Origin: an uncultured Verrucomicrobiales bacterium
GTDB lineage: Bacteria; Verrucomicrobiota; Verrucomicrobiia; Limisphaerales; UBA1100
Length of the DNA stretch: 48,834 nucleotides
Assembly (NCBI GenBank): GCA_913041895.1
Contig: CAJWKQ010000002.1
Coordinates: forward strand, 1 to 48,834
Direction: 5' to 3'
The notes below the pieces were generated by a model. The model searched no databases. It worked only from the letters and a program-made list of their open reading frames with translations, and had not been told where the DNA came from. Positions 1 through 48,834 of this stretch are shown piece by piece; within the stretch, counting starts at the first letter, position 1, and the number at the start of each line of letters is the position of its first letter. The position numbers and the translations under genes were made by a program.

Positions 1-160
1 TTTTCACTGCCTTTTCAGTCATCTCCTCGTGGGTATCCTTTGAGCCCCCGACAAGCGCAAAGTTTTCCCCCTTTGTAATTCGTTTATGACCGTCAGAATC
101 CAACCCCACTCCTAGCATCATGCTTTTGGGCTGGTCATTTTTCCGTGGCGAATCTGCCAT
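1..160 (-). CDS. conserved hypothetical protein, N-terminal fragment running off the left edge
   Basis: ATG at 160 on the minus strand opens a frame that stays open to position 1 (MADSPRKNDQPKSMMLGVGLDSDGHKRITKGENFALVGGSKDTHEEMTEKAVK...). It is missing from the ORF track because it is truncated. No family recognised with certainty. Confidence 0.35.
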   Translation of the reverse strand, partial: MADSPRKNDQPKSMMLGVGLDSDGHKRITKGENFALVGGSKDTHEEMTEKAVK

Positions 161-203
161 TTGGAATAACCTATCAAATTCACAAGCTGTGAACAAGTCG
201 AAA

Positions 204-905
204 CTAGTTAACAGTCAGTGACTGACCGTTATTTTTGGAGCTTAATCCCAATAGAAATGGAATTGCTATAGTAGCCCATTCTTCTGAAGAAGGGAAATCT
301 GCTGCAGAAGGACCAAAACAACTCTGTAACATATCCGTATTTATAATTCCTGGGTTTAAAGGCACAGCCGCTAACCCTTCTGGCAATTCCTGAGCTAGTG
401 ATTGAGTCATGCCTTCGATCGCCCATTTTGTTGCACAATATGGCGCTACTTGAGGAGACGCACTCCTCCCCCACCCTGAACTAAAATTAACAATCATCCC
501 ACGCCCCGCTTTTGACATTGGTTTAACAAAATGTCGAATCACATTAGCAACTCCTTTAATATTTACATCAACCACTTCGTCAAATTCCTTCGCACTTAAA
601 TCCCACAGAAATCGATTAGTGTTAATCAAAGCTGCATTGTTAAGTAATAAATCTGGTGCTCCCAATTCCTTGATCACATTTTCTGCCCACTGTTTTACAG
701 ACGAGTCATCGGCGACATTTACCCGAGAAAAAATATTCGGCCCTCCAAGCTCTTTCTCCAAAGACAATAGTTTTTTATCATTTCGGCTGCAGCCCGCTAC
801 ACGGTGACCTTGCGCTACAAACTCTTTTGCCATTGCGCGACCCAATCCCCGGCCCACACCAGTAATTACCACCACCTTATTGGTATTAATTCTTTTAGTA
901 GCCAT
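204..905 (-). CDS. short-chain dehydrogenase/reductase (SDR) family oxidoreductase
   Basis: N-terminal Rossmann motif VVVITGVGRGLG (TGxxxGxG), NNAA motif, and catalytic YCATK (YxxxK). The 233 aa length is typical of classical SDRs. Confidence 0.85.
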   Translation of the reverse strand: MATKRINTNKVVVITGVGRGLGRAMAKEFVAQGHRVAGCSRNDKKLLSLEKELGGPNIFSRVNVADDSSVKQWAENVIKELGAPDLLLNNAALINTNRFLWDLSAKEFDEVVDVNIKGVANVIRHFVKPMSKAGRGMIVNFSSGWGRSASPQVAPYCATKWAIEGMTQSLAQELPEGLAAVPLNPGIINTDMLQSCFGPSAADFPSSEEWATIAIPFLLGLSSKNNGQSLTVN

Positions 906-1032
906 TAGAATTCTTCAAACCTTCATGGGATAGATCAAGCCTGCACTCTTATTGTGCATGTGGTTAATCTAACCCATAAACATCCGGCGCAATTCACTAT
1001 TCAAAATCTATTACACCTGAAAGAAATTATGA

Positions 1033-2973
<1,941 letters not shown>

Positions 2974-3048
2974 TTAATTTAATAAATATCTCTCTCGAAC
3001 TACAAACGAACAAATAAAAAGCTTCGGTTACTGTGCCTTCATGTAAGA

Positions 3049-5730
3049 TCAGGGCTCTCCGTCTCTGAGAGCCTCCAATCGCTGCTTTTTTGCCCGGAAA
3101 TATTCTTTCATGCCTGGAAACAATATTTCCATTTCAATACACTTTTGAATCGCGTCATTATATTTCTCTAATTCGGTCATCAATCTTATAGCTACAATCC
3201 CGCTCTGCCCGCGCCAATATAAATCGATTTTCTTTTTAGGGTCACCATAGCTATTTTCGTAAACATCTATAATTGTCATCAGTGCGTTTTGAAGAGCTGC
3301 TCTGCGTATCTCAACATTTTTGCTCACGGTAGATCTTTCTGCACAGTATACCAGCCCCATTAAGGCTTGATTCATTATACCATCAAAATCACTTGGGCCA
3401 GAAATCGTATTTAGACTTTGTTCGGAAATCGACTTCGATTGTTCATATGCCGTCTTGGCAAAATCATAATAGTGTTCGCGTTCACGGGCAGTCATTAAAC
3501 AGATATCACCAATTCTACCCCATGCACGTGCAGCAACAATATTGGTTTTCACTATCTGGGTCAGCCCAAACAAGATATTTGTTGATTGATATATTCTTTC
3601 ATTTTGTATTTTCTCAGCTTCAGGCGAATTAACCGGCGAAGCTTTCAATTCAAACATTATTAAATCCCCCAAAGCAAAAGTTGCTTGAATACGTTCGGGC
3701 TCAGAAACATCTGGATTATCCAATAAAGTTACAAAACTTTTTTTTGCATCATCATAACCCTGTCTGATCATGGCTGCACGACCAGCCATCAATTGCGACC
3801 TATATCTCAAACTTGGCGGGCAATTTGTTTCCGAAGCCAATTCTTGATAAATTTTCTCCGCCTCAAGCCGATTTGTTGATGAATTAAAATATTGATCAGC
3901 CAGCCATATTTTTGCCGTATAAACTTCTGCAGATGTAATTTTTCGGGAAGATAATCTCTTAAACGCTTTAACCGCATCACCTTTCCTCCCTGAACGCATC
4001 AAGGCCCAAGCTCGATCCAGTTGAACCTTTTCCTTCATGCCATGATCGGGATAATCTTGAAGCCAGCGATCATATAGCCTAATCACTTCTGGCCAATTTT
4101 TCCCCATGACCTGAAGGCGGATATGCTCTAGCTCAGCCACCGCAACAAGCTCTTCATCAGGATTTTGATTCTTAAAATTAACCAAGATCTCGTCAGCCAA
4201 TTCAAATTCTCCCGTTGTAATACGCACCTGAGAAATGCCTAATAAATAATATGGTAACATCGATGAAGAATTCTCACGAGCTTCCTTCAATAATGATTCT
4301 GCAGCAACCAAATCCATCTGGCCAATAGCATATTTAAACCACATTAGGTTTGCATAATCTTTTATATATTTCGTGTCATCATTATCCGAAGCAATTATTG
4401 TTTTTATCGATGAAAATGATTTTATTGCATCAGCAGTCTTTCCGGATTTCGCCTTAACTAAACCATCCAAATATTTCATCCGGGCGGATATGATCGGCAT
4501 GTCTGATAGCCCCATGCCCTTATGGAATTGAGCATTTGCCTTTTCCAGTGAGCCACTCCACGAATGACACTCACCAATTCTCATGTGGATCCTAGCCCCT
4601 AGATCTCCCAATACATTATATTCAGAAGCCTTCTCATAAAACTTTATTGCCGCACTCGGGCTATTTGGACGGTTGCGTTCAAGTTCGATTTCGCCCGATA
4701 AAAAATAACTAAGTGCCAGCATGTAATCATCTTCCGTAGACTCTTGCAATTGCTTGAGGGCAGCAGCAGCCGCAACTAGATCTTTGGATTTTTTATACAA
4801 TTGCGCAGCGCTCAGTGATGCGTAAGTCTTAATAGATTTATGTGAATTGCCAGCCAACAAATCCATATAGATATCCGCTGCTAGAAAATAATCTCCTCTT
4901 TTCTCTAAAATTTGTGCATGTTTAATTGAAGCACCCAAATGCCAAGATGGACTCGCTTTTGCCTGTTTCAAAACTTTTCGCAGTTGAGTTATTTCATTAA
5001 TCGCTTCTCTGGACTTTCCGTTAAAGATATATATTTCCGTTAGCAGTAAAGAACGGCGCCAACCACGCTCTAAATGTATCTCCTTTGGCAGTTTCCCTAA
5101 AAGTAATTCAGCCGATTCGCCATCTTTTTGCTCTACCATGGCTTTGGCCAATATCAACCCCCCTTCCTGCAAAACAATAGAATCAAAACCTCGATCAGCA
5201 TTCATTTGAAACACCCCATCCTTGCGCTGCAAAAGAACAATTACCTTAGCCCAATCTTCGCGCTCAGCAGCAATTAACGCCGAGCCCACCGTGGCTTCCA
5301 ATATCCTCTTTGAATTAGGGTAATTCCTTATCAGTTCGTTGAAATGCTGATCAGCTGCATCGAAATTACCTAGTTTCAAACGGCATTCCGCCATCCAATA
5401 TACATATTCATCGGCATATTGGCCGGCTGAGTTTTGGTTGTTAGTTAAAATTCCATATGCCTCTTTAACTTTTTCCTGTTTATAGAGAGACTGTCCCAAA
5501 AAAAGAACTGTTATGGGGCGCTTATTAAAATCAGGAGACTCCTTAAGTAATTTTTCGAACCACTTCGACGCATTAGCCCAATGGCCACCGTGAAAACTTC
5601 TAAGAGCAGCCAGATAATATCTTTCATCCTGACTGAAATTGCCGTTATCGACCGCTCCTTGTAATAAATTTACTGGACCGTACAATATAAGGCTAATTGA
5701 GATATAGCGTATTATCTTATACATTCTCAC
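3049..5730 (-). CDS. large secreted tetratricopeptide-repeat (TPR) protein
   Basis: 893 aa with a hydrophobic N-terminal signal-like segment (ISISLILYGPVNLLQG). Many degenerate TPR-like helical repeats rich in A/Y/L (e.g. YYLAALRSFHGGHWANASKWFEKLL, AECRLKLGNFDAADQHFNELIRNYP). The start overlaps the uvrA stop by 4 nt. Confidence 0.75.
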   Translation of the reverse strand: MRMYKIIRYISISLILYGPVNLLQGAVDNGNFSQDERYYLAALRSFHGGHWANASKWFEKLLKESPDFNKRPITVLFLGQSLYKQEKVKEAYGILTNNQNSAGQYADEYVYWMAECRLKLGNFDAADQHFNELIRNYPNSKRILEATVGSALIAAEREDWAKVIVLLQRKDGVFQMNADRGFDSIVLQEGGLILAKAMVEQKDGESAELLLGKLPKEIHLERGWRRSLLLTEIYIFNGKSREAINEITQLRKVLKQAKASPSWHLGASIKHAQILEKRGDYFLAADIYMDLLAGNSHKSIKTYASLSAAQLYKKSKDLVAAAAALKQLQESTEDDYMLALSYFLSGEIELERNRPNSPSAAIKFYEKASEYNVLGDLGARIHMRIGECHSWSGSLEKANAQFHKGMGLSDMPIISARMKYLDGLVKAKSGKTADAIKSFSSIKTIIASDNDDTKYIKDYANLMWFKYAIGQMDLVAAESLLKEARENSSSMLPYYLLGISQVRITTGEFELADEILVNFKNQNPDEELVAVAELEHIRLQVMGKNWPEVIRLYDRWLQDYPDHGMKEKVQLDRAWALMRSGRKGDAVKAFKRLSSRKITSAEVYTAKIWLADQYFNSSTNRLEAEKIYQELASETNCPPSLRYRSQLMAGRAAMIRQGYDDAKKSFVTLLDNPDVSEPERIQATFALGDLIMFELKASPVNSPEAEKIQNERIYQSTNILFGLTQIVKTNIVAARAWGRIGDICLMTAREREHYYDFAKTAYEQSKSISEQSLNTISGPSDFDGIMNQALMGLVYCAERSTVSKNVEIRRAALQNALMTIIDVYENSYGDPKKKIDLYWRGQSGIVAIRLMTELEKYNDAIQKCIEMEILFPGMKEYFRAKKQRLEALRDGEP

Positions 5731-8699
5731 GCAGCTACCATCTTGGACTTTTTTGTATAAGATTTTACCTTGGGAAAAAATTTACGCAAAAACTCCCCGG
5801 TATAACTTGTTTTACACTGTACAATCTTCTCAGGAGGCCCTTCAGCAACCAACCTCCCTCCCCCGTCACCTCCATCAGGCCCTAAGTCAACTATCCAATC
5901 TGCACTTTTAATAACATCAAGATTGTGCTCAATCACGACAAGAGTGTTGCCTGCTTTGCGCAATTTTGCAAACACATCAAGCAAACGAGAAACATCATGA
6001 AAATGAAGCCCTGTCGTTGGCTCATCCATCAGGTATAATGTGTTTCCAGTTGACCGTTTACATAATTCAGAAGCCAACTTTACTCTCTGCGCCTCTCCTC
6101 CGCTAAGTGTTGTGGCAGATTGTCCAAGCTTTAGATAGCCCAAGCCCACTTCGGATAAGGTTAAGCAAACATCATGAATTTGCGGAATTGCCCTAAAGAA
6201 CGTACATGCATCATCGGCAGTCATATTCAATACATCCGAAATATTTAAGCCTTTATAATGTATTTCCAATGTTTCTCGATTATATCGATGACCTCCGCAA
6301 TCCTCACAATCTACATAAACGGACGGTAAAAAATGCATTTCAATTTTTAGCATCCCATCACCTTGGCACTTTTCACATCGACCACCCTTTACATTAAAGC
6401 TAAATCGGCCCGGGCCATAGGCTCTCACCTTTGCAGCGGGTAACTTTGCAAATAAATCACGGATGTGAGTAAACATACCTGTATAGGTGGCTGGATTGCT
6501 TCTGGGTGTGCGGCCAATGGGTGACTGGTCGATTACAATAGCTTTATCCAGTAAATCGGCACCATTAATTGCATCATGACGTCCAGGCTTATCCTTTGAT
6601 CCATGCCATTTTCTGTAAAGTGCCCGCTGGAGAACATCGTTAATCAAAGTGCTTTTCCCCGAACCGCTCACTCCAGTTACACAAGTAAGTGTGCCTAAAG
6701 GTATTTTTACATCGATTGACTGAAGATTATTTTCAGCCGCTCCTATTATCTCAAGCCAACCTTTCTCAGATGTACCATAGGCCCGGTTTTTTGGTACATC
6801 TATTTTAAACTCTCCGTTGAGATATTTTGCAGTTATAGACTTTTCTGAACTACAGACATCCTTCAATGAACCTGAAGCTACAAGTTCTCCGCCGTGGACT
6901 CCGGCCCCAGGTCCTAAGTCTATCAAGTAGTCAGCCGATCGGATTGTGTCCTCATCATGCTCAACTACTATAACAGTGTTTCCCAAATCTCGAAGTCCCT
7001 TAAGAGTATCCAACAGCCGGTCGTTATCCCGTTGATGTAATCCTATGCTTGGCTCATCCAGGATATATATTACACCAACTAAGCCAGCCCCTATTTGTGT
7101 TGCTAATCGGATTCTTTGCGCTTCACCTCCGCTTAAAGTGCCACTCTCACGATTCAAAGAAAGATACCCTAATCCAACATTGTTCAAAAACCCCAAACGT
7201 GAACGGATCTCCTTCAGCACCTCTCCTGCAATTTTTTGCTCAAGCTCCGTGAAAATCAATCCATCAAAAAACTGCATGGCTTCTTTTACTGATAACCGAC
7301 AGACTTCCATTACGGATAATCCAGGTACAGCAACCTTTCTTCGTTTACCCTTAATTGACGGCCTGATCTTATTGGCTCTTTTCCCACCAATGGTGCACGA
7401 TAAAACTTCAGGCCGTAAACGTTGCCCATTGCATGCGTCACACGGCTGACTACTCATGCAACTCTTCACACGTTTCTTGGTAAATTCGCTATCCGTTTCC
7501 TGCATTAAGCGTTCAAGATTAGGGATAACTCCTTCGAAAGGTTTTATTGTAGGCTTCCCATTCCTTCTAAAATTAAAGGTAATTTCCTCATCTCCTGATC
7601 CAAAAAGAATGACATTCCTAAACTCTTCCGGCAGATCGCACCATGGAGTATCTACCGATTGATCATAATGTGCTGCAACAGTCCTTATAACATGGTTGTA
7701 GTAGATAATCATACGCCTTCCTCCTCGGCGCCAGGGGGCAAGGGCCCCTTTCGATAGCGATTTGTCAGGATTTGGCACAACCAGTTCAGAATCAAAAACC
7801 AATTTTTGGCCCAGACCATGGCAAACAGGACAAGCTCCAAAAGGCGCATTAAATGAAAAATGCTTTGGAGTTAAAGTGTCATAGCTTTTGCCTGTTTTAG
7901 GAGAAACCATTTGCGATGAATGAAGTTCCTCACTCCATTGGTTCGATGTCTTTTGTGATTTCTCTTGAGTCAGCGCGATCAGGCGTCCTTTGCCCCACTT
8001 TAGCGCTGTTTCCACGGAATCAGCCAAGCGTTGTCGCATATCCGGATTTATAATCAAGCGGTCTACCACTGCGTCAATATAGTGTTTTTTCTTTGGATCG
8101 ATTTTTATACGTGTATCAACCTCCAGCTCTATTAACTCCCCATCCACTCTTGCCCGCACAAACCCCTCACGCGCCAATTTCTCGATGACATCGCGAAACT
8201 CCCCTTTCTGGTGATTAATAACCGGCGCCAAAAGCATCAGTCTTGTTCCTTCAGGCAGCTCAAGCAGGCGATCAATTATTTGTGTAGAAGTCTGGGAAGA
8301 CATCGGCTTACCGCTATCCGGGCAATGAGGCTGCCCAACATGTGCATAGAGCAGTCTGAGATAGTCATATATCTCGGTCGTAGTGGCGATGATGGAGCGC
8401 ATGCTTCCTCCCGCGCTTCGTTGTTCAATCGCAATTGTCGGTGAAAGCCCCTCAATGAATTCCACATCAGGTTTCTGCATTTGATCCAAAAACTGACGCG
8501 CATAAGCTGAGAGGGACTCTACGTACTTCCTTTGGCCCTCGGCGTATATTGTATCAAAAGCGAGTGATGACTTACCCGAACCGCTTAGCCCGGTGACAAC
8601 CACGAGTTGGTCACGAGGTATTGAGATCGATAGGTTTTTGAGATTATGCTCCTTTGCCCCCCCAATCCTGATCTCATTAACCGGCATGCTCTTTGCCAA
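5727..8699 (-). CDS. uvrA: excinuclease ABC subunit A (UvrA)
   Basis: 990 aa with two ABC modules: Walker [10 protein letters not shown] and GVSGSGKST, signatures LSGGEAQR twice, Walker B ILDEPS and LMDEPT. Zinc-finger cysteine pairs CPVCHGLG and CEKCQGDG. Confidence 0.97.
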
Positions 8700-8736
8700 G
8701 GATACCCGTAAACGGGAGAGTCGGCAATTCTATGAA

Positions 8737-11700
8737 TCAATACCCCATATCAATGGCATATCTGCTGATAACCCTCGGATAAGGCGAAGGCAAATCCTTT
8801 AGGGATCCATCAGCAGCCCTGTACTTCCCGTAATGGCCGCGTTTATATGATTCATGCCACTCGTCCGCTCCAATGAGATCAATAAGCACATGCTCAGCTG
8901 ACTGACCAATAACTTCATAATTATCAATCGTTCCATCTTCCCTCATTCCGGGTCTTCCCTCTGTGCCCGGAGGGTGAAAACGCCTTGCCGGCTTGAGTTG
9001 CTGAGTAAATACATAGGCTTGATACCGCTTCGGGCCGCCTGCCTTAAGCAGTGAAAGTATTTGCATGGGAATCCGTTCTATATCCAGCTCATCAACCCTA
9101 GGAATCAATGCATAATATTGCCCGAGAGTCCCTGCACCCACTATAGGCGGCAGATAGGGGGACTCATCTGTTAATTGAGGAGCAGCCAGAATATCTGTTG
9201 CCCGTTTAAATCGGCCTTTCTTCCTTTCATCTTCAACCCCAATCAGCAACTTTGAATTCCATGTGCTACCTTGAGCTATCTCACTGGTATCAATGAATCT
9301 AAAAGACCAGTTTGGATGGGTTACAGGATCCCTGTAAGCACCCAGTATGCGTTTAGGCGAATAGAGATTCCCAGCCTCGGCAGGCACGTAAGGGAAGGAT
9401 ACTCCATGCAGCACTCCGCTCCACGCTTCAGGTGTGCTATTATTGACTGACAAGCGGCCTCGTAATTTATTGCCACCTGACAAATAAAATGCCTCCAATA
9501 AACGCCGGTCATTAACCGGCTTGGTATCGGAGCTACCCGCCCAATCGGTCCATGATCTGGAATCAAGCAACAGCCCTGGCGTTAGGTAGAATCCGGCTCC
9601 TTCCTGATTGTATCCTTGAATCGCATAATCCCCTAAACTCGCATTCCACACTGTATACTGGTTGGGCCCCAAAACCTCCTTAACCGGCCACACTTCGGAA
9701 GTAAGACTGGGCACACTGGTCCAGGACTCCGGCTTTTCACCTGATAAACCAACTACATCACCCACATTTAGATTATGATCCTCAGCCGTTGTAATCACAC
9801 CTGTATCATCATTAATTCGCTGAATAGCAATTGACCCCGGATCCGCCTTCGATTTTAGGTATAAAGTCTGCCATGGAGTTCCACGATGAACCTGACCCAA
9901 CCATCCTACATTCTGTACACCCCCACGCATGGTATCAGGAAATTTCCACCCATTAATAGGGCTATATACGGGATAAACACCCGGATCTTTTATGTTCGGA
10001 TCATTCTTCCCGCCGGTATTGGTCCTGCCCCAAGGTTGATAGGCATCATTCAGCCTGCACAAATTCACGCCAAAATAATGCCGAGCCAGCCTGTAGAAGG
10101 GGGCTGGACTGCCAGGAGGTGGTGCAGCTTCCGGAGTGCTTGCGTTTGCCTGGAAAGAGCTCGCAGAATACATTTGTCTGAGAGGAATATGAGGATCAGG
10201 ATAAGGACTCCATAAAACCTTGGTCTCATTCATGTTGTTTACCGGATCTTCATCCAAGCTGCCTCCATAGATGTAACTAGGTGCATACACTTTTGTCTGC
10301 CAACCTCTTTCTGAACTGTTAACCAAGGGATCATTTACCTGACTGGAAAGATCAATCTTACGATATTTTCGTCCTTTTAAATAAACCCAATGATCCGGCC
10401 AATTCTCCGATTGGCCCGGGGTCACCACGCCTGAACCCCCTGATTTGAGCCGGTAATAATTATAATTATCGGGATCCAGCACAACCTGGCCTGCCGCGTA
10501 TCCTCCTGCATTGGTCGCATCCCAGACCGGGGCGAAGAGTTCATGATTGGTCATGGGATTAGCCAAACTGGCTGATGGCAAGGCTAGTGTACCATCAAAA
10601 AAATCAACAACCCTACCTCCTGCCCAGATTTGGGCCTTAAACGAAACCTGAATATTACTAAAGCGAATATCAGAAAGGGATTTTTTACTGCCGGGTGTTG
10701 CCCCATCAATCACACGTGCAATCTCAGCGAGCTGCTTATTATCCAATACTGCTGCAATATTCCCCGACCCGGCGTTAAGGTTTATTGCAGCTACTGCCCC
10801 GTTAAATACCACTGGAAACGGCGCCCCTTCCTCAGAGTTGATGCCATTGGAGTCTTTATATTCAGCCACGCCACTACCGCTCACGATTAAATTTTGAATC
10901 ACTAACTGGCAAGTGGGAAGCAACCCTGCTGGAGGCATATTCACTTCCATAGCCAATCGGCCTCTTACCTTATTATTAACGCGATCGTAGGTAAGTCTCA
11001 TGGAGACTTCATTAAGTGCGGGCATCCGGTTGTTGTAGCTCGCAACCGGATTCTCAGGGCCCCTATCCTTTACCCCTAATATCTTGGGTGCACCTCTGCG
11101 GTACCAACTAGTATTAGGTATATCGCCCGCGAACGTGATCTGCCTCTGAAGCCCGGTGAGATAAACGTTATTGATTTCATCCCGATCAAAAACCCCTTCA
11201 TACGCAGTTGGATACCGGTCAGCTCCATTAGCGGTATAGCTATCAACAGACCAGCCTGTTGGTAGCCCTGTAGATGGAATGGGCACTGGCGGATGGACGA
11301 GGGTAAAAAAGTACCCAGGCACCTGATATTGATGAGTCCACAATGCCGCCTGCCTTAGCTTGCCTGAGTTCTGTGTTATCCAAACAGCCTGCCCCAATTC
11401 AGGCCCCACTCTCAGTGGTGAGCTGTAATTAATTACCTCCTTATTATCCAGATAAACTTTAACAAAACGTCCGCTTTCCATTTCAATAGATAGATTCAAA
11501 CCCACCCAATATTTTTCAGAGCGTCCGGGTGAAAATCCGTTCTTCCATACCAGTTCCTCAATGTTCCATCTCCACGATCCTCCATTGTCTGGATACGCAC
11601 CCAACAGCTTCAACTTGTGCGGTGCTGACTGGGCAACACGCTGTTTCTCAAACCCGGCCCCTGTTCCTGAACTTTTTTCCAAAACGATTACGCCTTTGAC

Positions 11701-14457
11701 ATACCCTGTTGAATTAATGGTTTCGATATTCTGCTCCGGGGCACCCAAAGGCTCAAAAAATACACGGTAAGGCCCGTAGTCAATACCCGCCGGACCATTG
11801 GTGAGCTGCTGGCCATAAGTGTCCAATCTGCAGCGGATTTCAGCACTCACCCGACCATCCGCTGAAGGTTCACCAAAGGCCCAGTAGCCGCCGCCACCAT
11901 ACTGCCTGATAACATCCTTGCCCGTTAACTCGGTTTCCGGTGCTCCGGAATAGATATCCCCGATATTGGCTGCCACCTGCAGAATGCGTTCTGTTTCAGG
12001 TGTATAGGAACCCTTCCCGGGAAATGTTGAGGCCGAGCCGCGCCCCCAGGGAATTCCGCTCCCTGTCTTATGCCAAAGCCCCTTGGATGGGTGATGTGCG
12101 CCTATGCCGTAGATTAAAGGGAATGGACTGGCAGGATTCGGAACCGGTAAGGCAGCATCCCCCAGTTGATGAACCGCGCCCACCCCATCACCAACAGTAT
12201 CAACTGATTCATTCAACATGGCCGCTGCCATTTGTTCAACTGCATCAGTTAACCCATCAACCTTGAATTTATGCACTAGTTCCAGGGTATGGGTACCTGA
12301 ATTATTCAGCATCACCGGAACATTCACATAAGGTGACTCTGTATGCCTGAGCTTCCACCTAGTTGGCTCTGATGGATCTAATGGATCCACCATTTCCATT
12401 TTTTCCATTTTAAACACATGATCAAAGTGGACTTGCCCTCCCATGCTCCCGCCTGTTCCGGTCGCAAATTGTGCACTCGAACGAAAACGGACATGGTCGC
12501 CCGGTAACCACCTGTTAAAAACGGTATTTAAAAGGGTGAATTCCCCCGTTGAACTATCGTATTCGAATCGATCTTGTGAACCAAGTGGAGATGAAGCCAG
12601 CCCCCCCCTGATTCCAGGAGCAATCAAAGGAATAGCTTCATCCTTACCAATAAAGTGCACCCGGGATTGCTCATCCAGCCGGGCTGAACGATGCAGCGAA
12701 ACCATTGTGCTGTCCCAAACCTTTACATAGTAAGGAATGATGTCAGCCAGCATGGCTACCGGACGGTAAACCAGCTGGCATTTAACATTCGCCAGTGCAG
12801 CCGGCAAATCCTCCATGGGATCATTTGGAACTGTTAACTGCCGGACCCAACTGCCTGTGGCTGAATCATAAAAGCCCCAACAATATTCCACATTTTCGAT
12901 GGCAAGTTTTTTGAAATTAACATTGATGGCCGACTCGCCTCCATTTTTGAAAGAAAACTGGTGACGTGCCGGGGCAAGTGGAGAATCCAGAAAGACCGAC
13001 GGATGGGTCGCCCAATGGAAAGGCGAACCACCGGCGGCCGGCAAATATCGAATATATAACGAATCATTCCCGAACTGCGCTCTTGAAGAGATCGGGACCC
13101 AAGGTGCGCCGGTGTTGACTCTAACCAATATACGCCAATTGTCTGGCAAATCGGTTATCACCATTTTCACCGGGTCCTCCATTGAGTTCAATCGGTGCGG
13201 AGCACGGGTTTCAAAAGAGTCTCCCTGAATCAGCCCGATTAATCGTTCCTTAATCTGGTCTAGGCTGTGGATGTTTGGATTAATAAGGTCAAAATAGATC
13301 GGGTCCACGATATGTGGCGGCCGGATGTCGGGAACAATTTTATCACCATCCTTCAACCCGTGAGGGTGCAAAAATGAAATTGCAGACTTTCCATCGTAAG
13401 AAGACTTAACCGGATAACCATAACCGTAGGTTGATTCATCGCGTATACTGCTGATATCGAAGCCACCTTTTTCCTCGGGCAATTCAGCAGATGAGAAAGT
13501 GCCCATAAATTTGTAGTATCCATAGGGCTTCTGCCCGTTCCAGTGCGTCCTAAGCCATGTATTTAAAGAATATTCTCCGGATTTAAACTCAAGATCATTG
13601 AATGTGAGAAGTGATTCTGCCGCAGCCCTAGCCCGGGAATTGGGTGCAGCCCTGTTATTATTTAATACATCCTTAAAATCGAGGGAAGGCCGTCCATAAT
13701 TATAGGCATCACCCACCGCTGCACCCAGTTCGTACATGGACCAGGTAAACCTGTAGGGATTCCATTTATCTATACGTGAACCGAACAAATTCGGATGCAT
13801 CTGGAATAAGGGTGCCGCCAGATCTATACTGCGAGGGGTTTGTCCCTGACTACGATTATGGTCCCATGAGGCAGCTGAGTCGGCCCGATGATTATAGCGT
13901 ACATTCAATATCTCACTAACAGGAACGGTCATGTAAGCTACTCGCGCAATGAAAGAATTTCTGGGGCCATTCGGGTTGTCAGGGTCCAGTAGTTCGTTAG
14001 GATTTTTCGTAGGATCATCCAAAATACCAATCCATTCAGGGTCACCGATTTCCAGTTTGGAGAGATCTGAAGGCTGGAAGAACCGATCCTTTCCGGGAGG
14101 GTTATTAACTTCTGAGTTTAGGTTCAGATAGGTTGAGTTGAAATCCTGTTCTCCATTGCCGGTTGTATCGACATACACAGGCACAAATTCTTTAGTATCG
14201 GATCTTTGGGATACCCTGATTATGGGCGTTGCATTATCATCATTGGAAATGGAGTTAATTATACTTGTCCAGGAAACCGACTGACTATTCCCCTGAATAA
14301 AACTTACCTCGGTTCGTTTTAACGAAGCAGTCACCGATGCTCGTTCAAACCTCGCAAAACCTACAAATGCAACGACCAGGAATGTCACCATGGCCAGCAT
14401 AATCAAGGCCACGACCAACACCGCGCCTTGCTCAGTATTTTTCCATTTTACATTCAT
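8737..14457 (-). CDS. giant GspK/PilX-like minor pilin (1906 aa), probable tip adhesin
   Basis: The N-terminus [28 protein letters not shown] resembles the GspK/PilX_N anchor (QRG-[VA]-AL-hydrophobic helix, no Glu5). It is the last gene of a G-H-I-J-K-ordered pilin run. The remaining ~1850 aa matched no family I could recognise by eye. Confidence 0.6.
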
Positions 14458-14467
14458 TATTCACCCC

Positions 14468-15784
14468 CTAGTTTCGAATCCTTATCAATTGCTTGAAGAA
14501 ATAAACACGATCCAAGTTCTCATTTATTTTTTCTATCCGTTGCCTGCACCTCTCTGAGGCCAATCTCACCTCGCGTTGATATTTCTGCTGATGCGGAAGA
14601 TAGGTACCCGTAACATAAGATTCTTCCGCTGCGGAAAGCTGCAAAGCCTCAAGGTCCTGTTCCATTCCGTTTTCCACCTCCTTGAGTAATTTACGGTCTA
14701 ACACAGCAATCTCCACCGACACATGTGTCGGTAAACGGTTGCCCACAAATGGATTTTTGGAAGGAGTGTATTCATCCATTCCTCGATCAAAATTATTGGG
14801 ATCGGCTGCGCGCACCCTAAAATGAATGACCCCGTCAATGAGCCGTGAAAAGCCCATGGGTGCGTCAATCCCGCCTGAGTTCAATTTTGCCCAGTTTCCC
14901 ATATCATCACGCGGATCACCCCACGGTTTATGATCAGGATCATGGGGATCCACTAATTTCCGAGCCATATAATAATTCTTATCTTCGTGAAACAAGACCA
15001 TCGAACCCTTAGGCCAAGTTTTTAATTTATCCCATATCGGAGGCCGTTCTATTGACTGAAAATCTTCGTGTTCTGGGATATGATTCATAAGGCCGGCCTT
15101 GGAGGAAGGAGGCGAGCGATAAATCCAAAGGGCACCAACAGGCGAATCAATCAAATCCACACTGGTAATGCCAAGGGGGTCTGAAATTGGAGTAAAATAA
15201 CGTTCACGGGTGCCAAACTTGTAATGTACCAACCTCCATCCGTTTGCATCTTCAGTAAAAAAACGGCAGTTGTGATGGAAAAGTTCCAGACTTGATCCTG
15301 ATGGGAACTCGCTCGGGGCAGCCGGGACACCGCTATAGTTCACAAAACCATCGGGCTCCATTCTAAGAGTCGCATTCTCACCAACACGCACACCGCCGGC
15401 GGCTTCACGCGTGTTCTTGAAGGGCTTATCAATTAAGGTTTCATCAAATGGTGCCCCCGGATTAGGCGGCAAATAAACAAAAGCGCTAGTAACCGGATTC
15501 CGATCAATGAGATATTCAGGCACCCAACGCAGGTTGGGCTCAGTTCCTATTACAGTTCCCACCCGGCTAAGGCCTTGGAAATCTTCAACCAATATATCCA
15601 TCGCAGAACGCGATTCATCCATGGCAATTGCCCGGTTTTGGCCGGTAATAAATACCTTTTGCACCTTATCAAAGATGGAGTAGAGCATGATGATGAGAAC
15701 CAGCGCAATGGTCACTGCCCCCATGAGCTCCACCATGGTAAAGGCCCTTGTATTTTTCAGTCGATGGCACAGTAAAATATTCAC
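14468..15784 (-). CDS. prepilin-type N-terminal methylation domain protein, GspJ/PilW-like, expanded (438 aa)
   Basis: Leader plus mature N-terminus KNTRAFTMVELMGAVTIALVLIIMLYSIFDKV, followed by the AMDESRSAMDILVEDFQGL segment typical of GspJ/PilW. The start overlaps the upstream stop by 4 nt. Confidence 0.6.
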   Translation of the reverse strand: MNILLCHRLKNTRAFTMVELMGAVTIALVLIIMLYSIFDKVQKVFITGQNRAIAMDESRSAMDILVEDFQGLSRVGTVIGTEPNLRWVPEYLIDRNPVTSAFVYLPPNPGAPFDETLIDKPFKNTREAAGGVRVGENATLRMEPDGFVNYSGVPAAPSEFPSGSSLELFHHNCRFFTEDANGWRLVHYKFGTRERYFTPISDPLGITSVDLIDSPVGALWIYRSPPSSKAGLMNHIPEHEDFQSIERPPIWDKLKTWPKGSMVLFHEDKNYYMARKLVDPHDPDHKPWGDPRDDMGNWAKLNSGGIDAPMGFSRLIDGVIHFRVRAADPNNFDRGMDEYTPSKNPFVGNRLPTHVSVEIAVLDRKLLKEVENGMEQDLEALQLSAAEESYVTGTYLPHQQKYQREVRLASERCRQRIEKINENLDRVYFFKQLIRIRN

Positions 15785-17718
15785 TGGCTAACCCTCCATA
15801 GCCAAGGAACCATTACTTGTTTCAGTGGAGGCGTCGGATTACTGTAAGGCACCCAATTTCTCCTTGTTTCAAATGCTCCCCATATAGGTGTTAAGCTGGT
15901 GTAGCATTCTTTGTTAATTGACTTCTCATCCAAAGTGGCAGGCCTGTGAGCAGTCACCCTCAATCTTTTGGAGAGCATGAAATCACCCCCCACATGCTCC
16001 ACAAGAGCGGGGCGGGGCGGCTGGTTTTCCTCCACTGTTCGATCGAACTGATTATCAGGACTTGGGTTTGAAGGCTTATCCCATTCTCTTGTTCTGGCAT
16101 ATTGATCTAACAAGCCAGCCCAAGTCTGACCTTTACCTAAAAAACTGATTATATAATTGTCTTTCACACTCAGCGCAGCAGGCAAGTCCACAGCTTTGTA
16201 TAGTAAATACTCATCTCCTGATGTGGTTGCATTTTCCTTTCCAAACCAAGCCCGTTGGCGATACCGAGCGACCTTGCCCCCGGGCACCCAAGCGATTTGA
16301 AGTGGATCTGCTGCCCCATAAGGATACAGCCACATGCCTGAATGACCAATCGGAGTCACAATGTTTTCAGGCCCAAATCTACTCCATGACTGTAAAACTT
16401 CCGGGAGACTGATATTCCATTCATCAGGCCTGAAAAATGGATCCAGATCCTGATAATGATACTCCTTGTGGGCTTCCTCACGATCTTTGATCCCGATAGG
16501 TAATGGCATTGTCACATCGAAATCCCAATCACCTCCGGCTTTCCATATTTTTTTCGGCATGCCCACTAGATTTATCCGTCTGGGCCCGCCATACTTCTTG
16601 GGAGGTAGAACATTATCAACAAGCCAAGGATACCCATTATCGTCTTCAATTTTATCAAGCCCAGAATGGTAAGGATTGAAAAGCCCCTTTAACCTCGGGT
16701 CACCAGAGTCTATACGTTCACCCGGCCGAAGAACGCGCATCTCCTTCATAAATCGTCTTTCCTGAAGTGTAAGCATATCTTCAGTAAGTGCTTTCTCAAT
16801 TCGGCCGGGTTGCTTGATGGTGAAGCTTTTCTTCTTAAATTTGATAAATGAATCGGGCTCTTCTGACAGCGCAATAACATTCCTGATAAGATCGAATCTG
16901 TTTTTTGCATTCGGAATTGCAGCAGTTGGCTTGGGTTCCAGCATTTCCACCACCTCCTCAAGGAGCGGCCAATAAAATGTCATTTTGATGCTGCTACCCG
17001 CCTGCCCGTAGCCGATCCCCGTTTTTGGATCGTTGTTTTCAGGCTGCACCTGCAGAATGTAACCGGTGGAAAAATCGCGGTTCGGGAAATGGTACTCGTC
17101 GCTCTCAGGTTCTGCCCCATAAAAACGATCGAACAAGGCTCCATTCACTGCCCTGACCAGCACAAAATTGCCTTCTGAATCGCCCCACGGTTTATTTTTC
17201 TCATCAGGATCTGCAGGATCGATATCATTGAGTTTTAAAAGCCATCCCTGCACATCTGAAGACCAATATTTTTTAGCCTTAGCCAATGACAGACTATTGG
17301 CAGGAAAAGCACTCCAGGCCCGTGTTCCATTGAAATCCGTATAATCTAAAGGATAAGGCGTCGCACCGGGTGACGCAATATCCACGTAACTTACTATTTC
17401 GTTCGCACCCGGAACCAGGCGACCCCGACGAGGATTAATAAAAGTATGTGTAAACTTACCGCGTTGAACTTCCACCCGATCGACCCGTTCATTGATATCC
17501 TCCAGCAATAAACCATCTGAAAGCAATACTTCATGCCAGTACTGGGCTTCATAGCGAATAATGGTTTCCTCCTGATTATTCTTTTGTGCGGTCAATCCAA
17601 ATGGAAGAATGGAAAATACCCCGACCAAGCCCAGCGCTATAACCCCAATGGCCAAAGCAACTTCTGGCAGGGTAAAAGCCCGCTTTCTAAGTTTTCTGAA
17701 TAACGCTACAGTCATCAC
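15781..17718 (-). CDS. prepilin-type N-terminal methylation domain protein, GspI/PilV-like, expanded (645 aa)
   Basis: N-terminus RKRAFTLPEVALAIGVIALGLVGVFSILP resembles GspI/PilV (xFTLxEV...LGLxG). It overlaps both neighbours by 4 nt. Confidence 0.55.
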   Translation of the reverse strand: MMTVALFRKLRKRAFTLPEVALAIGVIALGLVGVFSILPFGLTAQKNNQEETIIRYEAQYWHEVLLSDGLLLEDINERVDRVEVQRGKFTHTFINPRRGRLVPGANEIVSYVDIASPGATPYPLDYTDFNGTRAWSAFPANSLSLAKAKKYWSSDVQGWLLKLNDIDPADPDEKNKPWGDSEGNFVLVRAVNGALFDRFYGAEPESDEYHFPNRDFSTGYILQVQPENNDPKTGIGYGQAGSSIKMTFYWPLLEEVVEMLEPKPTAAIPNAKNRFDLIRNVIALSEEPDSFIKFKKKSFTIKQPGRIEKALTEDMLTLQERRFMKEMRVLRPGERIDSGDPRLKGLFNPYHSGLDKIEDDNGYPWLVDNVLPPKKYGGPRRINLVGMPKKIWKAGGDWDFDVTMPLPIGIKDREEAHKEYHYQDLDPFFRPDEWNISLPEVLQSWSRFGPENIVTPIGHSGMWLYPYGAADPLQIAWVPGGKVARYRQRAWFGKENATTSGDEYLLYKAVDLPAALSVKDNYIISFLGKGQTWAGLLDQYARTREWDKPSNPSPDNQFDRTVEENQPPRPALVEHVGGDFMLSKRLRVTAHRPATLDEKSINKECYTSLTPIWGAFETRRNWVPYSNPTPPLKQVMVPWLWRVSQ

Positions 17719-18920
17719 TTGCTCCTGATATAAACTTTTAATGGTTTACCCTGAAGGGCTGGGGCTTGCCCCGCTAAGCGTTCAATCCTAGCCTTAAGCC
17801 TGAGGGCCGACTGCCGGTCCGGTATTTTTTTATAAGCCGGTTTCAGTTTATATGTATTGTCGAGAAACCAAGTAGTGCTGGGGAAAGATTTATCGGCTGC
17901 CACGCTCCAATCCGTACCCGGACCTTTCCAATTACTATCATATACCGCCCCCAGCTCATTAACCAAATTAACTATAGGCGGATGGCTCGTTATCGCATTT
18001 TCAAAATGAGGCGGATATATGGGTGAGGAATGGATAAAGAGCTGATATTGACTCTTTTGAAGATCCAGTCCCGCAGCAGCTTCCTCCTCAGACAACTCCT
18101 TAATCTCGGTACGACCAGTAACCCCATTAATGTGAAACCATTTTCTGTCATTTGAAGCAACCGCCTCAGGCGGGTCTCCTTTACCGGGAATATATGCATC
18201 AAATTGATTTTTTCCTGGAGGCAATACCCCACCCTTTCCCACCGAAAGAAATACTCCTTCAAGAACCCTTCCACCCAGATTCGATTCAAGTTCTCCACGT
18301 TTATTAAATTTTATACAGGGAAGCTCAAGGCCGACACGATCGGCAAAGGGCGGCCTGCTTCCCTTTAGATATTCTACAGGTACTCTCGCCAACCCATTTA
18401 ATTCAGACCGATTAAAATGATATCCAGCCGGCAGGGTCTTCCAGTCCGTCCACCATCTCGTTGACGGATTACCCGGCTGATCGGTTATTAAATACTCAGA
18501 ATAAATTGCGTAACTAGTCAACTGTGAGCCTAGAAGTGCGTTCACGCCTTTATCCTGTGAAAAATAAGCCCTCTTATTAGCATCACTGAATACAGTGCCA
18601 CCAACCACTGTATATCTTGGGGGTATTGGGGGTGTGCTGAGCGGGTCACCTGAGTTCGGATATATATCATCATAGAGCGGCATGAACACCATGTAGACTG
18701 GCACCCCTTTCTCCAACGCCATTTGACGCGCGCGGTTAAGATCTCCCACCACCTGAGTTCGCGCCATCCCATCACCGTCTCCGCCCAAAATTCCATCCAG
18801 CGAGGGAAGTGTGAGCCTCAGGATAATCAGCATGATCGCAACGACCCCCAACAATTCAACCAGAGTAAAGGCAGCACGCCTTCTATCTAGTTCAACCGTC
18901 TTCTGGCCATATAAATCCAT
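17715..18920 (-). CDS. prepilin-type N-terminal methylation domain protein, GspH/FimU-like, expanded (401 aa)
   Basis: N-terminus RRAAFTLVELLGVVAIMLIILRLTLPSL followed by VVGDLNRARQMALEKGVPVYMVF, the GspH/FimU-like pattern. It starts 1 nt after the upstream stop. Confidence 0.55.
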   Translation of the reverse strand: MDLYGQKTVELDRRRAAFTLVELLGVVAIMLIILRLTLPSLDGILGGDGDGMARTQVVGDLNRARQMALEKGVPVYMVFMPLYDDIYPNSGDPLSTPPIPPRYTVVGGTVFSDANKRAYFSQDKGVNALLGSQLTSYAIYSEYLITDQPGNPSTRWWTDWKTLPAGYHFNRSELNGLARVPVEYLKGSRPPFADRVGLELPCIKFNKRGELESNLGGRVLEGVFLSVGKGGVLPPGKNQFDAYIPGKGDPPEAVASNDRKWFHINGVTGRTEIKELSEEEAAAGLDLQKSQYQLFIHSSPIYPPHFENAITSHPPIVNLVNELGAVYDSNWKGPGTDWSVAADKSFPSTTWFLDNTYKLKPAYKKIPDRQSALRLKARIERLAGQAPALQGKPLKVYIRSK

Positions 18921-18921
18921 A

Positions 18922-19815
18922 TCAATCCCAGCTCTTTATGTTATCAATATCAGGGGTGTTTTTCGTATCATATTTGGTTTTTTCGTTATTAGGTACATTG
19001 CCGTAATTAACTCCCCTTGGATAACCCGCCATACCTTCAATTTCCCGATCCGGACCGGCAGTCCAAATCATAACATCTCCCTTGATAGCGCTATACTTTA
19101 TAATTCTCCCATTAAGCGAATGCCCGTTCCAATTAACTCGCGACTGATGAGGCGCAAGGCCTTCTTCGTTGAATTTCGAACCATAGTAATAATCGTAACA
19201 ATATCCATCCCGGTTCAGATCCATGGAAATTTTGAATTTGTTGCCGAATGGGTCACGGTAAATTCGAGCATCGGACACCCCCCCCCTTCTAAGCTGTCCA
19301 GCCGTGCCTTCCGGGCCCAGTTCTTTTGGTGCAAGATATACGTTCTTCTTAGGGTTTCGGGCCCCGTTTGGATTTGTACCATTAGGATTAGTATCATTCA
19401 TAAGGATGTACATGATGTCACTGTTGAAAGTTAACCTATTTCTCAGGTTAGGCAGAGCAGTAGCATCAAACCTCGGAAAAGTGACATTATAAATGGGATC
19501 TTTATTGTACATAGAATTGGGGTAACCAGCTGTTGAGTGATCGTTATTGTTAAAGATGTATCCTGAACTTGAATCACCAACCAAATTTCTCGGGTAATTA
19601 GCCGGAAGCGGAAATCGTTGATAGTCAGTCCTGTAGGCTTTAATCGCCGCATCCAAGTCTTTTATGCTAATACGGGCAGTGGCAACTTTGGCTTTTGTTT
19701 TAGACTTAGCAATCACCGGCAATAAAATACCGGCCAAAATAGCAACGATAGCGATAACCACTAAAAGCTCAACCAGCGTGAAGGCCCTTCTTGTAATTTC
19801 TATTTTCTCTTTCAT
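18922..19815 (-). CDS. GspG-like pseudopilin paralog with a large insertion (297 aa)
   Basis: N-terminus RRAFTLVELLVVIAIVAILAGILLPVIAKSK plus SIKDLDAAIKAYRTDYQRFP (GspG-like helix). C-terminal IWTAGPDREIEG resembles the GspG GxDG region. It contains a G9 homopolymer. Confidence 0.7.
   Translation of the reverse strand: MKEKIEITRRAFTLVELLVVIAIVAILAGILLPVIAKSKTKAKVATARISIKDLDAAIKAYRTDYQRFPLPANYPRNLVGDSSSGYIFNNNDHSTAGYPNSMYNKDPIYNVTFPRFDATALPNLRNRLTFNSDIMYILMNDTNPNGTNPNGARNPKKNVYLAPKELGPEGTAGQLRRGGVSDARIYRDPFGNKFKISMDLNRDGYCYDYYYGSKFNEEGLAPHQSRVNWNGHSLNGRIIKYSAIKGDVMIWTAGPDREIEGMAGYPRGVNYGNVPNNEKTKYDTKNTPDIDNIKSWD
19278..19286 (-). repeat. G9 (coding strand) homopolymer inside the GspG-like pilin gene
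   Basis: The plus strand reads ...acaCCCCCCCCCttc.... The coding strand AGA AGG GGG GGG GTG encodes RRGGV. Confidence 0.9.
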
Positions 19816-19825
19816 GTTTCTCCTC

Positions 19826-20422
19826 TTAATTTGACCAGTTTGAAATAACCTTTACGATATCATCACCGCCTCCGGCAACTCCATCATCCCCATAATCCCC
19901 GTATTCAACCCAAAGATCATACGAGTTCTTATTGTAAGTTGGGTTGTATGAATTGTAATGCCACTTGGTTAACTTCCCTCGCACAACATCTGGAGCCGAT
20001 GAAAGGAGAATCTCAGGGTTGTCATCATCACGCGGATCAGCTGTGCCATTATCATCCGTACTATTTCGACCATTTGGGAGAAATTGCCTGCCTTGACTTG
20101 GGCATAAATATTTATAAAGCCTGTTTGCCCAAGGCTTGCCAGTTGTATCCAGAGCCACAGCTTCATCCCATTCTTTCCTCGGATATTGAATTCCATCCCA
20201 CGATATACTTGGCGGAAACCCATTCTTCTCTGCCTTGTAGTTTTCCAGCGCCAATTCAATGCTCGCCATTTCCGTCATCAGCCTGGACTCGATCTGCTTG
20301 CTCTTTACCCGACCGTACAAACCCAGTGTCAATCCTGCCAGAATTCCGGCTATCACTATCACCACCAAAATTTCAGTCAGGGTAAACCCGCGCATATTAT
20401 TTTTTGTTTGAACCAGTTTCAT
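19826..20422 (-). CDS. gspG: major pseudopilin, GspG family
   Basis: Leader MKLVQTKNNMRG then FTLTEILVVIVIAGILAGLTL. It also has EMASIELALENYKAEKNGFPP and a C-terminal GDDGVAGGGDDIVKVISNW (classical GspG xDDIxNW ending). The ORF track extends to 20458, but that start overlaps brnA by 32 nt. The ATG at 20422 lies 4 nt after the brnA stop and gives a normal 12-residue leader. Confidence 0.8.
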   Translation of the reverse strand: MKLVQTKNNMRGFTLTEILVVIVIAGILAGLTLGLYGRVKSKQIESRLMTEMASIELALENYKAEKNGFPPSISWDGIQYPRKEWDEAVALDTTGKPWANRLYKYLCPSQGRQFLPNGRNSTDDNGTADPRDDDNPEILLSSAPDVVRGKLTKWHYNSYNPTYNKNSYDLWVEYGDYGDDGVAGGGDDIVKVISNWSN

Positions 20423-20426
20423 CAGA

Positions 20427-20696
20427 TTATTTTTTATTTTCTTCCTCCATTCGTTCACTTAACCACTGCTTGATCATGCTCTGGTAATTCAGGAAACGTG
20501 TTCGGGCAATCCATTTGATTTTAGACAACATGCGCGGATCCATGCGCAGGGTAATGGTTACCGAATCCTTGGAGGTTGGGCTGGCCATAACTGAATTTTC
20601 CATCAACCGCACGTCCAGTTGAGCCTCTTCCCAAAAAGCGGCCTCCTCTTTTTCCCCGGAAAACTCCGGAACTTCTTTCCAATCACTAACAATCAT
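20427..20696 (-). CDS. brnA: BrnA/CopG-family antitoxin (partner of the DUF497 toxin)
   Basis: 89 aa. EEAAFWEEAQL, then VTITLRMDPRMLSKIKWIARTRFLNYQSMIKQWLSERM matches the pattern I know for CopG-type antitoxins paired with BrnT (FWd...isiRl...lk.lA...g..YQtliK.wl.Erl). It overlaps the toxin gene by 4 nt. Confidence 0.7.
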   Translation of the reverse strand: MIVSDWKEVPEFSGEKEEAAFWEEAQLDVRLMENSVMASPTSKDSVTITLRMDPRMLSKIKWIARTRFLNYQSMIKQWLSERMEEENKK

Positions 20697-20995
20697 CCTG
20701 ATCCTCCATTATTGCTTAACAATCTATCCTGTTGGCGTTCGTAAAAGAACCCTTCCTCCGGCGTAAACAGCCGGGCACATACCACCTGAATCTGCCTGCC
20801 ATTTGCTCGGTACACCGCAAAAACACCCTCCCCAGAGGACGTTTTTCCAAAATTGAAATATCTGGCATTTACTGAAAAACGCGGGGCATCCGGTAAAAGC
20901 CTGACAGAAAACGGATCCTCGAAGGATTCCTCTATTTCACGCTGTTTCAAGGAACAACCAGGGAGGTCTGACCACTTATTCCAATCAAAATCCAT
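20693..20995 (-). CDS. brnT: BrnT (DUF497) family toxin
   Basis: 100 aa. FDWNKW...EIEESFEDPFSV...RYFNFGKTSSGEGVFAVYRANGRQIQVVCARLFTPEEGFFYE follows the DUF497/BrnT consensus layout (FeWD..K...H.vsfeEa.evF.DP.....R....G....g.ll.vv.t.r...iriIsAR.at..E...Y). Confidence 0.75.
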   Translation of the reverse strand: MDFDWNKWSDLPGCSLKQREIEESFEDPFSVRLLPDAPRFSVNARYFNFGKTSSGEGVFAVYRANGRQIQVVCARLFTPEEGFFYERQQDRLLSNNGGSG

Positions 20996-21004
20996 TCTTC
21001 AAAA

Positions 21005-21019
21005 CGTATGATTCATATG
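21005..21019. promoter_or_regulatory. imperfect palindrome CGTATGAtTCATATG just upstream of brnT, candidate antitoxin operator
   Basis: Read directly: 7-nt arms with one mismatch, centred about 17 nt upstream of the brnT ATG (20995). Ribbon-helix-helix antitoxins commonly autoregulate through such palindromes. Confidence 0.25.
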
Positions 21020-21108
21020 ACCATTCCAAGTCCCTACAAAGTATTTACATCCATTTTGGAAAAAAATCAACCTGTAGGAGTGTTTTTTCGGATAATTTTG
21101 TAATTAAA

Positions 21109-22371
21109 CTAAGATCCGAGCTTATCCATCATCTTGATAAGCGGTAGGAACATCGCGATAACGATACTGCCAACAATAACAGCTAGAAAACAAATCATCA
21201 CCGGCTCTAGAAGAGATGTAAGGGCACTAACGGCATTATCAACTTCCTCCTCATAAACATCAGCCACTTTCACTAACATTTCCGGCAAAGCGCCGGTTTC
21301 CTCTCCAATATCAATCATGCTCACAACCATGGGCGGAAAGATGCCAGAAGCTTCTAGAGGCTTGGTGATAGTTTCACCCTCTTTCACCGCGTCGTATACC
21401 TTGTCGATCGCGTTGGAAAGATGAACATTGCCAGCAGTCTCTTTAACAATACTCAAAGCCTGAAGAATGGGCACACCGGATGAAATGAGCGTACCCAGAG
21501 TACGAGCAAAGCGCGCGATCGCAACTTTTCTCACCAATGGCCCAAGAGCAGGCATCAGTAGTTTAAATTTATCCCACACCCATCTACCAGCCTTCGTTTT
21601 GCTAATAATTAGCTTGAATACAATGAAAAATGCGAAGGTTCCACCAAGAACCGCAATCACATTGTTCTTAATGGCATCTGAAATATTAAGCACCAGCATG
21701 GTAAACCCAGGAAGAGTTTCCCCATCACCCAACATATCGGCGAAAATAGCCTTAAACTTGGGAATAACAAAAGTCATCAAAACCCCAACAATAATAACTG
21801 CCACAATCATTACCGCAACAGGGTAGAACATTGCGGACTTAACCTTGCCCTTAATGGACTCAGCCTTCTCTTGGAACTCAGCCAGACGGTTCAGGGCAAT
21901 TTCGAGAACACCACCAATCTCTCCAGCCTTGACCATGTTGATATACAACTTATCAAAAATCTTGGGATGCTTGGCCAAAGCTTCTGAAAAGGTGGACCCT
22001 CCCCCAATTGTCTCGCCAATATCATTGATAATGCCCTTGAAATAGGCGTTTGGAATGGACTTGGAAAGCGTAGTCATACCGCGCATGAGCGGCAAACCCG
22101 CATCAATCAAAACCGCCAACTGGCGGGTAAACATACAAAGCTCTTTGGTGTTTACAATCGGTAATGCAAAACCGATATCACCCTTTTTCTTTCCTTTTTT
22201 CTCCTTGCGCTTCTTTGCTTCCTCAGGCGTATCCTTAACCTCAGCCACCTGGGTTGGATAGAAGCCCATTTCCTTGATCCGGGAAATTGCCTCATTCTGG
22301 CTACCCACCTCAAGAGTACCCTCCTTTTGCTTTCCATCCTTATCGATGGCAGTATAGCTGAAAAGCGGCAT
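21109..22371 (-). CDS. type IV pilus / T2SS platform protein (PilC/GspF family)
   Basis: 420 aa with a typical N-terminus FSYTAIDKDGKQKEGTLEVGSQNEAISRIKEMGFYP. Two T2SSF-like repeats (FTRQLAVLIDAGLPL and FARTLGTLISSGVPIL) and hydrophobic TM segments. Confidence 0.92.
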   Translation of the reverse strand: MPLFSYTAIDKDGKQKEGTLEVGSQNEAISRIKEMGFYPTQVAEVKDTPEEAKKRKEKKGKKKGDIGFALPIVNTKELCMFTRQLAVLIDAGLPLMRGMTTLSKSIPNAYFKGIINDIGETIGGGSTFSEALAKHPKIFDKLYINMVKAGEIGGVLEIALNRLAEFQEKAESIKGKVKSAMFYPVAVMIVAVIIVGVLMTFVIPKFKAIFADMLGDGETLPGFTMLVLNISDAIKNNVIAVLGGTFAFFIVFKLIISKTKAGRWVWDKFKLLMPALGPLVRKVAIARFARTLGTLISSGVPILQALSIVKETAGNVHLSNAIDKVYDAVKEGETITKPLEASGIFPPMVVSMIDIGEETGALPEMLVKVADVYEEEVDNAVSALTSLLEPVMICFLAVIVGSIVIAMFLPLIKMMDKLGS

Positions 22372-22374
22372 ATA

Positions 22375-24132
22375 TTAGGTGTATTTCATAACTTCCTCAA
22401 ATGTAGAAGTCCCCTCAAACATAAGCCGCAAACCGTCTATTCGCAAGGTTTGCATACCTGCATCCACACATTTATCACGCAATTCCAAGGCAGGGGTTCG
22501 GTCAGCAATTAAATTCCTTATTTGGTCATTCATGACTAAAGCCTCGTAAATTCCTCGCCGTCCTCTATACCCAGTATTGCTGCAAAAATCGCAACCCGTT
22601 CCATAGTATAGATCCCCTACCACCTCCTCGTCTTTAAGCCTGAGCATCTTTTGCTGATCAGGAGTAACTTTATTATTCACCTTACATTTTTCACAAATTG
22701 TCTTGCAGAGCCGTTGCGCCAGAATGCCATTAACTGAAGAGGAAATCATAAAAGGCTCCACCCCCATGTCCAACAGCCTGGTAATTGCCTCAGTAGAACT
22801 GTTCGTATGCAAAGTGCTAACTACCAAGTGGCCTGTCAGTGCCGCCTCGATGCCAATTGCTGCAGTTTCTAGATCGCGCATCTCTCCCACTAGAATAATA
22901 TCGGGATCTTGCCTAAGAAATGACTTGAGAGCCTTGGCAAATGTCATTCCCATAGATTCGACAATGTGACACTGAACTATTCCCTCTACCGGGAATTCAA
23001 CGGGGTCTTCTGCTGTAAGTATTTTAGTTTGCTCAGTATTAAGCATTCGCAAACAGGCATACAGAGTCGTCGTCTTACCTGACCCCGTAGGTCCGGTCAC
23101 AAGAAAAACTCCATTGGGTTGCTCAACGCAGTGACGAATACTATAGTCAATCTTTTCAGGTATACTTAAAGCCTCCAAGCTAGTTAAATCCTCATTTGAA
23201 GAATCCAACAAACGTAACACCACAGACTCTCCAAACTTTGTCGGAAGGGTGCTCATCCGAAAGACTAGCTCTAACCCAGCTATCGTTTCCTGAATACGAC
23301 CATCCTGGGGGATTCTTCGCTCAGCAATATTCAATCCCGCCATAATCTTTAAACGGGACGCTATTGCTGGAGCAAGTTCTTTGGGCGGAGGTGTCATTAG
23401 TTTCATTGAACCATCTACCTTCATACGAATCTGATAGGTATCCTCAAACGGCTCAAAATGTATATCTGCGGCCGAATCCTTCAGGGCCTGATAAAGAATC
23501 ATGTTAACGAAACGAACGATAGGCGCTTCATCACCCACTTCCTCCAAAATCTCTAATGCTTGAGGCTCGTCATCTTCCTCATCTTCCGGTTTTTTACCCA
23601 CCAATTTATTATATTTAGCCGCAATACTATCTTCATCCGGACCTGCAGTTTTCCTGGCCTCAAAAGCATCTACTAGCTGTTGATAGGATTCTTCCTCAGC
23701 TGCATATTTTTCATCAATTAGCTTTTGTATCGTAGCAGGATCAGAAACACGTATTTGCAGCGGCTTATTCAACTGATAGGCCAAATCATCCATGACGGTC
23801 GGATTCAAAGGATCCGCTAAACACAAATGAAGCGTCTCCTCGTCCAATCCTATCGGCAGGCAGCTATAATTCTTTGCGGTTTCCTCCGGTATTAGCCCGA
23901 GTAAATCGTCTGTGAACTCAATAGCTGATACATCAATTACATCCGTGCCCAGATACTCGGCCATGAGTTCAAGCTGGGAAGCGGTGTCGAGAACACCTTG
24001 AGCATGAAGAAGCTTGTTTATCGATTCACCAGATAGATTATGCTCCCCCTGTATTGCCTCAATATCCTGAGGATCTGCAAGCTGCCGTTCTGAAATCAAA
24101 TTCAGTAATGGATCTGTGATTAGTCCTTCCAT
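22375..24132 (-). CDS. PilB/GspE-family secretion ATPase (paralog 2)
   Basis: 585 aa with an N-terminal GSPII_E_N-like domain. Walker A GPTGSGKTTT, Walker B/Asp box ILVGEMRD, His box GHLVVSTLHTN. Tetracysteine CKTICEKC...GCDFCSNTGYRGR is typical of extension ATPases. Confidence 0.9.
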   Translation of the reverse strand: MEGLITDPLLNLISERQLADPQDIEAIQGEHNLSGESINKLLHAQGVLDTASQLELMAEYLGTDVIDVSAIEFTDDLLGLIPEETAKNYSCLPIGLDEETLHLCLADPLNPTVMDDLAYQLNKPLQIRVSDPATIQKLIDEKYAAEEESYQQLVDAFEARKTAGPDEDSIAAKYNKLVGKKPEDEEDDEPQALEILEEVGDEAPIVRFVNMILYQALKDSAADIHFEPFEDTYQIRMKVDGSMKLMTPPPKELAPAIASRLKIMAGLNIAERRIPQDGRIQETIAGLELVFRMSTLPTKFGESVVLRLLDSSNEDLTSLEALSIPEKIDYSIRHCVEQPNGVFLVTGPTGSGKTTTLYACLRMLNTEQTKILTAEDPVEFPVEGIVQCHIVESMGMTFAKALKSFLRQDPDIILVGEMRDLETAAIGIEAALTGHLVVSTLHTNSSTEAITRLLDMGVEPFMISSSVNGILAQRLCKTICEKCKVNNKVTPDQQKMLRLKDEEVVGDLYYGTGCDFCSNTGYRGRRGIYEALVMNDQIRNLIADRTPALELRDKCVDAGMQTLRIDGLRLMFEGTSTFEEVMKYT

Positions 24133-24140
24133 GACTATAA

Positions 24141-25319
24141 TTATTCAGGTGGAGGAGGCGGAGGAGGCGCACCCTCAGCCCCAGGGGCTCCGGGCGGGGC
24201 TTCTCCTCGCTCGGCTGCTTCTGCCGCCTGTTGTTCATCATATTCTTTTAACCGCATCATCATCCCATTGTAATCTTGCGCTTTATCCTGACAATCTTCA
24301 CGACTAACCACCCCCTCCGCATACCTATTAAATAACCCATCATCAAGTGTGACCATCCCGTATTTCTGTCCTGTCTGTTGGTCAGAAGGTATACGAAAAG
24401 TCTTATTGTCACGAATAAGTGCAGCGATAGAGGGTGTATTAATCATGATATCATGAATCGCACACCTACCTTTCGGGATTCGCTTAACGAGAATCTGAGA
24501 AATCACCGCCTGCAAAACAGTCGAAAGCTGAATACGGATAGTCTCTTGCTGCTGCATGGGAAAAGCATTCACAATTCTGTCAACCGTTTTGGCGGCTCCC
24601 GTGGTGTGGAGTGTGCCGAAAACCAAGTGACCGGTCTCGGCTGCTGATACAGCCATTTCAATGGTTTCCAAGTCGCGCAGCTCACCTACAAGAATCACCT
24701 CTGGGTCCTGACGTAAGGCTCGTCTTAAAGCCTCCGCAAAACTTGGTACATCCTTATGGACTTCACGCTGAGTGGTGATTGCCTCCTTGTGAGGATGGTA
24801 AAATTCTATGGGATCCTCAATGGTAATAATGTGAGCATGATCCTGCTCCTCGTTAATGATATTAATCATCGAAGCGAGTGTAGTAGATTTTCCCGAACCG
24901 GTTGGTCCTGTCACCAGTATCATCCCACGAGGTGTGTTAAGCAGACGCATGATAAGCGTCTCATCAAGCCCGATCACATCTAATGGCAACAGCTCGTTAG
25001 GAATTTGCCTAAGAACAAGCGCCATATTACCTCGCTCCTTAAATGCAGAAACTCGGAAACGCGCCTTGGTACCGAATGCAAAGCCAAAATCCGCACCCCC
25101 CACTGTCCTGATATTTTGAACTTCATCATCGTTGGCAATTGCCTTCACCAGATATTCAACGTCTTCAGGCTCGCAATCTGGACCCTCAACCCGCTTCAAC
25201 GTACCCCCATCACGATATGCAGGAGGAATACCAACCCGCACATGTAAGTCAGCCGCACCCGAATCAACCATAAGGTTGAGTAAATCCGGCATTTTGTACA
25301 TTGGTTCTTTTTCTGGCAT
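24141..25319 (-). CDS. pilT: PilT-family retraction ATPase with a Pro-rich C-terminal tail
   Basis: 392 aa with no N-terminal GSPII_E_N domain. Motifs MVDSGAADLHV, Walker A GPTGSGKSTT, ILVGELRD, GHLVFGTLHTTGA, and IAALIRDNK (AIRNLIRE-like PilT motif). Tail ...AERGEAPPGAPGAEGAPPPPPPPE. Confidence 0.9.
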   Translation of the reverse strand: MPEKEPMYKMPDLLNLMVDSGAADLHVRVGIPPAYRDGGTLKRVEGPDCEPEDVEYLVKAIANDDEVQNIRTVGGADFGFAFGTKARFRVSAFKERGNMALVLRQIPNELLPLDVIGLDETLIMRLLNTPRGMILVTGPTGSGKSTTLASMINIINEEQDHAHIITIEDPIEFYHPHKEAITTQREVHKDVPSFAEALRRALRQDPEVILVGELRDLETIEMAVSAAETGHLVFGTLHTTGAAKTVDRIVNAFPMQQQETIRIQLSTVLQAVISQILVKRIPKGRCAIHDIMINTPSIAALIRDNKTFRIPSDQQTGQKYGMVTLDDGLFNRYAEGVVSREDCQDKAQDYNGMMMRLKEYDEQQAAEAAERGEAPPGAPGAEGAPPPPPPPE

Positions 25320-25329
25320 AAATATTTAT

Positions 25330-27057
25330 TTAATGTTCATCACTTGCGGTAACCCTCATAACTTCTGCCACTGACGTCTGGCCAGTTGTCACCTTACGCA
25401 CACCATCAGTTCTTAAAGTATTCATATGACCATGCTCAACGGCATAATCCCTCAAATCACCGACCGGCCGCTCATCGATGATCATGCGCTTGAGCTGGTC
25501 CTCAAGCTCCAAAACTTCAAATAATCCCATCCGACCCTTATAACCACCCCCGTCACAAGCATCGCAACCAGTGCCCATCATGGCACGACAATCGACCATC
25601 TCCTCGTCTGTAAGTTGCAATGCATTAATTTCATCTTTATGTAGGTTATGCGGAGCAACACATACCTTACAAAATTTACGAACCAAACGCTGGGCAAGAA
25701 TCGCACGAGTCGCAGCAGCAACAAGAAAAGGCTTTACTCCCATATCCACCATTCGTGTTATCGCCCCAGGAGCATCGTTTGTGTGTAGAGTAGAGAATAC
25801 AAAGTGACCGGTTAACGATGCATTTACCGCAATATTACCCGTCTCTGAATCACGAATCTCACCAACCATAATAATGTTCGGTGCTTGACGAAGCATCGCT
25901 CGCAGCGCCGCTGCAAATGACATGCCCGCAGCATTGTTAACCTGCACTTGATTGATACCTGAAAGAATATACTCAACAGGATCTTCAACGGTAATAATTT
26001 TTTTATTAGGCGAATTTAAGAGGTTTAGACAGGAGTACAAAGTTGTTGTCTTGCCTGAACCCGTTGGGCCCGTAACCAGCATTACCCCATCAGGCATTTG
26101 CGCACTTCGCTCAAAGACCTCTTGATCCTTACGGTCAAACCCCAATTGATCCAATCCAAGATTCAGCCCTCCTTTATCAAGCACACGCATTACGATACTT
26201 TCACCATATAAAGTCGGCAAACAACTAACACGAAAATCAATTTCCCGGTCATCAATAGTTTGTTTATAGCGGCCATCCTGCGGGACCCGCTTTTCTGCAA
26301 TGGACATCCCAGATTCAATTTTGAGACGTGAAACTATCGGGCCACACAAATTCAAAGGAACGGACTCATGCTCACGAAGCACCCCGTCTATTCTATAGCG
26401 AATGCGAAGACGATTTTCGAATGGCTCAATATGAACATCAGACATATCCAATCGGAAGCCATCCGCAATTATCATGTTTACCATTTTAACCAGAGGAGAA
26501 TCCTGCTCATCACCGGTTGAAGCGACACCACTTTCCCCTACCGCTTCTGCTTGCGCATCCCCTATATCTACTTGAGTCTGAGATAACTCGGTTACTAACC
26601 TCTCTACAGCTTCATCCGTTGATCCATAGAAGCGTTCAATAGTCGCCTTAATTTGAGTCTCACTTGAAACTTTATAAACTATATTATCTACCCCCTCTAA
26701 AAGACGATTTAACGCATCTGTTATATCTATATCTCCTGGATCTTCCAGAGCTACTGTCAATGTCCCGTTTTCAAAAGAAACAGGAATAACTTGATAGCGC
26801 CTTGCAATATGTCGAGGCAATGCTTTCAGAGCCTCATCTTTGGGCTGCAGCTCCCTTAGGTCAGCAGTCTCGCATCCATACTGCATACCACGAGCTTGCA
26901 CAAGCAGATCAGGATTCAATGTCTTTTGCAGGACCATTGTATCGATTACCCCTGCCCCAATCGGTTCAGCAGCTGCTCTAGCAGCTTCAATCTGAGCAGC
27001 ATCGACTGTCCCCATATTCATAAGAGTGTCGATAAGGTAATCGTCTTTTACAGCCAT
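25330..27057 (-). CDS. PilB/GspE-family secretion ATPase (paralog 1)
   Basis: 575 aa with an N-terminal GSPII_E_N-like domain (ARRYQVIPVSFENGTLTVALEDP). Walker A GPTGSGKTTT, IMVGEIRD, GHFVFSTLHTN, and tetracysteine CKVCVAP...GCDACDGGGYKGR. Confidence 0.9.
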   Translation of the reverse strand: MAVKDDYLIDTLMNMGTVDAAQIEAARAAAEPIGAGVIDTMVLQKTLNPDLLVQARGMQYGCETADLRELQPKDEALKALPRHIARRYQVIPVSFENGTLTVALEDPGDIDITDALNRLLEGVDNIVYKVSSETQIKATIERFYGSTDEAVERLVTELSQTQVDIGDAQAEAVGESGVASTGDEQDSPLVKMVNMIIADGFRLDMSDVHIEPFENRLRIRYRIDGVLREHESVPLNLCGPIVSRLKIESGMSIAEKRVPQDGRYKQTIDDREIDFRVSCLPTLYGESIVMRVLDKGGLNLGLDQLGFDRKDQEVFERSAQMPDGVMLVTGPTGSGKTTTLYSCLNLLNSPNKKIITVEDPVEYILSGINQVQVNNAAGMSFAAALRAMLRQAPNIIMVGEIRDSETGNIAVNASLTGHFVFSTLHTNDAPGAITRMVDMGVKPFLVAAATRAILAQRLVRKFCKVCVAPHNLHKDEINALQLTDEEMVDCRAMMGTGCDACDGGGYKGRMGLFEVLELEDQLKRMIIDERPVGDLRDYAVEHGHMNTLRTDGVRKVTTGQTSVAEVMRVTASDEH

Positions 27058-27199
27058 AAGCGACTAAGCTAAGACAATGTAGTGCCGTATTGGGGGTCGC
27101 GTCAAATCAGAGCTATACGCAATAACAGATATATATACCTAAGGTATCGAAGCCCTGAGATATTTCGAAATTCCCAATTAAAAGTTTAGCCAAAAAATT

Positions 27200-27982
27200 T
27201 TATTCTTTGAGCTCAACCAGCCAGATATTTCGAAATCGAGTTGGATTCCCATGATCTTGGAGTTGAATTGGGCCTGGGCCATGCTTCTTGTAGGGCCTAA
27301 CATTACGATGCCCACTCGGGCCAATCATTTGGCGTTTATCGTGAACCTTAACACCATTATGCAAAACAGTAACCGTCGCTTTACGTTCGAGCTTCCCCGC
27401 CTCATCCCATTTAGGAGCAAGAAATTCAATGTCATAAGTTTGCCATTCTCCAGGAGGGCGACATGCATTGACCCTTGGCGGAAATTGTCCGTAAAGTGCA
27501 GCACATTGCCCATCAGCATAACTTATATTATCCCATGAATCCAAAACCTGAACCTCATAAGGTCCGCAAAGAAATACACCACTATTCCCCCTTCCCTGAC
27601 TTTCACCTTTGACTTCTTTTGGGGTAGCAAATTCAATATGTAATTTAATCGAACTAAATTTTTGTTTAGTCTGCAAAGAGCCTGACTTCCGGGTCACCTC
27701 CATGTAACCATTTTCGACCTTCCATTTATTATGACTCCATTTACTAGTATCGGTTCCATCGAACAAAACAACGGCTCCTTTCGGAGGTTTTGCTCCAAGT
27801 GTTTTTGAAGGGCCCACTTTGACGATCTCGGGCCGCGGACGTTTTGCGTCATGGACTCGCCATTTCTGACCAGGAATTATTGGCGTATCAGTATATCCGG
27901 GCAGTTTTTTTTCAGCACATAGTGAAGTGAAGCCGGATATAAAAAACAACATGCTAACGGGAAAAATGATAAATTTATTCAT
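27200..27982 (-). CDS. secreted DUF1080 (3-keto-disaccharide hydrolase-like, ConA-fold) protein
   Basis: 260 aa with signal peptide MNKFIIFPVSMLFFISGFTSLCA. Motifs W...NGYMEV, NSGVFL, EVQVLDS and a C-terminal IQLQDHGNPTRFRNIWLVEL, characteristic of DUF1080. Confidence 0.75.
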   Translation of the reverse strand: MNKFIIFPVSMLFFISGFTSLCAEKKLPGYTDTPIIPGQKWRVHDAKRPRPEIVKVGPSKTLGAKPPKGAVVLFDGTDTSKWSHNKWKVENGYMEVTRKSGSLQTKQKFSSIKLHIEFATPKEVKGESQGRGNSGVFLCGPYEVQVLDSWDNISYADGQCAALYGQFPPRVNACRPPGEWQTYDIEFLAPKWDEAGKLERKATVTVLHNGVKVHDKRQMIGPSGHRNVRPYKKHGPGPIQLQDHGNPTRFRNIWLVELKE

Positions 27983-28076
27983 AGTTACTTAATTTAGTTA
28001 AGATTAGGCACCGCCCCATTCCCTCGCAAGGCAAAGTTTCGCTTGGCCAAGGCCAAATGGATGGTTAAAAGGCCGT

Positions 28077-28883
28077 GTGGACAAAAACCTCATACTTCAT
28101 GTTCATGACTTACTGATCCAGCGAGGAGCCAAAAATATAGTTAATGGTCTAAATTGGAAAGTAGATCACGGCGAGCACTGGGTGGTTCTTGGTCCCAATG
28201 GGTGTGGCAAAACATCACTGCTGGCTTCACTCGCCGGGTATTTGTTTCCGACTAGTGGCAACATTCATGTACTTGGAAGTACATTTGGAGAAGACGATTG
28301 GACAAATCTACGCAAACATATCGGCCTTGTTAGCTCCACGCTTAACAAATATATGGCTGAAGACGAACCATTACTCGAAACTATAGTAAGTGGAAAGTAT
28401 GCCATGATCGACCTGTGGCATGAGCCCTCCAATAATGACAAAAAATTAGCTCTAGCCATGCTCAAACGAATTGAGTGTTTGCATCTAAAAAATCAGCCAT
28501 GGGCACAGCTCTCTCAAGGTGAAAGGCAGCGAGCCCTAATTGGGCGCGCCTTAATGGCAAACCCCAAACTCCTCATCCTTGATGAGCCCTGCGCAGGACT
28601 AGACCCAATCGCAAGGGAACACTTCCTTCAGTTCATTGAACGCCTCGCCACCCAAAATATGTCGCCGACAATAGTACTAATCACACATCACACTGAAGAA
28701 ATTATGCCAATGTTCACCCACGCCTTACTTATTCGAAATGGAAAAGATATCGCCCAAGGAAAAGTGAAAACAGTATTGAACGATGCAAATCTTAGCCTAG
28801 CATTCAACTGTCCCGTTCAAATCCGTCGGCGGCAAGGTCGCTACCGACTTGACGCCAAACCTAAAAAGAACTCAGTGATGTAG
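28077..28883 (+). CDS. ABC transporter ATP-binding protein (orphan, ModF/YlmA-like)
   Basis: GTG start. Walker A GPNGCGKTSLL, signature LSQGERQR, Walker B LLILDEP, H-loop ITHH. No permease gene is adjacent. Confidence 0.85.
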   Translation: MDKNLILHVHDLLIQRGAKNIVNGLNWKVDHGEHWVVLGPNGCGKTSLLASLAGYLFPTSGNIHVLGSTFGEDDWTNLRKHIGLVSSTLNKYMAEDEPLLETIVSGKYAMIDLWHEPSNNDKKLALAMLKRIECLHLKNQPWAQLSQGERQRALIGRALMANPKLLILDEPCAGLDPIAREHFLQFIERLATQNMSPTIVLITHHTEEIMPMFTHALLIRNGKDIAQGKVKTVLNDANLSLAFNCPVQIRRRQGRYRLDAKPKKNSVM

Positions 28884-28884
28884 G

Positions 28885-30447
28885 CTAATATTGCGGACCG
28901 GGAAACCAAGGCTGGAATTCTTCATCACCAATTCCATTGAGTTCACTTTTAGTTTTCTCGCCGCTAGCCACCGAAATAATTTTTTCAAAAATCCTCATAC
29001 CTACTTCAGATATTGTTTCAGTGCCATCAATTATGGTTCCTGCATTAATATCCATATCTTCCTCCATCCACTGATAAAGTGCCGTATTACTCGCAACTTT
29101 AATGCAAGGCGCTGGCTTACACCCGTAAACACTTCCTCTCCCAGTAGTAAAAACACCGACATTACAACCTCCAGCAACTAACCCTGTCATGCTGATGGGG
29201 TCATATCCCGGAGTATCCATAAACCCTAAACCAGGGGTATTAATTTTCTCGGCATAATTATACACTGCCATCAGAGGCGACTGACCCGCCTTAGCCAATG
29301 CCCCAAGACTCTTTTCATAGATTGTAGTTAGCCCGCCCTCCTTGTTCCCAATTGATGGGTTATTATCTATTGTGCTGTTATGACGACGTGCATACTCCTC
29401 CCACCACCTGATTTGTTTCATTAATTTTTCAGCTACTTCCGGACTGACTGAGCGGTTTGTAAGCAAATGTTCTGCTCCATATATTTCGGTAGTTTCAGCC
29501 AACACCGATGTCCCACCGTGATTAACCAATTCATCTGAAGCATATCCTAGTGCGGGATTAGCTGTACATCCGCTACTACCATCAGAGCCCCCACAATTCT
29601 CAGCTAACAATAGCTTTGAGAGAGGTTGTTCCGTCCTTTTAACATCAGCCACTTTTGGAAGAATATTTTCTACAGCACGTATTGCAGCTTGGATAGTTTT
29701 CAAAGAACCACCAGTCCCCTGGATTGTCATAAATTCAGGGCGCACCTCTCCCTCCTCAAGCTTGTCCAATTCATAATCCTCCCGAATTCCTTGAATCTGG
29801 TTATCTTCGCAACCTAATCCAATCATTACGTAACCCGAAATATTTGGGTGCCTCGCCATATTCCCCAAAGTTCTACGTATAATTTGCATTGGCCCACCCG
29901 GCTCCACGCCACACCCTCCTTGTGTTTTGAGGGCAATAATACCATCAACATCCGGAAATTGTTTTCTAAAATTCGAATTGTTAAAATGGTTGGCCACATA
30001 TTTGGAGACAGAATTTGAACAATTCACATTGGAAATAACCGCAATATAATTGCGTGTGCCTGCCTGGCCGCCTGGTCGACTATACCCTTTAAAACTACGA
30101 CGGCTAGTTACGTCGTATAACTGGATTGGTTGATAATCTGCGCAAAACTCGTGCTCTCGTTCGTATTCTTTGCAAACAAGATTGTGTGAATGGACATGAT
30201 CTCCGGGCGCGATATTACCCTGAGCAAACCCAATAATTTGACCATACTTTCGCACCGGAGCACCATCTACAACCGTAGCTAATGCGATCTTATGCCCTGA
30301 AGGAATGGTAGCTAAGGCGGTGAAAGTTTGGTCCTCTGAAATTACTTTCGTTCCAATTTTAATGGCCTTTTTAAGTACACCTACATGGTCTCCTTGGTGC
30401 AGACGCAGAGCAACTGAACCTAATTCTATAGAAGTCATGTCAATCAA
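28885..30447 (-). CDS. UxaA-family sugar-acid dehydratase (altronate / galactarate dehydratase-like)
   Basis: 520 aa with an N-terminal SAF-like domain (VALRLHQGDHVGVLKKAIKIGT...IPSGHKIAL). Full-length UxaA/GarD-like C-terminal region (GYVMIGLGCE, ENCGGSDG, GLTTIYEKSLGA, DTPGYD). Confidence 0.85.
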   Translation of the reverse strand: MIDMTSIELGSVALRLHQGDHVGVLKKAIKIGTKVISEDQTFTALATIPSGHKIALATVVDGAPVRKYGQIIGFAQGNIAPGDHVHSHNLVCKEYEREHEFCADYQPIQLYDVTSRRSFKGYSRPGGQAGTRNYIAVISNVNCSNSVSKYVANHFNNSNFRKQFPDVDGIIALKTQGGCGVEPGGPMQIIRRTLGNMARHPNISGYVMIGLGCEDNQIQGIREDYELDKLEEGEVRPEFMTIQGTGGSLKTIQAAIRAVENILPKVADVKRTEQPLSKLLLAENCGGSDGSSGCTANPALGYASDELVNHGGTSVLAETTEIYGAEHLLTNRSVSPEVAEKLMKQIRWWEEYARRHNSTIDNNPSIGNKEGGLTTIYEKSLGALAKAGQSPLMAVYNYAEKINTPGLGFMDTPGYDPISMTGLVAGGCNVGVFTTGRGSVYGCKPAPCIKVASNTALYQWMEEDMDINAGTIIDGTETISEVGMRIFEKIISVASGEKTKSELNGIGDEEFQPWFPGPQY

Positions 30448-30483
30448 TCATAATGTGCCGCCCACCCCGGACACAACAGAAAC

Positions 30484-32781
30484 CTACTGCTCCTCCACAT
30501 CAATCCATGTTCCGAATTGCCTTCCACCAACACTCATCTGTAATTTATGACGACCTGGCGTTAACAACGCCATAAAACCACCATGCTCAGATCTAAAACA
30601 ATCAAGTGTATCTGACCGCCATATGGCATTCTCTGCAGTAGCGAGCAAAGGCAAACTCCTACTTGATGAAGGCAAATCTGGATCCAGATAGACCACAGTG
30701 CCCGGTCTCGGCGATAAAATGGCTATAGATTCTGACTCCACAGCAGAAAGCGAAGTTCGATCCCGTAAATGATTCATCGGACTTCGCCACCAATTAGCAA
30801 ATTTGGAACCTAAAAAGACCCTCCCCAAGGCATCACGCGCGCTGATTGGCTCGACTTCAGGCGCAGCACCTCTAACAAAATACTCCAGCTTTCCTTGCGG
30901 TGTCCGCATCCCCGAATACTGATCGACTTTGGCACTCTCAATTTTGCACAGAAGCTTGTACCAACTTGTACCATATTGTTTATGCAAATACATCATGACA
31001 CTCTGCATTATAGGCGCAGCACCTGTTAGACCGGAAACCTGCTTCATAGGTGCTCCATCAAAATTTCCTACCCACACGCCAACTGTAAATTCTGGAGTAT
31101 AACCGAAAGCCCAGTTATCCCGAAAATCAGAACTTGTTCCCGTTTTACAAGCAACAGGAAAAGGGAATGAGAGTGCTGACATCCACCCAAAAGCACTGGC
31201 TCTTGCATCATTATCACTCAAGATATCAGCAATTAACCAAGCCGCCTCTCGATTGAAAACTCGCTTTGAACCAACTGGGTCTGTCTCTAGCAAACGCACT
31301 GGCCGATGCTCTCCTAATCGTGCCAATGTAGCGTAGGCATTTGTTAACTCCAACAATCTTGCTTCAGCATTACCAATAGTTAGACCCAATCCGTAATATC
31401 CTGATGCTTCCTCTAGTGTACTCAGCCCCATCCGACGCAGGCTCTCCTGTAGCACTGAAGCTCCACCGACATAATCAAGCACTCGAACAGCCGGAACATT
31501 TAATGAATTAGCCAATGAATCTCGCAAAGAGATAGGGCCGCGATATCTACGATCGTAGTTAACAGGACTAAAGAGCCCAGTATCTGTCGCAAATTCCGTT
31601 GGCACATCCGCAAGCACAGTTGCTGGTGTCATCCCTTTTTCCAGTGCTAGAAGATAGGTGAATGGCTTGAAGGCTGATCCAGCACTGCGTGGTGATATGG
31701 CACCATTGACCTGGCCTGATTGAGGCTCGAAATAATCGCGTGAACCCACCAACGCGATCACGTTTGCCGTCTCATTATCAATCACCACCAATGAGCCATT
31801 GAACACTCGCTGTGATTCTAATCTGCTAAGGTGGCCACACAAAATTTGACGGGAAACATCGTTAAGCGATAAATCCAGCGTACTTTTGACATTCTCAGTT
31901 ATATCCCGATTGCCGCAAACCATATCGATAAAATGTGGCGCAGCAAACGCCCTCCCCGGCTTATACAAACGCACTGGTTCATCTATTGCACGATTGAGCT
32001 GATCACTCTGCAACCAACCATTAATTGACATATGATTCAGAATTTTTTTCTGGCGCATCAGTGCCCGTTCAATATGCAGATGCGGATTTAGCCTCGAAGG
32101 AGCATTAGGTAACCCTGCTAGAAGCGCAGCTTGTGCCGGAGACAAAGAAGCTAGGGTTTTATCAAAGTAAAACCACGAAGCCGTACCTGCCCCCCGACAA
32201 AGATTTCCGTAATCAATCCGGTTAAGGTAAGCCGTAATAATCTGCTTTTTTGTCCATTTCCGCTCAAGCTTTCGCGCCTGAAGAATCTCTATAAACTTGG
32301 TTTTGACATTGCGCGGCCTTTTAGATGTTTCCGAGTTTTTAATGAGTTGCTGAGTGATGGTAGAACCTCCGGACATTACACGTCCGTGTTGCGCAATTTC
32401 CTTAACCACACGCAATAACCCAAGCCAATCTACGCCATGATGTTGCCAGAATCGCTTATCCTCTGCTGCCAAGGTGGCGTTGATAAACGTAGCGCCACAC
32501 TCCTCAAAAGTAATCGGATTAAGGAACAATTCGGCTTCGCCGCGCACCATTCTAAGTGGAGACCCTTTCCGATCACTAATGAGGAGGCTCGATTTTGGCG
32601 ACTGCTCTATGCCCCTAGGTAATGGTATGATTTTCGTGGCAATCTCCAACAATACCCATCCTGATAACAACACACAAAACAACCCAAAAGAGGCTTTACG
32701 CCAGAAAGTAAGGGTAACACATTGAGAAGCCTGTCGATACAAATTAGTCATTAATTGACCGCGTAACCATTGACCCTCCAC
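30484..32781 (-). CDS. pbpC: penicillin-binding protein 1C (bifunctional GT51 transglycosylase / transpeptidase)
   Basis: GT51 motifs EDKRFWQHHGVD and GGSTITQQL. Transpeptidase SxxK (SAFKP) and KTGTS. C-terminal PBP1C-type extension. The GTG at 32781 overlaps the A2M gene by 38 nt. An alternative ATG at 32751 sits in an ATGACTAA overlap with the A2M stop. Confidence 0.9.
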   Translation of the reverse strand: MEGQWLRGQLMTNLYRQASQCVTLTFWRKASFGLFCVLLSGWVLLEIATKIIPLPRGIEQSPKSSLLISDRKGSPLRMVRGEAELFLNPITFEECGATFINATLAAEDKRFWQHHGVDWLGLLRVVKEIAQHGRVMSGGSTITQQLIKNSETSKRPRNVKTKFIEILQARKLERKWTKKQIITAYLNRIDYGNLCRGAGTASWFYFDKTLASLSPAQAALLAGLPNAPSRLNPHLHIERALMRQKKILNHMSINGWLQSDQLNRAIDEPVRLYKPGRAFAAPHFIDMVCGNRDITENVKSTLDLSLNDVSRQILCGHLSRLESQRVFNGSLVVIDNETANVIALVGSRDYFEPQSGQVNGAISPRSAGSAFKPFTYLLALEKGMTPATVLADVPTEFATDTGLFSPVNYDRRYRGPISLRDSLANSLNVPAVRVLDYVGGASVLQESLRRMGLSTLEEASGYYGLGLTIGNAEARLLELTNAYATLARLGEHRPVRLLETDPVGSKRVFNREAAWLIADILSDNDARASAFGWMSALSFPFPVACKTGTSSDFRDNWAFGYTPEFTVGVWVGNFDGAPMKQVSGLTGAAPIMQSVMMYLHKQYGTSWYKLLCKIESAKVDQYSGMRTPQGKLEYFVRGAAPEVEPISARDALGRVFLGSKFANWWRSPMNHLRDRTSLSAVESESIAILSPRPGTVVYLDPDLPSSSRSLPLLATAENAIWRSDTLDCFRSEHGGFMALLTPGRHKLQMSVGGRQFGTWIDVEEQ

Positions 32782-35700
32782 TACTTAAGGCAACTATATC
32801 AGAATTATACATCGCTTCTACCTTTGCCTGAGGAATGGAGACAATACCCTCTGCACGAACTCTGGCAAGATACTCAAAATAGTGCACCCCTTTGGATAAA
32901 TAATTGGCGTAAAACACAGCTCGATCCTTGCGCAACTCGTAGTGGTCAATAAACCAACTATTACGCATTTCAATTGAAGATTGCTGGGATTTCAGGTTCC
33001 CAAAAACCGGCTCCAAGCTCGATGGCAAACCATCCTCCAATGCAAGATAACGTACTTCATCCATTAAAACATTAATCTTCATTTTAACGCGCACTAGATC
33101 ACCAACTTGCGGCTCTTTGTGGCGTGAAGAAATGTTGCCATCAGGCAGAATCACCTTATACGAACGTTCCAATGTCATACCCTTAGAAACAGAATTCGTG
33201 CGATCTACTTCCGACCTAGTAAAAGCACTAACCCGAACAAACAGGACCTGCCCCTCTCTGCCATTATGCCGAAGTTTCATCGCCCCGGGCTGGTTCTTCG
33301 TTCTAAAAACAACCATCCGTTGAGAAGAATCCAATAAAATTTTTCTTTCTTCGCCGGCGAACTCGATTATTCCATTAATCGTCCCGGCCCGAGAGTCTCT
33401 TTGATCATAACTCGTCATTGCCAGTATTACCCAAGCGTTGGCGAAGGTAGAGCCCCAATGGCCTTGTTGTGCAGCCTGACTCAACTGACCAGCTAACTTA
33501 ACGGCATTCGGGCCATCACTCTCAGCCAAAAGACGCATGGCAATTTGTTGATTTTTATTACCGTAGTAACCGAAGGCCCAAATGCCGTTAGCCTTTGCTT
33601 TCAATAGATCATTTAACATTTCACTTGAACCCCCAGTCTCTTTTACTGCAGCGGCTAATAAAGAAACTGCATCTGGCGCCAATTGCCTGCGTTGAGTAAA
33701 CGCCTGCTCATGATACGCCGGCATTGATTTATCCATTAAAGCAAGCGTGTAAAGGGCGAGGCAGTGAACCCCCCAATCATAATCTTCATTCACAGGCCTT
33801 TTCACCAATCGAACTAAGTACTCTCCAAGACGGTCCAGTGCAACTTGAGGCACTCGTTTGCCCTTACGTTTTGCTAAGACTAAAACCATGCCCCCGTAAC
33901 TACTGGCGAATCCATCTGCAACCCCATTAGGCCAATAAGACAGCCCACCATTATGAGTCTGCATGCTGAGCAACCTGTTAACACCATGCTCTACTGGGTT
34001 GCTCTTTTTGAGATTCTGGCTTTGATTAAGGAGAGGCAATATATCCCGATGCTCCTCTAATAAAAGCCAAGGAAGCAACCGTGAACTCGTCTGTTCTGCG
34101 CACCCATGAGGGTAGTCTAGCAAGTATTCTGATGCCGGTCCCATCTCGGCCATGGATGAATTACTTACAGAAACCTCAAGCTCTCCCTCGCCATTTCGTA
34201 TATCTGAATCTAATTGCTTCAATAAATCCGGAATATTACCGTTTGCACGAACGAAATAAACAGCCTTACGAAGGGGGGCCACGTGACGTATATCAATCCA
34301 AGATTCTCTAGAATCTCTCACCACATTAACACCTTGTTCCCGCAACTCCCATTCTGAACGGGAACGCCCAACATGGGCAAAACGTATGGGAACATTCACC
34401 GCAATTGTGCTTTGGGGTGCAAGTGTTAGGCTCGGGCTTGTTTGTGATAACGCCTGAATGTAATCATCTGTTTTCAAAGATACTATAACAGTACGGTGGG
34501 TGTCTGTCTGATTATGCACCATGGCTTTGGCCACAAGTTCATCACCCACCCTACCAAAACGCGGCAGGGCCGACTCAATCATTAATGGCAAATGCACTCG
34601 GAACCCTGCTTCGCCTACGCCAAATTGGCGATCAGTGCACGCTATAGCAAATATTCGATACCGGGTAAGGTTGTCAGGAGCAACAAAACGCGCCCTCACG
34701 TTTCCCGAATTATCTGTATGCAAAGTCGCCGCCCAAAAGGCCACTGCCTGAAAATTCTGACGCATCACCTCAGAGCCACCACCGCCAATAATATGCCCTT
34801 TGTTGGCAAAACGAACTCTGCCGGGATCCTCTGTCCGCATAAACGGGATAGTTGATGATGTTCTCACATCAAGCACCTTGGGCTCATAGAAGAATGAATG
34901 TAAATCTGGCGCGCGATACCCGGTTAAATCCAACACCCCTTCATCTACTGCGAATAAAGTGACCTCTGAATTAGCCACGGCAACACCATCTGTGGTGGAA
35001 ACATTTACAGAGACACCAACCTCCTCTCCCGGCTGAACCGAAGTGCTCTGAAGCTCCGCGAGCACCTCTAATCTGGAGTCAGACGCTTCAACCATCAATT
35101 CACAATAACCCATTCTATATTCAATCGACTTAATTTGACGTGTGCTTTCATCAGCCCCACGAAGCAACAAAACGGACACAAAAACGTTCGGAACGTCTAA
35201 AGAGTCCAGTGCCAACTCAATCATTGGCGCGTTACCTTCCACATCAACCTGGAACGTTCGCAATACTCTCTCTCTTTCCACTGTCACCAAGGCCCTCCCC
35301 TTGAAAGGAGCCTTTAACAATATCTTGGCAGTTTCACCCGTGTTATACACCTTCTGATCCGGCACGAGGCCCATTTTGAACTCATTTGAATAATCCCAAG
35401 CAAGAGACCCTTTACCACTGACATAAAAATCGACTTGTGTAGAAACCTCACGGCCACCCGCGTCCTGTGAAACAACTTCTAAACGATATTCACCCGCCTG
35501 CATCGATCGCAACACCGTCTCAATGGCATCATCTTCTAACCCAACGGTCTTAAAACTTGTTGTTCCAACAGGAATAAATCGACGCTTATTTTGGAAGGCA
35601 ACACCACCGCCGGCACCTTTAATTTTAACGCTATGCCACTCAACCCGTTTCAGGAAAGCTTTGACCTGGACGTTGTCTGAATAAGCCTTTCCATCCACAC

Positions 35701-37981
35701 CTACTGCTACAACTTTCAACTTAAGCGGCTGTCCAATCCTTTGCACAGATGATAGTCCACGCACTCCCAAGTAATAATCCGAACTATACTGCGTGATTGA
35801 AAAATATTCGGTGACTGCTTGACCGCTCACATCAGTTACATGCACTGATAGATTTCCTTTCATTAGGCCGTTTTTTAGATCAGGCAACTCAGGTTCAACG
35901 ACCGTCCGCCCTTTTGAATCAAGTGTCATTTCACCGGAGTAAATGTTTTGAGCACTTTCCTGAATCATTCCGAAATCATATTCCTCCCATTGAGGAAATC
36001 TTGGCTTTTCAGAACAAGCGTTCAGACTCCATTTTAATTTTGCGCCTGAAATTGGTTTTCCGAAATAGTAGCTAGCGGATATTGGTATCTTAACCGACTC
36101 AGTCGGGCCAAAAATTCCTGCCGATTCGGATTTCACCTTAAAGGTAGCTGGTTCATATTCAAGAGCATCTACAAAAACACTCCCCGAGCCCACTTGGATT
36201 TCAAAAGATCCATGGACACCAACCGGGAGTTTAATTTCTAAATCAAAAGCGCCACTACTATCAGGTTTGATTTTTTGTTGATGGTACACCCGGCGCTGAG
36301 GTCCAGAAACTTGAACATCATAATCAGATGATTCAGGCACACCCAGCTCACCATCATGCCAAGAACGAACATGACCTTTCAGATATACAGTTTCACCTGG
36401 CTGATAAATCGATCGGTCAGTGAAAAGATGCAGTTTTTTATCATTCTGCCAAGGCCGCCAGGTATCCACCCCGTAAGACCACATGGGAATACTGGCAAAA
36501 CCAGAATCTAGTTGATATATGTGCTGATCGTCTTCCTTAGAGACCTGCACCCATAACGGCTCGCCAGTACGTCTGGCCTTTAACATAACATTTCCAGTTG
36601 CGTCAGTATGAGAGAGGGCCACGTTCTTTCCCGACTCGGAAAGGATGCGTATACGGGTTTTTTCTAGTGGACTAGCTGATTTTAGAGAGAAGGTGTGAAA
36701 AAAAATGTCTTCTTTAGATTCTTTCCACACAAGTCCGATATCGGTCAGTTGTACTATTGATTGAGCTGTATTAGCCGAGCCATCGACACCCATTGATTCA
36801 ACATTAACAAATAAGGTGCCTGAAACATTTTCTTCTAGCAGTTCGCCCCACCTAAACTCCCTCTTGAGCGCCTCATCTGTCTTCGCTCGAACAGGATAAA
36901 CCTTGGATATCACTTCCTGACCAGGCACCAATTCATAACTAATCGGCTGACTAATCCGCTGTTTCCAAGAATTCCCACTCCACTTAAAAGCTGATCGACC
37001 AAGATATTCTCGATAGTAGGTTTGTAGCACTCGAAATACCTGATCTGGGTCAACACGCTTAACTTGAAGTCGTACCGATCTGTTATTCACCGAAACAAAC
37101 TCAAAAGATCGATTCCCGAATAATGATTGTGAGGTTGTGGTGTCAGCGAGATATACACGTCCTGACAATGGATTGAACCGAAACAGCTGCTCCCATTGAT
37201 CTTTAAGTCGCAACCCCAAGCGTGCCGGCAATCCAGACTTAATCTTTACTCGATACGGAGTGTTAAGAGCAAAAGACCCACTCAATGTAAGGCCACGCCA
37301 ACGTATTTGTATAGATAAGTTAACATTAGCCGGGACATAACCTTCTTTATCTTTGCGTTCAAGCACAAGCCATTCGGCAAAATCCTCCGGATTTAAATCA
37401 GACGGTAAAGGATGAGAAAAATCGACGCGAATTGACCGGCCCGCGTTAAGCTGATTATCGGCATATGCCCCATCAACGCGCATAACGTTTCTCTCTCCCA
37501 AATCCCATTCTCGATCCTTAGGAAATTGGAATTTGCTGTCTACTGACTGCAGCCCTGCCTTCAATATTAATTTCCACTCCACTCCACCTTCTAGAAGCTG
37601 CTCAGGAACAATCCGTAGCTTATGAATATCGGAATCTACTGCCTCCACTTTAGCAGGGATAAGAACATTTTCAGCTGACCGAAACTCAAAAAACCCTGAA
37701 GCTCTTTCAGAACTTACAGGCTGATTAAATGTAAGGATTGTGCTGAACCGGTATGAGTTTGAAAGGCGCAACCTGTAATCGCGCTCCAGATCCAACTCAC
37801 CAAATTCTTCCGCATCACTGGTTGCATGTTGGTTTTTGACTTTCAGAGTTACGGCTGAGGTAACCGAAGTAGAAGTTTTTTGACTCGATGAACGCAACCC
37901 AATCCATCCTCCAACTAACAGAATTACAATTAGCCCAAAAAAACTATTCCTACCCCGCACTTCCCTCGGCCATTCTCTCAT
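32744..37981 (-). CDS. bacterial alpha-2-macroglobulin family protein (YfhM/ECAM-like), membrane-anchored
   Basis: 1745 aa with an N-terminal TM anchor (FFGLIVILLVGGWIGL). Long run of MG-like beta domains. Thioester site DYPHGCAEQTSS. Located immediately upstream of pbpC. Confidence 0.9.
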   Translation of the reverse strand: MREWPREVRGRNSFFGLIVILLVGGWIGLRSSSQKTSTSVTSAVTLKVKNQHATSDAEEFGELDLERDYRLRLSNSYRFSTILTFNQPVSSERASGFFEFRSAENVLIPAKVEAVDSDIHKLRIVPEQLLEGGVEWKLILKAGLQSVDSKFQFPKDREWDLGERNVMRVDGAYADNQLNAGRSIRVDFSHPLPSDLNPEDFAEWLVLERKDKEGYVPANVNLSIQIRWRGLTLSGSFALNTPYRVKIKSGLPARLGLRLKDQWEQLFRFNPLSGRVYLADTTTSQSLFGNRSFEFVSVNNRSVRLQVKRVDPDQVFRVLQTYYREYLGRSAFKWSGNSWKQRISQPISYELVPGQEVISKVYPVRAKTDEALKREFRWGELLEENVSGTLFVNVESMGVDGSANTAQSIVQLTDIGLVWKESKEDIFFHTFSLKSASPLEKTRIRILSESGKNVALSHTDATGNVMLKARRTGEPLWVQVSKEDDQHIYQLDSGFASIPMWSYGVDTWRPWQNDKKLHLFTDRSIYQPGETVYLKGHVRSWHDGELGVPESSDYDVQVSGPQRRVYHQQKIKPDSSGAFDLEIKLPVGVHGSFEIQVGSGSVFVDALEYEPATFKVKSESAGIFGPTESVKIPISASYYFGKPISGAKLKWSLNACSEKPRFPQWEEYDFGMIQESAQNIYSGEMTLDSKGRTVVEPELPDLKNGLMKGNLSVHVTDVSGQAVTEYFSITQYSSDYYLGVRGLSSVQRIGQPLKLKVVAVGVDGKAYSDNVQVKAFLKRVEWHSVKIKGAGGGVAFQNKRRFIPVGTTSFKTVGLEDDAIETVLRSMQAGEYRLEVVSQDAGGREVSTQVDFYVSGKGSLAWDYSNEFKMGLVPDQKVYNTGETAKILLKAPFKGRALVTVERERVLRTFQVDVEGNAPMIELALDSLDVPNVFVSVLLLRGADESTRQIKSIEYRMGYCELMVEASDSRLEVLAELQSTSVQPGEEVGVSVNVSTTDGVAVANSEVTLFAVDEGVLDLTGYRAPDLHSFFYEPKVLDVRTSSTIPFMRTEDPGRVRFANKGHIIGGGGSEVMRQNFQAVAFWAATLHTDNSGNVRARFVAPDNLTRYRIFAIACTDRQFGVGEAGFRVHLPLMIESALPRFGRVGDELVAKAMVHNQTDTHRTVIVSLKTDDYIQALSQTSPSLTLAPQSTIAVNVPIRFAHVGRSRSEWELREQGVNVVRDSRESWIDIRHVAPLRKAVYFVRANGNIPDLLKQLDSDIRNGEGELEVSVSNSSMAEMGPASEYLLDYPHGCAEQTSSRLLPWLLLEEHRDILPLLNQSQNLKKSNPVEHGVNRLLSMQTHNGGLSYWPNGVADGFASSYGGMVLVLAKRKGKRVPQVALDRLGEYLVRLVKRPVNEDYDWGVHCLALYTLALMDKSMPAYHEQAFTQRRQLAPDAVSLLAAAVKETGGSSEMLNDLLKAKANGIWAFGYYGNKNQQIAMRLLAESDGPNAVKLAGQLSQAAQQGHWGSTFANAWVILAMTSYDQRDSRAGTINGIIEFAGEERKILLDSSQRMVVFRTKNQPGAMKLRHNGREGQVLFVRVSAFTRSEVDRTNSVSKGMTLERSYKVILPDGNISSRHKEPQVGDLVRVKMKINVLMDEVRYLALEDGLPSSLEPVFGNLKSQQSSIEMRNSWFIDHYELRKDRAVFYANYLSKGVHYFEYLARVRAEGIVSIPQAKVEAMYNSDIVALSSGGSMVTRSIND
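34091..34105 (-). other. thioester motif GCAEQ (CxEQ) codons of the alpha-2-macroglobulin
   Basis: Plus strand ctgttctgcgcaccc is the reverse complement of GGT TGC GCA GAA CAG, read directly. Confidence 0.9.
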
Positions 37982-38114
37982 TTTATCCCCCTTTTAAATA
38001 AATATATGGTCCACTAAATAAAACCCTACTAGAATGGTACCCCTCCAAAATAATATTTCTAACTGAATCTTTTTTTATAAAATAATAACCACGATCCATG
38101 CGTTAATCTTATAA

Positions 38115-39119
38115 TTAATTGGATTCATATTTTCCACGTATGGGCTTTTCACTATCCGCAGCAACCTCCTCAGACCGGACTATTCCTGAATCGGAATCTT
38201 TCAACCCCACGTATATCAACAATACATCAGATAAACCAAGCAGAAGAGCCAGTGCAAACACCGTCGCCACCAAACGCTTCTCTCGCCAAGTGAAAGGGCC
38301 TGAGAATAACGATGGAGCATTAATTAATTCCAATTCTTCAGTTAACTCACCAGCTCCAGCATAGCCATCCTTTTCATCCAGCGAGCATGCCTTAAGAACA
38401 ATTCTATTTAATTTTTTAAAGGACTCATCAGGCACATGCTCCTTCATGCTTTGAGGCAAATCAGGGAATGCGTTTCGGTCCATTCCTGTTGAGGCCTCAT
38501 ACAGCACTTTTCCCAACGCATAAAGATCCCCCCGCCAATCACCGGTTTCTTCTCCGGCTTGAAAACCTAGGGTGCCGATATTTGCTGAAGCGAATCCGGC
38601 TCCGGCGACTAATCCAATGTCAGCCAATTTTGGTGTTCCATTCACATAAACAATATTTGAGGGCTTGATATCACGGTGAACCAGCCCCTGTTCATGTAAA
38701 TACCGTAACGCATCTGCAAGTTGTGCTCCAATGTAGGCACATTCGTCGGCAGCAATCGATTCGCGTGAATTCAACTCAGATTGAAGTGTACGGGGAGAAT
38801 AATCTGCTGAATTGATAGTTTGCCCAACCACCTGATCATCAGCCAACTCCATCACATAATAAAAATAGCCTTTTTCATCATTCCGCCCCACGTGCAAAAC
38901 GTCGATTAAACCTTGATGCCCTCTTGAGACTGCCTCATAAAATCGAATCCCGTTGAACTCACGATTATAGGGACGAGAATCATCGAAGAGATCTCTCTGG
39001 ACAATTTTAACTGCGCGCCAGGCTCCTAAAACACTCTTTGCCAACCAAACTTGCCCGTAACTGCCACGAGCAATCTCGATGACTAGTTCATAATCTGGAA
39101 TGTGAAAAGTTTTACTCAA
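38115..39119 (-). CDS. tail-anchored Ser/Thr protein kinase (Hanks type) with almost no extracytoplasmic domain
   Basis: Glycine loop/VAIK-like region IARGSYGQVWLAKS...WRAVKIV. Catalytic loop HRDIKPSNIV and DIG (DFG variant). One C-terminal TM (LVATVFALALLLGLSDVLLIYVGL) followed by only a short tail (roughly 30 aa). Confidence 0.85.
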   Translation of the reverse strand: MSKTFHIPDYELVIEIARGSYGQVWLAKSVLGAWRAVKIVQRDLFDDSRPYNREFNGIRFYEAVSRGHQGLIDVLHVGRNDEKGYFYYVMELADDQVVGQTINSADYSPRTLQSELNSRESIAADECAYIGAQLADALRYLHEQGLVHRDIKPSNIVYVNGTPKLADIGLVAGAGFASANIGTLGFQAGEETGDWRGDLYALGKVLYEASTGMDRNAFPDLPQSMKEHVPDESFKKLNRIVLKACSLDEKDGYAGAGELTEELELINAPSLFSGPFTWREKRLVATVFALALLLGLSDVLLIYVGLKDSDSGIVRSEEVAADSEKPIRGKYESN

Positions 39120-39619
39120 ATTAACGAATCCTTTACGTGGTTTGAGTTAAAGAACGCTATCGATCCACAACTTACCCACAACGGATTTCTTTCACCTCCT
39201 TGGTAAAAAACTAAGTTATCGCCCCTTATTCCCAAAGGGAAGGTTATTCCCATTTTGTGAAAATAATGCATTCAGATGTTAGATCACCCATCATAAGGCA
39301 GTACCCTATAATGACATGGGGGCATACAATGATACAAAGCAAACTAAGATTCAGGAAAAACACCGGAAATCGCCAAATTCAGCGGGCAACCTCGAACTAC
39401 GAACTTCAACTAGGTCGTATCTGGTTCCGGCATATTCGAAACCGGCTCGCCAGAGAAGACGAATCTTGCGAGAACTGGCTAAAAGCTCCCGAACAACGGA
39501 CTTTCCAGTGGCGTTAAGCGTTCATCATTATACTAGAAAGGCTACATTCGCATGAGGAATCCAGCAGTCATGGTTGGGTTAAATAGAGACTGCTCACCTC
39601 CGCATACCTCGTGCCTCTA

Positions 39620-39725
39620 CCCGCAACCGGGGTCCCCTCGCCCGTCCGGCTTTCCGGACGGGCGCCCCCTGACCTCGAGTAATCCCCGCCCCGGCGCGCC
39701 ATCGTCATCAGGTGTGCCGGGCGGG
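39620..39725. other. cluster of three G+C-rich hairpins (unassigned structured element)
   Basis: Read directly. CCCGcaacCGGG lies at 39620-39631. An 11-bp perfect stem cgcccgtccgg/cttt/ccggacgggcg lies at 39639-39664, with outer GGTC...GACC closing at 39631-39674. A ~15-bp stem cccgccccggcgcgcc/atcgtcatca/ggtgtgccgggcggg with one bulge lies at 39685-39725. No U-tract follows on either strand. Confidence 0.4.
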
Positions 39726-39760
39726 CGTTAACTCTTGTCCATTGCCCAGTTGATTACCTT

Positions 39761-40393
39761 ATGATGGAATCAACCAAAATGAAGCCTGATGCCCCCTTGC
39801 TCGAAACGCGTAGCAGCCTGATCCAGAGGCTCAAAGCTACAATCAACGGGCAAAGCTGGGAGGAATTCTTCCAGACATACTGGCAACTCATTTACAATGT
39901 TGCCCGACGCTCAGGCCTATCAGAAGCAGATTCACAGGATGTCGTTCAGGAAACCATACTCAAAGTCCATAACAGTATGGAAAAATTTGAATACAATCGC
40001 AAGCGTGGCTCATTCAAGGGCTGGTTACGCACGGTAACCAGATCTCGCCTTGCTGAATATTTCAAAAAACAACATAGAAGACCCGGCACTAGCCGTCCGA
40101 TTGAGAACTCGGGGGAGGTTTTAAATTCCATGGCTGATCCTGAAGGCCCTGAACTAGAGAAGATTTGGGATGAGGAATGGCAACGTAATCTAATTCAAGC
40201 AGCACTGACTCGGACCAAAAAATTAACCAGCCCAAAACAATTTCAAATATTCAAGTGCCACTACATCGATGGATGGACAGTAAAAGAAACTTGCAAAACC
40301 CTAGGGGTCAATGCAGCTCAGATTTACATGGCCAAGCAAAGGGTAGGAAAAATATTTAAGGATTCGGTTGAGTCACTACAGGAGCAAAGTTAA
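39761..40393 (+). CDS. ECF-type RNA polymerase sigma-70 family factor
   Basis: 210 aa. Region 2-like WEEFFQTYWQLIYNVARRSGLSEADSQDVVQETILKVH...FKGWLRTVTRSRLAEYFKK. Region 4 HTH WTVKETCKTLGVNAAQIYMAKQRVGKIF. No anti-sigma gene is adjacent. Confidence 0.88.
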   Translation: MMESTKMKPDAPLLETRSSLIQRLKATINGQSWEEFFQTYWQLIYNVARRSGLSEADSQDVVQETILKVHNSMEKFEYNRKRGSFKGWLRTVTRSRLAEYFKKQHRRPGTSRPIENSGEVLNSMADPEGPELEKIWDEEWQRNLIQAALTRTKKLTSPKQFQIFKCHYIDGWTVKETCKTLGVNAAQIYMAKQRVGKIFKDSVESLQEQS

Positions 40394-40423
40394 CTGTCCG
40401 ACAGTAGACTCAAAGCCCTTAAA

Positions 40424-40714
40424 TCATTCGCTTTCAAACCAATGGTGCTTCTTCCACGGACCTTCATCAAATTGGGCTCCATAGTAAACAGTTCCCGACA
40501 CTGAGTCCAAAATATAAGTAGGCGAACTCTCATGGAAAACATATCTTCCAATTTCATTATCTTGCCCGGTCTGGTTAGCCGCATTTGCTTCGGGAATGAT
40601 AGGGTTAATGTTGTTTGCATCAGCGCAAGCAAATAGAAATGCAGCTGCAATAGCGCCAATAATCATACTTTTAACATTTGGAGATTCCATCATAAGAAAA
40701 ATACTACCGACCAA
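40424..40714 (-). CDS. small hypothetical lipoprotein
   Basis: Signal peptide with lipobox (IIGAIAAAFLFAC). The true start is probably one of the internal Met codons (MMESPNVK...). No homology recognised. Confidence 0.45.
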   Translation of the reverse strand: MVGSIFLMMESPNVKSMIIGAIAAAFLFACADANNINPIIPEANAANQTGQDNEIGRYVFHESSPTYILDSVSGTVYYGAQFDEGPWKKHHWFESE

Positions 40715-40754
40715 TGATTACAGGTCAATTAACAGACGTTAACAGTAGAAAAAA

Positions 40755-40831
40755 TGGCACGCCCTTAGGGATTCGAACCCCAAACCTCCTGGTCCGTAGC
40801 CAAGCGCTCTATCCAATTGAGCTAAGGGCGC
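40755..40831 (-). tRNA. tRNA-Arg (anticodon ACG), CCA encoded
   Basis: Hand-folded cloverleaf: GCGCCCT-TA-GCTC-AATTGGATA-GAGC-G-CTTGG-CTACGGA-CCAGG-AGGTT-TGGGG-TTCGAAT-CCCTA-AGGGCGT-G-CCA. 77 nt. Confidence 0.93.
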
Positions 40832-40874
40832 AGATGAGGAAAGAGGATTACTTCCTCTTCTTTGCATGATCAAG

Positions 40875-41681
40875 TCAATTCGAACCGTTTATCCCCCAAT
40901 CAAAATCAGTATACCTAATTTTGAATTCACCACTCTTGATTGCACTTTTTTCGGCTTGATTAAAATGACTAGCTACAAAATCCAGAATATCTGCGTCGCT
41001 TTCACCGAAGTCCTCCTTATACCACTTGAAGATGGGAGATAAATAAACGATTCTCTTTCCTAGATCCACTCGGTTCTTGGATTTATCCCCTAGAAAACTT
41101 TTTGTCTGATCAAAAAACTGATCCTCTAAATATTGCGCATTATATGGGTTCCCTCGCAAAACCGGACATCCCCTTGAACCACATACCAATGCAAAATGCA
41201 CAGATGGAGTCTGGAACTCCTTTCTAAGCAATTGATTCTCTAAATAACTTAGCGAAATTTTTTCACCGAATAAACTGACTGCCTTTAGACTCCAAACTGA
41301 ACCTATCGCTCTAATGTCCCTAATTGATGAAACCGGATAGTGATCAACGATCAGCTTAAGTGTTGCAGCATTATAAATATTCAACAAGAACGCCATTTGC
41401 TCATGCTTAGACCACTCAAGAAATTGTTCCCGCGGCACACTTCCTGCCAGAGCAAGGTATTCATCAAGATCTTCCGGATGTTTTTGAAGCCATGTGTATT
41501 TAACGCCACCTTTACCATCATTCACCTTACTTAAAACTTGCGCCAATTTTGGATGATCATGACTAAACGCAACCTTCTTATCTGCCAAAATCGCCTGGCC
41601 TTTCTCCGCCTCATGACTGCAGCCCCATTGAGACAATGGAGATAGAATACAGATAAGAAATATATAGATTTGCCTAATCAT
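40875..41681 (-). CDS. DUF547 domain-containing protein (secreted or lipoprotein)
   Basis: 268 aa with signal and lipobox-like LSQWGCS. DUF547 core MAFLLNIYNAATLKLIVDHYPVSSIRDI...SLSYLENQLLR...PSVHFALVCGSRGCPVL. Confidence 0.8.
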   Translation of the reverse strand: MIRQIYIFLICILSPLSQWGCSHEAEKGQAILADKKVAFSHDHPKLAQVLSKVNDGKGGVKYTWLQKHPEDLDEYLALAGSVPREQFLEWSKHEQMAFLLNIYNAATLKLIVDHYPVSSIRDIRAIGSVWSLKAVSLFGEKISLSYLENQLLRKEFQTPSVHFALVCGSRGCPVLRGNPYNAQYLEDQFFDQTKSFLGDKSKNRVDLGKRIVYLSPIFKWYKEDFGESDADILDFVASHFNQAEKSAIKSGEFKIRYTDFDWGINGSN

Positions 41682-41693
41682 CCTAACCTTGGA

Positions 41694-42572
41694 TCAGTTC
41701 AGAAACTTTCTCTGCTTGAGCCAGAACAATAAGTCATTTGTCCAAGGATGCAGGTTGTTATAATCCTTACCCCCCAAGCCTATGCCATGGCGCCCTTTTT
41801 CATATATGTGCAAATCCATAAGAACACCCTTCTTTCGTAGAGCAGTCGCAAAGAGAAGGCTATTCTCAACTGGAACCGCCCTGTCCTCCCACGTGTGCCA
41901 GACAAAACATGGAGGTGAATTCTTCTTTATTTGCAACTCATTAGAAAGTAGCTGCACCAACTCTTTTGATGGATCTGTTCCAAGTAGATTCCTCTTGGAA
42001 CCCTGATGAGTAAATTGCCCCATTGTGATCACGGGATAACAAAGTATTCCAAGGTCCGGACGGGAACTCATCCGGTCAACCTCATCACCATTCTGAATAC
42101 CCATATCGAAATGGGTAACGATAGTTGAGGCCAAATGCCCTCCAGCTGAAGACCCCATAACTCCAATCCGATTAGGATCAATCTTCCAAGAAACAGCATT
42201 AGCGCGTACTGTGCGAATAGCCCGGGAAACATCCTTTAACATAACCGGATGACGGTAGCCAGCTGAGCCCAAACGGTACTTTAGAACGAAACAATGTATT
42301 CCTTGGGTAACAAGCCAATCGGCATAGCCCTTTCCTTCATGGGGAGCCAAACCTCCGTAACCACCACCTGGACAGATAACTATAGCTGATCCTGAAGGGT
42401 TGTTCGCCCAATACGGCGTAAGCGTTGGAATATCGCGCGCAGTCTTGCCTTTTTGCCCGGGCGCGCCTTCGGTCCACATGGGAAACTCATTGTTTGATCG
42501 ATCCGCGCCCAGCGTGGTGGTGACCCAAGTGATAGTTAGCAAACAAATCAGTCGCATGTCCCACCCTAGCAC
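41694..42572 (-). CDS. alpha/beta hydrolase (esterase/lipase-like)
   Basis: Signal peptide. Oxyanion-type CPGGGY (HGGG-like), nucleophile elbow GSSAGGH (GxSxG), and a C-terminal H in GRHGIG. Confidence 0.8.
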   Translation of the reverse strand: MLGWDMRLICLLTITWVTTTLGADRSNNEFPMWTEGAPGQKGKTARDIPTLTPYWANNPSGSAIVICPGGGYGGLAPHEGKGYADWLVTQGIHCFVLKYRLGSAGYRHPVMLKDVSRAIRTVRANAVSWKIDPNRIGVMGSSAGGHLASTIVTHFDMGIQNGDEVDRMSSRPDLGILCYPVITMGQFTHQGSKRNLLGTDPSKELVQLLSNELQIKKNSPPCFVWHTWEDRAVPVENSLLFATALRKKGVLMDLHIYEKGRHGIGLGGKDYNNLHPWTNDLLFWLKQRKFLN

Positions 42573-42588
42573 GGGTAGGAGCGCTTGC

Positions 42589-43662
42589 CTAGGCCCACGC
42601 GTTATTGAGAAAATTCATAAAGTTTCCATGCATTATCCCGGTTATCTGGACCAAGTCGAAACCTCGTTTTGAAAGTAAATCGGGCAACCTCTGCAAATCA
42701 GCAATTGTATCCAAATCACCCGGACTTTGCTCTGTGCCATAACCTCCATCTAAATCTGTGCCTATGCCGACATGATTTGCATTTCCAGCCAGTTCACAGA
42801 TATGCTCCATGTGGTCGATCACGTGTTCTAGTTTTACTCCCGATTCTTTAGGTGTGGTTTTACCGCGCTCCCAGTTTGGCGCAAGCATCCATGCATCCAA
42901 AGCCCCACCGATAACTGCCCCACGTTCTATAAGATATTTAATTTGCTCATCGCAAAATTGCCGATCATTTGGAACCAACGTACGACAATTGCTGTGTGAA
43001 GCCCAAACTGGACCCTCGAAAACATCCATAGCCTCCCAGAAACTACTATCGCTCAAATGAGTTGCATCAAGAATAATTCCCATTCGATCCATTTCTTTTA
43101 AAAGCTCGATACCTTGCGGAGCCAAACCACCATCATGAGCTGTCCCCTGAGCATATGTTCCCGGCCCATAATGAGATAATCCCACTGCTCGCAGTCCATT
43201 AGCATAAGACCGCTCTAGATGATTTGGAGAAATTATTGAATCAGCACCCTCTAAGCTGAGAATGTAACCAATAGGCAAATCATCTCTAGGATTATCATTC
43301 CAGAGTGCGGCGTGACTACCTAAGCTTTTTGCATCAGTTATTTGAAACAACTGACCATCCTCTTCCATTGCCTTGTACCACGCTAATTGCCCTTGCGAAT
43401 GAGCCCACGCTTGCTCAGGAGAATGCCAACCCTTAAGCGGATTGTCGGGTTTAATATACCGAGCAATTTGTGTAGCTACACAAATTCCTATATGTCCCCG
43501 CCGCATATCGGGAAAGGCCACAGTTCCCTGAGCGCGATCTGGCTTATCAGTCTGGCCATGCTCACTTTGACGTATATCTAGGACACCTTTCCTCAGATCC
43601 CTGTTCCACTCCATGGCATTCATAGCAAGATCCAAGTGGGCATCGAAAATCCACATATTCAC
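42589..43662 (-). CDS. membrane dipeptidase family (peptidase M19, renal dipeptidase-like)
   Basis: 357 aa with N-terminal metal-binding FDAHLDL (HxD). Motifs LSLEGAD, GLSHYGP, ILDATHLSD, ASHSN and IGTDLDGG follow the M19 layout. Confidence 0.8.
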   Translation of the reverse strand: MNMWIFDAHLDLAMNAMEWNRDLRKGVLDIRQSEHGQTDKPDRAQGTVAFPDMRRGHIGICVATQIARYIKPDNPLKGWHSPEQAWAHSQGQLAWYKAMEEDGQLFQITDAKSLGSHAALWNDNPRDDLPIGYILSLEGADSIISPNHLERSYANGLRAVGLSHYGPGTYAQGTAHDGGLAPQGIELLKEMDRMGIILDATHLSDSSFWEAMDVFEGPVWASHSNCRTLVPNDRQFCDEQIKYLIERGAVIGGALDAWMLAPNWERGKTTPKESGVKLEHVIDHMEHICELAGNANHVGIGTDLDGGYGTEQSPGDLDTIADLQRLPDLLSKRGFDLVQITGIMHGNFMNFLNNAWA

Positions 43663-44771
43663 ACACCCAAACTACGACGACGAGCCGCTATTTCCCACAA
43701 CCCAATAGCCTTTCCATCCTGTACTACCCATGCATGATCGTGAAGTGCCACAGTAGGGCAAATATGAACCGGAACTCCATAGCAAACATCCCCCACCTTC
43801 AATTCGTCAACCCGATCGCATTTCATCATCAAATGTTCTTCGCTATGAACCTCTGGATGGGCCGATTCGTGCCCAAACAAGCGCACCCTTGGCTGTGGTT
43901 TATCCGCTGCAATTGATTTATGCCCCAAATCGAAACATACGCGTTGGCTGCCCGGCTTACTGATCACCCGAGTAAATAAAACTGCTGCATACTCGAAATC
44001 CATATCAGGTAATCCATCTTCATATCCGAAATCCCACAAAGATGTGGTTCCAGGACTACAAATACGATCTGAATATTTTGAATGAATAGGAAATGTAGGT
44101 GTTCCCCCAGCAATTAACTCAGGGACAGCCTGTCCCGAAGATTCCAAATCATCTCGAAAGTCCAGTATTGGCACAAAATCTGCATCACAAATTTTGGTTC
44201 GTTTACCTATATCCTGCTCGTGGTTGTGCCCATCATAGGCATGAAGCCCGCCCACCTCTAAACCCGGAGATCGAATGATAGTCTCGTACAGCTTTGCCGC
44301 AAAACCACCGGGCTCTATACCCGTTCTATGCATTCCGCAATCAAGATCCAAAAAAACCATTAACTTGCGAGGCGCATCACCAAATACTTCACATAACATT
44401 GATACTGTTTCAGCATTATCAACCACCGTCCCCCAACGCACTAGCGGATAGCGATCCATCAAGAATCTCAAGCGTGCGGCATTTGGCCCGACAGGTTGAT
44501 GTGCTAACAGGATATCCTGCCCCCCTGAACCTGCTACCATTTCTGCTTCGGCTATTGTAGCACACTTGAAGCGTCTAATCCCTAAACTCAATTGCATGCC
44601 GACAACCTCAGGCAATTTATGTGTTTTGACATGCGGCATTAGATTATTCACATCACCAACGACATCGATCGACCTTTGAATATTCCTAATAATCCGTTGA
44701 GGATAAACCAAGAGCGCAGGTGATGGGATCTCCGCTTCATTCTCAACTTGATACCAATTTCCTTTAACCAT
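43659..44771 (-). CDS. DSD1-family PLP enzyme (D-serine/D-threonine dehydratase or D-threonine aldolase-like; alanine racemase N-terminal fold)
   Basis: PLP-lysine motif MPHVKTHK. C-terminal VPVHICPTV (HxC, as in the zinc site of D-serine dehydratases). Overlaps the dipeptidase gene by 4 nt. Confidence 0.75.
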   Translation of the reverse strand: MVKGNWYQVENEAEIPSPALLVYPQRIIRNIQRSIDVVGDVNNLMPHVKTHKLPEVVGMQLSLGIRRFKCATIAEAEMVAGSGGQDILLAHQPVGPNAARLRFLMDRYPLVRWGTVVDNAETVSMLCEVFGDAPRKLMVFLDLDCGMHRTGIEPGGFAAKLYETIIRSPGLEVGGLHAYDGHNHEQDIGKRTKICDADFVPILDFRDDLESSGQAVPELIAGGTPTFPIHSKYSDRICSPGTTSLWDFGYEDGLPDMDFEYAAVLFTRVISKPGSQRVCFDLGHKSIAADKPQPRVRLFGHESAHPEVHSEEHLMMKCDRVDELKVGDVCYGVPVHICPTVALHDHAWVVQDGKAIGLWEIAARRRSLGV

Positions 44772-44773
44772 CG

Positions 44774-45241
44774 TTAAACCTTATTAATCTCAAAAACAGC
44801 TTCAATCTCAACTGCCATATTGCCAGGCAAAGAGCCGACCCCAACTGCACTTCGAGCCCCAATGCCATTTTCTTCACCGAACACCTCTGCCATGAGATCA
44901 CTATATCCATTTATCACAAGTGGGTGTTTGGAAAAATCGGTGTGAGCGTTTACCATTCCAAATGATTTCAACAAACACTTTACGCGATTCAAGCTACCAA
45001 ATTTAGCGCGCAGAGAAGCGAGAATGGCTAAACCTGTCTGCCGTGCAGCAAGTTTTGCCTCATCTATGTTTAGATCGGTGCCGACTTTGCCGATGATATA
45101 TGAATAATCATCCTGCATGGGTCCATGGCCGGAAACATATGCCAAATTGCCTTGAATAAGAATCGGCCGATAAACCCCACCAGGCTTGGGTGCCGGAGGC
45201 AAGATAACTTTTAGGTCCACGAGTCGTTGTTCTGCAGTCAT
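44774..45241 (-). CDS. RidA/YjgF family reactive enamine/imine deaminase
   Basis: ~155 aa. LAYVSGHGP...GKVG..., a C-terminal ARSAVGVGSLPGNMAVEIEAVFE, and an N-terminus like other RidA-subfamily proteins (EQRLVDLKVILPPAPKP). The ORF track starts at a TTG (45244). The ATG at 45241 is equally possible. Confidence 0.88.
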   Translation of the reverse strand: MTAEQRLVDLKVILPPAPKPGGVYRPILIQGNLAYVSGHGPMQDDYSYIIGKVGTDLNIDEAKLAARQTGLAILASLRAKFGSLNRVKCLLKSFGMVNAHTDFSKHPLVINGYSDLMAEVFGEENGIGARSAVGVGSLPGNMAVEIEAVFEINKV

Positions 45242-45248
45242 CAAATAT

Positions 45249-45337
45249 TGGTACCGAGAGCGGGACTCGAACCCGCACTGCTTTTAAAGGCAATCGGATT
45301 TTAAGTCCGACGTGTCTACCAATTCCACCATCTCGGC
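45249..45337 (-). tRNA. tRNA-Leu (anticodon TAA), long variable arm, CCA encoded
   Basis: Hand-folded: GCCGAGA-TG-GTGGAATTGGTAGACAC-G-TCGGA-CTTAAAA-TCCGA-TTGCCTTTAAAAGCAGT-GCGGG-TTCGAGT-CCCGC-TCTCGGT-A-CCA. 89 nt. Confidence 0.93.
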
Positions 45338-45365
45338 TCTGAATGTATCGGGCTAAGGGTAGCAA

Positions 45366-45635
45366 CTAGCGCTCAGACTGCCTAATGTCAATGGCCGAAG
45401 CAACTTGATCCGACTCTTCTAACCCACTTTCAAGTGCCGTAGAAAGGCTGCAATCGTTTTTCAAGGCATATTTCTGTAACGCTATCCATGTGACAGGCTT
45501 TAAAGTAATGTCTAAATTAATAGTCACCACATCCTGACCTAACTTTTCCAGAACGTTGAGTTCATCACTAGAGAGCCGAGCTGAACTAGTGCTCACATGT
45601 TTAATCGGGAGTCTTTCTTGAGTGTTAACTGTCAT
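45366..45635 (-). CDS. hypothetical small protein (89 aa)
   Basis: The only sizeable ORF in this gap, co-directional and ending 28 nt before the tRNA-Leu. No motif recognised, so coding status is uncertain. Confidence 0.3.
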   Translation of the reverse strand: MTVNTQERLPIKHVSTSSARLSSDELNVLEKLGQDVVTINLDITLKPVTWIALQKYALKNDCSLSTALESGLEESDQVASAIDIRQSER

Positions 45636-45727
45636 CAGATTTTAATAGCCCTCAACTAATCAACCTTTATATATCACTCAAGAATCAGTTATGCAGAATT
45701 GTTGGCCAACTATTCACAGAGCAGAGA

Positions 45728-47269
45728 CTATTCAAAATCTTCGAATTCGCCCCCCATCCCATCGCCTTCTTTTTTAGTTAGATTAAATTCAAGAACCGAA
45801 AAAGCACTCGGCTGAAATTCCAATCGTCCCAACACTGTGCTCAATCCTGCTACTCGATCTGCACCCCATTTTTCTAATAAAAATGTAAACTGCCCCCCAT
45901 CTGTAAAAGTAACTCGAACGTCTCCAAGCCCCAGTTTTGGCTTTTCTAATTTAGCACCTGCAAGCTGTATCTTGGCAACCGTATCCATGGTAATCTCCAA
46001 GGGGGTTGGAGCAAAACTTGCCTTAAAAATAACCTTACCCTCTCGAATACCAAGAAGTTTGCCGGAGAGATTGGTCGAATTACTAGTTGTTAAAATATCC
46101 TTATTCTCTTTCTCGTCATCATTGCTAGCCGAAGGAAGTTTACCATCCCATCGAGTAACTCGTATGTTACTAACCTTGAGATTTGAATTTTGAAGAAGAA
46201 CAAACATTAGATTCCCCCCTTTCCCGGCAAATCCCGCATTATCCTCCCACTGTTTAATTACTCGATCATTAATAACCACCGCCATAGAGCTATCAGATTT
46301 GTTCATTCTGACTGAGATTCTAGCCTTTGTTTTCCCCCGTAGATCCTGGAAGCTCTGTTGTCCGAGGTTATTTTGAACACTATCAGCCATTCGTGTTAGG
46401 TAACAACTGCTAGGGCTAATCCCTACCATATAAGAATTACCACCATACACATCAAGTTGGTCAGCAAATAATCCGATACCAAGATTGAAATTTCCCTGCC
46501 AAGCCAGATTAAATTCAAGATTCACACTTTCACCTAAATCTAACTTTCGTCCTATCAGTGAGCCTGAACTGGAACCATGAAATGCCTTATCAGCATATTC
46601 CCAGCCAGACAAACCAATACCGCCAGCAACATTACCTGGATTTCTAGGCCTGATGGGAAACGGGACCCCCCCTTTAAATAGTTGCTGTGGAACTACACGA
46701 TCTTGACGCACGTTTCCTGTTTTGCCGCTTTTAGTTTTCCATTCTTCCATTCCTGTCGGGCCCTCATAAATAAGGTTCGTCTCCTCTGAGGCCGGGCGAA
46801 TAGCCATAATATTATCACGGGGTATTCTCAGACTGTTTCGACTATACCATGCATTAAGAATTAGGTGCCTGTCATTCAGCTCCAAGACTTGGCCCGACAG
46901 AACCTGCCCAGTTACCAAATCAATTTTTGTCTTTTGCGTTGAATCCAGTTGCTGCAACCGCGGAAAAAGCTGAATTTTAGACAGACTATCTGCCAAAAAC
47001 TCAATGTCATCTTTTGCGGCTGAATGCCGCCATTTGGCCCCTGTTTCAGAATCATAGTCCACAAATGTACCTTTAAGGGTATCCCCATCAAGTAGCTCAA
47101 TAATCTGAGGTTTCTGAGAAGCAACAACTCCCCCATCAGGGCCAGGCACAATAATACCAGGTCGGTTAGTTGACACCGAAGGTGTTCTAGTACCTTTGAT
47201 TATTATCTGTGCCTGTGAAACAGAAACGGTAAGACACAACAAAAGGTTGAAAAATATAACGCTCTTCAT
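45728..47269 (-). CDS. secreted hypothetical protein, paralog A of a tandem pair (central ConA/DUF1080-like region)
   Basis: 513 aa with signal peptide MKSVIFFNLLLCLTVSVSQAQ. It aligns along its whole length with the upstream gene (e.g. WEYADKAFHGSSSGSLIGRK..LEFNLAWQGNFNLGIGLFADQ versus WRYANNAFICASSGPILGRK..LHFDLQWTGYFNLGVNIFADQ; IRVTRWDG versus IRITEWNG). Confidence 0.7.
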   Translation of the reverse strand: MKSVIFFNLLLCLTVSVSQAQIIIKGTRTPSVSTNRPGIIVPGPDGGVVASQKPQIIELLDGDTLKGTFVDYDSETGAKWRHSAAKDDIEFLADSLSKIQLFPRLQQLDSTQKTKIDLVTGQVLSGQVLELNDRHLILNAWYSRNSLRIPRDNIMAIRPASEETNLIYEGPTGMEEWKTKSGKTGNVRQDRVVPQQLFKGGVPFPIRPRNPGNVAGGIGLSGWEYADKAFHGSSSGSLIGRKLDLGESVNLEFNLAWQGNFNLGIGLFADQLDVYGGNSYMVGISPSSCYLTRMADSVQNNLGQQSFQDLRGKTKARISVRMNKSDSSMAVVINDRVIKQWEDNAGFAGKGGNLMFVLLQNSNLKVSNIRVTRWDGKLPSASNDDEKENKDILTTSNSTNLSGKLLGIREGKVIFKASFAPTPLEITMDTVAKIQLAGAKLEKPKLGLGDVRVTFTDGGQFTFLLEKWGADRVAGLSTVLGRLEFQPSAFSVLEFNLTKKEGDGMGGEFEDFE

Positions 47270-48828
47270 GGGCCAAACAAGCCTCCATCATCTTCTTTAC
47301 GCGGTTGATTCAGATTAAAGTCAAGCTTCTCAAAAACTGCCTGATTGAGGACTGCTTCCCCAAAAACAGGACTCTTAACTTTAACCGTTTTATCCCCCCA
47401 AGATAGCAACTCTGCATTTAATCGTCCGCCTTTAGCCATCAGGATTTGAACTTCTTCGTCCTTTGGGGTTGGAGCCTTTGCCTGATTATTAAAAATTAAT
47501 GTACGCATGTTGGAAACCGGCAAAGGCACATCACCAAAATTAGTCGTAAAGATTAACTTATCTCCATCTATACGTTTGGCTTTCCCTGAGATACTGTCTT
47601 TATTAGAAAAAATCACAAAATCTTCCTTTCCATTACCCAGTTTCGCCGAATCACTCTCGGGCAAACTGCCATTCCACTCGGTAATACGAATATCTCCAAG
47701 ACGCATTGCACTGTTGTTTCTTGAGGTGAAAAGCAAACCTTTTCCTTTACCAGCAAAGGGCCTCGAATCTTCCCACTTACGAATTAACCTACCGTTCACC
47801 GCAACTGCTATTTGTTTAGCCTCTTTGTTAACAAACATGGTTACTTGGCATTTTTTCTTCCCAGACAACTGTGAAGGAGTATTGCCTAAGTTCGATGTGC
47901 TGCCATTTTGAATCCGATATAGATATACATTATTCTGATCAATTCGAAGACTATAGCTATTACCCGAGTACTCATTATTTATCTGATCAGCAAAAATATT
48001 TACCCCTAGGTTGAAGTATCCTGTCCACTGTAAATCAAAATGCAAAGCGCAACGTTCTGGTAAATCCAAATCCTTGCGACCCAAAATAGGCCCGCTACTG
48101 GCGCATATAAAAGCGTTATTAGCATACCTCCAAGCACCCTGATTCCCTGCCGCACCCAACTTGACTCTCCCAGCCCCACGCACCAACCCCAGCACTGCCA
48201 ATGCCCGCTGCCTATCACCTCTTACTTCAACATTGTTTCTGTTTTTATCAGCCATAAGCTTAAGTGCTTGCCCCGTATTACGATTACCTGTCATCCAACC
48301 ATCGGGGCCATCTTGCGGTCCCTCATAAATCACTCTTTCTGGTTTAATTCCTGGCTCAATTGACCGAACAAATTTTCTGGAAATCTTAAGCTTCCCTCCA
48401 TACCAAGTATCAAGAGTCAAAACAGTTTCACTTAAACCCGTGAGTTTACCATTCAAACGTCCTCCACTTACAAGTGAAACCACACAATCTTCAGGCTCTG
48501 AAACCACTGATTGAACTGCTTCAAGCTGTATTGAGGAAACATCCTTAGCGACAACTTGGACCGGCTCTGAAAAAGAAGGATGGCGCCACAGCAAATACCC
48601 ATCTGTAATCCCACGAAATCGTCCAGAAATTGAATCTCCATTTAAAAATTTAAGTCGATCAGCCCGTTTTTTATTATTGTTTTCTAAGGGCTTGGCGGGC
48701 TGAGTCGTTCTAGATACGTTGAGTGACTTAACAGGCCCAAGTTCACCTAGCACAGGCTTTTTATCTTCTGCCACTAAGCATAATGAAATAATAGATGCAA
48801 ATAACAGTGACAATAATCTAACGTTCAT
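47266..48828 (-). CDS. secreted hypothetical protein, paralog B of a tandem pair
   Basis: 520 aa with signal peptide MNVRLLSLLFASIISLCLVA. Same architecture as 45728-47269. The stop overlaps the downstream start by 4 nt. Confidence 0.7.
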   Translation of the reverse strand: MNVRLLSLLFASIISLCLVAEDKKPVLGELGPVKSLNVSRTTQPAKPLENNNKKRADRLKFLNGDSISGRFRGITDGYLLWRHPSFSEPVQVVAKDVSSIQLEAVQSVVSEPEDCVVSLVSGGRLNGKLTGLSETVLTLDTWYGGKLKISRKFVRSIEPGIKPERVIYEGPQDGPDGWMTGNRNTGQALKLMADKNRNNVEVRGDRQRALAVLGLVRGAGRVKLGAAGNQGAWRYANNAFICASSGPILGRKDLDLPERCALHFDLQWTGYFNLGVNIFADQINNEYSGNSYSLRIDQNNVYLYRIQNGSTSNLGNTPSQLSGKKKCQVTMFVNKEAKQIAVAVNGRLIRKWEDSRPFAGKGKGLLFTSRNNSAMRLGDIRITEWNGSLPESDSAKLGNGKEDFVIFSNKDSISGKAKRIDGDKLIFTTNFGDVPLPVSNMRTLIFNNQAKAPTPKDEEVQILMAKGGRLNAELLSWGDKTVKVKSPVFGEAVLNQAVFEKLDFNLNQPRKEDDGGLFGP

Positions 48829-48834
48829 AAATTG

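Follow-up and report, generated by a model that had tools for sequence, protein, structure and literature searches.

Results

The window (i.e., the whole stretch of 48,834 nt analysed here, from a marine Verrucomicrobiota genome) carries, side by side on its (-) strand, six genes whose products are filament subunits of a machine resembling a type IV pilus (8737-20458), and this cassette adjoins genes for two PilB/GspE-type ATPases, PilT and PilC (Table 1). The physical linkage between cassette and motor genes pointed out in an earlier note on this DNA is kept in relatives, and the order of motor genes, a pair of small genes, five pilins and the giant gene is common to about 50 Verrucomicrobiota loci. 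Since orthologues occur in kept order at about 50 independent loci, the six ORFs are, on this comparative evidence, genuine genes rather than chance ORFs. Their lengths and tight packing agree exactly with that note, the spacings along the cassette being 10 nt, 1 nt, two successive 4-nt overlaps and 10 nt. Its further statements that the window has no secretin, PilMNOP/GspCLM or prepilin peptidase gene, and that such a cassette is experimentally undescribed, also hold: a screen of all ORFs of 100 aa or more in the window yielded none of these genes, with two ORFs (45728-48828) carrying no assigned identity, and our literature search found no publication on the cassette.

Table 1. Coordinates of the cassette, its leading small genes and the adjoining motor genes
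Feature	Position	Strand	Match or basis
PilB/GspE-type assembly ATPase, paralogue 1, 575 aa	25330..27057	(-)	Pfam T2SSE and MshEN
PilT-family retraction ATPase, 392 aa	24141..25319	(-)	TIGR01420, 411.6 bits (cut-off 319.1)
PilB/GspE-type assembly ATPase, paralogue 2, 585 aa	22375..24132	(-)	Pfam T2SSE and MshEN
PilC/GspF platform protein, 420 aa	21109..22371	(-)	Pfam T2SSF in two stretches
Conserved putative promoter/operator-like element of the cassette	21011..21072	(-)	Intergenic alignment
BrnT-like small protein, 100 aa, first gene of the cassette	20693..20995	(-)	Weak Pfam BrnT_toxin match
BrnA/CopG-type ribbon-helix-helix protein, 89 aa	20427..20696	(-)	Pfam PF12441 CopG_antitoxin
GspG-like pilin 1, 210-aa ORF	19826..20458	(-)	N_methyl, 29.9 bits
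GspG-like pilin 2, 297 aa, GspG core with insertions	18922..19815	(-)	N_methyl, 28.6 bits
GspH-position minor pilin, 401 aa	17715..18920	(-)	Verru_Chthon D match
GspI/PilV-position minor pilin, 645 aa	15781..17718	(-)	Verru_Chthon B, 20.6 bits (cut-off 51.4)
GspJ/PilW-position minor pilin, 438 aa	14468..15784	(-)	TIGR01711 gspJ, 17.6 bits, below cut-off
GspK/PilX-position giant subunit, 1906 aa	8737..14457	(-)	K-type N-terminal helix without Glu5

The 575-aa ATPase, whose gene is kept at the same position in relatives, scores 594 bits with TIGR02538 (PilB) and 543 bits with TIGR02533 (GspE), both below the equivalog cut-offs; its 585-aa paralogue scores 570 and 548 bits, respectively. NCBIfam PilC and GspF both match the 420-aa platform protein, each below its cut-off. 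The PilT gene previously assigned to the locus is confirmed by its TIGR01420 score, and PilT identity is 62-100% across the related loci holding pilT (the 35-37% seen at a few loci stems from matches to the PilB paralogue).

A pilin-type helix opens each of the six cassette proteins, of either the prepilin or the GspK type, as was read by eye in the earlier note. With the cleavage site marked by a slash, the N-termini of the five pilins are, in order, G/FTLTE, A/FTLVE, A/FTLVE, A/FTLPE and A/FTMVE; the first three pass the gathering score of Pfam N_methyl, which the 645-aa and 438-aa proteins narrowly miss. HMM matches of these N-terminal helices run in gene order as G, G, H, I, J and K, so the identities proposed for the six genes are supported by sequence comparison in their N-terminal segments only. 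The pilin folds expected to follow the helices of the H-, I-, J- and K-position proteins were recovered by none of the HMM, Foldseek and PDB profile searches, and the predicted models would fit pilins there in secondary-structure topology only.

The two G-type pilins are the most readily classified, hhalign giving GspG at 98.6% for both (over 84 aa of E. coli GspG for pilin 1). Pilin 1 scores 37.9 bits with TIGR01710 (GspG), below the cut-off, and its C-terminus is GspG-like as claimed, reading DDIVKVISNW rather than the literal DDIxxNW motif (the family ends in ...SYDLW...ISNW). Its 210-aa ORF is probably too long at the 5′ end: the upstream 89-aa gene ends at 20427, inside the annotated span, and the true start is likely the ATG at 20422 (MKLVQTKNNMRGFTLTE), giving a protein of about 198 aa. 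Pilin 2 reaches 24.2 bits with Pfam T2SSG (gathering score 21) and ends in GPDG...NKDNILSW; its family profile matches major type IV pilins and GspG structures, N-terminally truncated chains included, a likeness that extends past the transmembrane segment.

The enlargement of the minor pilins noted previously is real, and it is strongest in the window's marine clade. For the 401-aa protein, PDB profile matches are limited to the N-terminal helix; among its relatives Verru_Chthon D was matched in 27 and GspH in 26 of the 77 minor pilins scanned, counts that fit the 27 third-pilin members in that set (member 1, a third pilin, matches both). The 645-aa protein adds about 500 residues to a pilin-like module of some 125 aa, and its AlphaFold model (pLDDT 72, pTM 0.78) shows a helix (17-65) and four strands (79-139), beyond which lie further domains. 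Foldseek found no PDB fold match for this model and hhalign no signal between its family and E. coli GspI; matches in the 77 relatives are to Verru_Chthon B (19), PilV (10), XpsI (2) and GspI (1). The 438-aa family, compared by hhalign with E. coli GspG to GspK, is closest to GspJ (91.9% over 64 aa), with Verru_Chthon C found in 22/77 and gspJ in 16/77 relatives.

The giant K-position subunit has a K-type helix at its N-terminus and a conserved region of beta-strands at its C-terminus; the very large ectodomain between them has no recognised fold. Its N-terminus, EQG/..., is GspK-like (compare QRG/VALLIVL in E. coli GspK) and, in keeping with the reported absence of Glu5, has Val at +5. No Pfam family was found at E values up to 0.1, and the giant belongs to an unannotated family of 2051 clusters at 50% identity, typically of 1150-1450 aa. 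Among 36 relatives, matches are to Verru_Chthon A (23), PilX_N (10), GspK (8) and ComGG (7), all of them confined to the N-terminus, and hhalign of the family with GspK gives just 22.9% probability over 22 residues. The N- and C-terminal blocks of the family are conserved, and all clade-specific insertions (aa 252-697, 836-1081 and 1538-1633 in the giant) lie between them. AlphaFold modelled a 1187-aa relative (P0072) confidently (pLDDT 82.8, pTM 0.80), with an N-terminal helix of 64 residues (7-70) and, at the other end, three long strands, the last of which stops 3 residues short of the C-terminus; Foldseek of this model against PDB and BFVD matched nothing.

At the head of the cassette lie a strongly conserved BrnT/BrnA-like gene pair and a conserved promoter/operator-like element of its own, both missed in the earlier note. 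The 100-aa BrnT-like protein scores 17.6 bits with BrnT_toxin (gathering score 34.5) and has 69% mean column identity over 31 loci, at which its EESFEDPF motif is invariant. The 89-aa protein is a full-length member of PF12441 (47.7 bits, gathering score 28) with 55% mean column identity over the same number of loci; its gene shares 4 nt with the BrnT-like gene, and its stop codon lies directly against the ATG of the first pilin. Upstream, the element consists of TTGATT (21070-21065), a 17-nt spacer, TAAATA (21047-21042) and then the conserved block ACTTTGTAGGGACTTGGAATGGTCATATGAAT, and its intergenic alignment is almost invariant in the marine clade. The 16-mer TGTAAATACWTTGTAG recurs without a mismatch at 11 loci, including two that lack motor genes upstream, and basal loci have instead TTGACA followed after about 17 nt by GTAAATACA.TGTATTCAC palindromes. 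The cassette is probably driven by its own sigma70-type promoter, with operator-like repeats probably bound by the BrnA-type ribbon-helix-helix protein that it encodes. As this putative promoter is conserved and many relatives have a terminator after pilC, the joint transcription of cassette and motor genes assumed previously is doubtful.

Discussion

A published survey found modular pilins to be widespread, with a maximum length of 860 aa (PMC8179133). K-type subunits require a final beta-strand, which is supplied either in cis (GspK, CpaL) or in trans (PilY1, MshQ) (PMC13533445). Within this framework, the interpretation that we favour, and hold to be somewhat better than an even bet, is that the region 8737-20458 and the adjoining segment with two small genes and a putative promoter (20427-21072) together make up the cassette for the filament subunits of a Verrucomicrobiota-wide type IV filament machine, and that its enlarged subunits would assemble into an extreme tip complex of modular pilins, probably acting as an adhesin, on a filament that can be retracted. 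The two GspG-like pilins would form the fibre, and the H-, I-, J- and K-position minor pilins would prime its assembly and finish at its tip. All four would be modular pilins, i.e., an N-terminal pilin-type anchor module with large grafted ectodomains. In the giant, the multi-domain ectodomain would be placed between the N-terminal helix and the C-terminal beta-strand region, and the latter may return to complete the pilin sheet in cis, by analogy with GspK and Tad CpaL, making a separate PilY1-type adhesin unnecessary. CBM_5_12 modules in 2/36 giant relatives hint at ligand binding.

Some observations count against this interpretation, among them the results above that no pilin fold was recovered past the helices of the minor pilins, that hhalign linked the 645-aa and giant families hardly or not at all to GspI and GspK, and that the window yielded no gene for a secretin, alignment complex or prepilin peptidase. 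A tip of about 370 kDa would have to pass the outer membrane, Pfam recognised no adhesin-type domain in the window's own proteins, and GspG-type major subunits without PilY1 are nearer to a type II secretion system than to a type IVa pilus. The machine could be a type II secretion-like pseudopilus, a short periplasmic G-H-I-J-K piston that receives very large cargo at its enlarged tip and pushes it out, which we regard as possible, if unlikely. Both major subunits are GspG-like down to the C-terminal GPDG...DNILSW motif, the gene order without PilY1 is that of E. coli gsp, and at 39 related loci, in sister clades, the K-type gene is immediately followed by that of a 2200-3200-aa subtilase (with Peptidase_S8, P_proprotein, PPC or Laminin_G_3), a candidate for one such cargo. 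These subtilases, however, have a membrane anchor at the N-terminus, which is not the obvious form of a secreted cargo, and there is none in the window, nor in its clade within 48.8 kb, where the cassette is nevertheless kept and even enlarged. Moreover, GspC, D, L and M were not found in the window, and the motor cluster includes a bona fide PilT; to our knowledge, classical type II secretion systems have no retraction ATPase.

That pilin likeness is limited to the N-terminal helices, and that ectodomains of this great size would be hard to pass through a secretin, might also mean that prepilin-type signals serve for export and anchoring only, in a cell-surface binding assembly like the archaeal bindosome and with no dynamic filament tip. 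We consider this improbable. The ATPases do match the bindosome ATPase BasE, but at 39-49 bits against a cut-off of 1000, i.e., by generic ATPase similarity only; PilT is conserved at the locus, and a complete G, G, H, I, J, K series that includes a K-type subunit without Glu5 is what characterises the complexes that prime filaments.

Membership in the Verru_Chthon cassette of NCBIfam/TIGRFAM (proteins D, B, C and A), raised as a possibility in the earlier note, seems to us a shade less probable still. The top NCBIfam matches of the 401-aa and 645-aa proteins are indeed Verru_Chthon D and B, the sole match of the giant is the N-terminal part of A, the 438-aa protein matches C narrowly below gspJ, and the relatives behave alike. 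The scores, however, are far below the cut-offs (29.2 vs 70 bits for D, 16.9 vs 256.5 for C, 11.5 vs 332.3 for A; see Table 1 for B), the matches are confined to the N-terminal 30-73 residues of the models (the first 73 aa of the 401-aa protein), and the 1296-position A model finds no match in the ectodomain, relatives of 1200-1450 aa included. As every protein of the cassette falls below the curated cut-offs of Verru_Chthon A-D and GspH/I/J/K alike, the cassette, by these scores, is an analogue or sister of those families and not a member. A competence pilus with a DNA-binding tip seems to us very improbable, for although the N-terminal segments also match ComGC, ComGD, ComGE and ComGG and UvrA lies directly downstream, these matches are helix-only and weaker than those to Gsp and Verru_Chthon models, UvrA is a neighbour in the marine clade only, Foldseek recognised no DNA-binding fold, and ComEA, ComEC and DprA were not found in the window.

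If the favoured interpretation, that of a modular-pilin tip on a retractile filament, is correct, the cassette would be expressed from its own sigma70-type promoter with the BrnA-type protein sitting on the operator-like repeats, and a tip of about 3000 aa would serve as a ligand-binding or adhesive device, which PilB-type ATPases would extend and PilT would pull back. Judging from the shared gene order, this enlarged-tip layout is widespread in Verrucomicrobiota.

Results

The cassette is real and conserved. The earlier note had described six tightly packed pilin-type ORFs, and all their coordinates, as well as the minus strand, were reproduced here (see table), with successive spacings of 10 nt, 1 nt, a 4-nt overlap, another 4-nt overlap and 10 nt. 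The 210-aa ORF of the first pilin is most likely over-extended at its 5′ end, since the upstream 89-aa gene ends at 20427; the true start would then be the ATG at 20422, giving a protein of ~198 aa with the N-terminus MKLVQTKNNMRGFTLTE. The translated N-termini of the five pilins read, in gene order, G↓FTLTE, A↓FTLVE, A↓FTLVE, A↓FTLPE and A↓FTMVE (arrow, cleavage point), i.e., the N-terminal motif of PF07963 (N_methyl) and TIGR02532 that characterizes type IV pilins and pseudopilins (class III signal peptide). PF07963 scores 29.9, 28.6 and 21.4 bits in the 210-, 297- and 401-aa proteins (gathering score 21.2) and falls slightly under that score in the 438-aa (19.6 bits) and 645-aa (14.7 bits) proteins, with the motifs A↓FTMVE and A↓FTLPE visible in them; the cut-off of the generic TIGR02532 prepilin domain (NCBIfam) is reached by the first two pilins only. 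The 1906-aa protein at the K position (hereafter the giant) has EQG↓ followed by AVLVV, with Val instead of Glu at +5, and thus has the N-terminal helix without Glu5 that marks GspK and PilX; E. coli GspK, with QRG↓VALLIVL, likewise lacks Glu5.

The PilT gene reported from the same locus is confirmed by a score well over the TIGR01420 cut-off, and it is flanked by two paralogous PilB/GspE-type assembly ATPases, a pair kept in relatives. Both ATPases score slightly higher as PilB than as GspE, below the equivalog cut-offs, and the fact that tblastn with the first picks up the second-paralogue gene at ~40% in related loci suggests an identity of about 40% between the paralogues. The order GspE, PilT, PilB, PilC, BrnT-like, BrnA-like, five pilins and giant recurs in about 50 loci, which bears out the linkage of the cassette to its motor genes; the small-gene pair (i.e., the BrnT-like and BrnA-like ORFs) and the pilins have no motor genes beside them in at least 11 loci. 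Pilins of related loci are 25–35% identical to those of the window. As for the claim of oversized minor pilins, the basal version is already oversized and the window's marine clade more so, its giant having expanded to 1450–1900 aa. Also as described before, the window's ORFs of 100 aa or more yielded no secretin, alignment complex or prepilin peptidase. No window protein has a Pfam match to the beta-propeller domain of the PilY1/PilC tip adhesins, and the giant gene is followed by UvrA, an 893-aa TPR protein and ThiC.

Features of the locus and of the rest of the window, with the best or deciding family match and, for the cassette, the mature size typical outside the marine clade. The six pilin-type genes are ORF calls; bracketed values are model cut-offs or gathering scores.
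Feature	Position	Strand	Match or place	Typical mature size
PilB/GspE-type ATPase	25330-27057	minus	upstream of cassette	
PilT	24141-25319	minus	TIGR01420, 411.6 bits (319.1)	
Second PilB/GspE-type ATPase	22375-24132	minus	upstream of cassette	
PilC/GspF	21109-22371	minus	upstream of cassette	
Cassette promoter element	21011-21072		3′ of pilC	
BrnT-like, 100 aa	20693-20995	minus	PF04365, 17.6 bits (34.5)	
BrnA/CopG-type ribbon-helix-helix, 89 aa	20427-20696	minus	PF12441, 47.7 bits (28), full-length	
First G-like pilin, 210-aa ORF	19826-20458	minus	GspG (TIGR01710), 37.9 bits (88.85)	~200-240 aa
Second G-like pilin, 297 aa	18922-19815	minus	GspG (TIGR01710), 45.1 bits (88.85)	~250-265 aa
H-position pilin, 401 aa	17715-18920	minus	Verru_Chthon D, 29.2 bits (70)	~235-260 aa
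I-position pilin, 645 aa	15781-17718	minus	Verru_Chthon B, 20.6 bits (51.4)	~220-280 aa
J-position pilin, 438 aa	14468-15784	minus	GspJ (TIGR01711), 17.6 bits (64.85); Verru_Chthon C, 16.9 bits (256.5)	~270-360 aa
K-position giant, 1906 aa	8737-14457	minus	Verru_Chthon A, 11.5 bits (332.3)	1190-1450 aa
UvrA and TPR-protein genes	3049-8699		downstream of giant gene	
Alpha-2-macroglobulin and PBP1-type protein	30484-37981			
ORFs of 513 and 520 aa	45728-48828	minus	no Pfam match	
Plus-strand ORF	28077-28883	plus		
Plus-strand ORF	39761-40393	plus		

Some observations concern the surroundings. UvrA (990 aa) begins 37 nt past the giant gene, the TPR protein has weak matches of the BamD, YbgF and PorW types, and the UvrA-TPR-ThiC neighbourhood is kept in the marine clade only. 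Elsewhere in the window a bacterial alpha-2-macroglobulin of 1745 aa (with MG and bait-region domains) adjoins a PBP1-type transglycosylase/transpeptidase, the latter with a weak, sub-threshold match to the BiPBP_C tail domain; a similar pairing has been described in other bacteria. The 513- and 520-aa ORFs are adjacent to each other. All ORFs taken as genes lie on the minus strand except the two in the table, and the GC skew is negative across the whole window (-0.04 to -0.22), which fits a single replication arm with co-oriented genes.

To what classes do the subunits belong? NCBIfam matches of the six proteins are confined to the N-terminal 30–90 residues, and no equivalog or subfamily cut-off is reached. 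The 401-aa protein has no match to TIGR01708 (GspH, cut-off 80 bits) at E ≤0.1, its best relative giving E 5e-11 and ~36 bits at the N-terminus only, the 645-aa protein matches neither GspI (TIGR01707) nor PilV (TIGR02523), and the 438-aa protein stays below TIGR01711, so that these models place none of the three in the GspH, GspI/PilV or GspJ/PilW families. The giant does not reach NF037980 (GspK, cut-off 130 bits), and has no Pfam T2SSK alpha-domain; Foldseek with the model of a 1187-aa relative, P0072, retrieves no GspK. Pfam T2SSG is reached by the 297-aa protein only (24.2 bits vs 21). Profile alignment by hhalign against the five E. coli K-12 pseudopilins (GspG-K) gave GspG at 98.6% probability for both the first- and the second-pilin families; the 297-aa family profile also reaches GspG crystal chains devoid of the transmembrane segment, and a GspG-type C-terminal motif is kept in both families. 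GspJ is the best of the five partners for the 438-aa family (91.9% over 64 N-terminal residues), GspK the best yet weak partner for the giant family (22.9% over 22 aa), and the 645-aa family gives no signal (4% to GspI). PDB profile searches with the 438-aa and 401-aa families matched in the N-terminal helix only.

Orthologues taken from related loci were scanned as sets, i.e., 77 minor pilins and 36 members of the giant family. Verru_Chthon D is matched by 27 minor pilins and GspH by 26, counts that fit the 27 third-pilin members of the set; 22 match Verru_Chthon C and 16 GspJ, whilst Verru_Chthon B is matched by 19, PilV by 10, XpsI by two and GspI by one (the PilV and GspI matches being weak). 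Within the giant family, Verru_Chthon A is matched in 23 of the 36 members, Pfam PilX_N in 10, GspK in eight and ComGG in seven. The set scans, the hhalign results and the profile and C-terminal motif of the G-like families together support a G-G-H-I-J-K reading, in which the H, I, J and K assignments concern N-terminal segments and gene position only.

The earlier note had also suggested that this may be a Verru_Chthon cassette (A-D; prepilin-leader proteins plus a very large A protein), an identification that does not hold: all four scores in the table lie far under the cut-offs, the matches span only the N-terminal 30–73 residues, and relatives score no better (best E-value 1e-11). Membership of the giant family in Verru_Chthon A was looked for in 12 relatives, then in 36, and rejected, since nothing beyond N-terminal matches appeared among them. 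Judged by the thresholds of the families themselves, the cassette is outside both Verru_Chthon and the Gsp minor pseudopilins, yet it follows the same plan.

The giant belongs to a large family. A first homologue search returned 23 matches, all from uncultured marine Verrucomicrobiota and none with a protein name or a Pfam domain. When GTDB species were scanned with one genome each, at least 537 relatives turned up, and in the 80 loci kept, nearly all labelled Verrucomicrobiota, the matches mostly span 1150–1450 aa. A profile search gave more than 344 clusters at 90% identity, and an exhaustive single-sequence phmmer search 2051 clusters at 50% identity, 992 of them with E ≤1e-30. Invariant motifs include GWLG(Q/R)VHRGTPWQT and WQ(A/V)NDPLV. 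When the giant is aligned to P0072, a relative of 1187 aa, ~250 N-terminal and ~170 C-terminal residues remain aligned, the main insertions being at aa 252–697, 836–1081 and 1538–1633. The 1906-aa protein has no match in a PDB sequence search, and its self-comparison reveals no internal repeats, an H-x-L-x-x-G-D-x-V motif occurring in two copies only. CBM_5_12 modules in two of 36 relatives hint at ligand binding.

The AlphaFold2 model of P0072 (58 sequences; pLDDT 82.8, pTM 0.80) shows a 64-residue helix (7–70), a hairpin (148–173), a helical region, a large beta-sandwich region (537–722) and mixed domains, and ends in three long strands (1123–1135, 1153–1168 and 1175–1184), the last of which stops three residues before the C-terminus. 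Foldseek found for it nothing better than E 0.02 in the PDB, a generic beta-sandwich likeness to GH2, arrestin and factor XIII domains, and E 0.056 in BFVD. In the AlphaFold2 model of the 645-aa protein (pLDDT 72, pTM 0.78), a helix (17–65) and four strands (79–139) precede ~500 further residues; this predicted beginning is compatible with a pilin-like topology of about the size of GspI. Foldseek against the PDB found no pilin with this model (best E 0.5). For the two models alike, such nulls neither confirm nor exclude pilin folds, as small or discontinuous pilin modules in large models are hard for Foldseek to retrieve.

Between pilC and the pilins, at the head of the cassette, lies the small-gene pair, which the earlier note did not list. 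Its second protein passes the BrnA-type threshold and its first misses that of BrnT, and both are far better conserved across loci than the pilins (mean column identity of 69% for the BrnT-like and 55% for the BrnA-like protein). PDB profile searches with the two families gave no match. The pair resembles BrnT/BrnA type II modules in its 4-nt overlap, in the full-length PF12441 match of its second protein and in the palindromic repeats that cover the -10 region, a trait of autoregulated toxin-antitoxin operons. It differs from them in the sub-threshold score of its first protein and in being fixed ahead of pilin genes in dozens of species, at 50–97% identity; such fixation indicates a component inherited vertically and integrated, not a mobile addiction module. 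The pair resembles a toxin-antitoxin module that has been taken over for control of the cassette.

The ~110-nt gap 3′ of pilC is itself conserved and contains a sigma70-like promoter element with operator-like repeats. In the window this consists of TTGATT (21070–21065), a 17-nt spacer and TAAATA (21047–21042), followed by a nearly invariant block, and in basal loci, of TTGACA, ~17 nt and then the palindrome ATGTAAATACA.TGTATTCACAT. Eleven loci carry the 16-mer TGTAAATACWTTGTAG without mismatch, and in two of these there are no motor genes upstream. The promoter surfaced only by comparison of loci, and scans of 8000–27500 with promoter and terminator consensuses gave no enrichment over shuffled sequence. 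Many basal loci have a GC-rich hairpin and a T-run directly 3′ of pilC, before the cassette promoter (L061:3557-3581, L025:4799-4833 and others), which implies that motor and pilin genes would form separate transcription units; no comparable strong hairpin follows pilC in the window. Given the layout, that of an autoregulated toxin-antitoxin promoter, we infer that the cassette is a transcription unit of its own under BrnA-type control.

In 39 loci of sister clades (L025:14185-23250, L083:13821-21533 and L058:14276-20998 included) the giant gene is directly followed by that of a 2200–3200-aa subtilase, with an N-terminal membrane anchor, Peptidase_S8 and P_proprotein domains, either PPC or Laminin_G_3, and a conserved extreme C-terminus, ...(R/K)(F/Y)YR(L/V/I)xxVP. 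It is absent from the window by tblastn. As its gene occupies the place of pilY1 or mshQ in other systems, this subtilase may attach to the filament tip.

Discussion

The cassette has much in common with the type II gspG-H-I-J-K genes (E. coli K-12 gsp, and the ETEC GspI-J-K tip complex), i.e., gene order, tight packing, GspG-like major subunits with the GspG-type C-terminal motif, a J protein whose best partner is GspJ, and a K N-terminus of the form G↓V/A-hydrophobic without Glu5. It departs from them, however, in having two G-like genes, in H, I, J and K subunits 2- to 6-fold larger, in lacking the T2SSK alpha-domain and any adjacent GspC, D, L, M or O, and in the presence of PilT. The GspG-H-I-J-K order proposed earlier stands as far as N-terminal HMM matches follow it along the genes, but not as membership in the minor-pseudopilin families; the curated cut-offs for GspG, H, J and K are missed and GspI gives no match. 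With the type IVa fimU-pilV-pilW-pilX-pilY1 and the MSHA mshDOPQ genes it would share four core minor pilins that prime and tip a PilT-retracted filament; a very large protein is tied to the K-type subunit in both, and relatives of the cassette proteins match PilX_N and PilV. Here, though, PilY1 and MshQ have no homologue, the bulk is in the K-type subunit itself, and the major subunits are GspG-like, not PilA-like.

Verru_Chthon D, B, C and A (TIGR02596, 02598, 02599 and 02600) come from the same phylum and follow the same four-gene logic, three prepilin-leader proteins and then a very large one, and they give the best or near-best HMM matches in the same gene order. Those matches are far under the cut-offs and limited to the N-terminal helices, the giant's ectodomain having none, whilst the cassette adds two G-like pilins, the BrnT/BrnA-like pair and, usually, adjacent motor genes. 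Literature searches on the Verru_Chthon cassette and Verrucomicrobia minor pilins, on BrnT/BrnA plus pilin, and on subtilase plus type IV pili found no relevant paper, the function being undescribed for both cassettes.

Modular pilins, in which functional modules are grafted onto a pilin carrier (the largest surveyed has 860 aa; PMC8179133), offer another parallel. Like Tad CpaL/TadG, S. sanguinis PilB/PilC, ETEC CofB and Thermus ComZ, the cassette has a pilin-like N-terminal module carrying a bulky, putatively tip-displayed one. The scale is different, with CpaL at ~600 aa and the 860 aa of that 2021 survey against the 1906 aa of the giant, and so are the three or four enlarged subunits in one tip and an ectodomain in which no domain, vWA included, is recognised. 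For assembly to be licensed, K-type minor pilins need a final beta-strand, which is supplied in cis by GspK, Com and Tad CpaL, whose extreme C-terminus returns to the pilin sheet, and in trans by PilY1, PilC and MshQ (PMC13533445); the notion that the K subunit is completed by a C-terminal beta-strand is applicable here too (PMC13533445). The conserved N- and C-terminal blocks of the giant, the insertions only between them and the strands at the extreme C-terminus all fit a CpaL-style chain that would join K-type carrier and adhesin in one. With its enlarged H-, I- and J-position partners it could make up a tip of very large size (~370 kDa) on a fibre of GspG-like subunits that PilT would retract.

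Taken together, the cassette is best filed as an extreme variant of the minor-pilin or modular-pilin theme of type IV filaments. A bolder reading, which we consider rather improbable, would make it a distinct, phylum-wide class of Verrucomicrobiota type IV filament, where the entire H-, I-, J- and K-position tip (~3000 aa here) consists of pilin-anchored giants, the K-type ectodomain is a new fold replacing PilY1, a domesticated BrnT/BrnA pair gates expression of tip and fibre, and the tip of the sister clades presents the 2200–3200-aa subtilase, joined through its ...FYRLxxVP C-terminus by beta-strand addition, as a retractile protease-bearing pilus.

In oceans, soils and guts, Verrucomicrobiota abound as degraders of polysaccharides and particles, and their surface machinery is almost unstudied. 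The cassette defines a very large unannotated protein family (~2000 clusters at 50% identity), whose members would sit at the tip of a type IV filament. Two further features deserve attention, namely the BrnT/BrnA-like module, integrated and with a promoter, and the sister clades' subtilase partner; a conserved toxin-antitoxin-like pair placed first in a structural operon would be an unusual and testable case of regulatory recruitment. Should the giant prove to be a tip adhesin, the modular-pilin principle would reach more than double the largest size surveyed, and the recent model that filament assembly is licensed by a C-terminal beta-strand would be put to the test.

What the first reader, a model, noticed from the sequence alone, without database searches (positions are those of the whole stretch)
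8737..14457. 1906-aa GspK/PilX-anchored giant protein: possible fusion of a tip pilin with a PilY1-like adhesin role
**Seen in the sequence**
- One uninterrupted 5.7 kb ORF.
- Its only recognisable feature is the N-terminal GspK/PilX-type anchor ([23 protein letters not shown]).
- The rest shows no obvious internal tandem repeats.
- It contains short motifs reminiscent of small carbohydrate-binding beta modules.
- One example is W-x7-Y-x2-G-x-VV-x6-YY-x2-K ([27 protein letters not shown], about 10444-10523).
- A similar W-x2-G-x2-V-x7-YY-x-A occurs in the neighbouring J-like protein (WPKGSMVLFHEDKNYYMARK, about 14961-15020).
- This loosely resembles the CBM5/12 pattern.
- A G8 tract (12601-12608, coding IRGGLA) also lies in this gene.

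**Inference**
- In T4aP systems a separate large PilY1 adhesin sits on the PilVWX tip.
- Here no PilY1-like gene follows, so the adhesin function may be fused to the K/X-like subunit.
Basis: partly seen in the sequence, partly recalled or inferred. Interest (0 to 1): 0.68.

Follow-up and report, generated by a model that had tools for sequence, protein, structure and literature searches.

The report
Giant modular tip pilin of Verrucomicrobiota
This 1906-residue gene most likely encodes the topmost (GspK/PilX-class) subunit of a retractile type IV pilus in a marine Verrucomicrobiota bacterium, greatly enlarged by inserted lectin-like and other beta-rich domains, so it is an extreme, unannotated example of the known trick of building the adhesin into a tip pilin.

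Summary
Window 8737-14457 (-) is one 1906-aa ORF, the last gene of a pilB-pilT-pilB-pilC-pilin-pilin-H-I-J-K operon. uvrA follows it, and no PilY1-like gene is present.

The N-terminus (aa 5-69) matches GspK's signal peptide and alpha-1 helix (hhalign 87-94%). It lacks Glu at +5, whereas the three upstream minor pilins have it.

No Pfam or NCBIfam model covers the rest. TIGR02600 and GspK models hit only the helix.

An exhaustive profile search found a large uncurated family: 1157 clusters at 50% identity and at least 563 genome loci, nearly all Verrucomicrobiota. Most members are 1200-1400 aa.

Only aa 1-250, about 1450-1540 and about 1636-1860 are conserved across that family. The roughly 1200 aa in between are variable modules:
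- a ConA/LamG-like sandwich (Foldseek);
- small beta-barrel repeats;
- a CBM5/12-like module, whose profile hits only chitin-binding domains in the PDB but at sub-threshold E-values.

No PilY1 propeller or vWA domain was found.

Best reading: a K-type tip pilin with a split core and a grafted adhesin payload, analogous to CpaL, ComZ and S. sanguinis PilC. It is not a PilY1 fusion. A GspK-like fold for the core and glycan binding are inferred, not shown. I rate it a new variant of a known kind, of moderate interest.

The parts
8737..14457 (-). Whole gene: 1906-aa giant K-type (GspK/PilX-class) minor pilin, last gene of the pilus operon
   Evidence: ORF list and translation. There are 23 full-length homologues, all unannotated. 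Synteny is conserved in L001 and in genome loci.
14245..14457 (-). Leader (aa 1-11, predicted cleavage after G11) plus long hydrophobic alpha-1 helix (aa 12-71); residue +5 is Val, not Glu
   Evidence: hhalign against a GspK alignment: aa 5-69 match GspK 2-66, prob 87-94%, E 1e-7 to 4e-6. A GspK HMM hits the N-termini of most of the 172 family proteins searched (first 60 of 138 hit rows viewed, E 1e-8 to 2e-5). PilX_N gives E 0.023 and TIGR02600 positions 1-42 give E 0.048. AF2 predicts a helix at 8-71.
13708..14244 (-). N-terminal part of the family-wide conserved core (aa 72-250)
   Evidence: Covered by 62-97% of 111 mid-size relatives in the HMM coverage map. It holds invariant residues such as GDPxW 138-142. 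pLDDT is low when modelled without the C-terminal core.
10111..13707 (-). Insert 1 (aa ~251-1449): about 1200 aa of variable beta-rich modules, the payload
   Evidence: Essentially not covered by the 1150-1500-aa relatives, whose equivalent insert is 566-830 aa. AF2 pLDDT is about 70-90 for aa 335-1130 and 1147-1292, mostly beta.
13078..13455 (-). Small beta-barrel domains carrying the PHxLxxGDxV motif (aa 335-460; related copies near aa 620-645 and 1551-1582)
   Evidence: Profile self-comparison gives P 3e-5 to 9e-5 between windows at about 354-385, 414-433 and 1551-1582. pLDDT is 80-94. There is no PDB sequence relative.
12601..12608 (-). G8 homopolymer on the coding strand (codes RGG within IRGGLA, aa 616-621)
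   Evidence: It lies in a loop with pLDDT below 50 and 48% alignment occupancy. It is not conserved in P0002 or P0003 and is not more than chance.
11413..11913 (-). Concanavalin-A/LamG-like beta-sandwich module (aa ~849-1015)
   Evidence: Foldseek PDB hits to galectins, neurexin LNS and BoNT Hc: E 2.5e-5 to 1e-3, prob up to 1.0, TMt about 0.5. BFVD gives LamG/ConA-like phage proteins. There is a weak profile hit to levanase CBM66 (E 0.7). The module is present in 16 of 23 subfamily members. Foldseek gives no query coordinates, so the boundaries come from the DSSP strand pattern and the CBM66 alignment.
10582..11019 (-). Elongated sheet of very long beta-strands (aa 1147-1292)
   Evidence: AF2 model 2 has strands of 12-22 residues at pLDDT 72-91. 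No fold assignment was obtained.
10342..10545 (-). CBM5/12-like small beta module (aa ~1305-1372; W1312, Y1320, YY1334-1335, W1357)
   Evidence: The module profile A6 searched against the PDB returns nine hits at E<=10. Eight are chains carrying known CBM5/12-type chitin-binding domains (1ed7, 3wx7, 4nz1 etc.); the best, 7b5h All3316, E 0.006, aligns in the same W..Y..G..V..Y..W register but its fold was not checked. Pfam CBM_5_12 gives E 0.005 and 0.17 in two homologues and no hit in the query itself. pLDDT is about 70-80.
9838..10110 (-). Middle block of the conserved core (aa 1450-1540) with the invariant motif [19 protein letters not shown] (aa 1518-1536)
   Evidence: Coverage is 96-100% across relatives and the columns are invariant. 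VHRGTPWQ was one of two peptide patterns that together matched at least 599 genome stretches, 563 of them confirmed as relatives. pLDDT is low in the fragment lacking the N-terminal core.
9559..9834 (-). Insert 2: extra small beta-barrel domain (aa 1542-1633), absent from the 1150-1500-aa relatives
   Evidence: Coverage is about 0.01 in relatives, where the middle and C-terminal core blocks are only 3-21 aa apart. AF2 predicts beta structure at pLDDT 66-86.
8740..9552 (-). C-terminal block of the conserved core (aa 1636-1906): helical subdomain followed by a beta-sheet
   Evidence: Coverage is about 100% across relatives up to aa ~1860. AF2 predicts helices at 1676-1802, then strands at 1811-1823, 1847-1862 and 1893-1902. 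There is only a weak colinear hhalign match to GspK 242-311 (E 0.0045-0.007, prob 5-8%).
8752..8781 (-). Predicted terminal beta-strand (aa 1893-1902, [10 protein letters not shown]), candidate cis C-beta strand
   Evidence: AF2 strand E1187-1196 of model 2. An alternating hydrophobic pattern at the extreme C-terminus is conserved in relatives. Its role is inferred from PMC13533445.
14468..15784 (-). J-like minor pilin (438 aa; FTMVE, Glu+5), with its own CBM5/12-like motif at 14957-15016
   Evidence: N_methyl, weak GspJ and weak TIGR02599 hits.
15781..17718 (-). I-like minor pilin (645 aa; FTLPE, Glu+5)
   Evidence: Weak TIGR02598 and TIGR02532 hits. It is about twice the size of its counterpart in Limisphaerales relatives.
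17715..18920 (-). H-like minor pilin (401 aa; FTLVE, Glu+5)
   Evidence: TIGR02596 E 9e-7 for the N-terminal part, plus N_methyl.
18922..20458 (-). Two GspG/PilA-like pilins (297 and 210 aa)
   Evidence: N_methyl above cutoff, T2SSG, and the N-terminal part of TIGR01710.
21109..27057 (-). Pilus motor and platform genes: PilB-like (25330-27057), PilT (24141-25319), PilB-like (22375-24132), PilC/GspF (21109-22371)
   Evidence: NCBIfam: pilT_fam 411.6 bits against a cutoff of 319.1; type_IV_pilB 594 and 570 bits (below the equivalog cutoff); PilC/GspF 399-414 bits.

Best explanation
The gene encodes the apical, K-type (GspK/PilK/PilX-class) minor pilin of a retractile type IVa-like pilus of a marine Verrucomicrobiota bacterium.

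Shown:
- It is the last gene of a pilB-pilT-pilB-pilC-pilin-pilin-H-I-J-K operon.
- Its N-terminus is a GspK-like leader plus alpha-1 helix without Glu+5, the mark of the first, topmost subunit.
- It belongs to a large, uncurated, almost exclusively verrucomicrobial family.
- Family-wide conservation is confined to aa 1-250, about 1450-1540 and about 1636-1860. The roughly 1200 aa in between, plus a 95-aa second insert, are lineage-variable beta-rich modules.
- One module has a ConA/LamG-like lectin fold. One resembles CBM5/12 chitin-binding domains.

Inferred:
- The N- and C-terminal conserved blocks fold together into one enlarged pilin-like core.
- The last strand (aa 1893-1902) is supplied in cis, as in GspK and CpaL, and is read by the enlarged I/J-like pair to license assembly.
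- The inserted modules project from the pilus tip and act as the built-in adhesin, probably for polysaccharide or particle surfaces. They would take the place that the separate PilY1/PilC protein has in classical T4aP.
- PilT-driven retraction then pulls the cell to the bound substrate.
For: Operon and gene order:
- establish the operon. PilT scores above its NCBIfam cutoff.
- The H-, I- and J-like genes have FT(L/M)xE with Glu+5. The target has V at +5 in the hhalign register.

N-terminal helix:
- hhalign to GspK gives 87-94% probability and E down to 8e-8.
- A GspK HMM hits the N-termini of most of the 172 family proteins searched.
- PilX_N gives E 0.023.

Family size and taxonomy:
- 1157 clusters at E<=1e-3 and 731 at E<=1e-30.
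- At least 563 genome loci, almost all Verrucomicrobiota.
- The F-G-G-H-I-J-K order is conserved.

Split core and variable inserts:
- Shown by the coverage maps.
- The two most conserved regions (aa 33-331 and 1395-1536) are the ones AF2 could not fold when each was modelled without the other.

Modules:
- ConA/LamG fold.
- CBM5/12-like module.
- The ConA-like module is present in only 16 of 23 close homologues, consistent with modular gain and loss.

C-terminal strand and literature:
- A terminal strand is predicted and its pattern is conserved.
- PilK-family proteins lack Glu+5. In systems without PilC/PilY1 they provide the last beta-strand in cis and often carry a large insertion before it (CpaL, ComZ, V. 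cholerae) (PMC13533445).
- Modular tip pilins with lectin or vWA modules act as adhesins (PMC8179133, PMC9934059, PMC11870444).
Against: - Beyond the alpha-1 helix there is no statistically significant sequence similarity to GspK. Pfam T2SSK and T2SSK_1st do not hit, and hhalign to GspK 242-311 gives only E 0.005-0.03 at 2-8% probability.
- No Foldseek hit to GspK, XcpX or any pilin appeared. The searches were dominated by the ConA-like domain, and the core regions were poorly modelled.
- CBM5/12 similarity is sub-threshold. The profile was assembled partly by motif, so there is some circularity.
- No ligand-binding residues were checked in the ConA-like module. ConA-like and small beta modules also serve purely structural roles.
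- No secretin, PilMNOP or prepilin peptidase gene is in the window, so the machine is incompletely seen.
Confidence: 0.68

Rival explanations
1. It is the tip pseudopilin of a type II secretion-like or display machine rather than an adhesive pilus. The large inserted modules would recognise or push cargo, for example the giant subtilase encoded next to the K-like gene in relatives, or gate the secretin. They would not bind external surfaces.
For: - GspK is the closest profile match for the helix.
- The pilins are GspG-like by NCBIfam.
- In most Limisphaerales-type relatives a 2200-3300-aa gene directly follows the K-like gene. The one copy scanned (L019) is a membrane-anchored subtilase (S8 + P-domain + PPC) and could be cargo.
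- No PilY1 is present, as in T2SS.
Against: - A bona fide PilT retraction ATPase, above its family cutoff, sits in the operon. The assembly ATPases score slightly better as PilB than as GspE.
- No GspC, L, M or D genes are in the window.
- The window's clade lacks the downstream subtilase yet has a larger K protein.
- Lectin-type modules fit adhesion better than cargo handling.
Confidence: 0.15
2. It is a true gene fusion of a K/X-type pilin with a PilY1/PilC homologue. That is, the C-terminal part descends from PilY1.
For: - No separate PilY1 gene is present.
- The protein is of PilY1-plus-PilX size.
- The extreme C-terminus is a conserved beta-strand, as in PilY1/PilC (PMC13533445).
Against: - There is no PilY1/PilC beta-propeller (Pfam Neisseria_PilC) or vWA signal at E<=1.
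- None appears among the top 50 Foldseek matches of either model.
- The predicted C-terminal region is helical plus a short sheet, not a propeller.
- The payload is an insertion inside a conserved core, not a C-terminal appendage.
Confidence: 0.04
3. It is a cell-surface or envelope protein that merely uses an N-terminal hydrophobic helix as a signal anchor. It would be unrelated to pilus assembly and would sit beside pilus genes by chance or for co-regulation.
For: - AF2 gave no confident pilin fold after the helix.
- The globular part has no significant similarity to any pilin.
Against: - The helix matches GspK and PilX profiles specifically, including the QRG-type leader.
- The position immediately after three Glu+5 minor pilins, with a 10-nt gap, is conserved in most of the 39 verrucomicrobial genome loci examined.
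- The N-terminal 250 aa are among the most conserved parts.
Confidence: 0.08

Closest known systems
GspK / PilK / PilX family of apical minor (pseudo)pilins (e.g. ETEC GspK, PDB 3CI0; P. aeruginosa PilX/XcpX)
   Same: - A QRG-type leader and hydrophobic alpha-1 helix without Glu+5.
- Last gene after H-, I- and J-like minor pilins.
- A domain inserted into the pilin core, which in GspK is the ~180-aa alpha-domain (PMC13533445, PMC8179133).
- A predicted terminal beta-strand supplied in cis.
   Different: - It is six times larger.
- Pfam T2SSK/T2SSK_1st and NCBIfam GspK models do not match the globular part.
- hhalign is only weakly colinear at the C-terminus.
- The insert is about 1200 aa of beta-rich modules instead of an alpha-domain.
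- It is encoded with PilT.
CpaL/TadG of Tad pili, ComZ of Thermus thermophilus, and the V. cholerae competence-pilus K homologue: K-type tip subunits with a large insertion in systems lacking PilY1
   Same: - Same logic: an N-terminal pilin-like module, a large functional insertion, and an extreme C-terminal strand that returns to the pilin sheet (PMC13533445).
- CpaL carries a vWA domain plus beta-barrels (PMC11870444).
- ComZ carries a beta-solenoid DNA receptor (PMC6561018).
   Different: - No detectable sequence relationship was tested or found.
- The payload is different: ConA/LamG-like, CBM5/12-like and small beta-barrels, with no vWA or solenoid seen.
- Size is 1906 aa against about 550-630 aa.
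- The conserved C-terminal core here is about 450 aa, not a short strand.
Modular type IV pilins (Streptococcus sanguinis PilB with a vWA module, PilC with a ConA-like lectin module; ETEC CofB)
   Same: - A functional module is grafted on a pilin for display at the pilus tip.
[quoted passage not shown] That is the same fold class as aa 849-1015 here.
   Different: - Those pilins carry a class III signal peptide with the IPR012902 motif and a C-terminally appended module. Here the payload is inserted within the core and the N_methyl motif is not detected.
- The largest modular pilin in the InterPro survey was 860 aa (PMC8179133).
TIGR02600 'Verru_Chthon cassette protein A' (with cassette proteins B, C, D = TIGR02598/02599/02596)
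   Same: - It is a large protein (model length 1296) with a K-like N-terminal helix, and cassette proteins B, C and D are the best curated NCBIfam matches, weakly, for the I-, J- and H-like neighbours here.
- That these cassettes are four-gene units in Verrucomicrobia/Chthoniobacter whose B, C and D proteins are prepilin-like is from my own recollection of the model descriptions, not checked here.
- It is the best curated NCBIfam hit for the target and for several relatives.
   Different: - Only model positions 1-63 (the helix) match.
- The score is 11.5 bits against a cutoff of 332.3.
- None of the seven mid-size relatives tested reaches the cutoff either.
- This is therefore a separate, uncurated family.
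PilY1/PilC tip adhesins of T4aP
   Same: - Proposed role: a large tip-displayed adhesin required at assembly initiation.
- A conserved terminal beta-strand.
   Different: - It is not a pilin fusion partner by homology. There is no C-terminal beta-propeller and no vWA domain.
- PilY1 is a separate, Sec-exported non-pilin protein.

Membership tests
GspK/PilK/PilX-class apical minor pilin | N-terminal class III-type leader followed by a long hydrophobic alpha-1 helix homologous to that of GspK/PilX | tested here: met
   hhalign aligns aa 5-69 with GspK 2-66 at 87-94% probability, E 4e-6 to 8e-8. A GspK HMM hits the family N-termini. PilX_N gives E 0.023. AF2 predicts a helix at 8-71.
GspK/PilK/PilX-class apical minor pilin | No Glu at position +5 of the mature protein, while the other pilins of the operon have it | tested here: met
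   With cleavage after G11 (the hhalign register against QRG|V of GspK), the mature protein starts AVLVV, so +5 is Val. The H-, I- and J-like proteins and both G-like pilins have FT(L/M)xE. The criterion is stated in PMC13533445.
GspK/PilK/PilX-class apical minor pilin | Globular domain matching the T2SSK models (Pfam PF03934/PF21687, NCBIfam NF037980) or the GspK fold | tested here: not met
   No Pfam or NCBIfam hit at E<=1 beyond the helix. hhalign to GspK 242-311 gives only E 0.0045-0.03 at 2-8% probability, though colinear. No GspK appears among the Foldseek hits, but the core was poorly modelled, so the fold question itself remains open.
GspK/PilK/PilX-class apical minor pilin | Encoded last in an H-I-J-K minor-pilin block of a type IV filament operon | tested here: met
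   Gene order is PilB-PilT-PilB-PilC-(BrnTA)-G-G-H-I-J-K. The same order occurs in relatives.
GspK/PilK/PilX-class apical minor pilin | Terminal beta-strand completing the K sheet, in cis when no PilY1 is present | tested here: inconclusive
   AF2 predicts a strand at aa 1893-1902, and an alternating hydrophobic C-terminal pattern is conserved. Its docking onto an N-terminal sheet or onto the J-like protein could not be modelled.
PilY1/PilC tip adhesin | C-terminal PilY1/PilC beta-propeller (IPR008707 / Pfam Neisseria_PilC) | tested here: not met
   No Pfam hit at E<=1. No propeller appears in the top 50 Foldseek matches of either model. The C-terminus is predicted as helices plus a short sheet.
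PilY1/PilC tip adhesin | N-terminal vWA domain (in the P. aeruginosa and M. xanthus type) | tested here: not met
   No vWA signal by Pfam or Foldseek.
TIGR02600 Verru_Chthon cassette protein A | Full-length match above the curated cutoff (332.3 bits) | tested here: not met
   11.5 bits, positions 1-42 only. Relatives reach at most 31 bits, and only on the helix.
CBM5/12 chitin-binding module | Match to Pfam PF02839 above the gathering score (26.2 bits) | tested here: not met
   The query segment gives no CBM_5_12 hit. Two homologues reach 17.3 bits (E 0.005) and 12.4 bits (E 0.17).
CBM5/12 chitin-binding module | Profile- or fold-level relationship to solved CBM5/12 domains, with the W..Y..G.V..Y..W aromatic pattern | tested here: inconclusive
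   Of the nine PDB sequences hit by the module profile at E<=10, eight carry known CBM5/12-type chitin-binding domains and all three alignments printed are in the same register, but E is only 0.006-6. The aromatic positions W1312 and W1357 are at least 90% conserved.
Concanavalin A-like lectin/glucanase (LamG, galectin) fold | Jelly-roll beta-sandwich superimposable on known members | tested here: met
   Foldseek prob 1.0 to many galectin CRDs, TMt 0.45-0.56, E 1e-4 to 1e-3. Neurexin LNS gives E 2.5e-5. LamG-like phage proteins appear in BFVD. This is fold only; sugar-binding residues were not examined.
Modular type IV pilins (sensu Raynaud et al. 2021) | Pilin module carrying the IPR012902/N_methyl motif plus an extra non-pilus domain | tested here: inconclusive
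   Extra modules are present. The N_methyl motif is not detected in the target, as expected for a K-type subunit. The concept fits, but the formal InterPro definition does not.

The most novel reading that the evidence does not exclude
This would be the largest pilin-class protein so far noted. It is a K-type tip subunit whose pilin core is split by a roughly 1200-aa cassette of exchangeable glycan-binding modules (ConA/LamG-like and CBM5/12-like, with a further CBM5/12-like motif in the J-like partner).

Under this reading, marine Verrucomicrobiota, which specialise in polysaccharides, use a PilT-retracted pilus as a grappling hook for chitin or algal-polysaccharide particles. The whole H-I-J-K tip complex, about 3400 aa in total, would have been enlarged into a PilY1-independent adhesive organelle.

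The family (at least 1157 clusters at 50% identity) would be a new, phylum-wide class of tip adhesin, with lineage-specific payload swapping.
Probability: 0.3. Interest if true: 0.65.

Novelty: new variant of a known kind. Interest (0 to 1): 0.5.

Why it matters
How type IV pili acquire binding specificity, and how systems without PilY1/PilC initiate and cap the fibre, are active questions (PMC13533445, PMC8179133).

This locus adds three things:
- It shows a phylum-wide, completely unannotated family in which the apical K subunit itself is expanded to 1200-1900 aa.
- The conserved core is split by a variable module cassette, and the neighbouring H/I/J subunits are co-expanded.
- It offers natural test cases for the cis beta-strand licensing model.

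It also suggests how abundant marine and soil polysaccharide degraders attach to particles.

For annotation, one new profile would name more than a thousand 'hypothetical proteins'. That profile should be built on the core blocks, including the invariant [10 protein letters not shown] and [13 protein letters not shown] motifs.

Tried and rejected
- **Pfam and NCBIfam on the whole protein and on segments.** Nothing reached a cutoff.
- **PDB sequence search with the full family profile.** Nothing significant; there was only a faint levanase CBM66 hit.
- **Second word-indexed homologue search with the profile.** It added only one fragment.
- **TIGR02600 membership.** Rejected, because only the helix matches, both in the target and in relatives.
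- **hhalign of GspK against N-terminal, C-terminal, middle, full-length and insert-deleted core alignments.** Only the helix is significant.
- **AF2 in two overlapping 1200-aa halves.** The inserted modules folded (pLDDT 70-90). The conserved N- and C-terminal core blocks did not.
- **Foldseek against PDB (twice) and BFVD.** These returned only ConA/LamG-like matches. No query coordinates are reported and the models could not be cropped.
- **PDB search with the small beta-barrel (aa 1538-1640) profile.** No meaningful hit.
- **hhalign of the ConA-like slice against the window's own DUF1080 protein.** No relation.
- **PilY1 fusion.** Rejected for lack of a propeller or vWA domain.
- **Phase variation at the G8 tract.** Not supported: the tract is expected by chance, is not conserved and lies in a variable loop.
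- **Literature search for 'Verru_Chthon cassette'.** Zero papers.

Full report
**1. The observation**

Window 8737-14457 (minus strand) is a single ATG-initiated ORF of 1906 codons. It starts 10 nt after the stop of the upstream gene, behind a GGGGGTG Shine-Dalgarno-like stretch. It ends 37 nt before uvrA.

- the hydrophobic anchor is aa 9-31;
- the WDATN...YYRLK motif is aa 1312-1338 (10444-10524);
- the G8 tract is C8 on the + strand at 12601-12608, encoding IRGGLA;
- the neighbour's WPKGSMVLFHEDKNYYMARK lies at 14957-15016.

TRF finds no tandem repeats. Pfam and NCBIfam give nothing above threshold.

**2. Context**

Read 5'->3' on the minus strand, the operon contains:
- a PilB-like ATPase (25330-27057);
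- PilT (24141-25319; 411.6 bits against a cutoff of 319.1);
- a second PilB-like ATPase (22375-24132);
- PilC/GspF (21109-22371);
- a small BrnT/BrnA-like pair;
- two GspG/PilA-like pilins (210 and 297 aa);
- three oversized prepilin-like proteins of 401, 645 and 438 aa, whose best but weak NCBIfam matches are Verru_Chthon cassette proteins D, B and C, and GspJ;
- the 1906-aa gene.

The three upstream proteins carry FT(L/M)xE with Glu at +5. The target has ...EQG|AVLVV..., so Val is at +5.

The next genes downstream are uvrA, a TPR lipoprotein gene and thiC. No PilY1, secretin, PilMNOP or prepilin peptidase gene is in the window.

**3. Is it a K-type pilin?**

A GspK alignment built from E. 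coli K-12 GspK and 25 diverse homologues was compared with the family by hhalign.
- It aligns to aa 5-69 of the target at 87% probability (E 3.7e-6).
- With a 134-sequence family alignment this rises to 94% (E about 1e-7).
- A GspK HMM hits the N-terminus of most of the 172 family proteins searched.
- Pfam PilX_N gives E 0.023.

Lack of Glu+5 is the accepted mark of PilK-family apical subunits (PMC13533445).

Beyond the helix the evidence is weak. No T2SSK model hits. hhalign gives only a colinear, non-significant match of the C-terminal region to GspK 242-311 (E 0.0045-0.03, 2-8% probability). This holds even after computationally removing the inserts.

So the K-type call rests on the helix, the missing Glu and the gene order. 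It does not rest on the globular fold.

**4. The family**

The word-indexed search found only 23-24 relatives. All are unnamed or labelled 'hypothetical protein'; the two that carry an organism name are Verrucomicrobiota MAGs. None has a Pfam domain.

The exhaustive profile search with aa 1075-1906 found 1157 clusters (50% identity) at E<=1e-3 and 731 at E<=1e-30. Most are 1200-1400 aa.

A scan of one genome per species found at least 563 loci, nearly all Verrucomicrobiota (Limisphaerales/Pedosphaera and Verrucomicrobiales types). The nearest are a marine MAG (SP324) and a single-cell genome (AG-365-D08), at 63-64% identity.

These relatives are not TIGR02600 members. Only model positions 1-63 match.

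The F-G-G-H-I-J-K order is conserved.

**5. Architecture**

An HMM of the close subfamily was mapped onto 111 mid-size relatives.
- Only aa 1-250, about 1450-1540 and about 1636-1860 are conserved family-wide. The middle block holds the invariant [19 protein letters not shown].
- In the relatives the first gap is 566-830 aa and the second is 3-21 aa. In the target they are about 1200 aa and about 95 aa.

AF2 was run on two overlapping halves with 23-24-sequence alignments.
- It folded the inserted region well (pLDDT 70-94 for aa 335-1130 and 1147-1292).
- It gave low confidence exactly for the conserved blocks, aa 33-331 and 1395-1536, when each was modelled without the other.

This pattern is what a split core would give, with N- and C-terminal parts forming one domain and a payload inserted between them. 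That is inference, not demonstration.

The extreme C-terminus (aa 1893-1902) is predicted as a beta-strand. It has a conserved alternating hydrophobic pattern in relatives.

**6. The modules**

- **ConA/LamG-like sandwich.** Foldseek of both models against the PDB returns only concanavalin-A-like jelly rolls: galectin CRDs at prob 1.0 and TMt about 0.5, neurexin LNS at E 2.5e-5, and botulinum Hc. BFVD gives LamG/ConA-like phage proteins. From the strand pattern and a faint CBM66 alignment this module is aa ~849-1015. It is present in 16 of 23 close homologues.
- **Small beta-barrel repeats.** Profile self-comparison reveals a dispersed PHxLxxGDxV motif in small beta-barrel domains at about 354-385, 414-433, about 620-645 and 1551-1582 (P 3e-5 to 9e-5).
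- **CBM5/12-like module.** A 15-sequence profile of it retrieves nine PDB sequences at E<=10. Eight carry known CBM5/12-type chitin-binding domains (1ED7, 3WX7, 4NZ1 and others); the best hit, 7B5H All3316 at E 0.006, aligns in the same register but was not checked. Pfam CBM_5_12 hits two homologues at E 0.005 and 0.17 but not the query. I regard the CBM5/12 assignment as plausible but unproven. The profile included sequences chosen by motif, including the J-like neighbour.
- **What was not found.** No beta-propeller and no vWA domain appeared anywhere.

**7. Mechanism proposed**

Shown:
- operon membership;
- a K-type N-terminus;
- a split conservation pattern;
- a lectin-fold module.

Inferred from published work on K-type subunits (PMC13533445, PMC11870444, PMC6561018, PMC8179133, PMC9934059):
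- the protein is the first subunit of the fibre;
- its core pairs with the enlarged I/J-like dimer;
- the last strand is supplied in cis, because no PilY1/PilC is present;
- the inserted modules are displayed at the tip as the adhesin;
- PilT retraction then transmits force to the bound substrate.

Ellison et al. explicitly note that T4F lacking tip adhesins often have a large insertion in the K homologue before the donor strand. This protein is an extreme case of that. It is also much larger than the largest modular pilin (860 aa) in the InterPro survey of Raynaud et al..

**8. Rivals**

- **T2SS-like cargo-handling role.** This is possible. The pilins are GspG-like, and relatives have a giant subtilase gene right after K. 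PilT, the absence of GspC/L/M/D genes from the window, and the lectin-type modules argue for an adhesive pilus.
- **Literal PilY1 fusion.** Rejected.
- **Pilus-unrelated surface protein.** Unlikely, given the specific helix match and the conserved synteny.

**9. Verdict**

It is wrong in its PilY1 analogy at the level of homology and in the assumed architecture.

This is a new variant of a known kind. It belongs to a large unannotated verrucomicrobial family and is of moderate interest.

Noticed in passing
L019:11194-19101 (and the gene after the K-like gene in most Limisphaerales-type loci: L016-L020, L022, L024, L026, L027, L030, L031, L036, L037, L043, L051, L053-L056, L062, L064-L066, L069, L070, L076, L078, L079, L082): In the 1280-1490-aa branch of the family, a 2200-3300-aa gene directly follows the K-like gene. 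In L019 it is a membrane-anchored subtilase (Peptidase_S8 + P-domain + PPC). The window's clade has uvrA there instead, and a larger K protein. Whether the protease is cargo, a partner or unrelated is unknown.
   Followed up: partly
window 14468-18920 (-): All three other tip subunits are also enlarged: H-like 401 aa, I-like 645 aa, J-like 438 aa. The I-like protein is about twice the size of its counterpart in Limisphaerales relatives (about 250-330 aa). The J-like protein has its own CBM5/12-like motif at 14957-15016.
   Followed up: partly
window 20427-20995 (-): A BrnT/BrnA-type toxin-antitoxin pair sits between pilC and the pilin genes. It consists of a 100-aa BrnT-like ORF (E 0.005) overlapping by 4 nt an 89-aa CopG-antitoxin ORF (E 2.7e-12, above cutoff). 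The same arrangement is present in the 40%-identical locus L001.
   Followed up: partly
window 19278-19286: There is a C9 run on the + strand (G9 on the coding strand) inside the 297-aa GspG/PilA-like pilin gene. Together with the G8 in the target gene, both runs of 8 or more in the window lie in pilus genes. The count (2 against about 1.4 expected on this C-rich strand) is not significant, and phase variation was not tested.
   Followed up: partly
window 30484-37981 (-): A bacterial alpha-2-macroglobulin (1745 aa; MG domains, bait region) lies next to a PBP1C-type transglycosylase/transpeptidase (765 aa). This is the usual paired arrangement.
   Followed up: no
window 45728-48828 (-): Two adjacent ORFs of 513 and 520 aa have no Pfam or NCBIfam hit.
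   Followed up: no
window 27200-27982 (-): A secreted DUF1080 / 3-keto-disaccharide hydrolase-family protein (ConA-like fold) is encoded immediately upstream of the pilus operon. It shows no detectable sequence relation to the ConA-like module of the target.
   Followed up: yes
window 10111-10134 (aa 1442-1449): The 99%-identical homologue P0001 differs mainly by deletion of an 8-residue proline-rich stretch (PEAAPPPG), plus three substitutions next to it. This lies just before the conserved middle core block and suggests a length-variable linker.
   Followed up: no
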